Shown here one piece after another: positions 1-64,000 of a stretch of DNA of 64,000 nt. The stretch is from Ruminococcus sp. Lineage in GTDB: Bacteria; Bacillota; Clostridia; Oscillospirales; Ruminococcaceae. The position numbers and the translations under genes are program-made. Location: contig SVNR01000001.1 of the NCBI GenBank assembly GCA_015066815.1, positions 7,215 to 71,214 on the forward strand, given 5' to 3'. The notes under the pieces are model-generated. The model had not been told where the DNA came from. It ran no database searches and worked only from the letters and a program-made list of their open reading frames with translations. Position 1 is the first letter of the stretch; every line of letters starts with the position of its first letter.

Positions 1-627
1 ATAGGCTGTGACGCTGCAAGCGGATGCGGATATATTCTCACCGCACTTGCTTTTGGTCTCGTAATAGTCGGCATGGCATACTGCATAGGAAACATTTCCG
101 GATGTCATATCAACCCCGCAGTTTCTCTCGGAGTCCTGATAAACAAAGGAATCAGGTTTTCAGAGTTTATAGGCTATGTAATATCCCAGTGTCTCGGGTC
201 TATTGCCGGCTCAGGTATTCTCGCACTTATTTTCTCTTTTGGAAAAATCGACGATAAAACCGGAAGCTTCGGTGCTAACGGTCTTGGCAGCGTAAGCGAC
301 AGTGCAGCTGCAGGACTTATAACAGAAGCCTTTCTCACCTTTGTTTTTGTTCTGACTATTCTCGGAGTCACTTCCAGAAAAGCCGGACATGGCTCATTTG
401 GCGGAGTGGTTATCGGATTTACGCTCACACTCGTACATATTTTCGGTATAGGTCTTACCGGTACTTCAGTAAACCCTGCAAGAAGTCTTGGCCCTGCATT
501 AGCATGTCTCCTTGAAGGAAATCAGGCACCCGTTTCATGCCTGTGGGTATTTATAGCAGGACCTTTTGTCGGCGCAGCTCTCGCAGCTATCGTGTACAGA
601 TTTCTTGAACACAGCAAGGCAAAGTAA
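1..627 (+). CDS. aqpZ: MIP-family aquaporin (AqpZ-like), 5' end outside window
   Basis: Two NPA motifs (HINPAVS, SVNPARS); the frame is open from base 1 (IGCDAASGCGYILTALAFGLVIVGM...), so Met73 is internal. Confidence 0.85.
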   Translation: MGCDAASGCGYILTALAFGLVIVGMAYCIGNISGCHINPAVSLGVLINKGIRFSEFIGYVISQCLGSIAGSGILALIFSFGKIDDKTGSFGANGLGSVSDSAAAGLITEAFLTFVFVLTILGVTSRKAGHGSFGGVVIGFTLTLVHIFGIGLTGTSVNPARSLGPALACLLEGNQAPVSCLWVFIAGPFVGAALAAIVYRFLEHSKAK

Positions 628-669
628 CGACAGCGCCCAGATATCATCCGACTTTTTATAACCAACATC

Positions 670-717
670 AAGCTGTAACGTTTTGGATTTGTCTCTCGTT
701 ACAGCTTTGATTTTTTT
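670..717 (+). terminator. Intrinsic terminator after aquaporin
   Basis: aagctgtaacg/cgttacagctt stem followed by a T-run. Confidence 0.7.
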
Positions 718-732
718 AAAGGAGTATCCGAA

Positions 733-1896
733 ATGAATAAGTTCTCAAAAACATTGCTTATGTTATCACTTGCTTCATGCGTTTTTTGCTCATGTACAGA
801 AAGCTCTGAAAAAAAACCTGAAACTTCCTCTTCAAAGCCTGCAGTTTCTCAGAAAATGCGTGACATTACTGCAGCAGAGCTTGTCAGCGAAATGAAAATA
901 GGCTGGTCCCTTGGAAACACCATGGAATCAGTCATGGGAAAAAAGGGGTTAGGGGTTGACGAATACGAAAAAGGCTGGGGAAATCCCATCACATCTGAAG
1001 ATATAATCAAAAACATATCCGAATCAGGCTTCAACGTTCTGCGCGTACCTGTTTCATGGGGTGAACATCTGTCTGATGACGGAACATATACCATAGACGA
1101 ACAGTGGCTTGACCGTGTAAACGAGATAGTTGACTACGGTATAAACTCAGGAATGTTTGTTATTCTGAACACGCATCATGAAGAGTGGCTGTTCCCTGAT
1201 GAAGCACACTTTGAATCCAACAAGGAGCAGCTTACCAGGTTATGGACGCAGATAGGAAACCGCTTCGAGGGATACGGAGAGTCGCTTATTTTTGAAGGGC
1301 TCAACGAACCAAGAAAAAGAGATACCGTATATGAATGGAACGGCGGTGACGAGGAAGGTCAGCAGGTCGTAAACAAGCTCAACGCTGCTTTTGTCGAAAC
1401 CATAAGAGGCCTTGGCGGAAACAATCCCGGAAGATGCCTTATGATCCCCACATATGCGGCAAGCCCTATAGAAAAAACATTTGCCGCAATGACAGTCCCC
1501 GAAAACGACGATAAGATAATCGTTTCTGTTCATGCATACATACCCTACAACTTTGCTCTTGCCGATAAATCACAGGGCGTTTCCGAATGGAGCAGCAGCG
1601 ATAAGTCCTGCACAGCGGAAATAGACACTCTTATGGACAACCTGAAGGCGTATTTTCTTGATAAAAACATTCCTGTAATAATCGGAGAAATGGGCTGTGT
1701 TAACAGAGATAATACCGAAGCAAGAGTTGACTGGACAAAGTATTATGTCGGAAAAGCCAAAGAATACGGCATCCCATGTGTATGGTGGGACAACGGCGCA
1801 TACGCAGGCAGCGAGCCGTTCGGAATATACAGCCGTAACAGCGGAAGATGGTTTTTCAGCGATATCGGCAAAGCACTTGTGGAGACAGCCGGATAG
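733..1896 (+). CDS. GH5 endoglucanase-like lipoprotein (no dockerin)
   Basis: Lipoprotein-type signal with Cys; GWSLGNT, LNTHHEEW, FEGLNEPR (acid/base), IIGEMG (nucleophile), WWDNG motifs. Confidence 0.9.
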   Translation: MNKFSKTLLMLSLASCVFCSCTESSEKKPETSSSKPAVSQKMRDITAAELVSEMKIGWSLGNTMESVMGKKGLGVDEYEKGWGNPITSEDIIKNISESGFNVLRVPVSWGEHLSDDGTYTIDEQWLDRVNEIVDYGINSGMFVILNTHHEEWLFPDEAHFESNKEQLTRLWTQIGNRFEGYGESLIFEGLNEPRKRDTVYEWNGGDEEGQQVVNKLNAAFVETIRGLGGNNPGRCLMIPTYAASPIEKTFAAMTVPENDDKIIVSVHAYIPYNFALADKSQGVSEWSSSDKSCTAEIDTLMDNLKAYFLDKNIPVIIGEMGCVNRDNTEARVDWTKYYVGKAKEYGIPCVWWDNGAYAGSEPFGIYSRNSGRWFFSDIGKALVETAG

Positions 1897-1901
1897 TCAT
1901 G

Positions 1902-1939
1902 CTATAGTGAAAGTCAGATTTATCTGACTTTCACTATAG
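1902..1939. repeat. REP-like palindrome copy 1
   Basis: ctatagtgaaagtcagat-tt-atctgactttcactatag, a perfect 18-bp inverted repeat just after the GH5 stop. Confidence 0.85.
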
Positions 1940-2040
1940 TTTTTTAAGAAAATAAAAAAAGTATATTTTCCCGGTTTGCACCTTCTTTTAAAAGCTCCTG
2001 CCTCCCGGGCTGATGCTGATGAGCAAGGGTAAAATCAGCA

Positions 2041-2069
2041 TTGCGCATAAAAGCATTTTATGGTATAAT
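2041..2069 (+). promoter_or_regulatory. sigmaA promoter of lysR
   Basis: TTGCGC-17-TATAAT with TG extension. Confidence 0.7.
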
Positions 2070-2105
2070 TATAATAAGTATCAGCGTTTTTTCTGTTGTT
2101 CACTA

Positions 2106-2151
2106 TTAGCCTATATGCACGCAGTGACCGCAGGGAACGGATGTGCAAGGC
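2106..2151 (+). repeat. 46-bp conserved motif copy A (TTAGCC-N2-TATGCAC-N18-GGATGTGCAAGGC)
   Basis: Same arms and same length as the copies at 60517-60562 and 61117-61162. Confidence 0.8.
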
Positions 2152-2198
2152 AATATTATTAATAATATAATTATCAAACACCGGCACAGGAGGTATAT

Positions 2199-3161
2199 AT
2201 GAATCTGTTACACATAAAGTATGCCGTAGAAGTAGCCAGAACCGGTTCTATAAACAGAGCTGCCGAGAAGCTGGTCATCGGTCAGCCGAATCTCAGCAGA
2301 GCGATAAAGGAACTCGAATCAACACTCAACATAAAAATATTCGAAAGAAGCGCCCGTGGAATGACGCTTACTGCAGAGGGTGAAACCTTCATGCTGTATG
2401 CCGGAAATATTCTCGAACAGGTCGAAAATCTTGAAGGTACCTTCCGTAAAGGTGCACCCTCAAAAAAAAGATTTTCAATATCTGTTCCACATGCACATTA
2501 TATAGCCAACGCTTTCGCCAACTTTTCTGCCGCTCTTGCCGATGAGCCTGACATAGAGTTCTTCTACAGGGAAACAAGCTCCTATCCGGCAATAACGGGC
2601 GTTACACAGGAAAACTACAAGCTTGCAATAATACGCTACGCAGATGTATATGAAAAGCATTTTCAGGCAATGTTTGATGAAAAAAATCTCAAAGCCTCAG
2701 ACATAGCCAGGTTTCGCCGGGTTATGATCATAAGCAGAAAAAACCCCTTAGCAAAAAAATCAAAAATAACACTCAAGGAGCTTGAAGGATACACAGAGAT
2801 CGCTTACGCTGATCCTTACGTTCCCCAGCTTCAGCAGTCAGAGGTCCGCAAGGGAGAGCTGACGCTTGATTCGCACAAACGCATCTTTATAAATCAGCGA
2901 GCAAGCCTGTGTTCACTTCTTAATAACAACCCCTGTACATTCATAATGGACTCCCCTGACGCCGCATCCGAGCTTGAAAAGTACGGTCTTATAATGAAGG
3001 AACTTGAAAACGAGGAAAGAATATACAAGGATGTCCTTATATGCCGCAAGGAATACAGCTTTTCAAAGCTTGATAATATGTTTCTTGTGGAGCTATACAA
3101 GTCGAGAGATAAAAGCTTTAAAAACCCTGTATCATCAGAAAGGAGCGTTGATGAACAATGA
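2199..3161 (+). CDS. LysR-family transcriptional regulator
   Basis: N-terminal HTH (GSINRAAEKLVIGQPNLSRAIKELE...IFERSARGMTLTAEG); RBS aggagg. Confidence 0.92.
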   Translation: MNLLHIKYAVEVARTGSINRAAEKLVIGQPNLSRAIKELESTLNIKIFERSARGMTLTAEGETFMLYAGNILEQVENLEGTFRKGAPSKKRFSISVPHAHYIANAFANFSAALADEPDIEFFYRETSSYPAITGVTQENYKLAIIRYADVYEKHFQAMFDEKNLKASDIARFRRVMIISRKNPLAKKSKITLKELEGYTEIAYADPYVPQLQQSEVRKGELTLDSHKRIFINQRASLCSLLNNNPCTFIMDSPDAASELEKYGLIMKELENEERIYKDVLICRKEYSFSKLDNMFLVELYKSRDKSFKNPVSSERSVDEQ

Positions 3162-3367
3162 AACCCGTAGTTTCACTTAACCCTGATACCGAAACAGTAA
3201 ACACAATAAAAGAAGGACTTAAACGCACAGGCGGCTACTGTCCGTGCCGCCTTGAACGCACTGAAGAAAACAGATGTATGTGCAAGGAATTCCGTGACCA
3301 GATAGCCGATCCTGATTTTGAAGGCTATTGTCACTGTATGCTGTACTATAAGTCCGGAAATCAATAA
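3158..3367 (+). CDS. Small ferredoxin:thioredoxin reductase catalytic-subunit-like protein
   Basis: CPC...CMC...CHC cysteine triads; ATGA overlap with the lysR stop. Confidence 0.8.
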   Translation: MKPVVSLNPDTETVNTIKEGLKRTGGYCPCRLERTEENRCMCKEFRDQIADPDFEGYCHCMLYYKSGNQ

Positions 3368-3374
3368 AATCAAA

Positions 3375-3415
3375 CGGAAGGCAGACTAACCATTAATTGA
3401 TCAGTCTGCCTTCCG
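3375..3415. terminator. Hairpin after the FTR-like gene
   Basis: 13-bp stem cggaaggcagact/agtctgccttccg. Confidence 0.6.
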
Positions 3416-3434
3416 CACTTACATGAATACTCAT

Positions 3435-3474
3435 AAAAAGTCAGTCGTGGATACACATCCGGGACTGACTTTTT
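3435..3474. terminator. Bidirectional terminator at the left island border
   Basis: aaaaagtcagtc/gactgacttttt. Confidence 0.65.
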
Positions 3475-3661
3475 TAAGTTTACTATGATCTGTCATTGTT
3501 TTTTGTATATTTTTCCATACTATTTAACACTCTTATCATAGGATAAAAAAAAATACCTACATCTTTTCCACATAGATATTTTGCGTCATTATTTTTATTT
3601 ACCATGACACCAAGATATATCACAAAACAATATATACAAAACGCAAGAAACGATGAAGTCT

Positions 3662-3709
3662 TCCATAGCGATATCATCCCCACACACTTTGCCGGAAGAT
3701 ACATCATTT
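3662..3709. repeat. 48-bp duplicated element copy 1 (pairs with 7019-7066)
   Basis: 37/48 identical ungapped by manual count, including ggaagatacatcattt. Confidence 0.75.
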
Positions 3710-3888
3710 AAATAATGCAGTTCAGATTAATTATCCATGATGATACAAATATAGATTTTAATCTTTGGATTTCTGTCATAGTATAATTCTCTTCTCTCTT
3801 TTTAGTTGGTTTACGTTATACTTTAGTATAATATTATTTTTATATTAGCCCTATGTTTTTTACTGTATTTCGGTTTTTAATTAAACTA

Positions 3889-5286
3889 TTACCAGAACCA
3901 ATACTTTTTCTTCGTGAATATATATATTACAGACATAACAAGAATTGTTCCTGCTCCAGCTAAAATCCATATAATATTGATTTCGTTTTTTCTTATTTCC
4001 TTTTTGGAAAGCAAATATTCTCCACAACTATTTATTTTAAATTCATTGTTTGATAATGAATTTATTTTCTTATATTGATTTGTATTATTATCCAGCAAAT
4101 AAAAATACTTGTATTTTTCAGAACAATTTTTCAATCTCACACTGATTGTACCAGGAAGATTACCTTCATAGACAACTGTTACTGTTGCACCATTTTCTGT
4201 CGAAGAAACATTCAATTTTGTATTCAATTCATTCTGAGCATTGAATATGTCCTGACCTCTGATTCTTATAGCATAATCATCATGCTCTACGATAATCTCT
4301 TTTTCTGTTCCATAAATCTCTTTCAGCACCGAACAAGTCAATATATCTACATCTTCCAATATAATAATATTACTATCAGAGTTTCTGATTTTTTCTACAA
4401 CACTATCAATAGATGTTATTGTTTTATTATCGGTATATTTAAAATCAATCTCATTTTCCTCGCTTATATTTTCGGTACTGACTACGACATTCACCACAAT
4501 TATAGAATCTTCGTTAGAAACTGTTATTGATGTATTTCCTATTGATTCAGCCCGGATTATACCATCAGAACTAACAGTAGCAATTGTCTCATCTTTAGAC
4601 TTGAATTTCAGACTTTGCGATGCTCCGGATGGCTTTACACTTGCTTCAAGAGCATACTCCTGACCAGGCTTTATAACTACAAACTTGTTTTTTACTTCAA
4701 TAGCTTCTGTCTTTACTTTTACAATCAGATTATAATAAACACTTAATCCGCCACACGTTACATAAATCTGACACGAACCTTTTCCAACAGCAGTTATTTT
4801 TCCGGATTTGTTTATCGTTGCAACTCCCGTATTTGTTGAAAAATACTTAACACTCTGCTCTGTTGCATTCTGTGGAAACACCATTGCAGAAAGATTCTGA
4901 ACATCTTTAACATACATTTCAGAGTTATAATCTGTTAATTCAATATCTTCAACTGGAATATACTCCGTTGTCAGCTCATCAAAATCATCCGCATCTTCTT
5001 CAGTAGCATCTGGAATATTCGTTATTTCTTTTGGTATTGTTGTTTCAGTTATGACCTGCTCTTCGGAAATGGTTGTGACCTCTATTGTTTCTTCCCGATA
5101 AGTAACATCTGAAACAACTGTTGTTATCTCAGGATTCACAGATTCCACAGGTTCCGACTGTTCATCTGAAACATTTGTAACTACTGATGTTATCTCATCC
5201 TGAATATAATCATTAGCCAAGACCTGAAATGAACCAAAGCATAAAACCATTACCACTGATGATACAGCACTTATTATTCTTTTCAT
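3889..5286 (-). CDS. Surface protein: signal peptide, acidic Thr/Glu stalk, two Ig-like (Big_2-type) domains, C-terminal TM anchor
   Basis: PQNAT...FSTNTGVATINKSGKITAVGKG and PSGAS...SKDETIATVSSDGIIRA repeats; TM followed by KKK. Confidence 0.8.
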   Translation of the reverse strand: MKRIISAVSSVVMVLCFGSFQVLANDYIQDEITSVVTNVSDEQSEPVESVNPEITTVVSDVTYREETIEVTTISEEQVITETTIPKEITNIPDATEEDADDFDELTTEYIPVEDIELTDYNSEMYVKDVQNLSAMVFPQNATEQSVKYFSTNTGVATINKSGKITAVGKGSCQIYVTCGGLSVYYNLIVKVKTEAIEVKNKFVVIKPGQEYALEASVKPSGASQSLKFKSKDETIATVSSDGIIRAESIGNTSITVSNEDSIIVVNVVVSTENISEENEIDFKYTDNKTITSIDSVVEKIRNSDSNIIILEDVDILTCSVLKEIYGTEKEIIVEHDDYAIRIRGQDIFNAQNELNTKLNVSSTENGATVTVVYEGNLPGTISVRLKNCSEKYKYFYLLDNNTNQYKKINSLSNNEFKINSCGEYLLSKKEIRKNEINIIWILAGAGTILVMSVIYIFTKKKYWFW

Positions 5287-5289
5287 ATA

Positions 5290-6414
5290 TTAATCCCTCG
5301 TAAGTATACCTATAGATTCAAGGAAATAATCAAAATATGAAAGTTCATCATATATTATACGAGCTTCTACAGCCATACCGTTCGATATATTCACTTTATT
5401 TCCTTTACTGCTTATAAGATATGGTGTATCTACAGATATTTTAGACTTAAAGAAAGTTTCTTTTCCGTCCTGACTTGCAGTTACGTCATTATCAATCGAC
5501 ATAAGCTTGCCTTTTAAATTTCCGTAGGTATTCTGTGCAAGTCCTACAACCTCAATATTCACATCATCACCCAGTGATACTCTTGGCTTATCTCCAACTC
5601 CAAGATATGCTGTTATCACATACTCATCGTTTTCATTGGCAATACTTCCTATGGCACTGGCTGCCTGTACTACCATACCTTCTTTGTAATCATTGATCAT
5701 ATGCACAATACCGGAAGCATTTGCCAAGACCTGATATTCAGATTGACCGTTAATTATAGCTTCATTCTGAATATTCAGCTTGTCAATCTCATTTTCATAC
5801 TGCATAATACTTTCGTTAATTGTTTTTAAGGTTGAATAGTAAATCTCGGAAATTTTTGCAGAATTTTTTTCAAGCTCTGCCTCTATTTGTGCGTCAGTAT
5901 AACCATAGCTTTTGTATGTGCTTACATCTAAGTCATTCTGCTTAATCTGACTCATATAAGTTTCATACTGATTATAGTACTGTCGATCGCTTTCTTGGGT
6001 TACATCAAAGTAATTCTTACCGTCCATAACCGATTTCTCAAGTTTTTTTAACTGCCTGATATTTTCGGTATATACTTCAACCTGACCTGTTATCTGCTCT
6101 TTCTGTAAATCAAGATCGGTGCTTTTTATAGTAAACAGAACATCACCTTCTTCAACAAAGCTACCCTCAGATATATTCATCTGATTAATCTCGCCTGTAT
6201 ATGCAGACATAATATAATTCTTATTAACGCTTTCAACTGTTCCTCGACTTTTTATGACATATGTTTTGGGCGTATTAACGCTCCAGATCAGTACCACAAT
6301 AAGAAGGATGGCTGTAAGAGCAACTATAATATATCCGAAAGGTGGCAGATCTTTTTCATAGAGAAGCCGACTATCTTTTAATTCAGTCATATTCTTTATG
6401 TTTTTTTTACTCAT
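5290..6414 (-). CDS. HlyD-family secretion accessory protein
   Basis: N-terminal TM, GSFVEEGDVLFTI lipoyl-like half motif, coiled coil, ISNGMAVEARII C-terminus; start overlaps the upstream stop. Confidence 0.85.
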   Translation of the reverse strand: MSKKNIKNMTELKDSRLLYEKDLPPFGYIIVALTAILLIVVLIWSVNTPKTYVIKSRGTVESVNKNYIMSAYTGEINQMNISEGSFVEEGDVLFTIKSTDLDLQKEQITGQVEVYTENIRQLKKLEKSVMDGKNYFDVTQESDRQYYNQYETYMSQIKQNDLDVSTYKSYGYTDAQIEAELEKNSAKISEIYYSTLKTINESIMQYENEIDKLNIQNEAIINGQSEYQVLANASGIVHMINDYKEGMVVQAASAIGSIANENDEYVITAYLGVGDKPRVSLGDDVNIEVVGLAQNTYGNLKGKLMSIDNDVTASQDGKETFFKSKISVDTPYLISSKGNKVNISNGMAVEARIIYDELSYFDYFLESIGILTRD

Positions 6415-6880
6415 TTGATTTTTTCTCCACAAATATATCTGCTATTATCTCATCATCCTGCTGGTCAACAAAAATTGTATAATTCTCATTAGAAAGCTCT
6501 ATATCCTCCTCAAACGCAGTTACATTTATTTTATCATAAGCAAATTTAAGGTTTTCTTCTGGTCCGATATACCGGGCATACATGCAGTTTTTAACACGAA
6601 GAACGGCCTCCGTTGTATATGGTGATTCTACATTATTGATGAAATTGTTAGCTTGTCTCATAATGTACATATGAATATCTAATTGTCCTGTATCATCAAT
6701 ACTATATACAGTCTTTTGTACTAAAGGTCCTAATGGAACTGCACCTTTAGCCTTGATATAATTTTCCATTTGAAGAACTACTGTATTTAGTTCAATATCT
6801 TCTTCAAAATTAATTTCTCTGATTACTACATTTGTAAGTTTAAGATTTTTGTTTTCACTAATTGTTATTGTTTTACTCAT
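6407..6880 (-). CDS. DUF5085-like (GyrI-like fold) protein
   Basis: GPL..., CMYARYIG, AYDKINV, YTIFVD, ADIF pattern recalled from the family; RBS ggag before ATG 6880. Confidence 0.6.
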   Translation of the reverse strand: MSKTITISENKNLKLTNVVIREINFEEDIELNTVVLQMENYIKAKGAVPLGPLVQKTVYSIDDTGQLDIHMYIMRQANNFINNVESPYTTEAVLRVKNCMYARYIGPEENLKFAYDKINVTAFEEDIELSNENYTIFVDQQDDEIIADIFVEKKSNE

Positions 6881-7018
6881 AGAATTCTCCATTTTTTGTT
6901 AATGTATTTTTTGTAACGATTAATAATCATATTTGCAGTATATAGGTGCAAATTAAAATCAGATAACAAATATGTTTACACTTAACGTTATATATTCATT
7001 TTATAAACATCTATAATA

Positions 7019-7066
7019 TCCAAAGCAAGATTAAAGCCATGCACTTTTCTGGAAGATACATCATTT
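7019..7066. repeat. 48-bp duplicated element copy 2
   Basis: See 3662-3709. Confidence 0.75.
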
Positions 7067-7092
7067 GAAAAAAACACTTTAAATTAATAATG

Positions 7093-7128
7093 CATGACAG
7101 ATGGGGACTTTAATCCTCATCTGTCATG
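7093..7128 (-). terminator. Hairpin downstream of the peptide precursor genes
   Basis: catgacagatg/catctgtcatg stem. Confidence 0.6.
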
Positions 7129-7211
7129 TAAATAGCTATTAATAAACGAAATGATAATTTTTACTTTCAGGCAAAATACCAGCACTCATTTCACCTTATT
7201 TTAAGGCGCAA

Positions 7212-7532
7212 TTATCTGCTGTAAATACCTATGTTCACTCCATTCCATAAGATATTCATCTTGACACCTTTGCCCTTATCCTTGTATCCTATGTATGCTC
7301 TTACCGCCTTAATCCCTAATTTTGCAAATCCCGGCAATCCTTTTACTAATTCAGAAGAGCTAAATTTTTGAACGTTTCTGATTTTCTCCGTCTCTGAATG
7401 TGAAAAATAAAAAGTCATGCCCCACACATGAGTTTCGGTAGAAAATCCACCATCAATGTAAGTCATCTCTTCTTCACTTACAGCTGCATAATTTGCAGGC
7501 ATCACAAGTTTTCCATCATAACATTTTTCCAT
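7212..7532 (-). CDS. Double-glycine-leader peptide precursor 1 (bacteriocin-like)
   Basis: 29-aa leader MEKCYDGKLVMPANYAAVSEEEMTYIDGG and a 77-aa cationic core; RBS gaaaggtg; next to a C39 transporter. Confidence 0.8.
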   Translation of the reverse strand: MEKCYDGKLVMPANYAAVSEEEMTYIDGGFSTETHVWGMTFYFSHSETEKIRNVQKFSSSELVKGLPGFAKLGIKAVRAYIGYKDKGKGVKMNILWNGVNIGIYSR

Positions 7533-7616
7533 AATGTTCACCTTTCGATATCTTTTTTACTAAAGATACTACTTTCTTTAATTTATTTTTCATATTTAGT
7601 AATACACAGATAAAAA

Positions 7617-7964
7617 TCAGAGAATTATTTTGTTTTTAGTTGCTGTTTTATAATTTTTAGAAGTTAAAGCTGTTGCGCCATTGCAAACAGCCATTGCACC
7701 TAACCCCTTCATTTTAATCTTTACTCCATATCCTTTATTCTTATTAGTAGTCATTGCCGTTGATATTTTTTCAATAATCCACGGAAGGCCAATATTTTCT
7801 TGACAAGTATTCAACAATTTTGTTTCTGTGTTGGTAAGATACACATAATATCCCCACCAATGTGGTTCAATAGCCCATCCACCATCAACATAAGTCATCT
7901 CTTCTTCACTGATAACTGCACAATTTGCAGGCATCACAAGTTTTCCGTCATAACACATTTCCAT
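7617..7964 (-). CDS. Double-glycine-leader peptide precursor 2 (bacteriocin-like)
   Basis: Leader MEMCYDGKLVMPANCAVISEEEMTYVDGG is near-identical to precursor 1; core is divergent but shares WG-x-x-x-Y, ET and KG-x-GVK. Confidence 0.78.
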   Translation of the reverse strand: MEMCYDGKLVMPANCAVISEEEMTYVDGGWAIEPHWWGYYVYLTNTETKLLNTCQENIGLPWIIEKISTAMTTNKNKGYGVKIKMKGLGAMAVCNGATALTSKNYKTATKNKIIL

Positions 7965-8095
7965 AATGTTCACCATCAAGTATCTTTCTGAAGATACCCC
8001 TTTCTTTAATTTGTTTTTCATTTTTCCTTTCCATACGTTGCGCACCGCACAGAAATATATGTGATTGTCCGACGTCTGGACATTATCACCTGTAG

Positions 8096-10342
8096 TTAAA
8101 TATAACAGAGTGTATCCTCATCATCAATTTCGTTATCATTGACTCCGAACTCTTGCTCTGTTTTTTCATCTTCTATCACAAAATTTCCTTGCTGCATATT
8201 CCACAAACGGCTGTATCTGCCGTTCATAGCAAGCAATTCATCATGTGTTCCCTGTTCAATGATTTCACCCTTATCAAGAACAAGTATCAAATCACAATTT
8301 CTTATTGTTGCAAGACGATGTGCAATAATAAGCATGGACTTATTCCTGAACTTATTATAAATCATATCAAAAATGATATTTTCCGTAGCAAAATCAAGAT
8401 TACTTGTAGACTCATCAAGAATATAAAAATTACTCTTTTTGAGAAAAGCTCTTGCAAGCGCTATACGCTGTTTTTCACCACCGCTAAGGCCATTTCCTGC
8501 CTCTTGCAGATATGTATGATACTGCATAGGCAATTTCTTTATAAAATCATGAGCATCAGCTTCTTTTGCAGCTTGTTTCACTTCTTCAAGAGTTGAGTTC
8601 ATTTTTGAAACTCTTATATTATCATAAATACTCTTTGAAAATAGTTCAATCGTCTGTGGAACATATGAAATTGTTCTTCTGACAGATTCGTTTTCGTATT
8701 CATTAATATCAACACCATCAATCAAGATTTCTCCGTTTTCAGGTTCATAATACTTTAGAAGAAGCTTTGCTATAGTTGATTTTCCGCTCCCGCTTTCGCC
8801 GACAAGTGCGACTTTTTTCCCTTTTGGAATTGTAAATGAAATATTATTGAGAACAGGCTTTCTGTTTCCATATCTGAATGTAACATTGTTAATTTCAATA
8901 TCCCCATCGACACTTTCAAGTTCGGTAAATTCACCCTCTGCCTGCTCTGTATCATAATCAAGAATTTCCGTAATTCTCTTCATAGATATATTAGCTTCCT
9001 GAATCTGAAGCTGCAGACTTACCAATCTTCCTACAGGATCCATAAAGTATTCTGCCATAGTAGTAAATGCCATAAAACTTCCGAGTGTAAGATTTCCGTC
9101 AATAACCTGTCTGATTCCAAAATACATCAATATCAGATTTCCTGCTGTAGATATCAACCCCGAAATCGATCCCTGTACTGTTGAAAGCATTCCTTCTTTC
9201 ATCCCGATTCGAAGAGATTTTATGTATTCTTTTTCAATGCTTTCTAATTCTGCATCTTCATTTGCATTTCCTTTTATAGTTTCAACTGCTCTTAATCCCT
9301 CAATAATCTGAGAATTGAGAGCAGATGATTGCTGCATCTGTTCTTCATTGATTTTCTTATAGGGCTGCCTGAAAATAAACACAAGAAGAATGCTGCATAT
9401 TGTAAGACAAATTATAATACCGAAAAGTGAAAGATTCATATTTAAAAGGATTATACCCGTAATAAGAGCCATGGCAACATCTATAATGAGCGTAAGAGCA
9501 ATATTTGTAAATATATCCTTTATCGTAAAAGCATCGCTGAATCTTGTTATGATATCGCCGGTTTTTCTTGAAGCAAAGAACTTCATAGGAAGCTTGTATA
9601 TATGCTCAAAATAACCAAGCAACAATGGTATATCTATTTTCTGAGATAAATATATCATCATCCATTGTCTTACAAATCCTATAGTCGTTTGAACAACTGC
9701 TAACACTGCAAAGACTATTACTACAAGCAACAGTGAATTCTCAAGCTTGTATGGTAGTATTTCATCCATTAATATCTTATTGAACAAGGATGAACATATC
9801 CCCAGAACCGTCAGTATCAGAGAAGCAATAATTGAATAAACAAATAATTTCTTATGCGGGAGAAGTAACTTTATAAATCTGCTGAAGATTTTTCCTTTCT
9901 CATTTTTTCCTGACTCAAAAGCTGTGTTTGGTTTTAGTATCAGTAATGTACCAGTAAAAGTCTGATAAAACTCGTCAAGAGTTATCTTCATAAGATCTCT
10001 GGCCGGGTCTCCTATAACAACATAATCAACATTTTTTTTACGAATCTTTTTAAATACAACAACAAAGTGACTTAATCCCTCTTTAGTTATTACGTTAGCT
10101 ATACAAGGCAGTGTAAAGTCTGATAAAAAATTCTCTCTGTCAACCCTGACAGCCTGAGATGTAAAACCCAAAGCATCAACACACCTGGAAAGTCCTACAA
10201 GGTTTGTTCCTTTCAGATCAGTACCCATCATATCACGAAGTTGTGTTATTGTGGTTTCTTTTCTATAATGAAGACATACCATAGCAAGACACGCTGCAGC
10301 GCAATCCGTTGCATCATGCTGCTTCACAAAAGTATTTCTCAT
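8096..10342 (-). CDS. Peptidase-containing ABC transporter (C39 + TMD + NBD)
   Basis: QHDATDCAAAC, H/D of the C39 triad (HFVV..GDP), GESGSGKST, LSGGEKQR, ILDE. Confidence 0.95.
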   Translation of the reverse strand: MRNTFVKQHDATDCAAACLAMVCLHYRKETTITQLRDMMGTDLKGTNLVGLSRCVDALGFTSQAVRVDRENFLSDFTLPCIANVITKEGLSHFVVVFKKIRKKNVDYVVIGDPARDLMKITLDEFYQTFTGTLLILKPNTAFESGKNEKGKIFSRFIKLLLPHKKLFVYSIIASLILTVLGICSSLFNKILMDEILPYKLENSLLLVVIVFAVLAVVQTTIGFVRQWMMIYLSQKIDIPLLLGYFEHIYKLPMKFFASRKTGDIITRFSDAFTIKDIFTNIALTLIIDVAMALITGIILLNMNLSLFGIIICLTICSILLVFIFRQPYKKINEEQMQQSSALNSQIIEGLRAVETIKGNANEDAELESIEKEYIKSLRIGMKEGMLSTVQGSISGLISTAGNLILMYFGIRQVIDGNLTLGSFMAFTTMAEYFMDPVGRLVSLQLQIQEANISMKRITEILDYDTEQAEGEFTELESVDGDIEINNVTFRYGNRKPVLNNISFTIPKGKKVALVGESGSGKSTIAKLLLKYYEPENGEILIDGVDINEYENESVRRTISYVPQTIELFSKSIYDNIRVSKMNSTLEEVKQAAKEADAHDFIKKLPMQYHTYLQEAGNGLSGGEKQRIALARAFLKKSNFYILDESTSNLDFATENIIFDMIYNKFRNKSMLIIAHRLATIRNCDLILVLDKGEIIEQGTHDELLAMNGRYSRLWNMQQGNFVIEDEKTEQEFGVNDNEIDDEDTLCYI

Positions 10343-10405
10343 TTTTTTGTATCTCCTTATTAATTGTCGCAAATTTATCTCTTTTTTATTAAATTTCGTG
10401 ATATC

Positions 10406-10434
10406 ATTCTACTACATTCTACATATAAGGTCAA
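10406..10434 (-). promoter_or_regulatory. sigmaA promoter of the transporter operon
   Basis: TTGACC-17-TAGAAT. Confidence 0.65.
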
Positions 10435-10648
10435 TAATAAAATCATATTCTTTTTCCACCGCATTCAAAACTTCATTAAACATAACAATTATATGTATAT
10501 TCATTGTGCAATAACCATTATTATGTACAAAACAAATTGTGAGCAACTCTTTGATTTTTTGTTCTTTTTTTAATATTTGTCTGGTCTTATGCTGAATATG
10601 ACACATAATTCTCTCTTAAATCCACAGTCACGCTGTAAAAAAATTTTA

Positions 10649-10692
10649 AAAAAAACATCCTTTGTACCACCTGATACAAAGGATGTTTTTTT
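10649..10692. terminator. Bidirectional terminator at the right island border
   Basis: aaaaaaacatcctttgta/tacaaaggatgttttttt. Confidence 0.7.
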
Positions 10693-10729
10693 ATAGTGAA
10701 AGTCAGATTTATTTTGACTTTCACTATAA
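10691..10729. repeat. REP-like palindrome copy 2
   Basis: ttatagtgaaagtca-gatttattt-tgactttcactataa. Confidence 0.85.
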
Positions 10730-10757
10730 TAAAAGAGAAAAATTATGAAAATCCGTT

Positions 10758-11921
10758 TTAACCCTTGGCGGCTCTGAACGCTGCCTTTGCAAAGTTATAG
10801 AAGTGTGCTCTTACCGTAACGCCGTCGTGACCGCCCTGGGGCACCTCCTGCCATACATGGTCACAACCGTTTTTTGTAAGAATGTTATGATAGCGCTGAG
10901 GATGATCACCTACGACGCCATCCATTGCCGCACCTGAGATCATAAGCACATACGGCCGGTTTGCACCCTCTTCTGTCTTGAATTCAGCTTCCTGCATACA
11001 GCCGGGATGTATCATGAAGTTATCCTGTGTGGGTGTTATTCCCGGTGCAGGACATGCTCCTCCTATGTAGCCGAAGATATCAGGCCTTGATATCCCGATA
11101 TAGAGAGCCTCCCTGCCGCCCATTGAAAAGCCCGTGATAGCTGTGTTTTCGCGGCCTGTTTTTACAGAAAAATTCTTCTCTATATATGGCATAAGATCCT
11201 TGGTGAGATCGTCAAGATAAGCGTCATAGCCCTTGGTAGTGTTCACGTCAAAACCGCTCGGAGAAGCCATAGTACTGCTTGAGAACATGTTTCCGCATAC
11301 GATTATCATTTTTTCAGCCTCTCCTCTTGCTGCAAGATTGGCTGAAATAGTCTGTATACCCATACCTGCCTCAAGCATTGAGTTTTCATCTCCGAAAATA
11401 CCGTGGTTCACATACATAACAGGATACTTTTCGTTTTCGCTGTAGCCTGCCGGCAAAATAACGTTTGCTGACTTCTGTCTGTTTGCAGTTGTCGAAAAAT
11501 ACGATATCTTCTTTACAGTTCCATAGTCAACATCCGGCTGCTTCGAGGAAGCATATGACGGCTCAGGAGTGGAAAGGTTTTCTCTGAGCTGCTGCATATA
11601 CTGTGAAGGCGATATATCAGAAGGCATCTGAGGGAGTCTGACAGCCGGAAGATTCTTCTCAAGACCGAGAAAATATTTCTGAAGAAGAACAAGATCAGCT
11701 GTATTCACATGTCCGTCTGCATTTACATCAGCTGCCGCTGACGCTGCAGTTTCCTCTATAAGTACGCTCTTTACAAAACACAGATCCGCTATGTTTACAC
11801 TCCCATCAAGGTTAATATCTCCGGGAACAGCACCGTCTGCCGCATGTACCGGAAAAAACGTCATAATACCTGAAGCTGTACACGCAGCGAGAACTGCCGC
11901 AGCTGATTTTTTAAAATTCAT
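10758..11921 (-). CDS. Dockerin + CE1 (feruloyl esterase-like) esterase
   Basis: Signal peptide; GDINLDGSVNIAD / ADVNADGHVNTAD dockerin; GFSMGG nucleophile; GGH. Confidence 0.9.
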   Translation of the reverse strand: MNFKKSAAAVLAACTASGIMTFFPVHAADGAVPGDINLDGSVNIADLCFVKSVLIEETAASAAADVNADGHVNTADLVLLQKYFLGLEKNLPAVRLPQMPSDISPSQYMQQLRENLSTPEPSYASSKQPDVDYGTVKKISYFSTTANRQKSANVILPAGYSENEKYPVMYVNHGIFGDENSMLEAGMGIQTISANLAARGEAEKMIIVCGNMFSSSTMASPSGFDVNTTKGYDAYLDDLTKDLMPYIEKNFSVKTGRENTAITGFSMGGREALYIGISRPDIFGYIGGACPAPGITPTQDNFMIHPGCMQEAEFKTEEGANRPYVLMISGAAMDGVVGDHPQRYHNILTKNGCDHVWQEVPQGGHDGVTVRAHFYNFAKAAFRAAKG

Positions 11922-12034
11922 TTTAATTCCTCCTGACACATCAGAAAATACAGTAAATGAAAAAATATCAAGCATAAAAACACTGTAAAAATCAATATTT
12001 TTTCTCTCTCAAACACAGGTTTTTTTATGTGTAC

Positions 12035-12064
12035 ATTATACCATGCGCCGATCTGTTTAATCAA
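12035..12064 (-). promoter_or_regulatory. sigmaA promoter of the first esterase
   Basis: TTGATT-18-TATAAT with TG extension. Confidence 0.55.
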
Positions 12065-12197
12065 TAGAAACGGACAATGAAGAAAATATATTACCTATTT
12101 AAGTAAAAATATTTCATTATACTGATGCTTAAACTTGAAGAAACAGCAAAAAACGAGAGCATGCTCCTCATGAACATGCTCTTTGCATAATATTTTT

Positions 12198-13862
12198 TTA
12201 CCACGATGTCCTGAACAGCATTCTGAGGAGATTGTAGAAGTGAGGTTCTACAGAGTTTGCTCCGTGAGCTCCTCCCGGAATAGTCTGGAACATATGGTTT
12301 ACACCGTTTTTGGTGAGAAGCTTGTCATACTTTGCAGGACTGTCATAAACTACGGTATCGTTTGAACCTGCTGTCACAAGTATCATATACGGCATTTCTT
12401 TTGCAGGCTTTAGCTGATTTTCCTGCAGCTGGCCCGGATGCATATTCGGGTCACCCGGCGTAAGTCCGGGAGCCGGACATGCAGAGCCGACATATCCGAA
12501 CAGGTCACTGCGTGTAAGACCAATAAACAGCGATTCTCTTCCTCCCATTGAGAAGCCCGTGATAGCTGTGTTTTCACGGCCGGTCTTTATTGAAAAATTC
12601 TTTTCAACGTAAGGCATAAGATCTGTCACAAGATCGTTTATGAAGTTATCGTAGTTAAGTGAATTCTGAAGGTCCATGCCTGTACAGGACGGCATTGTCT
12701 TGCTTGTGTAAATATACGGGAAAACTATGATCATTTTTTCAGCTTCACCGGACCTGATGAGATTTCCGAGCTGTCTCTGTGCAGCGCTCATCTTTACAAG
12801 TGAGTCTTCATTTTCCCAGTAACCGTGCATCGCATAGAGAACAGGGTATTTTTCATTCTCGTTGTATCCGGGCGGAAGGAGTATGTTTACAGGTGTATCT
12901 CTCTCTCTTGTTGTAGAGTAGTATGTGTATTTTTTCAGATTACCATAGTCTGCACCATTGGCAGCAGCCGTTATACCCTGAGGTATGCTTGTTGTGAGGA
13001 GCTTTGACGCCTGAGCCATATATTCATCGGGAGCAAGAAAATCTCCTGAATTATCCGGAGCGTCATTTTCCCCCTTTTCAAAAGCATCTATCATTCCAAG
13101 GAGGTATTCTTTAAGCATTATGGCATCCTTTGTATTTACCGCTCCGCTCATGTTTACATCTGCCTTCTTAACGTATTTGCCTTCAAAATCCCCGAGGATC
13201 CCGCTCTTCATAAGTACAAAATCCGCAACTGTTATACGGCCGTCACCGTCTATATCACCGGATACGAGCTTTACCGGCAAAGGTCCGTCAATCTCCGTGC
13301 CGGCAGCAGCCCCGATAATCTCATCTACATAAAAATCACAGATCTCTTCGGTTGTTTCAGCAATAAGTATGAGCTCTGTCGCACCCTCAGGAATCCTGAA
13401 CGACGGGTTATAGAGCTGTACATACTTACCTTTGATAGTGGTCTTCATGTCTATTTCGGAATAGTTTGTTTCTCCGGCTGCATCGTTATACTGAAGAGTA
13501 AGCTTGAACTCCGTCTGTTCTGCACCGCTGAAGCTTGCAAAGCATGCACTGAAGGCGTATTCCTTGCCGGGTTCAAACGTTGCTGTACTGAGAGCCTTCT
13601 GACCGCCGTTCCACACTTCTCTGCGTCCTGATAATAAAAGTGCTCCGGAACCTGCATACGCCGAGCCTTGTTCAACACCTGCCCTGCAGCCTCCTCTTTC
13701 ACTCCAGCCGTCTGCTCCGTCTTCAAAAGTATCATAAAAATAATACTCTCCGGAATCAGCAGCCGAAACCCGTGTCAATGATGACTGAGGCATAACACCT
13801 GCCATACCTGCTGTAACTGCCGATGCTGATACAGCAGCTAAAATTTTTCTGAATTTTTGCAT
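12198..13862 (-). CDS. CBM22/CBM4_9 + dockerin + CE1 esterase
   Basis: Signal peptide; DTFEDGADGW...SGR..WNG CBM pattern; GDIDGDGRITVAD dockerin; GFSMGG; GAH. Confidence 0.9.
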   Translation of the reverse strand: MQKFRKILAAVSASAVTAGMAGVMPQSSLTRVSAADSGEYYFYDTFEDGADGWSERGGCRAGVEQGSAYAGSGALLLSGRREVWNGGQKALSTATFEPGKEYAFSACFASFSGAEQTEFKLTLQYNDAAGETNYSEIDMKTTIKGKYVQLYNPSFRIPEGATELILIAETTEEICDFYVDEIIGAAAGTEIDGPLPVKLVSGDIDGDGRITVADFVLMKSGILGDFEGKYVKKADVNMSGAVNTKDAIMLKEYLLGMIDAFEKGENDAPDNSGDFLAPDEYMAQASKLLTTSIPQGITAAANGADYGNLKKYTYYSTTRERDTPVNILLPPGYNENEKYPVLYAMHGYWENEDSLVKMSAAQRQLGNLIRSGEAEKMIIVFPYIYTSKTMPSCTGMDLQNSLNYDNFINDLVTDLMPYVEKNFSIKTGRENTAITGFSMGGRESLFIGLTRSDLFGYVGSACPAPGLTPGDPNMHPGQLQENQLKPAKEMPYMILVTAGSNDTVVYDSPAKYDKLLTKNGVNHMFQTIPGGAHGANSVEPHFYNLLRMLFRTSW

Positions 13863-13908
13863 ATAGATCCTCCCGAAAAAAAATTCTAAAGACATTTATG
13901 ATTTGTAT

Positions 13909-13937
13909 ATTATACCACAGTATTTTCAAGAATTCAA
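13909..13937 (-). promoter_or_regulatory. sigmaA promoter of the second esterase
   Basis: TTGAAT-17-TATAAT with TG extension. Confidence 0.7.
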
Positions 13938-13978
13938 CATATTTTTTAAAAAAAGAGTCATAAATATGACTATAAAAA

Positions 13979-14025
13979 CAGGCTCTGCCCGTATGATTTT
14001 TATCACACGAGCAGAGCCTGCTTTT
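13979..14025. terminator. Terminator downstream of the TPM-like gene
   Basis: caggctctgc/gcagagcctg stem with flanking A/T runs. Confidence 0.6.
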
Positions 14026-14049
14026 ATTTTTTTCTCTTACTATAGATTA

Positions 14050-15108
14050 TCAGTCTATCTCCGGTCCGTCATAATCTTCGGATATTTCTTTTTCATATTC
14101 ATTTGCTGAAAAATCACTTTCCGGGCTTGCAGACATTTCAGAATTCTGATGAGCGTTTTGCGGACTTGAAAAATCATTTCCGATCACATATGGATTGGCC
14201 TGACTGCCGTCTTCCGACAAAACGTAAACGTTCATTTTTTTCCCGTTTCCATATTCTATAACACCTGTTTTTTTACTTTTCATACCAAGGATAGTCGATA
14301 TTATCAGTATGAACACAACAATATTCCAGACACCTATCATGAGCATTGAATTAAAAATACTGCCTATATTGATCTTCATGGATGTTCTGTGTCCGGGTTT
14401 TCTGGTAAATGCTTTTATAAAGGCATCTTCTGTGGTGTTGCTGTTGTCTCTGAGCTCTTCCTGAAGCTTTTTCTTAAACTCTGAAAAATCATCTTCTGAT
14501 ATTACTCCGAGTGTACGGTCGCCCTGTATTACATCACAGCTCCAGTTTGTACCACGGTCCTTGGTGCCGGCCGGCTGGGAATAAACAACGAGCAAGTGCT
14601 GTTCATCTGAAAAATACCCGTTATCCATATAAACCTCATAGGCAAAATCCTTAAGCTCTGCAAACGGTGCGCTCCATATTTCCTCATCAATAGTAAATAT
14701 AAAAGGACATACTCCTGTTTTTTCTTTATAAGTTTCAAGAGCCTTGTCAAGCTCGGATGTATCTGAAAAAAATCCGGAATAATCAGATATATGACTTGAA
14801 TGCGAACATTTTACCGGCTCGATTTTTTCCGGCTTTATGTTAGTGGAATTTCTTAATGTTCTGAAAAACAAAAGAAAGCTTATGAGCATCATAGGAATAA
14901 GAACTGCAAGCCTTGCTATACCTGCTTTCTTTGAAACTGCATTCTGAGCCATAGCCATATCGCCGTCGCTGTCTGCCAGACTATGGTACCTGGAACGGTG
15001 ACGATGTGAACTGCCGTGATTCAATCCTCCGTGATATGTTCTTTGATGAAAAGAGCTGTTGTGGTGAGAACCTCCGTGGTGATGTCCTCCGCCTGATCTG
15101 TGTGACAT
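14050..15108 (-). CDS. Membrane protein with His/Gly-rich N-terminus and a TPM-like domain
   Basis: Two TM segments flank HISDYSGFF...ELDKAL..YKEKTGVCPF...DEQHLLVVYS; RBS aggag. Confidence 0.6.
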   Translation of the reverse strand: MSHRSGGGHHHGGSHHNSSFHQRTYHGGLNHGSSHRHRSRYHSLADSDGDMAMAQNAVSKKAGIARLAVLIPMMLISFLLFFRTLRNSTNIKPEKIEPVKCSHSSHISDYSGFFSDTSELDKALETYKEKTGVCPFIFTIDEEIWSAPFAELKDFAYEVYMDNGYFSDEQHLLVVYSQPAGTKDRGTNWSCDVIQGDRTLGVISEDDFSEFKKKLQEELRDNSNTTEDAFIKAFTRKPGHRTSMKINIGSIFNSMLMIGVWNIVVFILIISTILGMKSKKTGVIEYGNGKKMNVYVLSEDGSQANPYVIGNDFSSPQNAHQNSEMSASPESDFSANEYEKEISEDYDGPEID

Positions 15109-15168
15109 AAAAAATCAATCTCCTGTTCTTTTTTATTTTGATAGCTATATGTTTTTCATATACAGTCG

Positions 15169-15198
15169 ATTATATCATAATCACGGGTAAAATGTCAA
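15169..15198 (-). promoter_or_regulatory. sigmaA promoter of the TPM-like gene
   Basis: TTGACA-18-TATAAT. Confidence 0.65.
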
Positions 15199-15199
15199 A

Positions 15200-15236
15200 T
15201 TATGAAAGCCGGATTTATTCTGACGTTCACTATAAT
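15200..15236. repeat. Degenerate REP-like palindrome copy 3
   Basis: Right arm tgacgttcactataa intact, left arm decayed (ttatgaaagccggattt). Confidence 0.55.
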
Positions 15237-15516
15237 TAATAGAAAAAAATCCGGTTATATAAAACAAGATATATATACCACAGATAAATTTCATAAAAAA
15301 AAAGGATAAAAACGGAATATAAACATCTGTTTTTATCCTTTTTTCAGTTTCTGAATTTTTCGGCAAATCTAACAAAAAACTGGCTTTAAAGTAATCCGTT
15401 ATTTAGTTCGTCATATATCGATATATACAATACCAATATGCAAAACTGGCAATTCCGCAATTATATCAATTGTGATATAATAAATGTAAATATGTAAAGT
15501 AGGAGAGGTGTATTCT

Positions 15517-16446
15517 ATGAATAAAATTTCTATCATCGGTGCCGGCAGCGTCGGCTCCACAATCGCGTACACACTTACAGTAATGGGTATTGCTTCTGAG
15601 ATCGTAATGATCGATATCAATACTGCAAAGGCAGAGGGCGAAGCTCTTGATATCATTCAGGGCACACCGTTCTGCAACCCTTGCTCAATCTACCAGGGCA
15701 GCTATGAAGATGCTGAAGGTTCAGACATTGTAATCCTCACATCCGGCATCGCAAGAAAGCCCGGTCAGACAAGACTTGAGCTTGCTCAGACAAACGTAAA
15801 CATCACAAAGTCAATCATTCCTGAAATCACAAAGCATGCTCCGGATGCGATCTACATCATTGTCAGCAACCCTGTTGACGTACTGACATACACATTCTGC
15901 AAGCTTTCAGGTATTCCTGAAAACCGCATCATCGGTTCAGGCACTATCATTGACACATCACGTCTTCGTGCAAAGCTCAGCGAATGCTACAACGTAAGCC
16001 AGAACAACGTTCACTCTTACGTATTCGGCGAGCATGGCGATTCTTCATTTGTTCCGTGGTCCCTCGCAAACATCTCCGGTATCCCTATGGATGAGTGCGG
16101 CAAGTTCTTCGGAACACCTGACGTAAACTACGATGAGATTGAAGACTTCGTAAGAAAGTCCGGCGGACAGGTAATCCAGCGCAAGGGTGCTACATTCTAT
16201 GCAGTAGCTATCTCAGTATGCCACATCTGCGAGCGCATTCTCCACGGTATCGACACAGCTATGCCTGTTTCAACAATGATGCACGGCGAATACGGCGTTG
16301 ACGATGTATGTCTCAGCACTCTCAACCTCGTAGGAAAAATGGGCGTACGCAGCAAGGTTAACGTTCCTCTTACAGAAGAAGAACAGGTTAAGCTCCGCCG
16401 CAGCGCAGATGCACTCAAGCAGGTTATCAACAGTCTCGAAATCTAA
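15517..16446 (+). CDS. mdh: LDH/MDH-family dehydrogenase, probably malate dehydrogenase
   Basis: GAGSVG, GEHGDS; the specificity loop ARKPG has Arg (MDH-type) rather than Gln; precedes fumarase. Confidence 0.8.
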   Translation: MNKISIIGAGSVGSTIAYTLTVMGIASEIVMIDINTAKAEGEALDIIQGTPFCNPCSIYQGSYEDAEGSDIVILTSGIARKPGQTRLELAQTNVNITKSIIPEITKHAPDAIYIIVSNPVDVLTYTFCKLSGIPENRIIGSGTIIDTSRLRAKLSECYNVSQNNVHSYVFGEHGDSSFVPWSLANISGIPMDECGKFFGTPDVNYDEIEDFVRKSGGQVIQRKGATFYAVAISVCHICERILHGIDTAMPVSTMMHGEYGVDDVCLSTLNLVGKMGVRSKVNVPLTEEEQVKLRRSADALKQVINSLEI

Positions 16447-16466
16447 TCATCAAGGTGGTAAAAAAT

Positions 16467-17843
16467 ATGGAATATCGTATAGAACATGATTCTATGGGCG
16501 AAATGAAAGTTCCGGCTGACCGTCTCTGGGCAGCTCAGACACAGAGAAGCCATGAGAATTTTGAAATCGGCGTTGACATAGAAACAATGCCAAGAGAAAT
16601 AACTCATGCTTTCGGAATTCTCAAAAAAGCAGCAGCTCTTGCAAATCACGAGCTCAAGAGCGAAAAAATGACAGCTGAAAAGCTCAGCGTTATCACAAAG
16701 GCATGCGACGAGGTTATCTCCGGTGAGCTCAACAGCCACTTCCCTCTCGTAGTATGGCAGACAGGTTCAGGCACACAGTCAAACATGAACGCAAACGAGG
16801 TTATCGCAAACCGCGCAAACCAGCTTGCTGACAAGAAGCTTGTTCATCCTAACGATGACATAAACATGAGCCAGTCTTCAAACGACACTTTCCCGACTGC
16901 TATGCACATATCAGCAGTTATCGCTATCGAAGATAAGCTTATTCCTGCTGTTGAAACACTTATCGAAACATTCAAAAGACTCGAAGCTGAAAACGAAGGA
17001 ATCGTAAAGTCCGGTCGTACACACCTCCAGGACGCAACACCTATCACATTCAGCCAGGAAATAAGCGGATGGCGTTCAAGCCTCGAAAGAGACGCAGAGC
17101 TCCTCAGAATGTCTGTAAAGCCTCTCTGTGAGCTTGCACTCGGCGGAACAGCTGTCGGCACAGGTCTTAACGCTCCTAAGGGATTCTCAGAGCTTGTTGC
17201 CGCTAAGGTGGCAGAGCTTACAGGAAAGCCTTTTGTAACTGCACCTAACAAGTTCCACGCTCTCACATCAAAGGATGAATTCGTGTTTGCACACAGTGCT
17301 ATCAAGGCTACTGCATGCGATATGATGAAGATCGCAAACGACATCCGCTGGCTCGCATCCGGTCCGCGTGACGGTCTCGGAGAGATCCGCATTCCTGAAA
17401 ACGAACCGGGTTCATCAATCATGCCGGGCAAGGTAAACCCGACACAGTGCGAAGCTGTAACTATGGTTGCCGTTCAGGTAATGGGCAATGATACAGCAGT
17501 TACTGTAGCTGCTTCTCAGGGTAACTTTGAGCTCAACGTATTCATGCCGGTTGCTGCATATAACTTCCTCCAGTCCGCACGTCTCCTTGCTGAAGCAATA
17601 ATCTCCTTCAACAAGAACTGTGCAGTAGGCATCACTGCCGACAAGGAAAAAATGCATCACAATCTCCATAACTCACTTATGCTTGTAACAGCTCTCAACC
17701 CGTACATCGGTTATGAGAACGCTGCAAAAACAGCTAAAAAAGCTTATAAAGACAACATTTCCCTCAAGGAAGCCTGCGTTGAGTTAGGATTCCTTACAGC
17801 GGAAAAATTTGACGAGGTATTCCATCCGGAACAGATGGTATAA
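16467..17843 (+). CDS. fumC: Class II fumarate hydratase
   Basis: GSSIMPGKVNP signature; QTGSGT, SGRTHLQDATP. Confidence 0.95.
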   Translation: MEYRIEHDSMGEMKVPADRLWAAQTQRSHENFEIGVDIETMPREITHAFGILKKAAALANHELKSEKMTAEKLSVITKACDEVISGELNSHFPLVVWQTGSGTQSNMNANEVIANRANQLADKKLVHPNDDINMSQSSNDTFPTAMHISAVIAIEDKLIPAVETLIETFKRLEAENEGIVKSGRTHLQDATPITFSQEISGWRSSLERDAELLRMSVKPLCELALGGTAVGTGLNAPKGFSELVAAKVAELTGKPFVTAPNKFHALTSKDEFVFAHSAIKATACDMMKIANDIRWLASGPRDGLGEIRIPENEPGSSIMPGKVNPTQCEAVTMVAVQVMGNDTAVTVAASQGNFELNVFMPVAAYNFLQSARLLAEAIISFNKNCAVGITADKEKMHHNLHNSLMLVTALNPYIGYENAAKTAKKAYKDNISLKEACVELGFLTAEKFDEVFHPEQMV

Positions 17844-17871
17844 TCTCTTGAAACTATTTTGGAGGTAAACA

Positions 17872-18666
17872 ATGAAAGTCAGTTATTTCCCGGGCTGTAC
17901 CCTCCGCACAAAGGCAAAGGATCTTGATTTTTATGCTCGCAAATGCGCCGAAATCCTCGGCGTAGAGCTTTGCGAGATCAAGGACTGGCAGTGCTGCGGC
18001 GCTTCCTTCGTTTCTGCAAAGGACGAGGTTGCATCCAAGCTCTCCAGTGTCCGTGCACTTGTTGCCGCAAGGGATGAAGAACAGCCGCTCGTTACTGTCT
18101 GTTCAGCATGTCACAATGTCATAAAGCAGACAAATGACGCTATGCAGACAGACGAAGAATTCGCAAACAAAGTAAACCTTTATATGGCACAGGATAAGGA
18201 TCCTTCAGAACCTTACCACGGTGAAACACAGGTATATCACTATCTCGAAATGCTCCGTGACACCGTAGGCTTTGACAAGATCAGAGAAGCTGTAAAAAAT
18301 CCCCTCACCGGCAAAAAAATTGCCGCTTACTACGGATGTATGCTTCTCCGTCCCGGCAAGGTAATGAACTTTGACGATCCGGAAAATCCAACGATCATAG
18401 AAAACTTCATAAGAGCACTCGGCGCAGAGCCGGTCGTATATCCGGCAAGAAACGAATGCTGTGGCAGCTACGTAGTACTCGAGGATGCTGATTCTGCAAA
18501 GAAGAAGAGCAACTCCGTATCAGACAGTGCTGCAAACCACGGCGCTGAGATGATAGTTACTGCTTGTCCTCTCTGCAAGTACAACCTCGAAAAGAGCGGA
18601 AGCTCCATACCTGTTGTTTACTTTACAGAGCTGCTTGCTGTAGCACTCGGCGTAAAGGAGGACTAA
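17872..18666 (+). CDS. hdrB: Heterodisulfide reductase subunit B-like (two CCG domains)
   Basis: YFPGC, CCG, CSAC, YYGC, CCGS, ACPLC. Confidence 0.92.
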   Translation: MKVSYFPGCTLRTKAKDLDFYARKCAEILGVELCEIKDWQCCGASFVSAKDEVASKLSSVRALVAARDEEQPLVTVCSACHNVIKQTNDAMQTDEEFANKVNLYMAQDKDPSEPYHGETQVYHYLEMLRDTVGFDKIREAVKNPLTGKKIAAYYGCMLLRPGKVMNFDDPENPTIIENFIRALGAEPVVYPARNECCGSYVVLEDADSAKKKSNSVSDSAANHGAEMIVTACPLCKYNLEKSGSSIPVVYFTELLAVALGVKED

Positions 18667-18670
18667 TAGC

Positions 18671-19063
18671 ATGCTTAATAAAACAGAGCGTCAGAAGGAA
18701 CAGATCCTTCGCATGAGCGGTGTAAATCCTCTCAAGTGCATGCGCTGCGGAAAATGCTCCGGCACATGCCCTTCATATGATGAGATGGAATATCATCCGC
18801 ATCAGTTTGTATACATGGTTGAAACAGGAGATATCGAAGCTCTCAGAAACTCCGACTCAATCTACAAGTGTCTTTCATGCTTTGCATGCGTAGACAGATG
18901 TCCGCGCGGTGTTGAACCTGCAAAGCTTGTTGAAGCGTTAAGACTCTCGGTTATCCGTGAAAAGGACGCAAACCACCTCACAGCAAACCAGATTCCGGCA
19001 CTTATCGATGATGAGATTCCTCAGCAGGCTCTCATGAGTGCTATGAGAAAATATTCCAAGTAG
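18671..19063 (+). CDS. hdrC: Heterodisulfide reductase subunit C-like
   Basis: CMRCGKCSGTCP and CLSCFACVDRCPRG. Confidence 0.9.
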   Translation: MLNKTERQKEQILRMSGVNPLKCMRCGKCSGTCPSYDEMEYHPHQFVYMVETGDIEALRNSDSIYKCLSCFACVDRCPRGVEPAKLVEALRLSVIREKDANHLTANQIPALIDDEIPQQALMSAMRKYSK

Positions 19064-19082
19064 AAAGGAGAAATATATTCCC

Positions 19083-21077
19083 ATGCAGAGAATCGGAGTA
19101 TTTGTCTGTCATTGCGGTACTAACATTGCCGGAACGATAGACGTAAAAGCAGTTGCCGAAGCACTGAAAAATGAGCCGGGTGTTGTTTTCTCCACCGACT
19201 ATCAGTATATGTGCTCCCAGGCAGGACAGGACATAATCAAGGACGCTATAGCTGAACACAAGCTTACAGGTATCGTAGTCTGCTCATGCTCTCCACGTAT
19301 GCACGAGGCTACATTCCGCAAGACTGCAGCTGCAGCAGGCCTTAACTCATACATGGTAGAGATAGCAAACATCCGTGAACAGTGTTCATGGGTACACAAG
19401 GAAATACCGATCGGTACAGAAAAGGCTATCATTCTCGGAAAAGCAGCAGTAGCAAAGGTAAACCTCAACACACCTCTCACACCGGGAGAAAGCCCTGTAA
19501 CAAAGCGTGCGCTTGTTATCGGCGGCGGTATAGCAGGTATCCAGACTGCTCTTGATATTGCCGATGCAGGCTTCCCTGTTGATATCGTTGAAACAAAGCC
19601 TACAATAGGCGGTAAAATGGCTCAGCTCGACAAGACATTCCCTACACTCGACTGTGCAGCTTGTATCCTCACTCCAAAAATGGTTGAGGTTGCACAGCAC
19701 GAAAACATAAGAATCTTCTCATACAGCGAGGTATCCGAAATAAAGGGCTTCGTAGGCAACTTCGACGTTACTATCAAGCGTCGTGCCCGTTATGTTAAGG
19801 AAGATATATGTACAGGATGCGGAGCTTGTACCGAAAAATGTCCTCAGAAGAAGGTTCCGAACGAGTTCAACCTCGGTATGGACACACGTCGTGCTATATA
19901 TATTCCTTTTGCACAGGCAGTTCCTAAGGTAGCAACTATCGACGCTGACTACTGTACAATGCTCAAGACAGGCAAGTGCGGTGTATGTTCCAAGGTATGT
20001 ACTGCAGGCGCTATAGACTATCAGGCAAAGGACGAATTTATCGAAGAAAAGTACGGTGCTATCGTAGCTGCAACCGGTTTTAACCCTATCTCTATGGATA
20101 AGTTTGATGAGTTTGCATACTCACAGTCCAAGGACGTTATAACTTCACTTGAATTCGAAAGACTTACAAACGCTGCAGGTCCTACTGCCGGCAAGCTTCT
20201 CCGTCCTTCTGACGGCGAGCATCCGCACACTATCGTGTTTGTACAGTGCGTAGGTTCAAGATGTGATGCATGTGCAGAAAAGGGTAAGGAATACTGCTCA
20301 AAGATCTGCTGTATGTACACTGCAAAGCACGCTATGCTTACACGCGACAAGTATCCTGACACAGATGTTTATGTATTCTATATAGATGTACGTACACCGG
20401 GTAAGAACTTTGACGAGTTCTATCGCCGTGCAGTTGAAGAATACGGCGTTCACTATATCAAGGGTATGGTAGGAAAGGTTTCACCTGAAGGCAACAAGCT
20501 CAAGGTTCAGGCCTCCGACCTTATTGCAGGAAAGCAGCTCCATATCGACGCTGATCTCGTTGTTCTCGCTGCAGCAATAGAGCCTGACAAGTCAGCTCGT
20601 CCGCTCGCAACAATGCTCACAGCAAGTATGGATACAAACGACTTCTTCACAGAAGCTCATCCTAAGCTCCGTCCTGTAGAAAGCCCGACAGCAGGCGTAT
20701 TCCTCTCAGGTACATGCCAGGGTCCTAAGGATATCCCTGAAACAGTATCACAGGCAGGCGCTGCAGCTTCCAAGGTTATCGGACTTCTCGCCAAGGATAA
20801 GCTCACAGGTAACCCTTGTGTTGCTCACTCAGACGAAAACATGTGTAACGGCTGTTCAACATGTGAAAAGGTTTGTCCTTACGGCGCTATCACATATCAG
20901 GATAAGGAATTCAGAATGCCGGACAGAACAACAAAGATACGTCGTATCGCAGTTGTAAACGAAGCTGTTTGTCAGGGCTGCGGCTGCTGTACAGTTGCTT
21001 GTATGTCAGGCGCTATGGACCTTAAGGGCTTCATGAATAAACAGATTATGGCGGAGGTAGACGCAATATGCAAGTAA
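19083..21077 (+). CDS. hdrA: Heterodisulfide reductase subunit A-like flavoprotein
   Basis: RIGVFVCHCG, CSCSP, NIREQCSW, GGGIAG, LDKTFPTLDCAACIL, CSKICC, ferredoxin motifs. Confidence 0.95.
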   Translation: MQRIGVFVCHCGTNIAGTIDVKAVAEALKNEPGVVFSTDYQYMCSQAGQDIIKDAIAEHKLTGIVVCSCSPRMHEATFRKTAAAAGLNSYMVEIANIREQCSWVHKEIPIGTEKAIILGKAAVAKVNLNTPLTPGESPVTKRALVIGGGIAGIQTALDIADAGFPVDIVETKPTIGGKMAQLDKTFPTLDCAACILTPKMVEVAQHENIRIFSYSEVSEIKGFVGNFDVTIKRRARYVKEDICTGCGACTEKCPQKKVPNEFNLGMDTRRAIYIPFAQAVPKVATIDADYCTMLKTGKCGVCSKVCTAGAIDYQAKDEFIEEKYGAIVAATGFNPISMDKFDEFAYSQSKDVITSLEFERLTNAAGPTAGKLLRPSDGEHPHTIVFVQCVGSRCDACAEKGKEYCSKICCMYTAKHAMLTRDKYPDTDVYVFYIDVRTPGKNFDEFYRRAVEEYGVHYIKGMVGKVSPEGNKLKVQASDLIAGKQLHIDADLVVLAAAIEPDKSARPLATMLTASMDTNDFFTEAHPKLRPVESPTAGVFLSGTCQGPKDIPETVSQAGAAASKVIGLLAKDKLTGNPCVAHSDENMCNGCSTCEKVCPYGAITYQDKEFRMPDRTTKIRRIAVVNEAVCQGCGCCTVACMSGAMDLKGFMNKQIMAEVDAICK

Positions 21078-21502
21078 ACGAATATAAGCCGCTTATTGTG
21101 GCATTCTGCTGTAACTGGTGTTCCTACGCAGGTGCTGACCTTGCAGGTAACAACAGACTCAACTATCCGGCAGAAGTAAAGATCATACGTGTTCCATGCT
21201 CATGCAGAGTAAACCCTATGTTCATACTCCGTGCTTTCCAGCGCGGCGCTGACGGTGTTATCCTCTGCGGATGCCATCCGGGAGACTGTCACTATACATC
21301 AGGAAACTATTTTACACGCCGTCGTATGGCACTTCTCTTCTCTATGCTTGATTTTCTTGGTATCGAGAGAGAGCGTACACGCGTAGAGTGGGTTTCTGCT
21401 GCAGAAGGTGCAAAGTTTGCAGCAACAATGAACGACTTTGTTGAGAAGGTCGTTGCTCTCGGCGAAAACAAGAGACTGGAGGATTTGAGATGCAAGAAAT
21501 AA
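21068..21502 (+). CDS. flxD: MvhD/FlxD [2Fe-2S] subunit
   Basis: FCCNWCSYAGAD, PCSCRV, GCHPGDCHY. Confidence 0.9.
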   Translation: MQVNEYKPLIVAFCCNWCSYAGADLAGNNRLNYPAEVKIIRVPCSCRVNPMFILRAFQRGADGVILCGCHPGDCHYTSGNYFTRRRMALLFSMLDFLGIERERTRVEWVSAAEGAKFAATMNDFVEKVVALGENKRLEDLRCKK

Positions 21503-22482
21503 AACGCGAAGTTCTCGTAGCAAAGGCATCTGAATTACTCGGAAACGGTACAGTAGACCGTGTAATCGGCTGGAAAAACGGAGAATTTGACTATGATGTG
21601 ACACCTGCGGTTTTCACTTCAGCTGAAGAGCTCGAAAAGGAGTTCGTATGGAATGATTTCTGCGGTGCAAACTTCTCAAAATATCTTATCAAGGAGACAG
21701 GAAAGAGCGAAGGTAAGGTAATGGTTTTCTTAAAGCCATGCGATACCTACAGCTTCAACCAGCTCCTCACAGAACACAGATTTGACCGTGAAAAGGTATA
21801 CGTTGTAGGCGTACCATGTAACGGAATGCTTGACGACAGCAAGGTAAGAGCATGCTCTGAGGGTATCGCTTCTGTAAGCGAGGAAAACGGCAAGGTAGCT
21901 GTAGAAACTCTTTACGACGGAAAGCTCACATTCGAAAGAAACGATATGCTTGCTGAACGCTGCATAAACTGTAAGTCCAAGAAGCACACAGCTTATGACG
22001 AGCTTCTCGGCGAAGACGGCGAGGTTCTCGACAGTGCAAGATTTGACGAGGTAGAAAAGCTTGAAAAAATGACACCGGATGAGCGTTTTGCTTTCTGGCA
22101 GAATGAGCTTTCACGCTGCATACGCTGTAACGCATGCCGCAACATCTGTCCGGCTTGCTCATGCGAGAAGTGCGTTTTCGACAATCCTGATTCAGGTGTT
22201 GAAAACAAAGCTGTAGCTGACTCCTTCGAAGAAAAAATGTTCCACATTATCCGTGCCTTCCACGTAGCAGGAAGATGTACAGACTGCGGCGAATGTTCAA
22301 GAGTATGTCCTCAGAATATCCCGCTTCATCTCCTCAACCGTAAGTTCATAAAGGACATAAACGAGTTCTACGGCGAATATCAGGCAGGTGCAGAAGCAGG
22401 AAGCCGTGCTCCTATCGTAGACTATACTACAGAGGATATCGAACCGAGTGAAGCAGTAGAAAGAGGTGGAGATAATGCGTAA
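21490..22482 (+). CDS. flxC: FlxC-like 4Fe-4S protein
   Basis: KPCD, CIRCNACRNICPACSC, AGRCTDCGECSRVCP; position in the hdr-flx order. Confidence 0.75.
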   Translation: MQEIKREVLVAKASELLGNGTVDRVIGWKNGEFDYDVTPAVFTSAEELEKEFVWNDFCGANFSKYLIKETGKSEGKVMVFLKPCDTYSFNQLLTEHRFDREKVYVVGVPCNGMLDDSKVRACSEGIASVSEENGKVAVETLYDGKLTFERNDMLAERCINCKSKKHTAYDELLGEDGEVLDSARFDEVEKLEKMTPDERFAFWQNELSRCIRCNACRNICPACSCEKCVFDNPDSGVENKAVADSFEEKMFHIIRAFHVAGRCTDCGECSRVCPQNIPLHLLNRKFIKDINEFYGEYQAGAEAGSRAPIVDYTTEDIEPSEAVERGGDNA

Positions 22483-23494
22483 AATATCACTTGACAAGTT
22501 AAACCTTCTTTTTTCTGAGATAGCTTCAAAGAACAGTCTCTATATGCCTGTAGACACAGAGGCAGGCGCTAAGTTTGAAAAATACAACGGTACACAGACT
22601 CTCTCCGACGCAGTAAATACCGTAAGAAGCGCTAAGGATTTCTTCTTTCCTCAGACAGAAAACCTCGTTGACTTCAAGGTTGAAGGCAAGAACATAGAGA
22701 TCATCGAACCGGTAAACGAATATGAAGACTTCGTTGTTTTCGGCGTTCGTGCATGTGATGTGAAGAGCTTCGAAATACTTGACAGAGTATTTCTTGCAGA
22801 GCCTGTAGATACATTTTACAAGAACCGCCGCGAACACGGTATCATCATATCAATGGCTTGTAACAAGCCGTCAGAAACATGCTTCTGCGGTACTTTCGGC
22901 ATAGACGCTTCCAGTCCTGCCGGCGATATCGTATGTTACAAGACAGACGACGCTCTCTATCTTGAAGCAAAGACAGAAAAGGGCTCAGCTCTTCTCGATA
23001 GCTTAAACGGCGTTACAGAGGATTCTGACAGTGAAGCTGCCAGAGCACAGCAGGAAGTTATCAAGGAAAGACTTGCAAAGCTTCCTCTCTCAGGACTCAG
23101 CGCAGAGGCATTCGGCGCAGACAAGACAAAGGAATTTTTCGACGCTCCGGAGTGGAATACACTTTCCGAATCATGCCTCGGATGCGGAACATGTACTTTT
23201 GTATGTCCTACATGCCAGTGCTATGATATCAAGGATTTCAACACAGGACGCGAAGTAAAGCGTTTCCGCTGCTGGGATTCATGCATGTACTCCGACTTCA
23301 CAAAGATGGCTCACGGCAATCCGCGTCTCAGCCAGCTTGAACGTTTCCGTCAGAGATTCATGCATAAGCTCGTATACTATCCTACAAACAACGAAGGCAT
23401 CTTCGGCTGCGTAGGATGCGGACGCTGCATGGCTAAGTGCCCTATCAATATGAACATCGTCAAGGTTATGAAAAAGTTAGGAGGCAACAAATAA
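22475..23494 (+). CDS. flxB: FlxB/AsrA-like 4Fe-4S protein
   Basis: GVRACD, CLGCGTCTFVCPTCQC, RFRQRFMHK, CVGCGRCMAKCP. Confidence 0.8.
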   Translation: MRKISLDKLNLLFSEIASKNSLYMPVDTEAGAKFEKYNGTQTLSDAVNTVRSAKDFFFPQTENLVDFKVEGKNIEIIEPVNEYEDFVVFGVRACDVKSFEILDRVFLAEPVDTFYKNRREHGIIISMACNKPSETCFCGTFGIDASSPAGDIVCYKTDDALYLEAKTEKGSALLDSLNGVTEDSDSEAARAQQEVIKERLAKLPLSGLSAEAFGADKTKEFFDAPEWNTLSESCLGCGTCTFVCPTCQCYDIKDFNTGREVKRFRCWDSCMYSDFTKMAHGNPRLSQLERFRQRFMHKLVYYPTNNEGIFGCVGCGRCMAKCPINMNIVKVMKKLGGNK

Positions 23495-24327
23495 TGGCTG
23501 ATATGAAAGATCCTCTTATCCCCGTAGTGGGCGTAGTAACCGATATCCGTATAGATACTCCGGACGTAAAGACCTTCAGAGTTGTTACTCCCGACGGAAA
23601 AAAGGCTTTTGATCACAAGCCCGGTCAGTGCGCTATGCTCTCTATCCCGGGTGTAGGCGAAGCAATGTTTTCAATTACTTCATCACCTACAAACACAGAG
23701 TTTATGGAGTTTTCCATCAAGAAGTGCGGATGCGTTACACAGTGGCTTCACTCTATGGAGGTAGGTCAGCAGATTACTATCCGCGGACCTTACGGAAACG
23801 CTTTCCCTGTTGATACAGAGTTTGTAGGCAAGGATATGCTCTTTATCGCCGGCGGTATCGGTCTCGCTCCGCTTCGTTCAGTAATCAACTACTGCCGTCA
23901 CTATCGTGACCGCTACGGAAAGATCGACATAGTTTACGGTTCAAGAAGTATGGAAGACCTTGTTGACTACAAGGAAATCATAGACGAGTGGGTAAAGGAT
24001 GAAGGCATAAACGTTCACCTTACTATCGACCGTGAACAGCCTGAATGGAACGGACACGTTGGCTTTGTTCCTAACTACGTAAAGGAACTCGGTTTTTCAA
24101 CCGACAAGACAGCTATTCTCTGCGGACCTCCGATAATGATCAAGTTCACACTCGCAGGACTTCAGGAAATAGGCTTTGATAAGACACAGGTATACACAAC
24201 AATGGAGCTTCGTATGAAGTGCGGCGTAGGAAAATGCGGCCGCTGCAACATCGGTTCAAAGTATGTCTGCAAGGACGGTCCTGTATTCCGCTGCGATCAG
24301 GTTGACGAGCTTCCTGACGAATATTAA
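23494..24327 (+). CDS. flxA: FlxA/AsrB-like FAD/NAD-binding oxidoreductase
   Basis: RGPYGN, AGGIGLAP, CGPPIM, MKCGVGKCGRC. Confidence 0.85.
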   Translation: MADMKDPLIPVVGVVTDIRIDTPDVKTFRVVTPDGKKAFDHKPGQCAMLSIPGVGEAMFSITSSPTNTEFMEFSIKKCGCVTQWLHSMEVGQQITIRGPYGNAFPVDTEFVGKDMLFIAGGIGLAPLRSVINYCRHYRDRYGKIDIVYGSRSMEDLVDYKEIIDEWVKDEGINVHLTIDREQPEWNGHVGFVPNYVKELGFSTDKTAILCGPPIMIKFTLAGLQEIGFDKTQVYTTMELRMKCGVGKCGRCNIGSKYVCKDGPVFRCDQVDELPDEY

Positions 24328-24362
24328 TATTTTTAAAAGAAACCGAGAGGAGTTTATATACA

Positions 24363-25037
24363 ATGGAAAATATGGTAAATATTTACCTGTTCGGTAAACA
24401 GTATACTGTTCCGGATCATCTCACAATCATGCGTGCTATGGAATATGCCGGTTACCAGCTTGTCCGCGGATGCGGATGCCGTAACGGATTCTGCGGCGCA
24501 TGTGCAACTATCTACCGTATCAAGGGTGATACTCAGCTTAGAACATGTCTTGCTTGTCAGACAAAGGTTGAAGAAAACATGTACGTTGCTACACTTCCTT
24601 TCTTCCCTCTTGTAAAGCAGGTTTACAACATAGAAGAGGTTAAGCCTACAGAACAGATAATGATGCAGCTCTATCCTGAGATCTACGCATGTGTAGGATG
24701 TAATGCATGTACAAAGAGCTGTACACAGTCTCTTAACGTAATGCAGTACATAGCTTACGCTCAGAGAGGCGAATTCGAACTCTGCGCAGAAGAATCATTT
24801 GACTGCGTAATGTGCGGTGTTTGTTCTTCACGCTGCCCTGCCGGAATCTCACATCCACAGGTAGCTATGCTCGCAAGAAGAATCAACGGTAAGTACCTTG
24901 CTCCTGCAAGTGCACACCTTGAAAACCGTGTTCAGGAAATCGAAAACGGCACATTTACCGAGCTTATCGAAGCACTTATGGGCAAGCCGATTGAAGAACT
25001 CAAAGAACTCTACAACAACAGAGATATCGAAAAGTAA
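24363..25037 (+). CDS. SdhB/FrdB/TfrB-like Fe-S subunit (2Fe-2S + 2x4Fe-4S)
   Basis: GCRNGFCGAC...C, CVGCNACTKSC, CVMCGVCSSRCP; no CCG domain. Confidence 0.8.
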   Translation: MENMVNIYLFGKQYTVPDHLTIMRAMEYAGYQLVRGCGCRNGFCGACATIYRIKGDTQLRTCLACQTKVEENMYVATLPFFPLVKQVYNIEEVKPTEQIMMQLYPEIYACVGCNACTKSCTQSLNVMQYIAYAQRGEFELCAEESFDCVMCGVCSSRCPAGISHPQVAMLARRINGKYLAPASAHLENRVQEIENGTFTELIEALMGKPIEELKELYNNRDIEK

Positions 25038-25052
25038 GGAGGCCAAACCAAT

Positions 25053-26660
25053 ATGTATTCATCAGAATTTCAGGAATCGTTAAAGAAGGTTGAAGCTGCA
25101 AGAGAGGCAAATATTGCGTATGAGCCTGCTCGTATGACAGCACAGGAAAAGGAAGAGCTCCTTGCTGCTTATCATCCTGACTACAAGAAGAGCGAATTTT
25201 CCACACTTAAGGTAGGCCCTAACAAAGGCGAAGTAGTTCCTCACGAACTCTGTGAGCTTCTCGAAGCAAACAGCCGCATCAAGGCTTCTGATGTTGATCT
25301 TAACGACGTAAAGTACGACGTTGACGTTCTCATCATCGGTGCCGGCGGTGCAGGTACTTCAGCTGCAGTTGAAGCACACAATGCAGGCGCAAATACTATG
25401 ATAGTAACAAAGCTCCGTATGGGCGATGCAAACACAATGATGGCTGAAGGTGGTATCCAGGCAGCTGACAAGGAAAACGACTCTCCTGCGACTCACTTCG
25501 TAGACGCATTTGGCGGCGGTCACTTTGCTGCTAAGCGTGAGCTTCTTGCTAAGCTCGTTTGCGACGCTCCCGGCGCTATCAAGTGGCTCAACGAGCTCGG
25601 CGTAGAGTTCGACAAGGACGAAAACGGCACAATGATCACAACACACGGCGGCGGTACTTCACGTAAGAGAATGCACGCTGCAAAGGACTACTCCGGTGCT
25701 GAGATCATGCGTACACTCCGTGATGAAGTAATCAACCTCGGTATCCCTGTAGTAGACTTCACTTCTGCTGTAGAGCTTATCCTTGATGAAAACGGAAAGG
25801 CTGCCGGTGCAGTTCTCATGAACATGGAAACAAAGGAGCTTATGGTAGCACGTGCTAAGACTGTAGTAATAGCTACAGGCGGTGCAGGACGTATGCACTA
25901 TCAGGGCTTCCCTACATCAAACCACTACGGTGCTACAGCAGACGGTCTTGTTCTCGGCTACAGAGCAGGCGCAAAGCTTCTCTATGCTGACACACTCCAG
26001 TATCATCCGACAGGTGCAGCTTATCCTCAGCAGATCTTCGGTGCTCTTGTTACTGAAAAGGTTCGTTCACTCGGTGCAAAGCTCATCAACTGCGACGGTA
26101 AGGTATTCATGCATCCGCTCGAGACACGTGACGTAGCTGCTGCTTCTATCATCCGTGAATGCTCAGACAGAAACTCAGGTATCGATACAGGTAGCGGAAA
26201 GGCTGTATGGCTCGATACTCCTATGATCGAAAAAATCGGCGGCGAGGGTACTATCGAAAAGAGAATCCCTGCAATGATGCGTATGTTCGCAAGCTACGGA
26301 ATAGACATCCGCAAGGAGCCTATCCTTATATACCCGACACTCCACTACCAGAACGGCGGTCTTGACATAAACGTAAACGGTATGACAACAAACGTTGAAA
26401 ACCTCTTTGTTGCCGGCGAGGCTGTAGGAGGAATCCACGGCAGAAACCGTCTTATGGGTAACTCACTTCTTGACATTATCGTATTCGGCCGCAACGCCGG
26501 AATAAACGCAGCTGCTGCATCAAAGAACGTAACAGTTGGCAAGCTCACACTTTCACACATCGAAAAGTATGACGCTGAACGTGAAGCAGCAGGCATCAAG
26601 ACAGACGCAGTATCACCAATGTTACTGCCGGATTATCGCGGAAACAAAAGCGGAATCTGA
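25053..26660 (+). CDS. Soluble fumarate reductase flavoprotein (TfrA/FrdA-like)
   Basis: GAGGAG; QYHPT, ETRD, TLHYQNGG, GRNRLMGNSL catalytic motifs; NTMMAEGG lacks the covalent-FAD His. Confidence 0.85.
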   Translation: MYSSEFQESLKKVEAAREANIAYEPARMTAQEKEELLAAYHPDYKKSEFSTLKVGPNKGEVVPHELCELLEANSRIKASDVDLNDVKYDVDVLIIGAGGAGTSAAVEAHNAGANTMIVTKLRMGDANTMMAEGGIQAADKENDSPATHFVDAFGGGHFAAKRELLAKLVCDAPGAIKWLNELGVEFDKDENGTMITTHGGGTSRKRMHAAKDYSGAEIMRTLRDEVINLGIPVVDFTSAVELILDENGKAAGAVLMNMETKELMVARAKTVVIATGGAGRMHYQGFPTSNHYGATADGLVLGYRAGAKLLYADTLQYHPTGAAYPQQIFGALVTEKVRSLGAKLINCDGKVFMHPLETRDVAAASIIRECSDRNSGIDTGSGKAVWLDTPMIEKIGGEGTIEKRIPAMMRMFASYGIDIRKEPILIYPTLHYQNGGLDINVNGMTTNVENLFVAGEAVGGIHGRNRLMGNSLLDIIVFGRNAGINAAAASKNVTVGKLTLSHIEKYDAEREAAGIKTDAVSPMLLPDYRGNKSGI

Positions 26661-26684
26661 TTTTTGAAGGAGAAGATTTAATTT

Positions 26685-27959
26685 ATGGAATTGTTCGATG
26701 GAGTTATTAGAATATCGGGAGTATCCTTTCTGATGTTCTCTATCATGGCTATTATCGCACTTGGTTTTTTACTCGGACGCATCACTATAAAGGGTGTGTC
26801 CCTCGGCACTGCCGGCGTATTTATCGTAGCGCTTCTTTTTGGTGCACTGTTCTACCCTGACATACAGATGCAGCTTGACAAATCCGCAGAAGTAAGCGCA
26901 ATGACTTCAAACGCCCTGAAGATCGTAGAAAACGTAGGTCTTATACTGTTCGTTACATCAGTAGGCTTTATTGCAGGACCTAAGTTCTTCAAGAACCTCA
27001 AGATGAACTTCAAATCCTATGTTTTACTGGGTGTTGTGGTTATTCTCTCAGCAGGTCTCACCTGCCTTGCATGCTTCTTTATCGGACGCGGCGCAGAAAA
27101 CAGCGACGCTGAATTCATCGCTATGCTCGACGGTCTGCTCTCCGGTTCACTTACAACAACACCGGGCTTTGCAGCAGCAAAGGAAACTGTTAAGAACAAG
27201 TATGCAGCAGATCCGGATCTCGCAGCACAGTGTGAAGCTGCTGTTACAGTAGGTCACGGTATCGCATATCTCTTCGGAGTTGTCGGCGTTGTTCTCTTCG
27301 TTCAGATCATTCCTAAGATCACAAAGGCAAACATGGATGAAGAACGCAAGAAGCTTCAGAGTGTTGATTCCGGTTCTGCAAAGGCTTTTTCAGGAAAGCT
27401 TACAGACATTGACGGCATGGGACTCTGCGCATTTGCTGCAGCAGCGTTTATCGGACTTTTTATCGGAAACATAAGAATCCCTATGTCCTCAAGCGGTCTT
27501 TCAGGCACATGCTTCTCACTCACAACAACAGGCGGCGCACTTATCTCCTCACTTGTTTTCGGACATTTTTCACGTATCGGCAAGGTAAACATCATGCCAC
27601 AGAAAAACACACTCGAAAACCTTCGTGAGCTCGGACTCGTACTCTTCCTTATAGGTGCCGGTGTCGCAGGCGGTAAGGACTTCGTTGCTTACTTTAAACC
27701 TATATACTTCATCTACGGCGCTATAATGACCATCGTTCCGATGATTATCGGCTATCTTGTTGCCAAGTATGTTTTAAAACTGAGTCTTCTTAATAACCTC
27801 GGCTCCCTTACCGGTGGTATGACATCCACTCCGGCTCTTGGTACTCTTATCAACGTTGCCAAGACTGAGGATGTTGCTTCTGCATATGCTTCAACCTATC
27901 CGATAGCACTTCTTGCAGTTGTACTGGTATCACAATTTCTTATTGTATTATTTGGATAG
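26685..27959 (+). CDS. AspT/YidE/YbjL-family antiporter (candidate succinate exporter)
   Basis: Duplicated GSLTTTPGF / GGMTSTPALG motifs; many TM segments. Confidence 0.8.
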   Translation: MELFDGVIRISGVSFLMFSIMAIIALGFLLGRITIKGVSLGTAGVFIVALLFGALFYPDIQMQLDKSAEVSAMTSNALKIVENVGLILFVTSVGFIAGPKFFKNLKMNFKSYVLLGVVVILSAGLTCLACFFIGRGAENSDAEFIAMLDGLLSGSLTTTPGFAAAKETVKNKYAADPDLAAQCEAAVTVGHGIAYLFGVVGVVLFVQIIPKITKANMDEERKKLQSVDSGSAKAFSGKLTDIDGMGLCAFAAAAFIGLFIGNIRIPMSSSGLSGTCFSLTTTGGALISSLVFGHFSRIGKVNIMPQKNTLENLRELGLVLFLIGAGVAGGKDFVAYFKPIYFIYGAIMTIVPMIIGYLVAKYVLKLSLLNNLGSLTGGMTSTPALGTLINVAKTEDVASAYASTYPIALLAVVLVSQFLIVLFG

Positions 27960-27982
27960 TTTATAACTGACGGGTGGTATTT

Positions 27983-28597
27983 ATGAAACAGATTGAGATA
28001 TCACGAGCGACTATGGGTCGTATACCGATCTATCTTAAATATCTTAAAGATACAGATCTTTGTACCGAAAATATTTCAGCTACAGCCCTTGCAAAAGGGC
28101 TCGGGCTGGGAGAAGTCCAGGTTCGTAAGGATCTGGGTGCTGTCAGCGGTGCCGGCAGACCAAAAACGGGCTACAATGTTTCGGAGCTGATAAACGTTCT
28201 CGAAAACTTTCTTGGACGAAACGAAAACAGCAGTGTTGTTATAGTAGGTGCCGGAAAGCTCGGGAGAGCGTTGCTTGACTACAGCGGGTTTCAGGAATAC
28301 GGTCTTGATATAATGGCTGCTTTTGATGCAGCAGTATCAGAACCCGAAAAGAGCAACTTAGGCAAGCCTATATATTCTATGGATGCTCTCGACAGCTTCT
28401 GCAAGGAGAACAACATACGGATAGGCGTTATCGCTGTACCGGCTCACAGTGCGCAGGAAATATGCGACCGTTTTATAAGAAACGGTATCCGTGCAATATG
28501 GTGCTTTGCTCCGTGCGTACTTTCCGTACCGCCCGAAATTCCCGTACAATATGAAAACATGGCACTTTCTCTCGCATATCTTAATAAAAAAATATAA
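27983..28597 (+). CDS. rex: Redox-sensing repressor Rex
   Basis: RIPIY, VQVRKDL, GYNV, VGAGKLGRAL, IWCFAP. Confidence 0.92.
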   Translation: MKQIEISRATMGRIPIYLKYLKDTDLCTENISATALAKGLGLGEVQVRKDLGAVSGAGRPKTGYNVSELINVLENFLGRNENSSVVIVGAGKLGRALLDYSGFQEYGLDIMAAFDAAVSEPEKSNLGKPIYSMDALDSFCKENNIRIGVIAVPAHSAQEICDRFIRNGIRAIWCFAPCVLSVPPEIPVQYENMALSLAYLNKKI

Positions 28598-28604
28598 ATT
28601 TTTT

Positions 28605-28638
28605 CACCCCCTGTTTCCCGAAAAGGTAACAGGGGGTG
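28605..28638. terminator. Bidirectional terminator between rex and pnuC
   Basis: caccccctgtt/aacagggggtg with T-runs. Confidence 0.75.
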
Positions 28639-28644
28639 TTTTTT

Positions 28645-29343
28645 CTATGCTTTTACTCTTACGTTTTTATCTCTGTGTATTTCTGTCTCCCACTTTACGC
28701 ACATGACAACTGCGTTTATCAGATAGACCATCCACATAAGAAGTGTAGCTGCAGAGCCGTCAGGAAGCGTTGATATCCACATCATCACTGTAAGGAGATC
28801 CACGACAAACCACAGCCACCACTGCTCTGAAAACATTTTTATGCTTATTATCAGCGCAACAACAGATGATACTGTTGTAAAGGCGTCAACAAACGGAAGT
28901 GTTCCGCCTATTTTTCTGAGAAAAGCCCCGTACATAACAGTTCCAAGCAGTATGGCAAGGATACATAAAACTCTCAGCTTGTTTGTCATGTGCCTCTTTG
29001 TGACCTCGTTTGTCTCCTGATTCATGTTTTTTCTCCACACACAGAAACCGTAGAACTGCATGGGAACATAGTAGATAACGTTCAGCATAGTTTCCCCATA
29101 GAGCTTTGCCTTATATGAAATATATGCATACAGCACACAGTTTATCAGACCGAATATATATGCCGAAAGCTTCCCCTTGCCTGTACAGACAACACATGCA
29201 ACACCTGTTATTGCCGATACTATCCCCATCATGTTATCCTTCCAGTAAACACTTAGTCCGCCGATAATGACGCAGCATACTATAAACCAGATTATTTCCC
29301 AGCTTTTCCATCCGGACAGTTCTCTTTTTATAAAATTTTTCAT
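28645..29343 (-). CDS. pnuC: PnuC-family vitamin/nicotinamide riboside transporter
   Basis: GKLSAYIFG, YYVPMQFYGF..W, DAFTT, EQWWLW.VVD. Confidence 0.85.
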   Translation of the reverse strand: MKNFIKRELSGWKSWEIIWFIVCCVIIGGLSVYWKDNMMGIVSAITGVACVVCTGKGKLSAYIFGLINCVLYAYISYKAKLYGETMLNVIYYVPMQFYGFCVWRKNMNQETNEVTKRHMTNKLRVLCILAILLGTVMYGAFLRKIGGTLPFVDAFTTVSSVVALIISIKMFSEQWWLWFVVDLLTVMMWISTLPDGSAATLLMWMVYLINAVVMCVKWETEIHRDKNVRVKA

Positions 29344-29381
29344 CTTATATATTTTTCTCCATTCTTATATGATTTTTTTTA

Positions 29382-29410
29382 TTGATTTTTACGTAGTTTT
29401 ATAATATAAT
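29382..29410 (+). promoter_or_regulatory. sigmaA promoter
   Basis: TTGATT-17-TATAAT. Confidence 0.6.
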
Positions 29411-29504
29411 GATTATATCAAAGTGAAAAGAGGGTTTAGTTTGTTAAAAAAGCCTTCTTTAAACATCAGCTTCATACAGCTAAGATTATGATTGGAGGGG
29501 AACT

Positions 29505-31925
29505 ATGAAAAACAACTTTTTCAAAAAAGCTTTTATGATGACAGCTGCCTTTGCACTGTTATCACACACAGCACCTGGTTTACCGGCAAACGCCGAAGAA
29601 CAGCTTAAGGACAGCGGTATCACGTATACCGAAACGATCGAAACCATAAACAACCCGGGAATCGGGTACACACAGACAGTATGGTCATACTGCAGACCCG
29701 GCGAAACTCCCGTACACAATCCTACCGGCAGTATCGTATTGTTTTTTATCGATATCGGCCAGTTTTCAAGCGGAATAAACGAATCCGGAACCGACTACGA
29801 TCTCGACGAAGCGTTTTTCACAGCATGGCGCCAAACCTTTGAAAACTGCCGTAAAAACGGCTGTATGGCAGCACTTCGTTTCAGATATGACGGAAACGGA
29901 GCTGACAACCCGGAGCCTGCAACATTTGATAAGGTTCTGGAGCATATAAGTCAGATAAAAGAAAGCGGTATACTTGAAGAATACAAGGATATCCTCGCCT
30001 TTGTCGAAAGCGGCTTCGTCGGAAAGTGGGGCGAACAGCACGGAGGAAAATACGTATCCACAGAGTATAAGGCAAAGCTCCTTGACGCAATGCTTGACTG
30101 CGTTCCGTCACCTGTTCCTGTAACGGTAAGAACACCTGATACCTTTGCAAAGTGGGCAGGCATAGAGCGAAAAGACCTTGCTTCATATCACAGCGAACCC
30201 GGCAGTCAGGCTGCACGTGTCGGTCTCTATGATGATGGCTATATGGGAAGCAACTCGGACCTCGGAACCTATGCAAACCGTGAAACAGAAACACAGTGGC
30301 TGGGGAACCAGACTATATACTCTTACTTCGGCGGTGAGTTTTCAGGAAACATAGAATTTGCAAAGCAGTTTGACACATATCTTCCGGAAAACGCTGTCCC
30401 CGAAATGTACAACACACATCTGAGCTACATAAACGGCAATATTTTTCAGCTTTACAAGGATCATACGTTCAACGAAAAAAACGATATAAAGGATGTAAGA
30501 TATCAGACTTTTCCTGAAAACACAAAGCTTGAAAAAACATATGATCACTCTGCATACTACGGACAGAACGTATTCCGTTTTATCCGCGATCACTTAGGTT
30601 ACCGTTATGTACTGAGATTATCGGAGCTTTCAGAAAGCGTCAGTCAGGGTGAAGAGCTGACACTTCACTTCAAAGTCGAAAATACCGGCTTTGCAAATGC
30701 AGTTTCACCTCAGAAGGCAGAACTTATCATCGAACAAAACGGACAATACATGAAAACCCCTGTAGATATAACGCCTGTCAACTGGCGTTCATGCACAGTT
30801 GCTGATGAAACAGTTACAGCCAAGCTTCCCGACAGTCTGCCGGAAGGAAACTGGAACGCATATCTGAAAATATCTCAGGGTGAAAACAAAATCAACCAGA
30901 TGCATATGCGTTCTGTACGCTTTGCAAACAAAGACATATGGCACTCATCACTCGGTGCAAACTATCTCGGAACATTTACCGTCACAGAGTCTGCTTCAAA
31001 AGGAACAGAGAACTCTCTTGTCTCAGGAGAAAACTCATCTGACAAAATGTACAGAACCGGCGGACAGATAAGTGTTGACGGAATAAGCACCCCTGACGAA
31101 TGGTCCGAAGAAAAAATGATATCCGAAAACGGAGAAAACAAGCTGTATATGACAGCTGACGAAAAATACATATACGTTATGGCAAAGCTTCCTGCCAAAG
31201 TGGATGCAGCAGTTTACAATCTCCAGATCACAAACGATGAAACAGGAAAGTTCTACTGGATGTACTATACCTCCGGCGGCTTTGTGTATTTTAACAACGG
31301 CTCCTATGACGGATGCATATGCAAGTGGAGCGGAGATACCGTAGAATACCGCGTTCCGTTTGAAGTCATGGGACTGGCACCAGGCACAAAGCTCAGAAGC
31401 GTGCGTGTTTCCCTTCAGGACAGCGCAAACGGCTGGGTGTGTCCTGCCGAAATAAAATCCGGACAGTACACCGTTCCGTCCGACTTCTGCGTATACACAG
31501 GAGAAAAAAGCATACGACTCAGTTCTTCGGAAACTCATACTCTGTCAGTTGAAACCACAATCGACTCACCCGAATACAAATGGTTTTTTAACGATGAACA
31601 GATACAAGGCGCTGATGCTTCCGAATACACTATAACCGCCTCTCCGGATTGTATCGGAAAATATTCTGTTCTCATCACTTCTGAAAACAATATCTCAAAA
31701 ACTGTTCCGGTATGCAGTGTTCTTGAAGTACTGGGAAATATAAAAGGCGATATAAACTCTGACGGTCTACTTGACATGAGGGATATACTGATACTCCAGA
31801 AGCACCTCCTCTACGGAAAACAACCGTCACAGCTTCATAACGCAGATATGAACGATGACGGACTTGTCAATATTATAGACCTGTGTATGTTAAAATACCA
31901 ATACATAATATCACTTTTCGCTTAA
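29505..31925 (+). CDS. Secreted DUF4874/DUF4832-like protein with C-terminal dockerin
   Basis: Signal peptide; NNPGIGY, LRFRYD, GFVGKWGEQH, LYDDGYM, GGEF, LGYRYVL; GDINSDG/ADMNDDG dockerin. Confidence 0.75.
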   Translation: MKNNFFKKAFMMTAAFALLSHTAPGLPANAEEQLKDSGITYTETIETINNPGIGYTQTVWSYCRPGETPVHNPTGSIVLFFIDIGQFSSGINESGTDYDLDEAFFTAWRQTFENCRKNGCMAALRFRYDGNGADNPEPATFDKVLEHISQIKESGILEEYKDILAFVESGFVGKWGEQHGGKYVSTEYKAKLLDAMLDCVPSPVPVTVRTPDTFAKWAGIERKDLASYHSEPGSQAARVGLYDDGYMGSNSDLGTYANRETETQWLGNQTIYSYFGGEFSGNIEFAKQFDTYLPENAVPEMYNTHLSYINGNIFQLYKDHTFNEKNDIKDVRYQTFPENTKLEKTYDHSAYYGQNVFRFIRDHLGYRYVLRLSELSESVSQGEELTLHFKVENTGFANAVSPQKAELIIEQNGQYMKTPVDITPVNWRSCTVADETVTAKLPDSLPEGNWNAYLKISQGENKINQMHMRSVRFANKDIWHSSLGANYLGTFTVTESASKGTENSLVSGENSSDKMYRTGGQISVDGISTPDEWSEEKMISENGENKLYMTADEKYIYVMAKLPAKVDAAVYNLQITNDETGKFYWMYYTSGGFVYFNNGSYDGCICKWSGDTVEYRVPFEVMGLAPGTKLRSVRVSLQDSANGWVCPAEIKSGQYTVPSDFCVYTGEKSIRLSSSETHTLSVETTIDSPEYKWFFNDEQIQGADASEYTITASPDCIGKYSVLITSENNISKTVPVCSVLEVLGNIKGDINSDGLLDMRDILILQKHLLYGKQPSQLHNADMNDDGLVNIIDLCMLKYQYIISLFA

Positions 31926-31949
31926 GAGCCGATACAGAAAACAGATTAT

Positions 31950-31986
31950 TATAGTGAACGTCAAAATTAATTTGACGTTCACTATA
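31950..31986. repeat. REP-like palindrome copy 4
   Basis: tatagtgaacgtcaaa-attaa-tttgacgttcactata. Confidence 0.85.
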
Positions 31987-31994
31987 TTTTTTAA

Positions 31995-32037
31995 AATCAG
32001 AAACCGCATAAGTCAGAGTCTTATGCGGTTTCTGATT
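31995..32037. terminator. Hairpin between convergent genes
   Basis: 18-bp stem aatcagaaaccgcataag/cttatgcggtttctgatt. Confidence 0.65.
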
Positions 32038-33142
32038 ATATTGTCTGAAGCTTTGCTATATTGGTAGAAACACAGTTCCTTCCGGATTCCTTGCCATCAT
32101 AAAGTAAGGTGTCTGCTTCTTTCAGAAGATCGTTTAACTGTATACCGCTGTGGTAAAACGCCAGTCCTATTGTGACAGTTATTCTGATTTTCTGATCCTC
32201 ATATGTAACTCCTGAGTCTTCCACTGTGCTGCGGAGTGCTTCGAACTCGTCTATGACAGACTCACGTGTTCCTTCGTATTTGTAAAGTACAAAAAACTCC
32301 TCACCGCCCCAACGGCATATAAAAAACTTTCCGTCTCCGGAGTCCTTATTTTTCAGAATATCCGCAAGCCTTTTCAGAACCTCATCGCCTGCATCATGAC
32401 CGTATGTATCGTTTATTTTTTTGAAAAAATCAGCGTCAAGCATGGCAACAGCTATTTTTTCGTTTTTTTCCGAATCTACCGCTAAGCTGAGAAGCTGCAT
32501 CATTTTCCGGCGGTTATAAAGTCCTGTCAGCGGGTCTCTTTCGGCCATCTGGCGCAGCTCTCTCTCAAGCTTGTTTACTGTGTGCGAGTATATCGAAAGA
32601 TACATTATAAGGAACGAAAAACCTATCAGCGTATTCATAACATACATGAAGTTTACAATAAGCTTGTTTTCTATTTTATAAATATACGGATGATAGTGCG
32701 TCCACACTCTCAGTATAATATACAGAAAAGCATTGAACATTCCCATAACAACAGGCTTTTTACTTATGGTCTTAACACCGTTCATATAAAAATCACTGAA
32801 AAACAGCGAGGCTATAAACGATATACAGTAATGCTGAAAACCGAACTCCCACCCCAGAAACATTACTGAGATGATCATAAAAAGATATATTTCTGCAAAA
32901 ACAAGATATACATACGTCCATGCCATCTCTCGCCTGAGAAGCTCAAAAGAAATAAGATATACTGCAACACTTCCGCAGTTGAACCAGAACAGCACATCAG
33001 CGTTATTGAAGTAAAAGAGAAACGCAAAATTAACATGACATACCAGCAATATAATGTTGACTATCCAGGTCCCTTTTATAACAAAGTCATTTGCCTTTTC
33101 AGGCATTCTCTGTCCGACTATCTTTATAACCTCCCCTCTCAC
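32036..33142 (-). CDS. Membrane-anchored diguanylate cyclase (GGEEF)
   Basis: RDPLTGLYNRR, DADFFKKINDTYGHDAGD, RWGGEEF; start codon uncertain. Confidence 0.92.
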   Translation of the reverse strand: MRGEVIKIVGQRMPEKANDFVIKGTWIVNIILLVCHVNFAFLFYFNNADVLFWFNCGSVAVYLISFELLRREMAWTYVYLVFAEIYLFMIISVMFLGWEFGFQHYCISFIASLFFSDFYMNGVKTISKKPVVMGMFNAFLYIILRVWTHYHPYIYKIENKLIVNFMYVMNTLIGFSFLIMYLSIYSHTVNKLERELRQMAERDPLTGLYNRRKMMQLLSLAVDSEKNEKIAVAMLDADFFKKINDTYGHDAGDEVLKRLADILKNKDSGDGKFFICRWGGEEFFVLYKYEGTRESVIDEFEALRSTVEDSGVTYEDQKIRITVTIGLAFYHSGIQLNDLLKEADTLLYDGKESGRNCVSTNIAKLQTI

Positions 33143-33170
33143 TATATTTGTTTTTGAAGCTGTTTATACT

Positions 33171-33199
33171 ATTATACCAGAACATAGTTCATTCGTCAA
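33171..33199 (-). promoter_or_regulatory. sigmaA promoter of the GGDEF gene
   Basis: TTGACG-17-TATAAT with TG extension. Confidence 0.7.
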
Positions 33200-33216
33200 C
33201 GATTTACAGAATACAA

Positions 33217-33254
33217 CACCGCAGATATGTGGATAAAAGTACATATCTGCGGTG
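33217..33254. terminator. Hairpin downstream of the cohesin/CAP gene
   Basis: caccgcagatatgt/acatatctgcggtg. Confidence 0.6.
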
Positions 33255-33310
33255 GATTTTTTTAAGTATTCAGTTTCTGATCATGTATTGAAAACATATC
33301 TTGGAAAAGA

Positions 33311-35143
33311 CTATTTTTTCTGATCTATTCGCGCAACATATACTACCCAATAATGACCGTACTGTGTATTCGGATCGTATGCATGTCCTATAGCTACACT
33401 ATTATAATTCGGGTTATCAAAGCTTTCAAACTTTGTATTTCTGACAGCTCTCATGAGGGCCGCAGGAGATGTGGACTGAGCTGTCAATACATAGCTATAT
33501 GCCGAAACATTAGCTCCGGTTTCTCTGAATATATCGTAGTCCGAACCGCCGTTTGGTCTGTTTATATCAAAAAGCTCTGTAAGCTCCTTGGCTCTTATAT
33601 CAGCTGCAACACAAAGATTATTATCCATAACAAGAGTAGATAAACCTGCTTCTTCGCGATCCTTGTTTACAAGATCTGCTAAAGCTATTTCTAATTCTTC
33701 TATTTCAGCAAGAACTGTCGTTATTGTTGTAGTAGTTACCACAGGCTTCATTGTTGTAGTCACTGTAGTTGTTGACGTCGGTTCTGGTGTTGTCGTTGTT
33801 ACGGTTGTAGTTGTCGGCTCCGGAGTTACGGTAGTTGTTACAGTTGTCACTGGCTCTGGAGTAGTAGTAGTTATCACCGTTGTCGGCTCAGGGATTGTCG
33901 TTGTTATTATTGTTGTAGTTACCGGCTCCGGACTAACAGTTGTTATCACCATTGTTGTTTCCGATGTTACTGTTGTAACATCCGAGCCATCAAACGAATA
34001 CATATACGCTCCGGACTGCGTCAGGCACTCTTCCTCTGTGAGCTCACGCTGTGTCCAGTTCTTATCTGTTGTTTTTGCCTTTATATTATAAAGTCCGAAC
34101 TCATATGTACCGGAGCTTATGCCACTTAACACGTCAAACTCAAGATATGCTATCAGACCATCACCGGCGTTTATATTCTGTATGTTATTCGACATGTATA
34201 CAGCCATATCACGGTTTCCGGTAATATATCCATAGCCTTCAAAATCCCCCCGGCGAACATTGACAAGAGAGAAAGCCGATGAATCATATTTTATATTCAT
34301 AGTTACGCCTGATATACCGATCGTGTTTTTATTCATATATACAGGAACAACAAGACGTTTTTTGTCAGCACTCAGCTCTGCTCTGTCCATAGCAAACGAG
34401 AGAAGGTCGTATCTGTTGTCAATAGTAGTTATCTCCTCTGTTGTCACCACAGCAGGCTCTGTTGTGGTTGTGACTGTTGTAACCACGGGAACACGCTCAT
34501 AAAGAAGTGTATATACATCTGACTTATCCGGGCATTCTTCAGCTGTAAGCTCTCTTGGCTTATTATCAGTGCCCAGAGCCGAAGCCTGAATACCGCTCAG
34601 AACGAACTCATAGTTATCATGCGGAACATTATCAGCCGCTGAGAACTCAAGATACAAAAGCTCTCCCTTACCCGAAATATTTTCTCCTCCGCCTGTAAGG
34701 AACTGAACTATACCTTCATCCTCTGAAAAAGCCACAGATCCGCCCATACCTGCGGAATATGCATCAACAAGACTAAAATACCTGCTGTCATATCCGACAC
34801 TGAACTGAACTGAGGATATACCTATTGATTCCATATCTATGCGAACAGGTACAACTATAGTTGACTTGTCAGTTGTGACACGGGCTTTGCTTATCTTCAG
34901 CTTTACAGTTCCCTGAACCTCAGCTCCTTCGAGAATAACCTTTTTTGCCCTGCAAAAATCAAACACGTTTACAACATCGTCATCGTTTGTGTTATAATCA
35001 GATATATTATCCTTTTCCTGACACAGCAATCTTGCTTTCATCCCATTGATATCCACAGGCTTCTCGGCGCCTGCCGGCAGTACTGCCGATGATGACAGCA
35101 TTGCTGTTGATACACATACAGATATAATTTTCTTAAAATTCAT
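33311..35143 (-). CDS. Signal peptide - partial dockerin - two cohesin-like domains - Thr/Pro linker - degenerate CAP domain
   Basis: DYNTNDDDVVNVFDFCRAKK; IVVPVRI..GISSVQFSVGYD and LVVPVYM..GISGVTMNIKYD; TTPEP repeats; LVNKDREEAGLSTLVMDNNL...YWV. Confidence 0.75.
   Translation of the reverse strand: MNFKKIISVCVSTAMLSSSAVLPAGAEKPVDINGMKARLLCQEKDNISDYNTNDDDVVNVFDFCRAKKVILEGAEVQGTVKLKISKARVTTDKSTIVVPVRIDMESIGISSVQFSVGYDSRYFSLVDAYSAGMGGSVAFSEDEGIVQFLTGGGENISGKGELLYLEFSAADNVPHDNYEFVLSGIQASALGTDNKPRELTAEECPDKSDVYTLLYERVPVVTTVTTTTEPAVVTTEEITTIDNRYDLLSFAMDRAELSADKKRLVVPVYMNKNTIGISGVTMNIKYDSSAFSLVNVRRGDFEGYGYITGNRDMAVYMSNNIQNINAGDGLIAYLEFDVLSGISSGTYEFGLYNIKAKTTDKNWTQRELTEEECLTQSGAYMYSFDGSDVTTVTSETTMVITTVSPEPVTTTIITTTIPEPTTVITTTTPEPVTTVTTTVTPEPTTTTVTTTTPEPTSTTTVTTTMKPVVTTTTITTVLAEIEELEIALADLVNKDREEAGLSTLVMDNNLCVAADIRAKELTELFDINRPNGGSDYDIFRETGANVSAYSYVLTAQSTSPAALMRAVRNTKFESFDNPNYNSVAIGHAYDPNTQYGHYWVVYVARIDQKK
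33715..33975 (-). repeat. Imperfect tandem repeats encoding a Thr-rich linker (about five PEP-TT units)
   Basis: VSPEPVTT, IPEPTT, TPEPVTT, TPEPTT, TPEPTST. Confidence 0.75.
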
Positions 35144-35166
35144 ATCAAACCCCTCCTATGTATTAA

Positions 35167-35195
35167 ATTATACAAGTTTTGCACTCAAAAGTCAA
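35167..35195 (-). promoter_or_regulatory. sigmaA promoter of the cohesin/CAP gene
   Basis: TTGACT-17-TATAAT. Confidence 0.7.
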
Positions 35196-35278
35196 TCCAA
35201 TATATACACAAAAACAAATCAGTACAATTTTTTTCAATACACATAAATACAAAGTTTATGTTATACTGTTTTTTACAA

Positions 35279-35307
35279 TTGACACATACACACCCATGTA
35301 GTATAAT
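35279..35307 (+). promoter_or_regulatory. Consensus sigmaA promoter of yfhO-wecE
   Basis: TTGACA-17-TATAAT. Confidence 0.8.
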
Positions 35308-35357
35308 TTAACTATTATAGTATGTATTATATGTATTTTTTATGCAAGGAGCTTGTC

Positions 35358-38345
35358 ATGAATATATCAGAAACACTTATCAGCACATCTGCTGCAAAAA
35401 ATCCAAAAACCAAACAAGAAACCCGGAAAGAACTGTTGGCAGGACTTATTCTGTACACGGTATTATTTTTACTGGGCATGACAATGACAACAATAAAAGC
35501 CATATCAGAAACCGGCTCACTGCTTGGCGGCGACGGAGTAGCCCAGTATTATCCTCTGCTGCTCGACCTTCGCCGTAACACTATTGATTTTTTCAGAGCT
35601 TTGTCTGAGGGTACTCCTGTTCTCAGAATGATGAACTTCAACTTTATGTTTGGTTCTGATACTGTTTCTTATTCCTCTGTTTTTTTGCCGGCTCTGCCTT
35701 TATACATGATATCGGCACTTGTTCCGGAAAGTTCCGTAGGTCTGTTTTTTGCAGTCGTTGTGATTATTCTCTCATACTTAGCAGGTATATCAAACATTTT
35801 TATGTGCAGACACTTTAAAGCCGCCGCAATCCCAAGCGGCATCTTTTCTCTGACATACGTTTTCTGCGGAAGCTACTTTTACACCATACTCTGGAATCCT
35901 ATGTTTCTCTATATGATGATAGCGTTCCCTCTTATGATAGCCGGAATAGACAACATACTTAACGACAGAAGCTGGCTTTTATTTTCCTTCAGTGTGGCAT
36001 ACCTTGCGTTATGCGGTTTCACAATGCTTCTGTATACCCTTCCGTTTGTTATAGTATTTGCTGCTGTGAGAGTTTATTTTCTGAAAAGCTCAGGATATCT
36101 AATAAACCTTGCAAAGTATTTTCTCAAAGGATTCTTCTTTTCAGTCCTCGGAATAATCATATCTGCATTCAGCATACTGCCGTATCTATACTTTTTCTTA
36201 AGCAGTTCCCGTTCATCCGGAGGAACTCCAGAGCTTTCAAAGATGTTTATTCCTTCACTTGACAAGATAACCATCCTTTTATATCCATATGATATAGGAA
36301 ATCCTGTCGGGCTCTGCCCTGTTGTTATAATATTCATCGTTCTGTCGATCATATCTGCAAAATCCCAAAAAGAACACAAGCTCTACGAATTTATCTCCCT
36401 GCTTCTGGTTTCTCTTCCTTTTGTATGGTATGGAATAAACGCTTTTATTTATGACCTGTGCCGATGGGGTTTTGTTCCTGCATGTCTGTTTTCCTTTATC
36501 GCTGCCTTCTATGCACCGGAACTTCTGAAAATAAAAAAAAGACCGGCCATAATGCTTATAGTATATCTTGCACTGCATCTGATATTATTCCCCTTCAGAC
36601 TTGGCTTCTTATGGATAGCTCTGCTTATTATCAATGCAATAGCTACATCAAACAGCGCATGCAGAAAACTTATTGTCAGATGTTATCTTAAACAAAAAAG
36701 ATTCAAAGAAAAAAACAAGAAAGCATACAGATATACTATGTCTGGTATAATTATAATTATATCTATGGCTGTGATTTTCCTGTCTGTTATCTTTATAATG
36801 TCCCCTGATTACTCTTTGTCAAAAGGCTCTGCCATCGCATTTATCTTAACGATAATCATCTGCATCCCAGCTTTTTTCAAAAAAAGGCTAAACACTCCTG
36901 TCATAAACATCCTTGCAACAACACTTGCTTCTTTTTCAATATTATTTCCGTTCTCAGAATCAGAAAGTACATTAGATTCTGCACGCACCATCGAATATAA
37001 TGATTTTTATAAGAGTCTGACAGCATACAGTCGCGAAGAAAACTTTTTCAACAGATTTTCTGATATAAACACAGAGGCTGAAAGCTTTATATACAACTCT
37101 GACTTTGAAACACAGGAAAGTGAGACAAATATATATGGCTACTCTCTGTCTGATAAAGCAGCTAATTCTGATCCTCAGATAGATCTCGCTCTACGATATG
37201 GCTTCGCCTCATCAGAAATATTTTACAGTGTAATAGACAACGATTATATAAAATTTCTCAGGCACTGTGGAATGGACAGCTCTTCGCTTCAGACATCTGT
37301 ATCTACTATGGGCTTTAACGGAAAGGAAGCGGTCTACTCTCTTCTGGGTATAAACTATCTTTATTCGGATAATGATATCACTCATATCTACGGAATGACC
37401 CCTGACAGTTCAAAAGCATATAGGAATCAAGAAAAATATATCTATAAAAACAGTTTTGCTCTCCCTGTCGGAGTTACATACGATATTTTTTCATCTTCTC
37501 AGGACTTTGAAGCATTCAACGCAGCAGAGCTCCCGTATGCCATGATGAACTCCGTTTATCTTGAGGGCTGTGACAACCTTATATATAACAGCGACAAAAC
37601 CTACTCTAAAAAATGCAGCTTCCGGACAGAACGAGAATCCAGAGGAACAACAAAGTACGGAATAGAATGCTTTAACAACACCATAACTCTTGACGAACCC
37701 GTGAAAAACAGCTTCGTATACCTTGTTTTTTCGGGAGTGTCATACCGGACTATCCCGGAATGGGGAACAAATAACCTTACTCTTAACATCGATAACAAAA
37801 ACGAGTTTATTTATCAGATAGCAAACAACGAAAGCAGCTGGAAATGGAAGCTTACAAAGGATCTGTATGCACTCCCTGTCGGAATGTGCAGAGAAAACAT
37901 AAACAAAATAAGCTTTGTAAGCTTTTTTGAATATGACTCTCTTGAGATAATAGCTGTTCCGGAAGAAACTTATACTGAAGGGTATAAACGCATATGCAGA
38001 GAAACTCTCGAAAACGTCAGATTTCATGAAAACACCCTCACCGGAAATATAACAGTATCATCCGATAAGGTGCTGTGCATAAACCTTATCCATAACAACG
38101 GATGGAGAGCCTATATAGACGGCAAAGAAGCTCCTGTTTACAAGGCAAACGGTATGTTCCTCGGAATAAAGCTTGATAAGGGCACTCACGATGTAAGACT
38201 CGTATACAGAACCCCGATGCTGTATGAAGGAGCCATGATAACCCTGGCTACGCTATTTATAATAATAGCATATAATATTCTGAAACGAAAAAAACATACA
38301 AAAACTATAAAAGCAAAGGAAGTAATAAATAATGATAAGCTTTAA
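35358..38345 (+). CDS. YfhO-family (GT-C) polytopic glycosyltransferase 1
   Basis: GDGVAQYYP; many TM segments; YKNSFALPVG; NNGWRAYIDGK...ANGMFLGI; RBS aaggag. Confidence 0.8.
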   Translation: MNISETLISTSAAKNPKTKQETRKELLAGLILYTVLFLLGMTMTTIKAISETGSLLGGDGVAQYYPLLLDLRRNTIDFFRALSEGTPVLRMMNFNFMFGSDTVSYSSVFLPALPLYMISALVPESSVGLFFAVVVIILSYLAGISNIFMCRHFKAAAIPSGIFSLTYVFCGSYFYTILWNPMFLYMMIAFPLMIAGIDNILNDRSWLLFSFSVAYLALCGFTMLLYTLPFVIVFAAVRVYFLKSSGYLINLAKYFLKGFFFSVLGIIISAFSILPYLYFFLSSSRSSGGTPELSKMFIPSLDKITILLYPYDIGNPVGLCPVVIIFIVLSIISAKSQKEHKLYEFISLLLVSLPFVWYGINAFIYDLCRWGFVPACLFSFIAAFYAPELLKIKKRPAIMLIVYLALHLILFPFRLGFLWIALLIINAIATSNSACRKLIVRCYLKQKRFKEKNKKAYRYTMSGIIIIISMAVIFLSVIFIMSPDYSLSKGSAIAFILTIIICIPAFFKKRLNTPVINILATTLASFSILFPFSESESTLDSARTIEYNDFYKSLTAYSREENFFNRFSDINTEAESFIYNSDFETQESETNIYGYSLSDKAANSDPQIDLALRYGFASSEIFYSVIDNDYIKFLRHCGMDSSSLQTSVSTMGFNGKEAVYSLLGINYLYSDNDITHIYGMTPDSSKAYRNQEKYIYKNSFALPVGVTYDIFSSSQDFEAFNAAELPYAMMNSVYLEGCDNLIYNSDKTYSKKCSFRTERESRGTTKYGIECFNNTITLDEPVKNSFVYLVFSGVSYRTIPEWGTNNLTLNIDNKNEFIYQIANNESSWKWKLTKDLYALPVGMCRENINKISFVSFFEYDSLEIIAVPEETYTEGYKRICRETLENVRFHENTLTGNITVSSDKVLCINLIHNNGWRAYIDGKEAPVYKANGMFLGIKLDKGTHDVRLVYRTPMLYEGAMITLATLFIIIAYNILKRKKHTKTIKAKEVINNDKL

Positions 38346-39459
38346 CATCCCGCCTTTTGTCGGCACTGAACTTATGCATATAGAAACTGCAATAAAAAAT
38401 CACCGCATATGCGGTGATGGACACTTCAACAAAAAGTGTATGGCCTTCATAGAAGAACTTACAGGTACCAGAAGATGCTTTCTTACGACCTCCTGTACCC
38501 ATGCGCTCGAGATGTCTGCTATCCTTGCCGGCATACAGCCGGGAGACGAAGTAATAATGCCGTCGTATACCTTTGTATCCACGGCAGACGCTTTTGTTCT
38601 CAGAGGTGCTGTTCCTGTGTTTGTCGATATACGCCCCGACACAATGAACATAGACGAAAACCTTATCGAGGACGCTATAACTGAAAAAACCAAAGCCATA
38701 GTCCCTGTCCACTATGCCGGTGTAGGCTGTGAAATGGATAAAATAACAGCTATCGCAGACAAACACAAGCTTTTTGTAATAGAGGATGCTGCACAGGCAA
38801 TGTCTTCAAAGTACAAGGGAAAACATCTCGGTACTATAGGCGACTTCGGGAGCTACAGCTTTCATGAGACAAAAAACTACAGCATGGGAGAAGGCGGCGC
38901 ACTTCTTATAAAAGACGAACAGTTTGTCGAGAGTGCCGAAATAATCCGTGAAAAGGGAACTGACAGAAGCAAGTTCTTCCGCGGACAGGTTGACAAATAC
39001 CGCTGGGTAGACTTCGGCTCGTCATATCTGCCAAGCGAACTGAACGCTGCCTATCTCTGGGCACAGTTTGAAAAAATAAACGATATATATGATAACCGCA
39101 TGCGTGCATGGAACAGATATAACGATGCGTTTAAGGAGCTTCAGAAAAAGGGAGCCTTAGAGCTCCCCTTCATTCCTGAGCACTGCGAACACAATGCACA
39201 TATGTACTATATGAAAACAGATGATCTTAATACCCGCACCAAGCTGCTTGATCATCTCAAAGCACATGATATCCTGTCTGTATTTCACTATGTCCCGCTT
39301 CATTCTGCTCCTGCAGGCTTAAAATACGGAAGATTTTCCGGAACTGACAGGTATACCACAAAGGAAAGCGAACGTCTCTTCAGACTTCCTATGTACTATA
39401 ATATTTCCGATGATGATATAGACAAAGTTATCGGGACCGTATACAGTTTTTTTGATTAA
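38332..39459 (+). CDS. wecE: dTDP-4-amino-4,6-dideoxygalactose transaminase (WecE/RffA)
   Basis: TTSCTHALEM, PSYTFVSTADAF, EDAAQA, SFHETKN, GEGGAL, REKGTDRS. Confidence 0.9.
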   Translation: MISFNIPPFVGTELMHIETAIKNHRICGDGHFNKKCMAFIEELTGTRRCFLTTSCTHALEMSAILAGIQPGDEVIMPSYTFVSTADAFVLRGAVPVFVDIRPDTMNIDENLIEDAITEKTKAIVPVHYAGVGCEMDKITAIADKHKLFVIEDAAQAMSSKYKGKHLGTIGDFGSYSFHETKNYSMGEGGALLIKDEQFVESAEIIREKGTDRSKFFRGQVDKYRWVDFGSSYLPSELNAAYLWAQFEKINDIYDNRMRAWNRYNDAFKELQKKGALELPFIPEHCEHNAHMYYMKTDDLNTRTKLLDHLKAHDILSVFHYVPLHSAPAGLKYGRFSGTDRYTTKESERLFRLPMYYNISDDDIDKVIGTVYSFFD

Positions 39460-40415
39460 TCCTCATCTGCGTCGTCGGCCTTACTGCTGACGACGTCTTT
39501 TATTACATACTGAGGCGATCTGTTAAGACATATATATATTCTTCCCACATACTCACCTATTATACCCAGCATAAGCATAAGCATTCCGCCTATGAAAAGA
39601 AGAACAGACAACAACGAACTGTAGCCGAGAAGTACATCCGGATTTATGAGTTTTCTTATTATAGTTACAAGACCGAAAACAAAACCTATAACAGAACACA
39701 AAAAACCACACCAGGTTGCCGCTCTCAGTGGCTTTACTGAAAATGCCGTAAAACCGTTCATCCACAGAGAAACAAGCTTAGTCAGTGTATATCCGGTCTT
39801 CCCCTCGCTTCTTGAACGATGCACTACATCCACGTTTGCAAAGTTACGTGTAACTCTCAGTATAAGACCTGCAAGATACGGATATGCCCCTTCGTATTTT
39901 ATCATCTCATCTGTCACAAATCTTTTCGCACACCAGAAGCTGTTCATATCCAGATCATCGGGCTTTTCCAGAAGCACATGACACATATACTGGTTAAGCC
40001 GGCTTCCGATGTTTTCAAAAAAAGAATGTTTTTTTCTGGCATACCTTCCGAATACTGCGTCATATCCGAACTCTGTTGTATGCACAAGCTCCGGTATACT
40101 TTCAAGCGGCATCTGGCCGTCATCGTCAAGGCAGATAACCATATCTCCGCTTACGGCTCTGAAGCCTGCCATCAGCGCAGCATGCTGACCAAAGTTTTTT
40201 GAAAAGTTTATTCCTTTGGCACAGCTGCTGCTTTTGCATATTTTTTTTATTTTGTCAAAAGTACCGTCTTTTGAGCCATCGTTTACCATGATGATCTCGT
40301 ATGTATAATCACTCATCATAGTCCTCATAACATCAGCCAGTTCTTCTGTAACGGCTTCTATTGTTTTTTCTGAGTTATAACACGGTATAACAAAACTCAG
40401 CAGCTTTCCGGACAT
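39456..40415 (-). CDS. GT2 polyprenol-phosphate glycosyltransferase (ArnC/GtrB-like)
   Basis: IPCYNSE, VNDGSKD, NFGQHAALMAG, LDDDGQ; two C-terminal TM segments. Confidence 0.9.
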   Translation of the reverse strand: MSGKLLSFVIPCYNSEKTIEAVTEELADVMRTMMSDYTYEIIMVNDGSKDGTFDKIKKICKSSSCAKGINFSKNFGQHAALMAGFRAVSGDMVICLDDDGQMPLESIPELVHTTEFGYDAVFGRYARKKHSFFENIGSRLNQYMCHVLLEKPDDLDMNSFWCAKRFVTDEMIKYEGAYPYLAGLILRVTRNFANVDVVHRSRSEGKTGYTLTKLVSLWMNGFTAFSVKPLRAATWCGFLCSVIGFVFGLVTIIRKLINPDVLLGYSSLLSVLLFIGGMLMLMLGIIGEYVGRIYICLNRSPQYVIKDVVSSKADDADED

Positions 40416-40428
40416 AGTTTTTCTCCAT

Positions 40429-41547
40429 TCATAAGATTTTTTTCCATTCGTTATCAAGTGACGAGCTGTGGGCTGTTTCAAACATTTTCAGTCCTTCAAC
40501 TGAAGCGTCAGCGGAACAGATATACTCTGAGATATATCTTCCGGTTTTCTTATACTCTGTAAACATATCATATATATCACTGTAATAGTTAGCAAAGGCT
40601 TCAATAAAACCCGCCGGATGACCTATCTTGAATCTGTTGTAGCGTTCATCAAGACCTATCTCTGAATTGTTGCTGCGATCTATGATACTTGTGCAGCCAT
40701 GCTTATCAAATACCCTTAACAGCTCCGGCTCAAGCTGATACCACTCTGCTGCCTTTTCACTTCCGTAAACCTTTATCCTGAGTCCGTTTCTGTGACCGAG
40801 CGCAGCCTTACTGAACCACATATGCGCCGATATATCTGAAGTATACTTTATCATACAGGAAACATCGTCCACAACATCTTCAAAAAAACCATAGGTACTT
40901 TCCTGAGAAACTATCTCTAACGGTTTTTCTCCTGTAAGAAAATATATCATGTTATGCAGATGCGTTCCGAGATCAAGTGAGATAGTCGGGATTTCATAAT
41001 CAGAAAGTCTCCACTCCTGCGGACTGGGGATTTTTCCGTCAGCGGTATACCTGATAAAGCCTTCCTGCGGCATATGTGCTACTATTTTGTTTATTTTACC
41101 AAGTTCACCTTTTTTTATCATCTGTCTGAGCATACGTATAACTGGATAACCTGTATAATTATATGTTACACACAAAAAACTTTCCTTATCGTTTGCAGCC
41201 TCACATATCTTTTTTCCTGACTCTGCACTTGTTGCAAGAGATTTTTCACAGATAACCGGATATCCTGCCTCTATAACATCCATAACTATACGCTCGTGTG
41301 TATTTGTCGGAGTAAGTACTGCTATTATATCAACGTTTTCTTTTTCTTTTATAAGCATCTCCCTGTAGTCATCATAAACACGGGAAGTGTCTACGCCGAA
41401 CTCCTGCCCTGTCCTCGTGTTTATATCCTTGTGTCTGCTGAAAGCGCCCGCAACAAGTCTGAACCTTCCGTCCATCTGACAAGATATCTTATGTGTTCTT
41501 CCTATTGCAGAGTTTATCCCTCCGCCTATAAACGCTATATTATACAT
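40429..41547 (-). CDS. Gfo/Idh/MocA oxidoreductase
   Basis: IGGG..SAIG..H, CEKSL, YNYTGYP, DLGTH. Confidence 0.88.
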   Translation of the reverse strand: MYNIAFIGGGINSAIGRTHKISCQMDGRFRLVAGAFSRHKDINTRTGQEFGVDTSRVYDDYREMLIKEKENVDIIAVLTPTNTHERIVMDVIEAGYPVICEKSLATSAESGKKICEAANDKESFLCVTYNYTGYPVIRMLRQMIKKGELGKINKIVAHMPQEGFIRYTADGKIPSPQEWRLSDYEIPTISLDLGTHLHNMIYFLTGEKPLEIVSQESTYGFFEDVVDDVSCMIKYTSDISAHMWFSKAALGHRNGLRIKVYGSEKAAEWYQLEPELLRVFDKHGCTSIIDRSNNSEIGLDERYNRFKIGHPAGFIEAFANYYSDIYDMFTEYKKTGRYISEYICSADASVEGLKMFETAHSSSLDNEWKKIL

Positions 41548-41555
41548 AAAAGCAC

Positions 41556-42734
41556 CTACCTTACTTTGATTTTTATAAGCTCATTGATAAGAGACAGCTT
41601 TTTTGCCATCTCATGTTTATCTGAAAACTTAAGAAAAACTATGCCTGCTTTATACAGAAGCTCATTTTCTATTATGTCGCCCTCTTTCCACCATAAAAAG
41701 CTTTCCACTATATTTTGCAATATCTCTTCAGAAAAAACCACATCCTCTATAACACCCTTCCGGTTTCCCATTATACAATGACGTGTATAATATCCGTCCG
41801 GTTCTTTTCGGGTGCATGGCATAAAACCCTCTCCGGTTTCAGCACCAACTATCATATCAGGATACGGTACGCCTGTTGCTAACTCCACAAACCTGATATA
41901 GAGATCTCCGGGAGCTCTTCTGCATACTTCTATTATATACGGGATACTGTCTTCGGATAAAATATACTGTATATGCAGTATTCCGTCAACCAGACCAAGA
42001 CTTTGAGATATTGTTTCCGAGTATTCACAGAGCATGTCCGGAACGGAGTCCGGAACATCCGCCGGTGTTGATGCACCGGAAACCATATATTTGTTAAGAT
42101 AATAGTGTTCGTTGTCGGCAAAAAAGAAGATAACTTTTTTATTTTTGATAAAAGCGGAAAAACCGTGGTTGGTTCCGTCTATAAACTTCTCTATGATAAT
42201 GTGATCCTCTCTCGTCCGGCAAAAAGCATCCGAACAGGCACTGATAAGCTCAGCCTGATCACAGCACTTTTTTATTCCCTTACCGCCCGTAAGATCAACA
42301 GGCTTTACAATGACAGGATATCCAATATCACCGGCATATCTGCACGCTTCTTCCACACTGAACGACTTGTACGCCTGAGGCGTCGGCATTCCGTTATCTG
42401 CTGCAAACTTGCGGTATCTGTCCTTATGATGAAGGATCAGAGACGTCTCATAACTGTCATGGCCGGGAAGCCCGAGCTTTTCTGCAGCATAGGCCGCAGA
42501 CAGCAGTGCAAAGTCGTTGCATCCTGAGCATATAGCATCTGCCTTCACAGTACGTGCAAGCGAAAGTATAGCCTCCTTATCTGAAAAATCACAGTTTACA
42601 TACCTGTCTGAAAACTTATGACCCTGACCGTCTTCCTGATTTCCGGTCGTTATAACATAAAAGCCTTTTTTCTGTGCGGACTGTATAAGAGGTATCTCCG
42701 CATGACTGCCTCCAAGAATAAGAAGTTTTTTCAT
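41556..42734 (-). CDS. ATP-grasp enzyme
   Basis: KKLLILGG, YPVIVKPVDLTGGKG, IIEKFIDG, IIEVCRR. Confidence 0.85.
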   Translation of the reverse strand: MKKLLILGGSHAEIPLIQSAQKKGFYVITTGNQEDGQGHKFSDRYVNCDFSDKEAILSLARTVKADAICSGCNDFALLSAAYAAEKLGLPGHDSYETSLILHHKDRYRKFAADNGMPTPQAYKSFSVEEACRYAGDIGYPVIVKPVDLTGGKGIKKCCDQAELISACSDAFCRTREDHIIIEKFIDGTNHGFSAFIKNKKVIFFFADNEHYYLNKYMVSGASTPADVPDSVPDMLCEYSETISQSLGLVDGILHIQYILSEDSIPYIIEVCRRAPGDLYIRFVELATGVPYPDMIVGAETGEGFMPCTRKEPDGYYTRHCIMGNRKGVIEDVVFSEEILQNIVESFLWWKEGDIIENELLYKAGIVFLKFSDKHEMAKKLSLINELIKIKVR

Positions 42735-42742
42735 TTTTTCAC

Positions 42743-43876
42743 CTACTGCTTTTCCGGAATTGCATAGAGAACAGTCTCACACATCCACGGTGCATGCTGT
42801 CTCATATAAAACTTATACTTTATCCTATCGTTTGAAAAGCTGCTTATATATTGCGGAATAGTTATAAAATCATCTGCTCTGTGATAAACACATATTGCAA
42901 GCTTAGGATAGCATCTTCTTATTGTATCCGCTGCACCCTCAAGTGCCTTAAGCTCACTTCCCTCTATATCCATTTTTATAAGAGTAACCTCTTCACCTGA
43001 TAGCTCCTCATCTATTGTAGTAACAGGAACAGAGACTATGCTGTCCTCATCACCTGTAAACTCTGCTGCATTTTCTGCTTCATATTCATTAAAGGTTGAG
43101 GCTGACTGTTTTGAAGAATGAAACTTCAGAACATCGTTTTTGTTCCATACCCCCTTGTTTACTACTCTTATGTTTTTTCCTGAAATATTTTTCTTGATTT
43201 CTGAGTTGTTCTGTTCATCCGGCTCAAAAGCTACTATCCTGTTATACTGTCCTTTTGTATATGAAAGTATTTCTTTTATTGTATCACCTGTATAAGCTCC
43301 ACAGTCAACTATTGTTTCATTATCCTGAAGCCCGAGAAGCTCATAGTCATACTGATATCCGTCTTTGTTTCTAAGGTTCGAAAGCTCACCGGGACTATCG
43401 GAAATCTTTCCGTTAATATATGCTGCAAAAACTTTTTTTGAAAGCTCATCCTCCAGCATCTCATAGCTTTCATCAAAAAGCTCTCTGTTCTGCAGAATAT
43501 AGTCATAGGTCATTCTGAAAAAATCATAAAGATCATCTATATACCACATTTTTGTATCAGGATAGCTTTTCATAATGTCTGCCGCTCTTTCACAGTTCAT
43601 AAAAGAGATAAGGAATACATAGCCAGGAGCTTTTATCAGCTCCTCAAAAGCATAAACCTCCTTGCCCATAAACTTTTTTCCCTGTTCATAGTATTCAGAG
43701 TCAACACAATATGCGTCTGCATCTATATTATACTTTTTCAGGAAGCAGGTCTGCATCTCCGCCCGTACTCCGGCGCCATATAAAACAAGTTTTTTATTTT
43801 CTTTTTTTGATACCAGTATTTCCTTTATAACATCAAGACGATGATCCGGTGTATTTTTTATAAGCTCTATAAACAT
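42743..43876 (-). CDS. FkbM-family methyltransferase
   Basis: VDCGAYTGD, AFEPD, IKMDIEGSEL, PKLAICVYH. Confidence 0.88.
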   Translation of the reverse strand: MFIELIKNTPDHRLDVIKEILVSKKENKKLVLYGAGVRAEMQTCFLKKYNIDADAYCVDSEYYEQGKKFMGKEVYAFEELIKAPGYVFLISFMNCERAADIMKSYPDTKMWYIDDLYDFFRMTYDYILQNRELFDESYEMLEDELSKKVFAAYINGKISDSPGELSNLRNKDGYQYDYELLGLQDNETIVDCGAYTGDTIKEILSYTKGQYNRIVAFEPDEQNNSEIKKNISGKNIRVVNKGVWNKNDVLKFHSSKQSASTFNEYEAENAAEFTGDEDSIVSVPVTTIDEELSGEEVTLIKMDIEGSELKALEGAADTIRRCYPKLAICVYHRADDFITIPQYISSFSNDRIKYKFYMRQHAPWMCETVLYAIPEKQ

Positions 43877-43879
43877 TTT

Positions 43880-44233
43880 TTATCCTCCCAAAAAAACAAT
43901 AACTATACCTAAGACTATCATAAAAAGCCCTGCAAGCCTTCTTCGGCTTATTTTTTCCTTGAGCAGGACTCTTCCAAGAACCGAAACAAATATATATCCG
44001 GAAGCTTCTATAACAGGTCCTGCGGACAAGGGAACTTTCTTATATGAGTACACGGTTATAAGCGAAGAAAAGAAAAATATAAAGTATGCAGACAGAACAT
44101 ATGGATTCATATATTCCTTAAGTCTGCTTTCATACTGTTTTCCAGCGCCTTTTTTTAGTATTATCTGCGAAACAGATGATATAAAAACCGAAAAAATGAA
44201 GATGCAGACTGATACTGCCATACTACTGTTCAT
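43880..44233 (-). CDS. Small EamA/SMR protein (ArnE/F-like flippase subunit)
   Basis: Four TM segments; SQIILKKG, PLS.GP, LKEKIS. Confidence 0.75.
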   Translation of the reverse strand: MNSSMAVSVCIFIFSVFISSVSQIILKKGAGKQYESRLKEYMNPYVLSAYFIFFFSSLITVYSYKKVPLSAGPVIEASGYIFVSVLGRVLLKEKISRRRLAGLFMIVLGIVIVFLGG

Positions 44234-44582
44234 TTTCTGTCACCACCATCAGAATCCCCACTATAACTATCAGTGCCCCTGCAAGCTTAACAGGAGAAAG
44301 CTGTTCTGAAAAAAACACCCTTCCGAGAACCAGCCCCCATACTACTGTTATTCCCTTGTTTGCATATGCGGCAGTCAGACTCATTTTCTTCAGTATCTGC
44401 TGCCACAGTATCGCATATACGAAAAGATTTATAATCACTATCCCATAAAAGCATATATACTCAGGAGATAAAAACTTTTCAGCTGAAGCAAGCTTGGAAA
44501 ATATCCCTCCAAAAGAATACATAAACAGTATAAGATGCAGAAGCAGATAATTTTTTACCTGCGAAAACCTCTCTTTTATCAT
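44223..44582 (-). CDS. Small EamA/SMR protein (ArnE/F-like flippase subunit)
   Basis: Four TM segments; WQQILKKMSLTAAYA, FFSEQLS. Confidence 0.75.
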   Translation of the reverse strand: MIKERFSQVKNYLLLHLILFMYSFGGIFSKLASAEKFLSPEYICFYGIVIINLFVYAILWQQILKKMSLTAAYANKGITVVWGLVLGRVFFSEQLSPVKLAGALIVIVGILMVVTENEQ

Positions 44583-47038
44583 ACTTTTTTACTTTTCCTC
44601 TTTAAAACATGGTTTGTCATCATATACACCACAAGCATTGCAGCTCCGATAAGTGAGATGACCATTCCCCGGTTATATAGCTTTTTGTTTGAATACGTAA
44701 AAACTATATCGTTCTTTCCGGACTCAACCTTTACTGCCATAAAACCATAGTTTGCACGGATTATCTCAGCGTCTCTGCCGTTTACTTCCGCACTCCAGCC
44801 TTCCTCATAAGGAATACTGAAGAAAACAAGGTTTTCACGCTCTGAGTCTACAGATGCATAAAAACTGTTCCTGTCAGTCTTAAACTCCTCACAGGCACTG
44901 TTCCGGCGTTTTTCGCTGTCACTATAATATGTTTCCGAGTCAAGACCTATAATATCATCCTCGGATATAGCCGGCAATATATCACCATAGCGTTCTGCGT
45001 CTTCGTCAGAGAGCACAAGAGCTCTCATCATAACAAGCATTTTCTGAAGGTATTTTTCCTGATAGTTATATTCAGGAGTTTTTCCTATTCCGAACCTGTC
45101 GAAAACATCTTCCTTATTATCAGCTTCCTTTTTTTCTTCAGGATGCTCCTCGCCGTACTTTTCTGTAAACTCATCCAAGGAAGAGCTTCCTATACAATAA
45201 TCATACATAAAACCTATAGGAATATATCCCTTGTTCTCATAAATATGATAACAGGGCTCTTCACCCACCTCATAAAAGCCCTCCATCTTATTCCGGACAA
45301 GTTCAACGTTAAGCTCATCGTTTGTTGACAGACTCATATAATATTTTACCGACAGCAGAGCATAGAGCGGATAATACCTGCTGTCAATATATGCCTTCTG
45401 TGTTCTGCTTATCTCAAACTCATCATAGAAGTCATATACTGAAGACGGTGCCATAGTTATAAAGTTATCCAGTGCCGGAACGTTCCAGAGTATATTTGCA
45501 TTGACAATCTGACCGTCTATACGAAAGTATTCTTCTTCATTATTCAGAATATCAGGCTTTTTCAATACAGATACCGGATATGAATCTGTTGTGGCAGCGT
45601 CAATATTCCTCATATCAGAAACATATATAGTATTAAACAAAAAAATCCCGCCCATCACAAGATACAATAGTCTTTGTTTTTTCTTGTTTTTATATCTGAA
45701 ATAAACAAGATACAGTATCATAACAGCAAGAGCTGCTAAGCCTGCCATTTTCCAGAAGTAAAGCGGATCACAGGCAAATCCGAACCATGCTGTTTTTTCT
45801 ATTACCTGAAACTCCTCATCAAGAGAAGAATCAACCGTTCCGGGAAGACAGGCAAGCAGTCCCAGTAGTCCGAGTCCGGCAAGCGAAAGTCTGATTCCGA
45901 ATGCTATGCTTTTTTCATTATCGTTATCTATCTCTAACGATGTCATAGCTGCCATTATAAGCAAGGGCATATAGAACCATCTTGCGTAAAACTCCTTGTT
46001 GAACATAAAGAAAAAGCTGTTTAAAACAGGGATAAGTGAAACAAAAAGACTTATCACCGTAAGAAGTGAAAAGGAAGAACGCTTGTTCTGTCTGATATGA
46101 GCTAAAACAAAAACGATACCTACAAACGGAAGATAAAGCGATATTGATGTCCATCCGTTTTCACCTTCAAACAAAGAAAATACCCCTGCCTTATCAGGCA
46201 TCATAAAGATGCTCTGAACTATCCTCCAAGGTATAGTAGCATCCGGATATGATATCATATCAAAACCGCTTATAAACTCGGAAACCCTTGAGTTTGACAT
46301 AAGTGATACAACAGACGGATACAGAAGTATTCCGGATAACAAAACTCCGATAACTGCCTCCACTCCAAGTCCCGAGAGCTTCTTAAAAGAAAAATCATAC
46401 TCGCGGGAAACGCACTTTATCACAAAGTAAATTATCAGAAAAACCGCCTGACCATAAAAGAAAAATGCGTTGAGTGCTGCCATATATGCCACTGTCAGAG
46501 CAAAAAAAGCTTTTTTGTTTTCTTTCATATACATATCCATAGACAGAAGCATCAGAGGAAACCATGCGGTTATATCGTGAAAGGAGCCGAAAACAAAACT
46601 GAAGGTCTGAAAGCCTGAAAAAGCATAGAGAAGTGAACCGATGACTGCAGAGTCATCAGTACGTGTATATCTTCTTATATATATGTATGACGTGAGCGCT
46701 GCTACAGCTGTCTTGAGAGCGGTTATCACCGGAAGTATTAAAACCGCAGCGTTTACAGAGCGCACAAGAAAAAGAAACCAGAAAAAAGGCGTTGTGATAA
46801 TATGCGAGTATGATAAAAACGTATCTCCGCCAAGTCCTGTCACAAAGTCCCATCCTGAAAACCCAGAACGGAATATATCAAAACAATGTGCGTTAAATAT
46901 AATATGCTGAAAATTATAATCCCCCATATATATAAAGTACCCGCCATCTGTTATCATAGCGGGAAGCATTATCATCATCATCAGAAAAAAGCTTATGACA
47001 AAAGCTTTGGTGTATGATTTCTTAAAAACAGTACCCAT
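44579..47038 (-). CDS. YfhO-family (GT-C) polytopic glycosyltransferase 2
   Basis: GDYNFQH; LYAFSG; YARWFY; FSIPYEEGWSAEVNG...ANYGFMAV. Confidence 0.82.
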   Translation of the reverse strand: MGTVFKKSYTKAFVISFFLMMMIMLPAMITDGGYFIYMGDYNFQHIIFNAHCFDIFRSGFSGWDFVTGLGGDTFLSYSHIITTPFFWFLFLVRSVNAAVLILPVITALKTAVAALTSYIYIRRYTRTDDSAVIGSLLYAFSGFQTFSFVFGSFHDITAWFPLMLLSMDMYMKENKKAFFALTVAYMAALNAFFFYGQAVFLIIYFVIKCVSREYDFSFKKLSGLGVEAVIGVLLSGILLYPSVVSLMSNSRVSEFISGFDMISYPDATIPWRIVQSIFMMPDKAGVFSLFEGENGWTSISLYLPFVGIVFVLAHIRQNKRSSFSLLTVISLFVSLIPVLNSFFFMFNKEFYARWFYMPLLIMAAMTSLEIDNDNEKSIAFGIRLSLAGLGLLGLLACLPGTVDSSLDEEFQVIEKTAWFGFACDPLYFWKMAGLAALAVMILYLVYFRYKNKKKQRLLYLVMGGIFLFNTIYVSDMRNIDAATTDSYPVSVLKKPDILNNEEEYFRIDGQIVNANILWNVPALDNFITMAPSSVYDFYDEFEISRTQKAYIDSRYYPLYALLSVKYYMSLSTNDELNVELVRNKMEGFYEVGEEPCYHIYENKGYIPIGFMYDYCIGSSSLDEFTEKYGEEHPEEKKEADNKEDVFDRFGIGKTPEYNYQEKYLQKMLVMMRALVLSDEDAERYGDILPAISEDDIIGLDSETYYSDSEKRRNSACEEFKTDRNSFYASVDSERENLVFFSIPYEEGWSAEVNGRDAEIIRANYGFMAVKVESGKNDIVFTYSNKKLYNRGMVISLIGAAMLVVYMMTNHVLKRKSKKV

Positions 47039-47058
47039 AAAATTTCCTTTTCCAATAA

Positions 47059-47100
47059 ATAAGACTACAGTAAAGTTTTTAGCTCTTACTGTAGTCTTAT
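47059..47100 (-). terminator. Hairpin between pilin and yfhO2 (weak U-tract)
   Basis: 15-bp stem ataagactacagtaa/ttactgtagtcttat. Confidence 0.6.
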
Positions 47101-47144
47101 AGTCAAATAAATTAAATATGCGCTGTTATACAGTCAACTGACTA

Positions 47145-47630
47145 TTACCAGCTTGCACCCTGAGATGCACTACCAACCTGTGCGCTATTGAATGTTCTTG
47201 CTGAATCAGTCGGGCATGGATTTGGATAACCACCCATGTATGTTGTACCGTTTGATGAGAAGATAGCTGCTTCAACAATACCTGTGTTAATCTGTACTGC
47301 CCATCTAGCACTTGCGTTTGTACCAGTAGCTGCTGCGCTTACTTCGGCTATAAAGCTCTTTGTTGTGCCACCGAGGGTATATGATTGATCAGTACCAGCA
47401 TTACCACTATCAATAGTAGCCGTAATAACTGTACCAGCTGTCTCAGCTTCCTGAGATATAGTCTGAGCATTTGTAAAGATTGTCTTAGCGTTTGAGTTAG
47501 CTGCGTTGATGGATGACTTTCTTACCCAGTTCATCATTGTAGGAACAAGGATAGCTGCAAGTACACCGATGATAGCGATAACAACGATAAGCTCGATAAG
47601 TGTAAAACCTTTAAAATTTCTCTTTTTCAT
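47145..47630 (-). CDS. Type IV major pilin 1 (CbpC/GP25-like), Ser/Thr/Ala-rich
   Basis: KG|FTLIELIVVIAIIGVLAAILVP class III signal; RBS aggagg. Confidence 0.92.
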   Translation of the reverse strand: MKKRNFKGFTLIELIVVIAIIGVLAAILVPTMMNWVRKSSINAANSNAKTIFTNAQTISQEAETAGTVITATIDSGNAGTDQSYTLGGTTKSFIAEVSAAATGTNASARWAVQINTGIVEAAIFSSNGTTYMGGYPNPCPTDSARTFNSAQVGSASQGASW

Positions 47631-47753
47631 GATAAATTTCCTCCTAAAATATAATAAAAATATTTTTTATTTTACGTTTTCATATGTACTGTACTGCATA
47701 AAGCTCATGACGTCCTGAACTTATCTGCGGTACTTCCTGTACCCTATGTTCAT

Positions 47754-47782
47754 ATTATATCACTGCTCTTTTTGTTTGTCAA
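47754..47782 (-). promoter_or_regulatory. Consensus sigmaA promoter of pilin 1
   Basis: TTGACA-17-TATAAT with TG extension. Confidence 0.85.
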
Positions 47783-47897
47783 CGGAAAACGCTTCCGAAA
47801 AAGCAAGATTGTATGATTGGTGAAAATATTCAAAACTTAAACGTTTAAGTTCGTTTCGTTTAATACAGTTTGTATAATTCATGAAGTTTTGTAGCTG

Positions 47898-47960
47898 TAT
47901 CATAAACCAGAAAAAAGCAGTGCGGAGCATTTCCGCACTGCTTTTTTCTGGTTTATGATA
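47898..47960. terminator. 29-bp perfect inverted repeat at the pilin 2 stop
   Basis: tatcataaaccagaaaaaagcagtgcgga-gcatt-tccgcactgcttttttctggtttatgata. Confidence 0.75.
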
Positions 47961-48471
47961 TCTTTTTTGTATCCCATGCCTTCGAAAGATCCGTTCCGAT
48001 GGCACAGTCAATATAGTCTTCTATATTTCCTCCTGTCATCCTGAACTCCTTGTTTGTCGGGCACTGCACAGGAAAACCTCCGACTGTAGAACAGCCATTG
48101 CCTGAAAGCACAACAGCCTTGACTGTGCTTTCTTCTATCTTTGCAGCCCACTCAACATCTGACATATCTGTAAGTGCTTCGTTTATTGACTGGAACTTAG
48201 ATATAAGAGTAGCATCTGTTACTCCGGTTATATTTCCGGCAGTGTCACATACTATAGTACAGTCAGGCACCGCTATGCCCTCGTTGGTACTCATATCCGT
48301 AAGAAGCACCTGCAGCTGAGTACAAACCTCGCTTGCGTTGTTGTTGTATGTTGTTATCCTCGACTTGAACACCCAGTTCATCATTACAGGTACAAGTATA
48401 GCGGCGAGCACCCCGATGATAGCGATAACAACAATAAGTTCGATAAGTGTAAATCCCTTTAGTTTTTTCAT
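47953..48471 (-). CDS. Type IV pilin 2
   Basis: MKKLKG|FTLIELIVVIAIIGVLAAILVP; GGFPVQCP echoes GGYPNPCP of pilin 1. Confidence 0.9.
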   Translation of the reverse strand: MKKLKGFTLIELIVVIAIIGVLAAILVPVMMNWVFKSRITTYNNNASEVCTQLQVLLTDMSTNEGIAVPDCTIVCDTAGNITGVTDATLISKFQSINEALTDMSDVEWAAKIEESTVKAVVLSGNGCSTVGGFPVQCPTNKEFRMTGGNIEDYIDCAIGTDLSKAWDTKKIS

Positions 48472-48548
48472 TTGCAATTCCCCCTTCTGTTTATAAAACA
48501 AAAACAAATCTGTCTTTAAAAAAAATTTGTTCCTTTTTATTTGCTTAA

Positions 48549-48577
48549 ATTATATCACCGAAGCCCTTTTATGTCAA
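48549..48577 (-). promoter_or_regulatory. Consensus sigmaA promoter of pilin 2
   Basis: TTGACA-17-TATAAT with TG extension. Confidence 0.85.
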
Positions 48578-48718
48578 TGTTTTCTTTGCTTTATCACTAA
48601 AGTTTAGCAACTTAGACAAGGATACATCAGTTTTTTATACTTCTGTTTATGCTTAATGAAAAAAACAGTCTGCATGACACCTTTAGTGTCACACAAACTG
48701 TTTTATAAAATCTATCTA

Positions 48719-49789
48719 TCAGTCTCCTGCGTTAAGGAATCTATAGAACTCAAGCTTATCCTGACACTTATCAAGAGCGTCCGCTTCGCGGATAACTCCC
48801 TGTCTTACCATACGGGCAAGCTCCTGGTCAAGACACATCATGCCGAACTGACGTCCGGTCTGGATAGCAGACTGAATAAGATGAACCTTGTTGTCTCTTA
48901 TCATAGCAGAGCAGGCATCTGTTACGTTGAGTATCTCCATGGCTGCTATACGACCCTTGCCGTCAGCCTTAGGAATAAGAGTCTGTGCCATGATACCTAC
49001 AAGAACGTTTGCAAGCTGTGTTCTGATCTGACTCTGCTGGTATTCCGGATAAACGTCGATGATACGGTTGATAGTATCAGCAGCACTTGTTGTATGAAGG
49101 GTCGAGAGCACAAGATGTCCTGTTTCCGCTGCTGTTACGGCTGCAGTAACTGTTTCAAGGTCACGCATTTCTCCAACGAGGATTATGTCCGGGTCCTCAC
49201 GGAGAGCAGATCTGAGGGCACCTGCAAAGTCCGGAACGTCAGGGCCTATCTCACGCTGGTTTACCATGCAGCGCTTGTGTTCATGAACATACTCGATAGG
49301 ATCTTCTATAGTGATTATATGTGCGCTTTTGTTGAGGTTGGCATAGTCAAGCATAGCTGCGAGGGATGTTGACTTACCTGAACCTGTAGGTCCTGTTACA
49401 AGAACAAGTCCTCTCGGTCTCATGGCAAAGTCTGCGAGTATCGGCGGAAGACCAAGGTCCTCAAGTGTAGGAATATCGTTTCTGAGAAGACGAAGAGCTA
49501 TAGCTGTGTGGTTTCTCTGACGGAAAACGTTGACTCTGTGACGGTAGCCTCTCTTTGTAACATATGAGAAGTCACAGTCAAGATGCTGATGAAGTCTTCC
49601 CTTGAGTTCATCAGGGCATATCTTCTCTGCAACGTCAGAGATGGATTCTTCATCCATAAGCTCATATGAGCTGAGCTTTCTGAGAGCACCGTTGAGTCTT
49701 ACTACAGGTGCCATACCATATGTAAAGTGAAGGTCGGAACAACCGAGCACTCTGGCTTCGTCGAGTATCTTATCAATATCTATTAACAT
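48719..49789 (-). CDS. pilT: Type IV pilus retraction ATPase
   Basis: SDLHF, TGPTGSGKSTSL, TIEDPIE, ALREDPD.ILVGEMRD, TLHT. Confidence 0.95.
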   Translation of the reverse strand: MLIDIDKILDEARVLGCSDLHFTYGMAPVVRLNGALRKLSSYELMDEESISDVAEKICPDELKGRLHQHLDCDFSYVTKRGYRHRVNVFRQRNHTAIALRLLRNDIPTLEDLGLPPILADFAMRPRGLVLVTGPTGSGKSTSLAAMLDYANLNKSAHIITIEDPIEYVHEHKRCMVNQREIGPDVPDFAGALRSALREDPDIILVGEMRDLETVTAAVTAAETGHLVLSTLHTTSAADTINRIIDVYPEYQQSQIRTQLANVLVGIMAQTLIPKADGKGRIAAMEILNVTDACSAMIRDNKVHLIQSAIQTGRQFGMMCLDQELARMVRQGVIREADALDKCQDKLEFYRFLNAGD

Positions 49790-49847
49790 TAAAAACAAAC
49801 CTCCGTTTTTATAGTATACTCATACCTCTTTTTTAAGCTATGATGTT

Positions 49848-51518
49848 TTATACAGAATATGTAACACGAACAAGCTCGTCGATAGTTGTTCTACCGGCCT
49901 GAACAAGCTCGGATACGTTATCACGGAGAAGTCTTGTTCCGTTTCTTTTTGCAGCCTCTTCAAGCTGTTCCTTGCCGGCACTCTCTGCGATAAGTGTTGA
50001 TATACCTGATGTACAGTGAATGATCTCGTGGATAGCAGTTCTTCCCTTGTAGCCTGTGTTGTTACACTCAGGACAACCTACCGCGTCAAATATCTGTACA
50101 GACTCTGAGATATGCATAAGCTTGTTTTCTTCTTCGTTTGACATTCTTGGTCTGCGGCACTTAGGGCATATAACCTTAACGAGACGCTGCGCAACAACAC
50201 CGATAAGTGAAGTAGCAACCATGTACGGAGCAACACCCATATCGATAAGACGAACGATAGTAGAAGCTGCGTCGTTTGTATGAAGTGTCGAGAGCACAAG
50301 GTGACCTGTGATAGCGGCTCTGATAGCGATATCTGCTGTTTCGGAGTCACGCATCTCACCGATCATTACGATATCAGGGTCCTGACGGAGAATAGATCTC
50401 AGTGCTGCCGAGAAGGTCATTCCTGCCTTGGAGTTTACCTGACACTGGTTGATGCCTTCGATGTTCTTTTCGACCGGGTCTTCTACAGTAACAACGTTTA
50501 CGTGAGGCTTTGCTATTTCACCGAGAGCAGCGTAAAGAGTTGTTGTCTTACCGCTACCGGTAGGTCCTGTAACGAGCATAACGCCGTGAGGACACTTGAG
50601 CATGCTTTCGAACATTCTGTAGTTGTATTCACTCATACCGAGGTCTGTAATCTTACGGAGAGCTATCTGACCTGTAGAAAGAATTCGGATAACTATCTTT
50701 TCGCCGTTTACTGTAGGAAGTGAGGATACACGGACATCAAGCTCCGTACCGTCAACCACCTGTGAGAAACGTCCGTCCTGAGGAATACGCTTTTCTGCGA
50801 TGTTCATACCGCTTATAAGCTTGATACGTGTTGAGAGCGCGTTGTGTACTGAGTTCGAAACGCTCATAAGCTCTATAAGGTCGCCGTTTACACGGATACG
50901 GATTCTTGTAAAGGTCTTGAACGGTTCGATATGAATATCTGTCGCTTCTGCTCTGAACGAGTTTTCTACTATGGTTGTAGCGAGCTTAACGATAGGAGCG
51001 CTCTCTACTCTTTCCTTTGACTCTTCATCATTGAGCGCTTCTGAGCCGAACTGACTGAGGCTTTCGTTTACGCTGTCGATGTTAGCCATTGTGTACTTGT
51101 CACCAATAGCCTTGTTGATAGCCGAACGTGTTGCGAGTACAGGAATGGTATCCATACCTGTAATGACCTTTACATCTTCGAGAATATTGAAGTTGATAGG
51201 ATCATCAGTAGCAACTGTAAGTCTCTTGCCCACGATATCGATAGCGATAACGGTATGCTTCTTTGCGAGTGATTCAGGGATCTTGCTTACAGCTTCATCG
51301 TCGATCTTGAATGTCTGAAGATCCACATACGGAACCTTGAGCTTTCCTGCAAGCGCCTGTGCAAACTTGATCTCGGACATATAGCCCATCTCAACTATCA
51401 CTTCACCAAAACGCTTCTGACCCTGAGCTTCACGCTGAGCAAAAAGAACTCTCTCAAGCTGCTCGTTAGAAATCATGTTCTGTTCAACAAGATATTGACC
51501 TATTGGTATGTTTCTCAT
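49848..51518 (-). CDS. pilB: Type IV pilus assembly ATPase with N-terminal MshEN-like domain
   Basis: TDIHIEP, PQDGR, GPTGSGKTTTLY, LRQDPD, C-x2-C zinc motifs. Confidence 0.95.
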   Translation of the reverse strand: MRNIPIGQYLVEQNMISNEQLERVLFAQREAQGQKRFGEVIVEMGYMSEIKFAQALAGKLKVPYVDLQTFKIDDEAVSKIPESLAKKHTVIAIDIVGKRLTVATDDPINFNILEDVKVITGMDTIPVLATRSAINKAIGDKYTMANIDSVNESLSQFGSEALNDEESKERVESAPIVKLATTIVENSFRAEATDIHIEPFKTFTRIRIRVNGDLIELMSVSNSVHNALSTRIKLISGMNIAEKRIPQDGRFSQVVDGTELDVRVSSLPTVNGEKIVIRILSTGQIALRKITDLGMSEYNYRMFESMLKCPHGVMLVTGPTGSGKTTTLYAALGEIAKPHVNVVTVEDPVEKNIEGINQCQVNSKAGMTFSAALRSILRQDPDIVMIGEMRDSETADIAIRAAITGHLVLSTLHTNDAASTIVRLIDMGVAPYMVATSLIGVVAQRLVKVICPKCRRPRMSNEEENKLMHISESVQIFDAVGCPECNNTGYKGRTAIHEIIHCTSGISTLIAESAGKEQLEEAAKRNGTRLLRDNVSELVQAGRTTIDELVRVTYSV

Positions 51519-51555
51519 AACCGGACTCCAACTCCTTAATAAAAATTATTTTTTC

Positions 51556-51584
51556 TTGAATATTATTGGCTTTTATGTTAGAAT
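51556..51584 (+). promoter_or_regulatory. sigmaA promoter of pilD
   Basis: TTGAAT-17-TAGAAT. Confidence 0.65.
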
Positions 51585-51619
51585 GATGATATAAAAAATA
51601 AACAAGGAGGATCAAAAAC

Positions 51620-52468
51620 ATGATCTACTTTCGATTTCTTGATATAAGAGCTTATCTTATCGCTTATATCATCATTTCATTTTTCGGCTTGTGTATAGGC
51701 AGCTTTCTCAATGTCTGCATATACCGTCTGCCGCGAAACGAGTCTCTTATCAAAAGAAACTCACACTGCACGACCTGCGGAACAAAAATAAAGGCTTATG
51801 ATCTTATCCCCGTTTTCAGCTGGCTTCTTCTCAGAGGAAAATGCCGCAGCTGCGGTGAAAAGATATCCGGACGATATCCTCTCGTTGAGAGTATCAACTG
51901 GATAGCTTACCTTCTTGTACTTACCTTTGTTGATGTTCTGAACTACCCTGTACATGCAGTCATCACTGCACTTTTCTTTTCTGTACTTATAGTTATAGGC
52001 TTCATTGACTACGATACAATGGAGATATATCCGAGTCATCTTCTGCTTATCGTTGTTCTCGCTGCTGCATCTGCTTTGTTTTCAGACACTGTAAGTATTT
52101 CCGAACGAATAATCGGCGGTCTCTCTATAAGCGTTCCGTTTTTTATCATCGGTGAAGTTTCCGCTGTTATCATAAAAAAGAAAACAGGAGAAAGATACCG
52201 CGGAATAGAACTCGGAGATACACTGCTCATGCTGTGTGCAGGACTTCTTGTAGGTACTAAGTGCATATGCGCTTCAGCACTTATAGGAATCTTTGCGGCA
52301 GCAGTCATCGGAATTATAAACAAAGCAAAGGGCAAGGATTCAAAGTTTGCTTTTGGTCCGTTCCTTGCTTTCGGACTTGTTATAGGTTCACTGTTCGGTG
52401 AACACATAATCGACTGGTACTTAGGGCTTTTTGAATACCCCGAAGTTTACAGTGCTTTTATTGTGTAA
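51620..52468 (+). CDS. pilD: Prepilin peptidase/methyltransferase
   Basis: GSFLNVCIYRLP, SHCTTC...CRSC, FIDYD, GDTLL, AFGPFL. Confidence 0.93.
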   Translation: MIYFRFLDIRAYLIAYIIISFFGLCIGSFLNVCIYRLPRNESLIKRNSHCTTCGTKIKAYDLIPVFSWLLLRGKCRSCGEKISGRYPLVESINWIAYLLVLTFVDVLNYPVHAVITALFFSVLIVIGFIDYDTMEIYPSHLLLIVVLAAASALFSDTVSISERIIGGLSISVPFFIIGEVSAVIIKKKTGERYRGIELGDTLLMLCAGLLVGTKCICASALIGIFAAAVIGIINKAKGKDSKFAFGPFLAFGLVIGSLFGEHIIDWYLGLFEYPEVYSAFIV

Positions 52469-52493
52469 CTCATAACTAATCTTAAAAAATATT

Positions 52494-52526
52494 ACAGGCA
52501 GTCTTTGCAGTGCGGAGACTGCCTGT
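52494..52526. terminator. Bidirectional terminator
   Basis: acaggcagtct/agactgcctgt between convergent genes. Confidence 0.7.
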
Positions 52527-52538
52527 TTTACTTACTGA

Positions 52539-53561
52539 TTATTTTTTAATCTCTCTTTCGATAACAGGTGACTTGGTAAATATAATATAAAAGTCTTCTG
52601 CAGCAGCGCCTGCTTTCGAAAGCTTTGTTGAGTTTGTTTTTGTGTTATCATACCACTCAAACCTTCTTACATCCTCGTTCGGAAAGTGTTTGTCTTCAGT
52701 AAACTCTATAGTTTCAACACTTATAGCACCTGTATTGTTAAGAAGGTTCTTAAGCTTGAACGAAATAGTTCTGTTAAGATATGCATCACTGACTGTTGCA
52801 TTTGCAAGATCTGTCTTGATAGCTTCTTTTTTGAACATCTTCATGCCCATGGCAAAGTTGGATGGTGATATCCTGCCTGCATCCACAGAAGCCTCATCGA
52901 GATCAACAAACATGTTCTTGGTCACCGTAGTTCCGTGTTCATCCGTAACAGATGCTTCAGAAAGCGTCTGGAGAGTAATGTTAAACACATAGTCATCATA
53001 ATAATCTGCTTTTATTCCCCATCTGCGACTTGGAGCTTCTTCGGTCCCCCCGACAAACTTTCTGAGCGTCACTGTACCAAGATCCGATGAAACAGGTACG
53101 ATAGCCGAACCGGAAAAAACAGACGCAGCCGGATTATCTACACAGAGTACATAGACTTCGTCTTTTCCCTTGAACTTTGCATAGGGATATATACGTTCCT
53201 TGGTAACGTTTTTCTTAACTCCGCCATCAGTTACTTCCTGTGTTGTAGGATCAAAATAATATTTTTTTCTGAACTCGTTTACCTGATACTCAACAGAGTT
53301 TTCAAGTGTTGCAGTCGGATCGTCGACAAGAGCCATGTTTGTGTATACGTTCATACGATCTGCATATCTGAGATTATCCTCAACAAATCTTCGAAGGTCT
53401 TCACTTATAGACTGCTTATCTGCTTCATCAAACGCTCTCGAATAAGTTTTGTTGATAGGCCCTAACAGTCCTAAAACAACTACCATGATAAGCCCGAACA
53501 AAGCCACTACAACTATCATCTCAACGAGAGTAAAACCCTTAAGCTTTTCTTTTTTTAGCAT
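52539..53561 (-). CDS. Minor pilin (PilW-like)
   Basis: KG|FTLVEMIVVVALFG. Confidence 0.8.
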   Translation of the reverse strand: MLKKEKLKGFTLVEMIVVVALFGLIMVVVLGLLGPINKTYSRAFDEADKQSISEDLRRFVEDNLRYADRMNVYTNMALVDDPTATLENSVEYQVNEFRKKYYFDPTTQEVTDGGVKKNVTKERIYPYAKFKGKDEVYVLCVDNPAASVFSGSAIVPVSSDLGTVTLRKFVGGTEEAPSRRWGIKADYYDDYVFNITLQTLSEASVTDEHGTTVTKNMFVDLDEASVDAGRISPSNFAMGMKMFKKEAIKTDLANATVSDAYLNRTISFKLKNLLNNTGAISVETIEFTEDKHFPNEDVRRFEWYDNTKTNSTKLSKAGAAAEDFYIIFTKSPVIEREIKK

Positions 53562-53578
53562 TGTTTATTCTCCTCCCG

Positions 53579-53908
53579 TTACTTATGCGGTACAAAATAT
53601 CTGTAGTTTCCTACCCGGTCCTTAGCAGACTCTTCGATCCTGACCTCATAGCTGTCCACCTCGAGTGAAGCTTTTGTTCCGTCAAGCTTTATCGTCATAG
53701 TCGATGTCATGTTTCCGTCAACCTGAGTAGCTGCATATGGTGCCTGAACGGCATTTTTTTTCGATACGCTCTGAGCTATACGCATGTTGCTTACAGCACT
53801 TACAGCACCAATGACGAGCATGGTTGAAAGCAGTACCATTATCGCAACAGCAACTATTACCTCCATAAGAGTCATACCCTTAAGCTTTTTCTTCTTTTCT
53901 GTCTTCAT
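53579..53908 (-). CDS. Minor pilin (PilV-like)
   Basis: KG|MTLMEVIVAVAIMV. Confidence 0.8.
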   Translation of the reverse strand: MKTEKKKKLKGMTLMEVIVAVAIMVLLSTMLVIGAVSAVSNMRIAQSVSKKNAVQAPYAATQVDGNMTSTMTIKLDGTKASLEVDSYEVRIEESAKDRVGNYRYFVPHK

Positions 53909-53926
53909 TTACCATCACTCTCCTCA

Positions 53927-56299
53927 TCAGTATGTCGAATATCCGTCAAGCGTTGTCCAGCTGTATTCTCCTCCCATAGCCGGAGGATCACCGTTGAACG
54001 GCGGATCATCAACATAGAAGTATCCGAACAGGTTAGTAACGTCTATGGCGCCAACTTCAAGAGAGCCTATATAGCATACATCAGTCATAGCTTTTTTAGT
54101 TATAGGGTTTGCCATCTCACCCGGAAGTATCTTTCCGTCACCATCTATATCAAGATACTGATATACTGTATACGTTACGTCCTTTTTGATCTCGTTTTCA
54201 GACTTTGAAGTAAATGTAGCACATGGTGCGATAATATCACCTGTAAAGAGATAGTTACCGTCTGACATAGTTATATCAACATAAGTATCAGAGGACGCAT
54301 ACATATATATATGCGGAACAAGCTTGCTGTCCGGATAGGTAGAGAGAGGCTCTAAAGGCTGTGTGTTTTCTACCAGTCTCTCATAGTATGTTTTTGTAAC
54401 TATTTTTGTCATTTTCAGGTCGAGAATCTGATGTGATGTCTCTGAGTTTCCTGGAGCCTTCTCTATAAAGAACTTAACACTTCCGCCCAGACTGTCATCA
54501 ACGATTATCGTCTTGTTATATATTCCCTTAAGATCAGATGCTATGTTTATCCATAAGTCATCATGGCCCGGGTTGATATAGATTGTTTTCGGATCCTCGT
54601 TATCCGCAAGACCGCTTGAAGCATCCCAGATACAGGACTTTGTTATAGTTGTGGTTACACCGTCCCACTTTTCAGTTCCGTTATATCCTGATGTTTCCTC
54701 AACACCGATATACTGCTCAACTCCGCCTTCTGCTTTTTTGAACTGCTTTTTGATATTGTCAAGCGTCTGTATATAGTATACAGGAGTCGCTGCACCGTTA
54801 TCCATTGTGAAAGCTGTTCTGAAGTCGCTTTGGGTTTTAAGTGCATTCGGATGTTTTTTTACACCCGGTGCAGCTTCAACCTTATCAAGATCAGCTAATT
54901 TTTTTAAGAAGTCGTTTGTATCAAAGTCGTTTTTCTCAGAAGGATCGAACTCAACCGGAACCTTTCCGCCGCCGATCTTATCAGCACCTGTACATTTACC
55001 TCCGACGTATATATCGCCGTTTACTGTTACAGATGCTTCAACTTTAAGATCTCCTACCACACACAGATCTCCGTTTATTGTAACACCGTTTCCTGCAAGA
55101 GCAAGATTTCCCTTGCAGTATATATTACCTGTTTCAAGATCACCCTTATCTGTTACTCCGGTCACAAGCTCGGTTGCCCAGTTAAGAAGTGCAGAACCGC
55201 CTTCAAGCTTAAGTACATTGTCTTTACCTTCATCCATACACATAATGTTGCTGGTACCTGACAGCTTCGCAGCACCTCCGCCTGTGAAGTTTATTGAACC
55301 ACAGTAGATGTTGAGCGGACCCGGTCTGCCGGGTGCCGTACCGTTTATCTCGATGTTTCCGCTTTTTATTATTATATCATCCTCAACATAGAGATAAGGA
55401 ATATTGTAAAACTTCTCTCCGCTCAGATCCGTAAGATAAGCAGGCGGATACTGAGTCTGTATCTTAATTCCGTTTTGAAGTACAAGATCTCCCTCTACAC
55501 GAAGACCGCTGTAGTATCCGTTATCAGGATCGTTTCTTCCGAATATAAGTGAATCTCCTTTTGTAGTTGCGTTAAAAAGATACTCGTTTGCGTTTATAAA
55601 AATATCGCCGCCACTTGCTGCCTGGTTTGCAGAAGTGGTCTTATCTATCTTTGACTCAATGCCGGCATAGAACCTACCCATAACTGCCGGCGCGTCGTTC
55701 GAGCCAGCGCCGCCCTTATAGTCGGACATGGCGATATATCCTCCGCCGTTTGAGTCAGTTTTCTTGCTCTTTATATCACCTACAACATAAGTGGAGTAGG
55801 TAGAGGTCTGACCACCCATAAACACCTCAGCGGTCACTTTTATGATCTTCTGGCCGTTTTTGCCTGAAAGACCTGAGATAGTATACTCGTTTCTGTTATC
55901 TGCAACATACTGAAAGGTAAGTGAACGCACATCACCAAATCCCGGAATATAGCTTCCGTCTGCCTTACCGTCTCCGTCAGAATCAACGCTTACGTCTACT
56001 TTTATCGGCGGACCCCCCTTTATTCCAAGCTTTTTTACTATTTCCTGTCCGAAGGTCTGGTTTGCGCCACCCTCCTTAAAGCTTTCGATAACGTTATCTA
56101 CAAGGTTCTGTGCAGTAAAGTTGGTCTGATTGTCGTACCAAGTCGAGTATGACTTTTTGCTTGCAGCACCCGCAAGTCCTATGGCGGTTGTAACAAGTAT
56201 GAGTAGTACCACCATAACTACTACAGTTGTAAAGAGAACAGAACCACGCACTTTCATACGCATTTTTCCGGCACTGACAGCCTTAGTGTTCCCGTTCAT
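53927..56299 (-). CDS. Large PilX/K-like minor pilin, candidate tip adhesin
   Basis: RG|SVLFTTVVVMVVLL (no Glu5); long beta-rich C-terminus; RBS aggaaaggtgg. Confidence 0.7.
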   Translation of the reverse strand: MNGNTKAVSAGKMRMKVRGSVLFTTVVVMVVLLILVTTAIGLAGAASKKSYSTWYDNQTNFTAQNLVDNVIESFKEGGANQTFGQEIVKKLGIKGGPPIKVDVSVDSDGDGKADGSYIPGFGDVRSLTFQYVADNRNEYTISGLSGKNGQKIIKVTAEVFMGGQTSTYSTYVVGDIKSKKTDSNGGGYIAMSDYKGGAGSNDAPAVMGRFYAGIESKIDKTTSANQAASGGDIFINANEYLFNATTKGDSLIFGRNDPDNGYYSGLRVEGDLVLQNGIKIQTQYPPAYLTDLSGEKFYNIPYLYVEDDIIIKSGNIEINGTAPGRPGPLNIYCGSINFTGGGAAKLSGTSNIMCMDEGKDNVLKLEGGSALLNWATELVTGVTDKGDLETGNIYCKGNLALAGNGVTINGDLCVVGDLKVEASVTVNGDIYVGGKCTGADKIGGGKVPVEFDPSEKNDFDTNDFLKKLADLDKVEAAPGVKKHPNALKTQSDFRTAFTMDNGAATPVYYIQTLDNIKKQFKKAEGGVEQYIGVEETSGYNGTEKWDGVTTTITKSCIWDASSGLADNEDPKTIYINPGHDDLWINIASDLKGIYNKTIIVDDSLGGSVKFFIEKAPGNSETSHQILDLKMTKIVTKTYYERLVENTQPLEPLSTYPDSKLVPHIYMYASSDTYVDITMSDGNYLFTGDIIAPCATFTSKSENEIKKDVTYTVYQYLDIDGDGKILPGEMANPITKKAMTDVCYIGSLEVGAIDVTNLFGYFYVDDPPFNGDPPAMGGEYSWTTLDGYSTY

Positions 56300-56386
56300 C
56301 AGTTTTACCACCTTTCCTGATAGTTTTGTTTTTACGCGTTTAGGGAGATCGCCAGTAAACAACCTCCCTAAAAAACCTGCTATAAA

Positions 56387-57145
56387 TTAGTTGTTGAACT
56401 CCGGCTTCTGGATCTGCTGCATTGTATAGAACTCAAACGTTACATCTCCTTCAGAGTAGCCCTTTTCTTCAGGAACTTCAGAAGCATATGAAAAAGTATA
56501 GTCACCGATGCTGACGTTTGTTATACGGATACCAGTTTCGTCTTTCTTAAGCTCGTCTTCAAGAGCAAGAAGCGCTTCCTTTGTAAACTTCATAGGAACG
56601 CTTACTGTACGCACCTCAACCGTCTGCTCTACAAGAGTTTCCATATTAAGAGCGTTCACAACCTTGTCATAAAGTGCCTTATCGGATGTCTCCATAAGAT
56701 TTCCGTTTGTATCAGCAAGCTCAAGTATCGGATATGTTATTACGTTAGGAGTATAGCGATAGAAAGGAACGCCGCCTGTTGAAGCATCGCCTATGCTAAG
56801 GCCTCCTGTTATCTCGAGTGCATTTTTAGGTGACTTCTTGTATGGCTCCTTATTAAGGAGTGTTTCGAAGTACTTATCAATATCAAGGTTATCCCTGTGT
56901 ACAGTAAACTTCTCAGAAAGTCCCTTGGAAGCGTCATAGACCTCCATAATATTGTTTTCAATGATCGGGATCTGTTCAATAAGACGCTTAGTATCGTCAT
57001 ACTGCTTCTCTATTATCTCAAGCTCCTTAGTATGAATATCGATGTTTTTTCTTACAACCTTGATAGGCCACGCTATGAAAACTACGATAATCACTGCAAC
57101 AATTAAGACAAGAAGTCCTATCTTTTCTCTGTAACTTAACTTCAT
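56387..57145 (-). CDS. PilO-like alignment protein
   Basis: LSYREK, TM, coiled coil; follows pilM. Confidence 0.6.
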   Translation of the reverse strand: MKLSYREKIGLLVLIVAVIIVVFIAWPIKVVRKNIDIHTKELEIIEKQYDDTKRLIEQIPIIENNIMEVYDASKGLSEKFTVHRDNLDIDKYFETLLNKEPYKKSPKNALEITGGLSIGDASTGGVPFYRYTPNVITYPILELADTNGNLMETSDKALYDKVVNALNMETLVEQTVEVRTVSVPMKFTKEALLALEDELKKDETGIRITNVSIGDYTFSYASEVPEEKGYSEGDVTFEFYTMQQIQKPEFNN

Positions 57146-58818
57146 TACTGGTTAACCTCCGTTTCTGTAGCTTCGTATGAAGCTAAGTCCTTATATCCTG
57201 CTACAGGACTCTTGACATCCATTTTAAGCTGTACTGATACAGCCTTTTCGCCTTCGTCAGATGACTGCTGAGCCGGTGTCGCGCCGGCTGCTGTATCGGA
57301 TATAGTTGTAATACTGTATCCGACATATTCGATGTTTTCAAAGTAACCTGTTTTCTCAAGGTTTTCCATAAAGAGCGAAGCAAATGTCGGAGCAGGCTCA
57401 GTCTTGTCAATAAGAGACGTAAACCCAAGCGTTACTAAACCGTCAGCATAATCAAACGAATCGATTGTAAACTTATCCTTGCCGTTATCCTTAGGGTTAA
57501 ACGAAAGGCCCTGTATCTTAGCCTGAGAAACTGTGTCAGCTGCAACCTTTTCTACTGTGGTATATACTTCACTCCATATGTACGGTCTGGTACTGAGTGC
57601 GTCAGCCGCAAGTGTTGCTCTATGCTGATAATCCTTGACCTGAGTCTGAAGCTCAAGACGCGCTTCACGCTTAGCAAGATCTGCTGCAGTCTGATCCGAC
57701 TCAAGATAGGTTTTCATTTCATTGATATCTTTTTTTAGCCCCGAATCCTTAATTAAAAGAGCACCCGTGATACTTCCCATGATAATAAGCGTAGCCAAAA
57801 ATGCACCTGCAAAGATCACAGTAAAGGAGCTGTCAGACTTAACCTTATCAGTTATTGCACTTGCTGCACCGCCGAACTCGAGAAGATTTATCTTTTCTGT
57901 TACCTTGTTTCGAGGGAACATAGCACCGATAGCGTTTGCATAGAGGGCAAACTCAAGGTTCTGATATCCCTTAACGTTCTTAGGAACCGAGATAACTGTT
58001 GTGTTTATATCCATCTGCTCAAGATCCTTGGATATACGCATATATTCCTTGGTATCACCGTAGAGCACTACGTTTCTGATAGGATCTCCTGCGTTTCTGC
58101 TTCTGTGGAACTGAAGCATACGGAATATGTTTTCATTTACTGCTTCGTAAACATAGTCTGCGGAGTTATCGTAGTCAGCCGCATCGATAGAAGCAAAACG
58201 CGAGAACGAAAGCTGGTTGTTTTCGTAGATATTCAAGCTTATGAAGCTTCCGTCTATCTGAACAGCAAGAAGCGGCATCTTAGCTCTGTTCTTGTCATCG
58301 GAAAGAAGAACCTTTGTGATACAGTTACAGCCTATAATAACCGACTTGAGCGCAATACCAAGCATTGAGAATACTCTCTTGTATGAGTCGATAACCTCTG
58401 AAGGACATGCTGTAGCAAGTACTGTTACCATATCATCGGATGTTTCAGCGTCAGCTGAAGTACCTGTAACTATAGAATATGAGATAGCATAAGAATCATC
58501 GATACCAACCTTCGCCTGCATCTCAGCCTTTACCATCTTTATGAACTCCTGCTCCCTCTGAGCCTTTCTTACGCTGAGCTCCTTGAAGATGGTCATGTTG
58601 GAGGAAATGCTGACGATAGCTTCCTTATCCATCATTCTGTTCTGCTTTATCTTCTGGTTCATTATAGTAGCAAGTCTCGGAACATCCTTAACGTGACCGT
58701 TTACTATGATGTCTTCATCAATGTTGAGTGTTGCAGCAGAACTGATGCTTATCTTGTTCTTGTTTTCGACACCCTTAATAATACGTATGTTTCTATCTGT
58801 TATATCAAACGATAGCAT
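57145..58818 (-). CDS. pilM: PilM with fused PilN-like C-terminal region
   Basis: LSFDITDRNIRII, IVNGHVKD, VVLYGD actin-like region, then TM and periplasm-side domain. Confidence 0.75.
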   Translation of the reverse strand: MLSFDITDRNIRIIKGVENKNKISISSAATLNIDEDIIVNGHVKDVPRLATIMNQKIKQNRMMDKEAIVSISSNMTIFKELSVRKAQREQEFIKMVKAEMQAKVGIDDSYAISYSIVTGTSADAETSDDMVTVLATACPSEVIDSYKRVFSMLGIALKSVIIGCNCITKVLLSDDKNRAKMPLLAVQIDGSFISLNIYENNQLSFSRFASIDAADYDNSADYVYEAVNENIFRMLQFHRSRNAGDPIRNVVLYGDTKEYMRISKDLEQMDINTTVISVPKNVKGYQNLEFALYANAIGAMFPRNKVTEKINLLEFGGAASAITDKVKSDSSFTVIFAGAFLATLIIMGSITGALLIKDSGLKKDINEMKTYLESDQTAADLAKREARLELQTQVKDYQHRATLAADALSTRPYIWSEVYTTVEKVAADTVSQAKIQGLSFNPKDNGKDKFTIDSFDYADGLVTLGFTSLIDKTEPAPTFASLFMENLEKTGYFENIEYVGYSITTISDTAAGATPAQQSSDEGEKAVSVQLKMDVKSPVAGYKDLASYEATETEVNQ

Positions 58819-58887
58819 TAAATTTCCACCTCTCTGTGTAAATAAAGTTTTGTTTTAATAAGTAATGCAAAAGCTGTTTTTTTATGA

Positions 58888-60012
58888 TTATAAGGTTTCA
58901 AGTCCGTTGAGTGACTCGTAAATCGCAGGATATACACCGGCAAGGAGAAGACCTACAACAACACCGAGGAATATGATCATTACCGGTTCAAGAATCGATA
59001 CGAGACGCTGAACTGCAGAGTCTGCTTCTTCATCATAGTAGTCGGCTGACTTTTCGAGGATATCGTCAAGAGCACCGGCCTCTTCACCTACGAATATAAT
59101 AGAACAGAACATTGATTCGAATATCTCTGTTCTTGTGATAGCTGCAGAGAGCGGTTCGCCCTGCTTAACCTCGTCAACTACCTGCTTGAACTTATCTGAT
59201 ATGTATGAGTTGCCAAGAATATCAGAGGATCTCTGAAGGCACTCTACCATCGGAATACCGCTTGAGTAAAGCGAGGAAAGTGTTCTTGCAAAACGTGCTG
59301 TATAGATCTTTACCATAAGAGGACCTATCTTCGGAGCCGTTATCTTGTACATATCGACCTTGTAGCGTATGGAAGGCACCTTCAGCGCATATATGACACC
59401 GAACACTACTGCAACAACTACCATAATGATGAGATACCAGTACTTGAGGAATATCTTGTTTCCTGCAAGAAGGAACTGTGCGATGATGTTGAGGTTCTTG
59501 GCGTCGCCGAAAAGCGGTTCAAGAACAGGTATGATAACTGTAAAGATAAGTATAACAACTGCTACGCAAAGTACGAGAAGAACAATAGGATATATCAGAG
59601 CACCTTTGATAGTGTTGTTCATCTTGTTTTCCTTATCATAATGAGCTTCAAGTCGCTTCATGATAACGTCCATCTGACCGCTGCTCTCACCGGCATTTAC
59701 CATGCTCTTCATAAAGTTAGGGAAAGCATCGCCCTGCATCTCAAGTGCGTTTGAGAAGGATTCACCCTTCTGAACCTGTTCATAGATATCGACCCATATA
59801 GCCCGGGCCTTATCGCTTTCCTGCTCTTTGCTCAGGATATCAAGTGCTTTAACAAGTGTAAGTCCTGATGAAAGCATCGCACTCAACTGACGGCAGTTGA
59901 ATGACAGTTCTTTGGTTTTGAACTTGTAGATTGACTTGTTTTCCTCTGAAGTATTATTTTTACTGCCTGACTTTGACGTATCGAGTCCCTTGGCAATAGA
60001 AATCTTACTCAT
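58888..60012 (-). CDS. pilC: Type IV pilus platform protein
   Basis: FNCRQLSAMLSSGL, AGESSG, ALIYP, TLSSLYSSGIP, GEEAGALD, LEPVMI. Confidence 0.93.
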   Translation of the reverse strand: MSKISIAKGLDTSKSGSKNNTSEENKSIYKFKTKELSFNCRQLSAMLSSGLTLVKALDILSKEQESDKARAIWVDIYEQVQKGESFSNALEMQGDAFPNFMKSMVNAGESSGQMDVIMKRLEAHYDKENKMNNTIKGALIYPIVLLVLCVAVVILIFTVIIPVLEPLFGDAKNLNIIAQFLLAGNKIFLKYWYLIIMVVVAVVFGVIYALKVPSIRYKVDMYKITAPKIGPLMVKIYTARFARTLSSLYSSGIPMVECLQRSSDILGNSYISDKFKQVVDEVKQGEPLSAAITRTEIFESMFCSIIFVGEEAGALDDILEKSADYYDEEADSAVQRLVSILEPVMIIFLGVVVGLLLAGVYPAIYESLNGLETL

Positions 60013-60083
60013 TTGACCACCTCCGAATTATTATATAGTTTCACAACTAAGAGCATAAATAGACACACTACTCTAATAATATT

Positions 60084-60112
60084 ATTATATCATCACACAC
60101 CATAAATTGCAA
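60084..60112 (-). promoter_or_regulatory. sigmaA promoter of the pilC operon
   Basis: TTGCAA-17-TATAAT with TG extension. Confidence 0.75.
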
Positions 60113-60280
60113 TTGTGTATTTTATATAAATACATAGTACATAATTATAAAAATGCACCAATACGAATACTTAAGATGCCAAACAGACAAAAAGTAACGC
60201 GGTTTTATTACATATTAATCCTTTATAAGTGTTTTTCTGGAATATTTACCTGATTATTTTAGAGCATTTTAAGATAAAAC

Positions 60281-60490
60281 TCACAAATCACCTATATTTA
60301 TAGGAGTTAATTTGTTTATATCGCCGTTTGGTGTACTAACCTCAATGATGTAAAAAATATAACAAAGCCTCATCAGAAACACTCTTATGAAAACGTTTTT
60401 ACGTATACCGACAGCATGGCTCTGATATCTGTCAGCCACCCTTCTGTCTTTCCCAAAAACGCAGAAGACAGACACCGCCTCATGCGACAT
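60281..60490 (-). CDS. Possible small hypothetical protein (69 aa)
   Basis: AGGAGA RBS 4 nt before ATG; no recognised homology. Confidence 0.3.
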   Translation of the reverse strand: MSHEAVSVFCVFGKDRRVADRYQSHAVGIRKNVFIRVFLMRLCYIFYIIEVSTPNGDINKLTPINIGDL

Positions 60491-60516
60491 CTGTCTCCTG
60501 TACTATTGATATTATT

Positions 60517-60562
60517 ACCCTGCACATCCGCTGGTTATGTTAACGCGGCGCATATCAGACAA
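60517..60562 (-). repeat. 46-bp conserved motif copy C (TTGTCT-GA-TATGCGC-N18-GGATGTGCAGGGT)
   Basis: Same length and arms as copies A and B. Confidence 0.75.
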
Positions 60563-60602
60563 TAGTTAAACGAAAAAATATTCTGCAACTACTCTATCCT
60601 TA

Positions 60603-61064
60603 TCATATTTTTTTCATAAGGCTTATCATTTCGAGCGCTGACATAGCACAGTCATAACCCTTGTTGCCTGCCTTGGTACCTGCACGCTCTATAGCCTGCT
60701 CTATGTTTTCAGTAGTAAGAACACCGAAAAGAACGGGGACTCCGCTGCTGAGAGACACCTGAGCTATACCCTTTGAAACCTCAGCACACACATAATCATA
60801 ATGAGTAGTAGAACCTCTTATAACTGCACCAACACATATAACTGCGTCATACTTTCCGCTTTCCGCAAGCTTCTTTGCAGCAAGAGGTATCTCATAAGCA
60901 CCGGGAACCCAGGCAAGATCTATATTGTCAGGGCTTATATCATGCCTTAAAAGCGCGTCCTCAGCGCCGCCTATAAGCTTCGAGGTTATAAACTCGTTAA
61001 ACCTTGATGCAACTATCGCTATTCTTGAATCCTTTTCTGTAAAATTTCCTTCAATGATATTCAT
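60603..61064 (-). CDS. ribH: 6,7-dimethyl-8-ribityllumazine synthase
   Basis: [38 protein letters not shown]; RBS ggagg. Confidence 0.96.
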
Positions 61065-61116
61065 ACTGTAAACTCCTCCGTTTTTATTCAGTGTAATAAA
61101 TTTATAATTTTTTATC

Positions 61117-61162
61117 GCCTTGCACATCCCCTGACTGAGAAAGATAAGTGCATACCGGCTAA
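61117..61162 (-). repeat. 46-bp conserved motif copy B (TTAGCC-GG-TATGCAC-N18-GGATGTGCAAGGC)
   Basis: Arms identical to copy A; N18 core unrelated. Confidence 0.8.
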
Positions 61163-61239
61163 CAGCAAATCAGATATCCATACCCTCAGTCACTTCACCA
61201 GGCCACAAGGGTATGAAGTTTAAATCAGAGTACTAAAAA

Positions 61240-62445
61240 TCAGTCTCCGAACGTGAGCATATGTCCCATACGGCATTTTTTTGTCTTCATATAGAACTCA
61301 TCCTGTGCCGTAGTTTCCATCTGAAGCGGCACACGCTCTGTTATCTCTATGCCATAGTCTGAAAGATCAGCTATCTTCAGCGGGTTGTTGGTCATAAGAC
61401 GAAGCTTTACTGCACCAAAGTATCTGAGCATCTGCGCACCGCAGCTGTAGTCACGCATATCAGCCGGAAAGCCGAGCTCTATATTTGCATCCACGGTATC
61501 GAGCCCCTGTTCCTGAAGAACATAGGCTTTTATTTTGTTTATAAGCCCTATTCCTCTGCCCTCCTGACGAAGATACAGAATAACTCCGCGTCCCTCTTTG
61601 GCTACCATCTTCATAGCCGCATCAAGCTGCTGTCCGCAGTCGCAGCGGCAGGAGCCGAACACATCACCTGTCAGACACTCTGAATGAACTCTGCAAAGCA
61701 CCGGTTCTCCGTCAGATATCTCACCCATCGTAAGAGCTACATGGTGTTCACCTGTTATGCTGTTCTGAAAACCGTGTATCTCAAAGTCACCAAAACGAGT
61801 CGGAAGCTTTGCGTTTGTTATATGCTCCATAAAAATATCACAGCGTTTTCTGTATGCCTGCAGATCAGCTATAGTGATAAATTTTATTCCGTGCTTTACC
61901 GCAAGCTCCTTAAGCCCATCCTGTCTCATCATGGTTCCGTCATCTGCCATTATCTCACAGCAAAGTCCCACTTCTCTGAGTCCCGCAAGTCTCATAAGAT
62001 CAACCGTAGCCTCTGTATGTCCGTTTCTTTCAAGAACACCTCCGGGCTTCGCTTCAAGAGGAAACATATGTCCCGGACGTCTGAAATCCTGCGGTTTCAC
62101 GCCATCCTCAACACACTTCATAGCTGTTATGGATCTTTCGGCAGCTGATATACCGGTTGTAGTATCCTTATGGTCTATAGACACGGTAAAGGCTGTGCAG
62201 TGATTATCAGTATTGTTCTTTACCATCTGAGAAAGACCAAGCTTTGCAGTATACTCAGCACTCATAGGCATACAGATAAGCCCCTTTCCGTATGTAGCCA
62301 TGAAGTTTACGTTTTCCTGAGTCGCAAACTGAGCCGCACAGATAAAATCCCCCTCGTTTTCACGATCATCATCATCGGTAACAAGTATTATCCTTCCTGC
62401 CCTCAGCTCATCAAGAGCTTCATCTATTGTATTGTAACTGAACAT
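61240..62445 (-). CDS. ribBA: Bifunctional DHBP synthase / GTP cyclohydrolase II
   Basis: [45 protein letters not shown]. Confidence 0.96.
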
Positions 62446-62593
62446 GTTTTAAACCATTCCTTTCAAAAAAACAAACTATAAACCAACCTGAATCAACCGC
62501 CGCTTCTTACCTTGGCAACTGCAATAGGCAAAAAATATTTTTGTTTACCATAGGTTTCAAAACCCACTCAAAACCTCAGAGCACAGTTTGCAA

Positions 62594-63262
62594 CTACACT
62601 CCGAAACCGTTTGAAAGCAGCATTTCCTTTGTTATGCCACTGCTGCCGCCTGATTGCAAACCAGGCTTTGTATCGCTTAACCCCAGTAGCTTTTCAATAT
62701 ACTTTCCAACCATATCGCACTCTATGTTGACAAGCTCTCCATTCTTTTTTGAAAGCAGAGTTGTTTCAGAGGCGGTATGCGGGATAACAGAAACCTTAAA
62801 ATCCTTATCTGTAACAGATGCCACAGTAAGACTTATTCCATCAATAGCAACAGAGCCTTTTTCTATTATATAGCGAAGAATATCCTGACTTGCCGAAACA
62901 GTCACCCATACTGCATTTTCTTCTCTTTTCATAGCTGTGACAACGCCTGTTCCGTCTATATGTCCTGAAACAATATGTCCGCCGAACCGTCCGCCGCAGA
63001 GCATGGCACGTTCCATATTGACCCTGTCACCGGTTTTGAGATTTCCAAGCGAGCTTCTGCGCATGGTTTCCGCCATAACGTCCGCTGTAAACGTTTCTTT
63101 TGTTATACAGGTCGCTGTCAGACATACTCCGTTTACAGCTATACTGTCGCCTTCACGTGCATCGCTGAGCACTAACGAAGCCGAAAAGGTTATTTTTGAG
63201 GAAACTGCACCTTTTTTTACTGACAGTACTATGCCTTTTTCTTCTACTATTCCTGTGAACAA
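62594..63262 (-). CDS. ribE: Riboflavin synthase alpha chain
   Basis: MFTGIVEE, GDSIAVNGVCLT, GGHIVSGHIDG, KGSVAIDGISLT. Confidence 0.96.
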   Translation of the reverse strand: MFTGIVEEKGIVLSVKKGAVSSKITFSASLVLSDAREGDSIAVNGVCLTATCITKETFTADVMAETMRRSSLGNLKTGDRVNMERAMLCGGRFGGHIVSGHIDGTGVVTAMKREENAVWVTVSASQDILRYIIEKGSVAIDGISLTVASVTDKDFKVSVIPHTASETTLLSKKNGELVNIECDMVGKYIEKLLGLSDTKPGLQSGGSSGITKEMLLSNGFGV

Positions 63263-64000
63263 AAACTATCCGCTCCTTCTATCTCATATTCTATAAGAAT
63301 ATCATCACCTATTGTTTTTATTTTTGGCTTTGCCAGCATAAACGCCTCATCCGGAAGAGCCGCTCCGGCTCCCCCTACAGGAGTTTTTGCCCCCGCACCG
63401 CCAAATATCTTCGGAGCAACATACACCTGAAGCTTGTTTACTATACCGCTTTTTAATGCACTGTACGCAAGCTCCGAACCACCCTCAAGCAGAATACTGT
63501 CTATATGCAGTTCTGCCGCAAGGTATCTCATAAGCTCTTTAAGATCTACCCTGCCATCCTCTGAAGCAGATGTTTTTATCACCTTTGCACCTGATTTTTC
63601 TATGTGTTTTATCTTTTCTGTGTCATCGCTTACCGTCGCAATAACTGTAGGTATATCCGCCGCTGTTTTAAGTATATTGCAGTCAGTCGGGATACGAAGT
63701 GAGCTGTCACATATTATTCTTGTATGAACTCCCGGATCATCAAGCCTGCAGGTAAGCATAGGGTCATCCGCAAGCACTGTTCCTATGCCTGCCATTATCG
63801 CCGCTGTCCGCTTTCTGGTACGCTGAACCTCCAGACGTGACGCCTCTGAGGTTATCCATTTTGACTTCCCTGCATATGTGGCAATCTTTCCGTCAGCGGT
63901 CATGGCATACTTTAATATGACATAGGGTGTTCTGCATGATATATAGTGGAAAAATATATCGTTCAAGCTGTCACACTCGTCTTTCATAACACCTTCTGTT
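63247..64000 (-). CDS. ribD: RibD deaminase/reductase, C-terminal part (5' end outside window)
   Basis: KYAMTADGKIAT, SKWIT, GIGTVLADDPMLTCR, LLEGG. Confidence 0.93.
   Translation of the reverse strand, partial: TEGVMKDECDSLNDIFFHYISCRTPYVILKYAMTADGKIATYAGKSKWITSEASRLEVQRTRKRTAAIMAGIGTVLADDPMLTCRLDDPGVHTRIICDSSLRIPTDCNILKTAADIPTVIATVSDDTEKIKHIEKSGAKVIKTSASEDGRVDLKELMRYLAAELHIDSILLEGGSELAYSALKSGIVNKLQVYVAPKIFGGAGAKTPVGGAGAALPDEAFMLAKPKIKTIGDDILIEYEIEGADSFCSQE

Follow-up and report, generated by a model that had tools for sequence, protein, structure and literature searches.

An operon-like locus of Ruminococcus sp. encoding a putative NADH-bifurcating, Hdr-Flx-linked soluble fumarate reductase

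A paper on Pseudoclostridium thermosuccinogenes (PMC7282089), which cites a 2019 preprint, has already put forward the same "succinate operon" as the one considered here, together with the hypothesis on its function. In that organism, transcriptomics and the inhibition of succinate formation by H2 fit the bifurcation model. A related hypothesis has been published for the rTCA clusters of tubeworm symbionts (PMC6315080). No biochemical test of the succinate-operon hypothesis was found in the literature. In archaeal TfrB, judged by profile coordinates, parts resembling FrdB', HdrC and HdrB are joined in one polypeptide.

The window analyzed here is a stretch of 64,000 nucleotides of Ruminococcus sp. 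(contig SVNR01000001.1). Thirteen successive plus-strand ORFs of this window begin with mdh (ATG at 15517) and end with rex (stop at 28597); their content and coordinates had been given exactly, to the base, in a first-pass annotation. The ORFs were assigned by Pfam and NCBIfam profile matches and follow the order mdh-fumC-hdrB-hdrC-hdrA-flxD-flxC-flxB-flxA-frdB'-frdA-AAEx transporter-rex (Table 1), with an intergenic spacing of -58 to +35 nt, i.e., overlaps or short gaps. This tight packing and the terminator past rex (-23.2 kcal/mol, z -4.5) support an operon structure, and within the explanation favored below it is reasonably likely that the 13 genes are transcribed together and serve the reductive C4 branch of fermentation. 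A consensus promoter scan did not flag the candidate extended -10 element upstream of mdh. The cluster lacks genes for FrdC/D, a hydrogenase catalytic subunit and DsrC, as had been stated before, and DsrC was absent from the whole genome. The genome is one of gut or rumen Clostridia, and the earlier description of the host as a fiber degrader agrees with the dockerin, cohesin and GH5 genes that the window also contains.

Table 1. Coordinates and assignments of the features of the locus (positions within the window).
Feature	Position	Strand	Assignment and evidence
Promoter, candidate	15473-15481	+	Extended -10 TGATATAAT, read from the sequence
Shine-Dalgarno, candidate	15502-15508	+	GGAGAGG, 9 nt upstream of the mdh ATG
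mdh	15517-16446	+	LDH-like (type 3) NAD-dependent malate dehydrogenase; Ldh_1_N, Ldh_1_C
fumC	16455-17843	+	Class II fumarate hydratase; TIGR00979 fumC_II 702.6 bits (cut-off 664.75); Lyase_1 + FumaraseC_C
hdrB	17872-18666	+	Two CCG domains (PF02754 x2), sites of two non-cubane [4Fe-4S] clusters
hdrC	18671-19063	+	2x[4Fe-4S] electron-transfer subunit; Fer4_8/Fer4_17
hdrA	19083-21077	+	FAD + FeS flavoprotein of the electron-bifurcating HdrA type; inserted and C-terminal ferredoxin domains present
flxD	21068-21502	+	MvhD-like [2Fe-2S] connector (MvhD/FlpD); PF02662 FlpD, 7.8e-55
flxC	21490-22482	+	FeS protein; 4Fe-4S dicluster domains at residues 206-277
flxB	22466-23494	+	FeS protein like AsrA and sulfhydrogenase beta; Fer4_22
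flxA	23437 or 23494-24327	+	NAD(P)H-binding FAD protein with C-terminal FeS site; FAD_binding_6, NAD_binding_1, DHODB_Fe-S_bind
frdB'	24363-25037	+	FeS subunit like SdhB and the TfrB N-terminal half; Fer2_4 + Fer4 dicluster; one [2Fe-2S] and two 4-Cys [4Fe-4S] motifs
frdA	25053-26660	+	Anchor-less fumarate reductase flavoprotein; FAD_binding_2, 1.1e-65
AAEx transporter	26685-27959	+	Short AAEx-family (AspT/YidE/YbjL) transporter, putative succinate exporter; Asp-Al_Ex x2, TIGR01625 duplication domain
rex	27974-28597	+	NADH/NAD+-sensing repressor; NF003994 Rex, 235 bits (cut-off 130)
Intrinsic terminator	28605-28645	.	Hairpin between convergent rex and pnuC; stem CACCCCCTGTT/AACAGGGGGTG, then T-run

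The first two genes and a GTP-PEPCK gene found elsewhere in the genome would supply fumarate. Mdh scores above both the L-LDH and MDH subfamily cut-offs of NCBIfam. The substrate-discriminating residue of its G-x-x-R-K-P-G motif is Arg (invariant in 59/59 orthologues), whereas lactate dehydrogenases have Gln. FumC shows 85-93% identity across close loci. PEP would be carboxylated by GTP-PEPCK, after which Mdh would convert oxaloacetate to malate and FumC malate to fumarate.

HdrB aligns over its full length with the methanogen HdrB structures 8rvv/5odc. The CCG motifs reported in the first-pass annotation are intact, and none of the ten canonical cysteines (9, 41, 42, 77, 80, 156, 196, 197, 232, 235) varies among 72 orthologues, in which the remainder of the protein is poorly conserved. 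HdrC has eight invariant cysteines out of eight, and its best match, TIGR03290 HdrC, reaches 62.9 bits, under the cut-off of 160. HdrA matches the structurally characterized bifurcating HdrA over its full length (residues 3-661 to 5-648 of 5odc_A, E 1.4e-202) and scores 791 bits with NCBIfam HdrA2, under the cut-off of 1100; its FeS cysteines, those of both ferredoxin-like domains included, are invariant in 74 orthologues. Among the Flx proteins, FlxD is about 90% identical across close loci, the FlxC cysteines are invariant among orthologues, FlxB matches ShyB, HydB and AsrA, each under the cut-off, and FlxA is AsrB/HydG-like according to NCBIfam. The ATG at 23494, which overlaps the flxB stop, is probably the true start of flxA.

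Of the 488 positions of the TfrB profile, FrdB' covers 19-148. It is only weakly similar to solved SdhB, and its cysteines show a conservation of 96% or more among 91 orthologues. Unlike archaeal TfrB, it has no thiol-oxidizing CCG half, as no CCG domain was found by Pfam and NCBIfam profiles. A natural FrdB'-FrdA fusion exists (P0189); fusions of FrdB' with HdrB or HdrC were not found among the 150 best FrdB' representatives. The AF2 model of FrdA has E. coli FrdA (1kf6_A, E 8.7e-25) as its best fold match. A different substrate for the flavoprotein, or succinate oxidation by the complex, might be considered because FrdA falls under every NCBIfam equivalog cut-off (the best match, TfrA, gives 326 bits against 718) and its family has an unusual N-terminal extension (about 86 aa here) and no SdhA C-terminal domain. 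However, the motifs HPT, TEKVR, ETRD (catalytic Arg), HYQNGG and GRNRL are kept, and the dicarboxylate-binding and proton-donor motifs are each conserved at 95% or more. In most loci, frdA is linked to mdh and fumC, and the AAEx transporter gene occurs in roughly 45 of 96. The position of the covalent-FAD His is occupied by an invariant Asn, by which FrdA is predicted to bind FAD non-covalently. E. coli FrdA without this residue (His44 variants) retains fumarate reduction and loses succinate oxidation, so that succinate oxidation by the present enzyme is disfavored. We regard another substrate or the reverse reaction as extremely improbable.

The AAEx transporter belongs to TCDB family 2.A.81, as does the succinate exporter SucE of C. 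glutamicum (PMC7419537), which suggests succinate as its exported substrate. Rex would probably tie expression to the NADH/NAD+ ratio; Rex boxes were found upstream of related operons in 10/50 loci, against 0/50 shuffles, and none was found upstream of the operon in this window.

We suggest, as a reasonably likely explanation, that HdrBCA, FlxDCBA and FrdB'A form one soluble complex bifurcating NADH to ferredoxin and fumarate by direct FeS wiring, with export of the succinate. FlxA would be the electron entry point, taking hydride from NADH, and FlxB, FlxC and FlxD would relay electrons to the FAD of HdrA, where flavin-based electron bifurcation would split the pair. The low-potential electron would pass through the ferredoxin-like domains of HdrA to ferredoxin. 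The high-potential electron would travel from HdrC to HdrB, with its non-cubane clusters, and then along the [4Fe-4S] and [2Fe-2S] centers of FrdB' to the non-covalent FAD of FrdA, where fumarate would be reduced to succinate for export by the AAEx transporter. The net reaction would be 2 NADH + fumarate + Fd(ox) -> 2 NAD+ + succinate + Fd(red). Either Rnf, which would build an ion gradient, or [FeFe] hydrogenases could then reoxidize the ferredoxin; rnfCDGEAB and [FeFe] hydrogenase genes are both present, so these sinks are available. If this is true, the Rnf branch would amount to a quinone-free "fumarate respiration". We infer the single complex, NADH as donor, bifurcation, thiol-free wiring and succinate as the exported substrate; a literature search returned no biochemical or structural support for the complex, NADH as donor or ferredoxin reduction.

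Bifurcation to ferredoxin is suggested by the full-length, bifurcation-type HdrA and by thermodynamics. The E0' values are -320 mV for NADH, +30 mV for fumarate and about -420 to -500 mV for ferredoxin, which leaves roughly -30 to -50 kJ per bifurcating reaction. The transfer from NADH to fumarate is also exergonic by itself, the operon has no ferredoxin gene, and identical gene content would suit a non-bifurcating soluble NADH:fumarate oxidoreductase, in which Flx-Hdr merely wires NADH to FrdB'A and the energy is dissipated. Nine subunits with a whole bifurcation-type HdrA would, however, be wasteful for a job done by single-subunit NADH-fumarate reductases, and the genome encodes ferredoxin-consuming Rnf and hydrogenases. 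In addition, H2 suppresses succinate formation in P. thermosuccinogenes (PMC7282089), as is expected if ferredoxin must be reoxidized. The non-bifurcating reading is thus fairly unlikely.

Electrons probably pass from HdrC/HdrB to FrdB' by iron-sulfur wiring and not by a free thiol. The ten invariant HdrB cysteines fit thiol/disulfide chemistry as well as electron relay, and their invariance in a poorly conserved protein, the full-length alignment with methanogen HdrB and TfrA as the best family match of FrdA would suit a bacterial analogue of the archaeal CoM/CoB-dependent Tfr. Here, Flx-Hdr would bifurcate NADH to ferredoxin and to a low-molecular-weight or protein disulfide at HdrB, and the thiol would reduce fumarate via FrdB'A; a diffusible carrier would also explain why frdB'A is unlinked from hdr-flx in Syntrophomonadaceae. 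However, Tfr oxidizes thiols by means of the CCG half of TfrB, which FrdB' does not have, and HdrB is the sole CCG protein encoded in the genome. The search for carrier-related genes covered DsrC and ComA, neither of which was found in the genome, and across 96 loci the flanks of the operon share no conserved gene resembling a carrier. CCG subunits serve SdhAB-type modules without thiols, and the best NCBIfam match of HdrB is the MFR subunit SdhE. Direct wiring is the more economical solution on these grounds, and the union of all three parts in archaeal TfrB favors it further. Thiol coupling is unlikely. The interpretation in the first-pass annotation is supported in part: the genome agrees with its quinone-free route and supplies sinks for reduced ferredoxin, while the disulfide carrier raised there loses ground.

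The genes cover all steps from oxaloacetate to exported succinate, without a membrane anchor. The first-pass annotation had proposed checking the genome (96.7% complete) for membrane Frd and menaquinone genes. No second fumarate-reductase flavoprotein was found, the only other FAD_binding_2 protein being NadB, beside NadC, and no UbiA/MenA-type prenyltransferase was found by a search whose control was positive in 14/14 genomes. Among 399 genomes sampled from the class, 99 have an FrdA orthologue (>=65% identity), and UbiA is rarer in these than in the others (7/99 vs 114/300; Fisher p 5e-10, with phylogeny ignored).

The core of nine genes, hdrBCA-flxDCBA-frdB'A, is collinear, contiguous and co-oriented in 96/96 close loci (FrdA identity 64-100%) and likewise in Fusobacteriota, psychrophilic Clostridium and Halanaerobiales; where the order is permuted to frdB'A-hdrBCA-flx, the genes still stay together. 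In about 45 Syntrophomonadaceae MAG loci, by contrast, frdB'A has no hdr/flx within 10 kb and in many adjoins genes for 2-oxoacid:ferredoxin oxidoreductase, class I fumarase and CoA-transferase. Since 6 of 12 such MAGs have only HdrA paralogues of 49-53% and no close orthologue, FrdB'A may use another donor too. It would be autonomous if it took electrons, e.g., directly from reduced ferredoxin, with Flx-Hdr serving a different acceptor. We consider this very improbable for the present locus, given the conserved linkage and the lack of any other candidate high-potential acceptor for HdrB in the genome; moreover, the MAGs without close HdrA may be incomplete.

The interpretation given in the first-pass annotation is not new, as it had already appeared for P. 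thermosuccinogenes (PMC7282089). The design and the hypothesis date from 2019-2020, and loci of this design are very widespread. The locus represents a real and important metabolism, biochemically uncharacterized, of the kind already known from the succinate operon of that organism.

The thirteen co-oriented ORFs mdh-fumC-hdrB-hdrC-hdrA-flxD-flxC-flxB-flxA-frdB'-frdA-transporter-rex overlap or are spaced by at most 35 nt, and all of them lie on one strand between the ATG of mdh and the stop codon of rex, which bears out the first-pass annotation of this region as a single operon. A promoter and terminator scan, in which matches were no more numerous than in shuffled sequence, gave no convincing terminator inside the operon. 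The terminator behind rex was missed by the scan because of its 11-nt loop; it was recognised by eye and then folded. Upstream of mdh in this window, no match to the Rex operators TTGTTAANNNNTTAACAA or TTGTGAANNNNTTCACAA was found at up to 3 mismatches; Rex boxes at up to 2 mismatches were found upstream of 10/50 related operons versus 0/50 shuffles. The search for riboswitches or leader RNAs gave zero Rfam matches in 14900-29600 at E values up to 1. Another strong hairpin, GGATAAAAAC...GTTTTTATCC, has an A-run on one side and a T-run on the other; it lies 170 nt upstream of mdh, between two divergently transcribed genes. It has no Rfam match and looks like a bidirectional terminator; it could be the end of a small unannotated transcript or a leader attenuator.

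Positions of the operon, its signals and neighbouring features in the window, and of related loci with frdB'A only
Feature	Position	Strand	Remarks
Operon, mdh to rex	15517-28597	+	rex stop codon at 28597
mdh start	ATG 15517	+	Shine-Dalgarno GGAGAGG 9 nt ahead
Candidate extended -10 element TGATATAAT	15473-15481		just upstream of mdh
Probable true start of FlxA	ATG 23494	+	
Hairpin and T-run terminator	28605-28645		-23.2 kcal/mol, z -4.5; after rex, before convergent pnuC
Hairpin upstream of mdh	15295-15345		-22 kcal/mol, z -6.8
Cellulosome parts	733-1896, 10758-13895, 29505-31925, 33311-35143		around the operon
Bacteriocin-type export pair	5290-10372	-	C39-peptidase ABC transporter 8096-10372, HlyD-family protein 5290-6432
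Low-GC stretch	4001-10000		32-34% GC vs ~41% for the window; includes the export pair
Syntrophomonadaceae loci, frdB'A only	L186 4223-12804; L166, L177, L179-L188, L190-L204, L206-L207, L209-L222		positions within the related locus L186

Gene 1 (mdh) encodes an LDH-family protein that exceeds the NCBIfam subfamily cut-offs for L-LDH and for MDH alike, the L-LDH models scoring highest. Lactate dehydrogenases have Gln at the substrate-discriminating position, where gene 1 has Arg in the loop G-I-A-R-K-P-G. Since this Arg is invariant in 59/59 orthologues, gene 1 was assigned to LDH-like malate dehydrogenases; assignment as an LDH was ruled out by the invariant Arg together with the operon context. 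Gene 2 encodes a class II fumarase (TIGR00979, above cut-off). The product of gene 12 belongs to the AAEx family (TC 2.A.81; AspT, SucE) and has two Asp-Al_Ex repeats (PF06826 twice, TIGR01625). With 424 aa the transporter is short, and the stretch between its two repeats gave no domain match. The succinate exporter SucE of C. glutamicum is a member of this family (PMC7419537). Gene 13 encodes Rex (NF003994, 235.4 bits vs a cut-off of 130) with an N-terminal DNA-binding domain and a Rossmann NADH-binding domain.

The flx genes are contiguous with hdrABC, with overlapping reading frames. HdrB can be aligned over its whole length to methanogen HdrB structures, and HdrA likewise to the bifurcating HdrA of 5odc (E 1.4e-202). 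Based on Pfam, NCBIfam and PDB alignments, HdrA has FAD and multiple FeS sites, HdrB two CCG motifs and HdrC two [4Fe-4S] clusters. The best NCBIfam match of HdrB is SdhE, a subunit of MFR (1.4e-46), at 159 bits vs a cut-off of 500. FlxD is of the MvhD/FlpD type (7.8e-55), FlxC is an FeS protein, FlxB is AsrA/ShyB-like, and FlxA, with FAD/NAD-binding and FeS regions, is AsrB/HydG-like. Across the orthologues, the FeS cysteines of the three Hdr subunits, the Flx proteins and FrdB' show no or almost no variation.

FrdB' (gene 10, 224 aa) contains an SdhB-type [2Fe-2S] motif and two complete 4-Cys motifs and lacks a CCG domain; it matches only positions 19-148 of the 488 in the TfrB profile, i.e., the N-terminal third. 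FrdA (gene 11, 535 aa) is of the SdhA/FrdA/TfrA type, and its best family match is TfrA (NF004900, 325.9 bits vs a cut-off of 718). The match covers positions 5-418 of 546, so FrdA is without the C-terminal domain of SdhA/TfrA; it has an additional N-terminal segment of ~86 aa. The catalytic and substrate-binding motifs QYHPTG, ETRD (with the proton-donor Arg), HYQNGG and GRNRL are kept and at least 95% conserved, and TEKVR is also present. At the position of the His that binds FAD covalently, FrdA has Asn (GDANTMMAEGG), which is invariant in 38 aligned orthologues and at least 95% conserved in 97. The AlphaFold model of FrdA has E. coli FrdA (1kf6_A) as its best fold match. The model is only moderate (pLDDT 68.7) because of the shallow alignment; it was used for fold assignment alone, and the N-terminal extension was left uninterpreted. 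The representative library contains a natural FrdB'-FrdA fusion, P0189 (727 aa), in which residues 1-217 correspond to FrdB' and 211-727 to FrdA (53% identical), including the N-terminal extension. This fusion shows that FrdB' and FrdA function as a unit, in which the FrdA extension comes after the C-terminus of FrdB'.

The assembly is 2.64 Mb in size and 96.7% complete. The operon is surrounded by genes for cellulosome parts, namely a GH5 cellulase, two esterases with dockerins (one of which also has CBM_4_9), a dockerin protein of the DUF4832/DUF4874 type and a CAP-domain cohesin protein; the esterases, the cohesin protein and the cellulase identify the host as a cellulosomal fibre degrader. 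The window also carries a bacteriocin-type export pair, possibly a mobile bacteriocin locus.

Genome searches for FAD_binding_2 flavoproteins and UbiA-family prenyltransferases favour the quinone-free, anchor-free route proposed in the first-pass annotation. The only other full-length FAD_binding_2 protein of the genome is NadB, adjoining NadC, which rules out a second fumarate reductase elsewhere. No membrane-anchor gene is found within the operon. A UbiA-family prenyltransferase is absent from the genome, in a search whose control was positive in 14/14 genomes; therefore, there is no MenA-type step. For supply and reoxidation, the genome has a GTP-dependent PEPCK, the ATP type being absent, a complete rnfCDGEAB cluster and three or four [FeFe] hydrogenase genes.

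Judging by gene content, a single soluble Flx-Hdr-Frd complex offers the most economical explanation. FlxA would oxidise NADH, and the FAD of HdrA would bifurcate the electrons, passing one to ferredoxin. The other would travel through HdrC and HdrB to FrdB' and then to the non-covalent FAD of FrdA, where fumarate would be reduced. Reduced ferredoxin would be reoxidised by Rnf or hydrogenase. The standard potentials are -320 mV for NADH, ~+30 mV for fumarate/succinate and ~-420 to -500 mV for ferredoxin; from these values, roughly -30 to -50 kJ per 2 NADH would remain as free energy. This interpretation is well supported genomically, and the activity is what we infer from it.

The route by which electrons pass from HdrB to FrdB' has two readings. 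The first-pass annotation had noted that HdrB keeps its CCG motifs and that a disulfide might be involved. The motifs are indeed kept, and their cysteines are invariant, which is compatible with thiol chemistry and with a pure electron relay alike; the disulfide carrier itself is disfavoured. If a thiol shuttle connected Flx-Hdr with FrdB'A, a second CCG-type site would be required to reoxidise the thiol, as in TfrB, yet HdrB is the sole CCG-domain protein of the genome. DsrC (PF04358), which had been reported as missing from the operon, is absent genome-wide, as is the CoM synthesis gene ComA (PF02679), and no carrier-like gene is conserved in the operon flanks of 96 loci. Two known proteins also speak for direct contact: TfrB unites FrdB'-like, HdrC-like and HdrB-like parts in one polypeptide, and CCG subunits pair with SdhAB modules in thiol-free enzymes, as does SdhE, the best match of HdrB. 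In the fusion survey, none of the 150 best FrdB' representatives is fused to HdrB or HdrC, P0189 being the one FrdB'-FrdA fusion, and this counts against direct wiring. Thus, several points of gene content favour direct FeS wiring, and the thiol shuttle is the less favoured explanation.

With direct wiring, it is possible, at somewhat under an even chance, that the complex represents a distinct class of flavin-based bifurcating enzyme, an NADH-dependent ferredoxin-reducing fumarate reductase in which a canonical HdrABC works without a disulfide substrate and the two non-cubane clusters of HdrB serve as a pure relay into an SdhB-like subunit. Together with Rnf, it would provide quinone- and cytochrome-free fumarate respiration for succinate in about a quarter of Clostridia species and some Fusobacteriota.

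A collection of 5.8 billion proteins contains at least 8000 FrdA clusters at 90% identity, and GTDB species genomes have more than 570 FrdA loci. Most of these come from gut and rumen MAGs under the labels Ruminococcus, Acutalibacteraceae or Oscillospiraceae; the isolate Yeguia hominis NSJ-40 is also among the carriers. In an evenly drawn sample of 399 genomes of the window's class, FrdA matches (E < 1e-90) occur in 99 genomes and 55/217 genera, and the full-length matches are all 65-89% identical. The order hdrB-hdrC-hdrA-flxD-flxC-flxB-flxA-frdB'-frdA is kept in 96/96 loci as far as the contigs reach; the presence of mdh, fumC, the transporter and rex varies. A UbiA-family gene is rarer in genomes with an FrdA orthologue (7/99) than in those without (114/300; Fisher p 5e-10, kinship ignored). 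A cross-phylum search, seeded with a 65%-identical FrdA orthologue, found the same nine-gene block in psychrophilic Clostridium, Fusobacteriota (Cetobacterium somerae ATCC BAA-474, Psychrilyobacter) and Halanaerobiales. Cultured carriers are Yeguia hominis NSJ-40, Cetobacterium somerae ATCC BAA-474 and Clostridium estertheticum.

The GC content is 46-47% in the operon (16001-26000) vs 39-42% in the flanks, and FrdA from the one other carrier of the same family is just 79% identical, while that from other families reaches 89% (sampled genomes G379, G123, G254 and G012). This pattern hints that the operon may have spread laterally among gut Clostridia.

Other arrangements were also observed. Five Dethiobacter-like MAG loci (L171, L173-L175, L178) have the permuted, contiguous order frdB'-frdA-hdrB-hdrC-hdrA-flxD-flxC-flxB(-flxA), in which frdA directly adjoins hdrB and a class I fumarase and a malic-enzyme-like gene precede. 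In ~45 loci of Syntrophomonadaceae soda-lake MAGs, frdB'A (~60% identical) has no hdr or flx genes within 10 kb; therefore, FrdB'A is not always genomically tied to Hdr-Flx. Its neighbours there encode 2-oxoacid:ferredoxin oxidoreductase subunits, a class I fumarase, a malic-enzyme-like protein and a family III CoA-transferase, and the neighbourhood looks like a reductive TCA branch. Of 12 Syntrophomonadaceae genomes checked, six have an hdrBCA-flxDC block elsewhere (HdrA 57-59% identical), and the other six have only HdrA paralogues of 49-53% without hdrBC alongside. FrdB'A may take electrons from another partner in some lineages.

The downstream flanks of related loci (e.g., L055, L057 and L049) contain further genes. 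A conserved membrane protein of ~100 aa, which might be an alternative exporter, follows frdA in 22 loci; a NuoE-like [2Fe-2S] protein and a HydS-like sensory [FeFe] hydrogenase are found in 15-19 loci, and a SpoIIE-type phosphatase in seven. The latter three neighbours point to H2-sensing regulation beside the operon in some species.

In the gut and rumen, succinate ranks among the major metabolites of cross-feeding and host signalling, and its textbook routes involve membrane-bound, quinone-dependent fumarate reductases. The operon would account for succinate formation and energy conservation in quinone-free Clostridia, cellulosomal fibre degraders included, with additional reduced ferredoxin going to Rnf or H2. 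As it is common (99/399 genomes), gut and rumen metabolic models and H2/methane balances that count FrdABCD alone miss it. For the HdrA bifurcating family, the complex would mean a new electron acceptor and perhaps operation without a thiol, and the cultured carriers make an enzyme assay feasible.

Compared with FrdABCD/SdhABCD, FrdA has the His-Pro-Thr motif, the Arg proton donor and the His/Arg substrate ligands, and its fold matches 1kf6_A; in contrast to them, it lacks the residue for covalent 8-alpha-histidyl FAD, the operon has no anchor subunit, and the genome has no UbiA. The type E succinate:quinone reductase/methylmenaquinol:fumarate reductase SdhABE likewise has a CCG subunit, SdhE, partnering an SdhAB-type module. 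SdhABE enzymes are membrane-associated and quinone-dependent, and SdhE works without thiol chemistry. The present genome differs in lacking a UbiA-type prenyltransferase, and its HdrB is far below the SdhE cut-off. As for MvhAGD-HdrABC and related methanogen complexes (5odc, 8rvu, 7bkb), HdrA, HdrB and HdrC align over their full length with the FeS cysteines kept, and FlxD is a homologue of MvhD. However, the donor module is of the NAD(P)H type instead of a hydrogenase or formate dehydrogenase, and a fumarate reductase presumably takes the place of CoM-S-S-CoB as acceptor.

Like TfrAB of Methanothermobacter, the reductase is soluble and quinone-free by gene content; TfrA is the best match of FrdA, and in TfrB the N-terminal FeS part is matched by FrdB', the middle part by HdrC and the C-terminal part by HdrB. 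CCG domains are part of TfrB itself, which oxidises CoM-SH and CoB-SH (Heim et al. 1998, as cited in PMC6315080), whereas here they are carried by a separate, canonical HdrB that receives its electrons from HdrA, and ComA is absent. Moreover, the scores are far under the Tfr cut-offs, and FrdA lacks the TfrA C-terminal domain and carries the ~86 aa at its N-terminus. FlxABCD-HdrABC of Desulfovibrio vulgaris Hildenborough comprises the same seven protein types, with NADH oxidation and bifurcation to ferredoxin proposed for both. There, DsrC is the proposed acceptor, in ethanol/sulfate metabolism (Ramos et al. 2015, as cited in PMC7282089 and PMC6315080); the present genome has no DsrC, the order is hdrBCA-flxDCBA, and frdB'A follows directly.

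In tubeworm symbionts and Thioflavicoccus mobilis, Flx-Hdr genes are likewise interspersed with those of a Tfr-like fumarate reductase, in flxABCD-hdrABC/korABCD/tfrAB rTCA clusters for which a complex with direct electron passing was suggested (Rubin-Blum et al. 2019, PMC6315080). Those clusters belong to gammaproteobacterial autotrophs, in a reverse TCA context and with another gene order, and the unlinked Syntrophomonadaceae loci resemble them more than the window does. Bifurcating enoyl reductases of the Bcd-EtfAB and caffeyl-CoA reductase type are functional analogues of the proposed complex: NADH delivers electrons to a high-potential C=C acceptor and simultaneously to ferredoxin, after which Rnf conserves the energy (reviewed in PMC5861303). 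Their proteins are unrelated, Etf-based rather than HdrA-based, and act on CoA esters instead of free dicarboxylates.

The closest counterpart is the 'succinate operon' of Pseudoclostridium (Hungateiclostridium) thermosuccinogenes (CDQ83_RS03365-03315), which contains genes for a fumarate hydratase, seven Flx-Hdr proteins, two fumarate reductase proteins and a putative succinate transporter, and was ~4-fold upregulated under CO2 limitation (Koendjbiharie et al. 2020, PMC7282089). Its authors hypothesised that Flx-Hdr couples fumarate reduction to ferredoxin reduction, and publication of this idea dates back to 2019-2020 (preprint by Koendjbiharie & van Kranenburg 2019, doi 10.20944/preprints201912.0288.v1, as cited by PMC7282089). 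The Flx-Hdr-Frd interpretation is thus already published as a hypothesis; a full-text literature search, with the 2019 preprint outside its coverage, found no enzymatic or structural characterisation. New here are the frequency across the class, the inverse relation to UbiA, the case against a thiol shuttle that rests on HdrB as the only CCG protein, the invariant replacement of His by Asn in FrdA, the variants that are permuted, unlinked or from other phyla, and the list of cultured carriers. Compared by the paper's description (PMC7282089) rather than by sequence, the locus being outside the 160 retrieved, the two operons share gene content and GTP-PEPCK supply; unlike in the thermophile, mdh comes first and rex last, and the host, a cellulosomal organism of the gut or rumen, has a small genome. 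The window adds a further member to the succinate-operon group, with mdh, rex and a cellulosomal host.

Follow-up and report, generated by a model that had tools for sequence, protein, structure and literature searches.

A strain-variable island behind tandem type IV pilin genes in an uncultured Ruminococcus-like bacterium encodes a candidate pilin-glycosylation system

In an uncultured, Ruminococcus-like bacterium of the gut or rumen, an island of sugar-modifying and glycosyltransferase genes lies 3' of the second of two pilin genes, within the 64,000-nt stretch of contig SVNR01000001.1 analysed here (the window). The locus very likely encodes an Arn-like extracytoplasmic glycosylation system made up of WecE, tailoring enzymes, a GT2 glycosyltransferase, an EamA pair and two YfhO proteins. 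Pilin B, the second pilin, is put forward as the acceptor of the island's sugar at slightly better than even confidence, from its position and the inheritance of the locus. The island would then be a strain-variable pilin-glycosylation island, working like the Arn lipid A pathway but directed at a protein.

All genes named in the initial annotation exist where it had placed them, each with a family match (Table 1), and the ten island genes are all intact and closely packed. Perfect sigma-70 consensus promoters (12/12) mark both ends of the interval 35279-47782. The minus-strand order is pilin B, YfhO819, two EamA genes, FkbM, ATP-grasp, Gfo/Idh/MocA and GT2. YfhO1007 and WecE form a separate convergent operon on the plus strand with its own promoter, which diverges from that of a cohesin-CAP gene (35195-35167, 11/12); the two genes overlap by 14 nt and are translationally coupled.

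Table 1. Coordinates of the island, its border and the pilus locus in the window
Feature	Position	Strand	Evidence or remark
Cohesin + CAP surface protein, syntenic border of the island	33311..35143	-	Pfam Cohesin, CAP
Sigma-70 promoter, YfhO1007-WecE operon	35279..35307	+	Perfect consensus
YfhO1007, second and larger YfhO-family GT-C (predicted)	35322..38345	+	PF09586, 164 bits, 6.7e-48
WecE-type dTDP-4-keto-6-deoxy-D-glucose 4-aminotransferase (DegT/WecE)	38332..39459	+	WecE equivalog
GT2 polyprenyl-phosphate glycosyltransferase, ArnC/PgfS/GtrB type	39456..40415	-	PF00535 4.4e-28
Gfo/Idh/MocA oxidoreductase	40429..41547	-	Pfam; best PDB matches are uncharacterised oxidoreductases
ATP-grasp ligase, resembles L-amino-acid ligases	41556..42734	-	Pfam ATP-grasp; PDB 4dim 2e-25; L-amino-acid ligases 3vot and 30vh
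FkbM-family methyltransferase, 377 aa	42743..43876	-	PF05050 1.8e-19; TIGR01444 above cut-off; PDB 2py6 1.8e-21
EamA/SMR-like, 117 aa, 4-TM	43880-44233	-	Pfam EamA; 11-nt overlap with neighbouring EamA gene
EamA/SMR-like, 119 aa, 4-TM	44223-44582	-	Pfam EamA; 4-nt overlap with YfhO819 stop
YfhO819, pilin-linked YfhO-family GT-C glycosyltransferase (predicted)	44579..47038	-	PF09586, 222 bits, 2.3e-65
Stem-loop, 15 bp, AT-rich, then U-rich stretch	47060..47099	-	Fold -24.6 kcal/mol, z = -3.0
Pilin B, 161 aa, proposed acceptor	47145..47630	-	N_methyl 1.3e-9
Sigma-70 promoter 5' of pilin B	47754..47782	-	Perfect consensus, 12/12, extended -10 TG
Pilin A, first of two tandem type IV pilin genes	47953..48471	-	N_methyl 1.4e-8
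Type IV pilus machinery	48719..60012	-	Pfam T2SSF, PilM_2, N_methyl, Peptidase_A24, T2SSE, MshEN
PilT	48719-49798	-
PilB	49848-51518	-
PilD	51620-52468	+	Within pilus machinery region
Minor pilins, two	53579-53908 and 52539-53561	-
orf811	53927-56362	-
orf252	56387-57145	-
PilM-like	57145-58818	-
PilC	58888-60012	-

The pilus gene order is common to the uncultured genus and named Ruminococcus. Translation of pilin A probably begins with the ATG at 48471 and yields MKKLKGFTLIEL; the protein contains six cysteines, and the gene has a perfect TTGACA-17-TATAAT promoter with TG (48577-48549) and a strong 20-bp terminator (47951-47907). Pilin B, aligned here across 15 alleles, has a 7-residue leader followed by G/FTLIE, an alpha-beta loop rich in Thr/Ser/Gly and an uncharged C-terminal tail rich in Ser/Gly/Ala (..NSAQVGSASQGASW). 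AlphaFold predicts a classic T4a pilin for it (pLDDT 89); the tail, with a pLDDT of about 80, is not clearly disordered. The modified site would likely lie in the variable C-terminal domain, in the alpha-beta loop or the tail.

The sugar genes had been described as sitting directly downstream of the major pilin and fused to the pilus locus. A YfhO gene does stand behind a pilin, but there are two tandem pilins and it follows pilin B; adjacency holds, fusion does not, as a 106-nt spacer with a terminator-like hairpin separates the two genes. This stem-loop, which looks like a leaky terminator or attenuator, ends about 20 nt 5' of the YfhO819 start codon, and an equivalent hairpin and U-run occupies the same site in 4/4 related loci though its sequence differs (5/5 including the window). 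Because the hairpin and U-run directly precede the YfhO ribosome-binding site, there is no room for a separate YfhO promoter 3' of them. YfhO819 is probably co-transcribed with pilin B: the strong promoter of that gene is the probable source of transcription into the YfhO operon, by read-through of the leaky terminator.

Biosynthesis of a 4-amino-6-deoxyhexose, as first proposed, agrees with the WecE assignment: the protein scores 619.8 bits against NF008687 (cut-off 375) and 616.9 bits against TIGR02379 (cut-off 434.85), matches the E. coli WecE structures PDB 4piw/4zah at E = 8e-153 and is 77-80% identical between islands. FkbM (FkbM domain C-terminal, with about 190 N-terminal aa outside any family assignment), ATP-grasp and Gfo/Idh/MocA are variable tailoring genes, from which the tailoring of the sugar is predicted; in L126 and L132 the ATP-grasp enzyme and an RmlB-type dehydratase are joined in a single fused protein. 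Neither an RmlA homolog nor an RmlB above cut-off was found in the 96.7%-complete assembly of the window genome, so the WecE substrate has no visible source there. RmlB occurs in only 8/17 genus genomes, and the pilin-linked YfhO of G015 is a pseudogene. These findings could point to a locus that is partly non-functional here, a decaying or silent remnant whose WecE branch has no substrate. That reading is very improbable, given the ten intact, tightly packed genes, the perfect consensus promoter of YfhO1007-WecE and the strong conservation of WecE; moreover, with the assembly in 92 contigs, a gap could hide a small rmlAB operon.

The three-component scheme of GT2, flippase and GT-C enzyme is borne out at the level of families and folds. 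The GT2, whose translation probably begins at M23 of the ORF as listed, carries a DDD motif and a pair of TM helices at its C-terminus. It aligns over its full length with PgfS at 173 bits and with ArnC at 162 bits, and neither score reaches the equivalog cut-off. The EamA pair (Pfam EamA E-values 2.2e-7 and 4.8e-8) gives weak NCBIfam ArnE and ArnF matches below cut-offs and is a putative ArnE/ArnF-like heterodimeric Und-P-sugar flippase. It lies directly 3' of YfhO in 8/8 islands of the same type, and stop and start codons overlap through YfhO819, EamA-b and EamA-a, indicating translational coupling. YfhO819 has an invariant Asp40 (GDYxxQ; 50 homologs compared) after TM1 in the first extracytoplasmic loop. 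Its AlphaFold model has a GT-C fold (pLDDT 87.9, pTM 0.89), with ArnT as best Foldseek match and AftD, AglB, DPY19 and STT3 among further top matches. YfhO1007 carries a GGDGxxQYYP motif after TM1; among 17 genus representatives it occurs only in G000, and orthologs with 37-45% identity lie in the pilin-linked islands L130 and L131.

Pilin-adjacent YfhO proteins form one clade (SH-aLRT 99), apart from the housekeeping paralog of the rest of the genus and family, which stands beside pilins in 0 of 79 loci. Immediate placement behind pilin B on the same strand is seen in 13/14 clade members examined (5 intact genes and 1 pseudogene in genus genomes, and 7/7 metagenomic relatives); the exception, G013, has its YfhO away from any pilin, adjoining a GH16-dockerin gene. 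The YfhO-EamA-EamA and WecE core is constant in the seven metagenomic islands, with the GT2 in 6/7, and acyl-tailoring genes are exchanged between them. Four or five relatives lack a YfhO behind the pilin, and an LRR-dockerin gene takes its place in G001, G008, G012 and G013. Named Ruminococcus with a syntenic pilus locus have no YfhO there. The yfhO-pilA linkage is therefore conserved in the relevant YfhO clade and not across Oscillospiraceae generally. Since all linked cases belong to one uncultured genus and one syntenic site, the association could be due to a single ancestral insertion together with physical linkage. In pairwise comparisons, pilin B identity and YfhO identity show no positive covariation (rho = -0.30), and a Ser-rich pilin tail also occurs in G012, which has no YfhO.

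The near-identical strains G014 and L127, of one species, reveal a cassette swap. PilT is 100% and pilin A 99% identical. Some 100 nt inside pilin B, at a breakpoint just past the conserved N-terminus, DNA identity drops from 95-100% to 46-79%. It remains low across the YfhO genes, whose products are 41% identical, and across island content that differs, and recovers to 96.6% right 3' of the island. The swapped cassette takes in the pilin B C-domain, and the cohesin-CAP gene lies in the 96.6%-identical flank.

This swap bears on an alternative in which the same machinery decorates a wall polymer (LTA, WTA or another secondary wall polysaccharide), like canonical CsbB/GtcA/YfhO systems, and pilin adjacency merely reflects insertion into a recombination-prone variable region. 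Such an acceptor is unlikely: the breakpoint falls inside pilin B and not 3' of it, 13/14 clade members have the gene on the same strand immediately behind pilin B, the hairpin leaving no space for a promoter after it, and wall polymers could already be served by two further YfhO paralogs of the genome, which lie in conserved housekeeping contexts, and by three more GtrB-type GT2 genes. In its favour, the first YfhO functions established by genetics were LTA and WTA glycosylation, the island was inserted in a specific lineage, with the pilins on one side and a conserved flank on the other, and its tailoring genes vary as phage-receptor glycans do; the unlinked G013 gene also fits, as do the YfhO genes of G014, G011 and G003, which have no adjoining sugar pathway. 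The initial annotation gave lipoteichoic acid as the target of known YfhO proteins, which is outdated: in streptococci two enzymes of the family, PgtC2 and PgfM1, attach O-glycans to Ser/Thr-rich segments of proteins.

Those streptococcal targets, disordered segments beside folded domains, raise the possibility that the YfhO enzymes O-glycosylate Thr/Ser-rich linkers of other surface proteins, as in PgtC2/Pgf-like general glycosylation. Cellulosome-type proteins, a class of acceptor absent from the initial annotation, are the candidates here. One is the flanking cohesin-CAP protein, whose Thr/Pro linker spans about 110 aa: its gene is head-to-head with the YfhO1007-WecE operon in the window and L130, and a similar gene lies between pilin B and YfhO in L128. 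Its orthologs flank the island in relatives, but G001, with no YfhO island, has one with an equally Thr-rich linker in the same place, so its presence does not track the island. The swapped cassette, moreover, includes the pilin B C-domain and excludes the cohesin-CAP gene. This acceptor is likewise regarded as doubtful, and pilin B remains the preferred one.

Among known systems, Pgf (S. mutans: PgfS GT2, PgfE, PgfM1, PgfM2) and GtrB/PgtC2 (S. pyogenes, S. pneumoniae) also use a GT2 that makes a polyprenyl-phosphate sugar and one or two YfhO-family GT-C enzymes acting on Ser/Thr of extracytoplasmic proteins. The pgf genes adjoin those of their substrate adhesins, with two YfhO paralogs per cluster, and in NCBIfam the island GT2 and both YfhO proteins match PgfS, PgfM1 and PgfM2 best, or match nothing else. 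Because these scores are far below equivalog cut-offs (173 versus 500; 53 versus 1500), the island system is not a Pgf ortholog. The streptococcal sugars are Glc or GalNAc and the acceptors long Ser/Thr-rich disordered regions, whereas the island has a predicted tailored 4-amino-4,6-dideoxyhexose, a putative dedicated ArnE/F-like flippase pair and a type IV pilin as proposed acceptor.

The Arn (Pmr) pathway (ArnB, ArnA, ArnC, ArnD, ArnE/F, ArnT), which places L-Ara4N on lipid A, follows the same stepwise logic of 4-aminotransferase, N-acylation, GT2 transfer to Und-P, SMR/EamA-type heterodimeric flippase and GT-C transfer outside. ArnT is the best structural match of YfhO819, and ArnC and ArnE/F models match the GT2 and EamA pair. 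However, the island aminotransferase is WecE and not ArnB (204 bits versus cut-off 631), ArnA and ArnD are absent, the GT-C is YfhO and not ArnT/PMT_2, and the Gram-positive host has no lipid A. CsbB/GtcA/YfhO systems (B. subtilis, S. aureus, L. monocytogenes Lmo1079) share GT2, flippase, YfhO GT-C and an Und-P-sugar donor; they differ in using GtrA/GtcA instead of an EamA/SMR pair and GlcNAc instead of an amino-dideoxyhexose, and the island lies in a pilus locus of a genome with separate housekeeping YfhO paralogs.

The arrangement itself recalls the pilin cassettes of P. aeruginosa, pilA-tfpO in group I and pilA-tfpW in group IV, where TfpW is a GT-C pilin enzyme and D-arabinofuranosyltransferase. 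There too a strain-variable glycosyltransferase gene lies directly 3' of the pilin gene, the accessory gene is swapped along with the variable region of the pilin, and transfer is extracytoplasmic from a lipid-linked donor. By family assignment the island enzyme is YfhO and not TfpW or the Wzy_C-type TfpO, its pilus is Gram-positive, and the donor pathway (GT2, flippase, aminotransferase, tailoring) is inside the same island.

In the proposed mechanism, WecE would make a dTDP-4-amino-4,6-dideoxyhexose in the cytoplasm, the ATP-grasp ligase would putatively acylate its 4-amino group, and FkbM, possibly with Gfo/Idh/MocA, would tailor the sugar further. The ArnC/PgfS-like GT2 would move it onto undecaprenyl phosphate, and after flipping by the putative EamA pair YfhO819 would attach it to Ser/Thr residues of pilin B, either ahead of pilus assembly or in its course. 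YfhO1007 may draw on this donor too, for another acceptor or a second site. In R. albus the pilin GP25 is on record as a glycoprotein, and in R. flavefaciens the mass and pI of the pilin are shifted; the GP25 record, cited in the initial annotation, applies only by analogy because the genus here is not R. albus. If the proposal is true, the island would supply the first candidate enzymes for glycosylating the pili of a Gram-positive bacterium.

The glycosylation island lies directly behind a complete type IV pilus locus, which ends in two tandem pilin genes, pilin A and pilin B (see table). The assembly comprises 2.64 Mb in 92 contigs, the window being 7215-71214 of its contig C65. Pilin B is a type IVa pilin with the N_methyl motif and KGFTLIE (class III signal peptide with G-1, F+1 and E+5), and its AlphaFold model (pLDDT 89) has the standard form of that class, with helix 11-64 and a beta-sheet head. 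A spacer of 106 nt separates it from YfhO819, a YfhO-family protein of GT-C type. Each gene listed for the island in the initial annotation was found in the window, with corrections of layout. The YfhO does adjoin a pilin, namely the second of two, and "fused" holds only in the sense of adjacent; the supposed single cluster is divided, since the WecE-type aminotransferase and a larger second YfhO (YfhO1007) form a separate convergent operon. All five loci compared have an AT-rich hairpin and U-run just ahead of the YfhO ribosome-binding site, an arrangement that would fit an abundant pilin transcript with leaky termination at this point. Two conserved pilus-locus genes without a Pfam match (811 aa and 252 aa) occupy the expected position of PilN/PilO-like or tip-associated components.

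Coordinates of the pilus locus, the glycosylation island and related loci
Feature	Sequence	Positions	Strand	Remarks
PnuC (NMN transporter)	window	28645-29343	-	
DUF4874-DUF4832-dockerin protein	window	29505-31925	+	
GGDEF diguanylate cyclase	window	32036-33142		
Cohesin + CAP protein	window	33311-35143	-	very long Thr/Pro linkers
YfhO1007	window	35322-38345		convergent to minus-strand island genes; third perfect promoter at 35279-35307
DegT-family aminotransferase (WecE)	window	38332-39459		same convergent operon as YfhO1007
GT2, Gfo/Idh/MocA, ATP-grasp, FkbM, two EamA/SMR-like genes	window		-	reverse of transcribed order past YfhO819; tightly packed or overlapping
YfhO819	window	44579-47038	-	first gene past pilin B spacer
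Pilin B	window	47145-47630	-	second perfect promoter at 47782-47754
Pilin A	window	47953-48471	-	own perfect TTGACA-17-TATAAT promoter; 20-bp terminator
PilT	window	48719-49798	-	complete pilus locus to here, then the tandem pilins
811-aa protein	window	53927-56362	-	
252-aa protein	window	56387-57145	-	
PilC	window	58888-60012	-	complete pilus locus from here
GT2 behind pilin B	L137 (G006:C314)	2600-3355		cut by contig end
Pilin-linked YfhO pseudogene	L045 (G015:C109)	5224-7625		several stops, split ORFs
Pilin-linked YfhO, 1340 aa	L032 (G003)	15584-19606		
Further multi-pass membrane protein	L034 (G011)	12766-16443		near pilin-linked YfhO
Further multi-pass membrane proteins	L044 (G004)	430-2037, 4451-6242		near pilin-linked YfhO
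Further multi-pass membrane protein	L136 (G012)	1-1887		near pilin-linked YfhO
AbiEii-like AAA_21 + RloB	L036 (G012:C149)	3777-5835		between PilT and pilins
SocA_Panacea + DUF4869	L126	5562-8246		between PilT and pilins

The aminotransferase scores 619.8 bits against the WecE equivalog NF008687 (cut-off 375) and matches the E. coli WecE structures 4piw/4zah at E = 8e-153, ArnB following at 5e-48. In the structural database, ArnB, perosamine synthase, QdtB and WbpE follow at a wide distance behind E. coli WecE. Because the enzyme passes the WecE model and matches the WecE structures, the island sugar is assigned as a dTDP-4-amino-4,6-dideoxyhexose, which bears out the 4-amino-6-deoxyhexose proposed initially. 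A pathway to a 3-amino sugar through a GnnA/GnnB-like pair of Gfo and DegT proteins was considered and rejected: the aminotransferase is a clear WecE, and the Gfo is a variable tailoring gene.

The GT2 is, by its sequence, of the polyprenyl-phosphate glycosyltransferase type, with PF00535, a DDD motif, two C-terminal hydrophobic helices and end-to-end alignment to PgfS and ArnC, under the equivalog cut-offs. Two 4-TM EamA/SMR-like proteins, the putative flippase, match ArnE/ArnF weakly (E = 4.5e-5 to 7e-4, under the cut-offs) and are always coupled to a YfhO of the pilin-adjacent clade in the islands compared; the island contains no GtrA-family gene. Its other enzymes are an ATP-grasp enzyme closest to L-amino-acid-ligase-like proteins, an FkbM-type methyltransferase and a Gfo/Idh/MocA oxidoreductase whose close relatives are all uncharacterised. 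RmlA and RmlB, which would supply the WecE substrate, are both missing from the window genome: its 96.7%-complete assembly yielded no RmlA homolog and no TIGR01181 (RmlB) match over the cut-off (best 132 bits vs 365). Only 8 of the genus's 17 species representatives have RmlB, and in one of them, G011, a copy lies at a distance of ~13 kb from the pilin-linked YfhO. Two metagenomic islands (L126, L132) carry an in-cluster RmlA together with an RmlB-ATP-grasp fusion. Contig C49 of the window genome does encode Gmd, with an SDR gene next to it.

Against PF09586 (YfhO; curated cut-off 28.5 bits), YfhO819 scores 221.9 and YfhO1007 164.1 bits, and the genome carries four YfhO paralogs. YfhO819, the one of the two that was modelled, gave an AlphaFold structure (pLDDT 87.9, pTM 0.89) with the predicted architecture of a GT-C enzyme, a multi-pass N-terminal membrane module followed by an extracytoplasmic domain. 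Foldseek placed ArnT (5f15; E = 4.9e-6, prob 1.0) on top and also returned AftD, AglB, DPY19 and STT3; a sequence search against the PDB gave no match, so that the fold search alone was informative. Asp40, in GDYxxQ just past TM1, is invariant across 50 homologs. The N-terminus is Lys-rich and inside, and the conserved acidic residue lies in the first extracytoplasmic loop; we infer that it is catalytic. YfhO1007 and its orthologs keep GGDGxxQYYP, and two metagenomic islands contain a YfhO1007 ortholog.

The locus very probably encodes an Arn-like system that glycosylates with an amino sugar linked to Und-P and has GT2, putative flippase and GT-C as its three components. It matches the Arn pathway step for step, yet its proteins stay under the Arn equivalog models (ArnB 203.9 bits vs a cut-off of 631, ArnC 162.5 vs 529), ArnA and ArnD are absent from it, and its GT-C is a YfhO instead of ArnT; it works like Arn and is not a member. 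The scores against the S. mutans Pgf system are likewise all under the cut-offs (PgfS 173 vs 500; PgfM2 53 and 47 vs 1500; PgfM1 31 vs 1400), and the gene for the epimerase PgfE is missing from the island. The parts have precedents in protein glycosylation by YfhO enzymes, in the donor logic of the Arn pathway and in pilin accessory cassettes; their combination here would be new.

In a YfhO tree of the genus and family, the pilin-adjacent YfhOs form one clade (SH-aLRT 99) with long branches, distinct from a slowly evolving housekeeping clade present in every genus member. A clade YfhO lies directly downstream of a pilin gene in 13 of the 14 clade members; G013 has one away from the pilin. A family-wide search for related loci returned 80, of which 79 were the housekeeping paralog, and none of these 79 has a pilin next to it. 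The pilin-YfhO linkage is therefore not family-wide, and the conserved yfhO-pilA association that the initial annotation had set as a test holds within the clade and does not extend to the family.

In six of the 17 species representatives (the window genome G000, G003, G004, G011, G014 and, as a pseudogene, G015) the gene behind pilin B is a clade YfhO; in four (G001, G008, G012, G013) it encodes an LRR-dockerin protein, and in one (G006) it is a GT2 gene cut off where the contig ends; in the remaining representatives the locus is cut by contig ends or absent. The G006 gene hints that another set of glycosylation genes occupies this slot there. Seven metagenomic relatives of YfhO819 (48-57% identity) all show the order pilin B, YfhO, EamA pair, and are placed in the same genus because their PilB and PilT are 90-96% identical. 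WecE is 77-80% identical in all seven islands, and GT2 was seen in six. The genus is not R. albus: PilT matches of at least 80% identity came only from MAG names, named Ruminococcus standing at 77%. The syntenic pilus locus of named Ruminococcus has no YfhO. All linked cases occur in one syntenic site of one genus and may therefore count as a single evolutionary event; the system is confined to one uncultured genus, and the case for it is comparative throughout. In named Ruminococcus (loci L133-L135), PnuC is conserved as a landmark downstream of the pilus locus; in the window's genus, the stretch from the pilins to PnuC has grown to ~18 kb, with surface-protein and glycosylation genes.

The most telling result for the pilin link is a cassette swap between G014 and the metagenomic contig L127, which by this locus are the same species (PilT 100%, pilin A 99% identical). 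Their DNA is 95-100% identical until ~100 nt into pilin B and then 46-79% identical through the rest of that gene; the YfhOs share 41% identity, one strain has a full sugar island and the other none, and identity is back at 96.6% directly past the island. Since identity breaks inside pilin B and is restored after the island, the variable pilin B head and the YfhO island were swapped as one cassette. In Pseudomonas, pilin accessory genes are exchanged together with the pilin head. The pilA-tfpO/tfpW cassettes resemble the present locus in having a glycosyltransferase directly downstream of the pilin, conserved in the clade, and in the joint exchange of pilin variable domain and accessory gene, seen here in a single strain pair. 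TfpO, of the Pfam family Wzy_C, differs in family from the island's YfhO.

The seven metagenomic islands also differ in their tailoring genes, among which are FkbM, ATP-grasp and Gfo; AMP-ligase, LuxE, LuxC, a short-chain dehydrogenase and NeuB; and octopine dehydrogenase with ATP-grasp. The pilin-linked YfhO of G003 has a C-terminal extension of ~520 aa without a family match. More multi-pass membrane proteins near pilin-linked YfhOs carry an acidic motif past the first helix (FHSDE.W, WFDEAEAW); a Pfam search of those beside the G004 and G011 YfhOs gave no significant family, and they may be further GT-C-like enzymes. Sulfatase-domain (LtaS/PptA-like) proteins occur close by in G011 and G012, and some relatives have defence/toxin-antitoxin-type genes between PilT and the pilins. 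Downstream of its YfhO pseudogene, G015 has a sugar cluster of another type, which includes DegT-like and FkbM-like genes; the G015 pilin B tail reads ..KTADDWGK vs ..NTASTWGK in its close relative G011.

As the acceptor of YfhO819, pilin B is the candidate favoured here with some reserve. The first functions tied to YfhO enzymes were the glycosylation of LTA and WTA, and a wall polymer could be the acceptor here as well. The initial statement that known YfhO proteins act on lipoteichoic acid has since been overtaken: in streptococci, PgtC2 (with GtrB) and PgfM1 (with PgfS) O-glycosylate Ser/Thr-rich extracytoplasmic protein segments, and the pgf genes adjoin those of their substrate adhesins. 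This streptococcal activity makes a protein acceptor more likely from the outset. A wall polymer is considered unlikely. Other Thr/Ser-rich surface proteins are an equally improbable target; the cohesin-CAP protein flanking the island has a ~110-aa Thr/Pro linker, the type of segment that streptococcal YfhOs glycosylate, but such linkers occur with or without the island. Cellulosome-type proteins flank the island, with the diguanylate cyclase gene between them.

For pilin B as acceptor, the tail of the protein provides a correlation. All YfhO-linked alleles have an uncharged Ser/Gly/Ala/Thr-rich tail; the Ser/Gly/Ala-rich tail is missing in G001, G008 and G013, and in the G015 pseudogene case Ser/Thr have been lost from it. 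G012 has a Ser/Gly/Ala-rich tail without a YfhO, and the correlation would give weak support to a pilin acceptor. A mirror-tree test of pairwise identities of pilin B and YfhO showed no positive co-variation (rho = -0.30), which is therefore not used as support. N-glycosylation of pilin B was rejected, as the counts of N-x-S/T sequons are inconsistent (0 to 7).

A wider reading of the system, offered tentatively as a whole, is a strain-specific "glycan serotype" on the pili of these Gram-positive, fibre-associated bacteria, with a division of labour between the two YfhOs. Every pilin B allele would be paired with a YfhO GT-C of its own and with a modular pathway of Arn type that yields an N-acylated 4-amino-4,6-dideoxyhexose. 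A single recombination within the pilin gene would then replace the pilin head together with the transferase and the sugar chemistry, by which a strain might, for instance, evade pilus-specific phages or adjust its adhesion. In islands with two YfhOs, the pilin would be the target of YfhO819, and YfhO1007 would modify another surface protein, for which the neighbouring Thr-rich cohesin-CAP protein is an example.

Ruminococci adhere to cellulose by means of their type IV pili. The R. albus pilin GP25, a 25-kDa protein, has been called a glycoprotein for more than 20 years, and the R. flavefaciens pilin does not run at the expected mass and pI. The literature searched named no enzyme for R. albus pilin glycosylation, and contained no paper on a YfhO-pilin link and no description of the island system as such. 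The island supplies specific candidate genes for the glycosylation of type IV pilins in a monoderm, which makes the question testable. If the proposal is true, it would provide the first enzymology of this modification in a monoderm and a new class of YfhO substrate; pilins would join teichoic acids and streptococcal disordered regions as targets of the family, and an Arn-type amino-sugar donor pathway would have been put to new use on a protein. The swap, with its breakpoint inside the pilin gene, suggests a way in which pilus surfaces in gut and rumen communities may diversify, which bears on phage-host and adhesion ecology.
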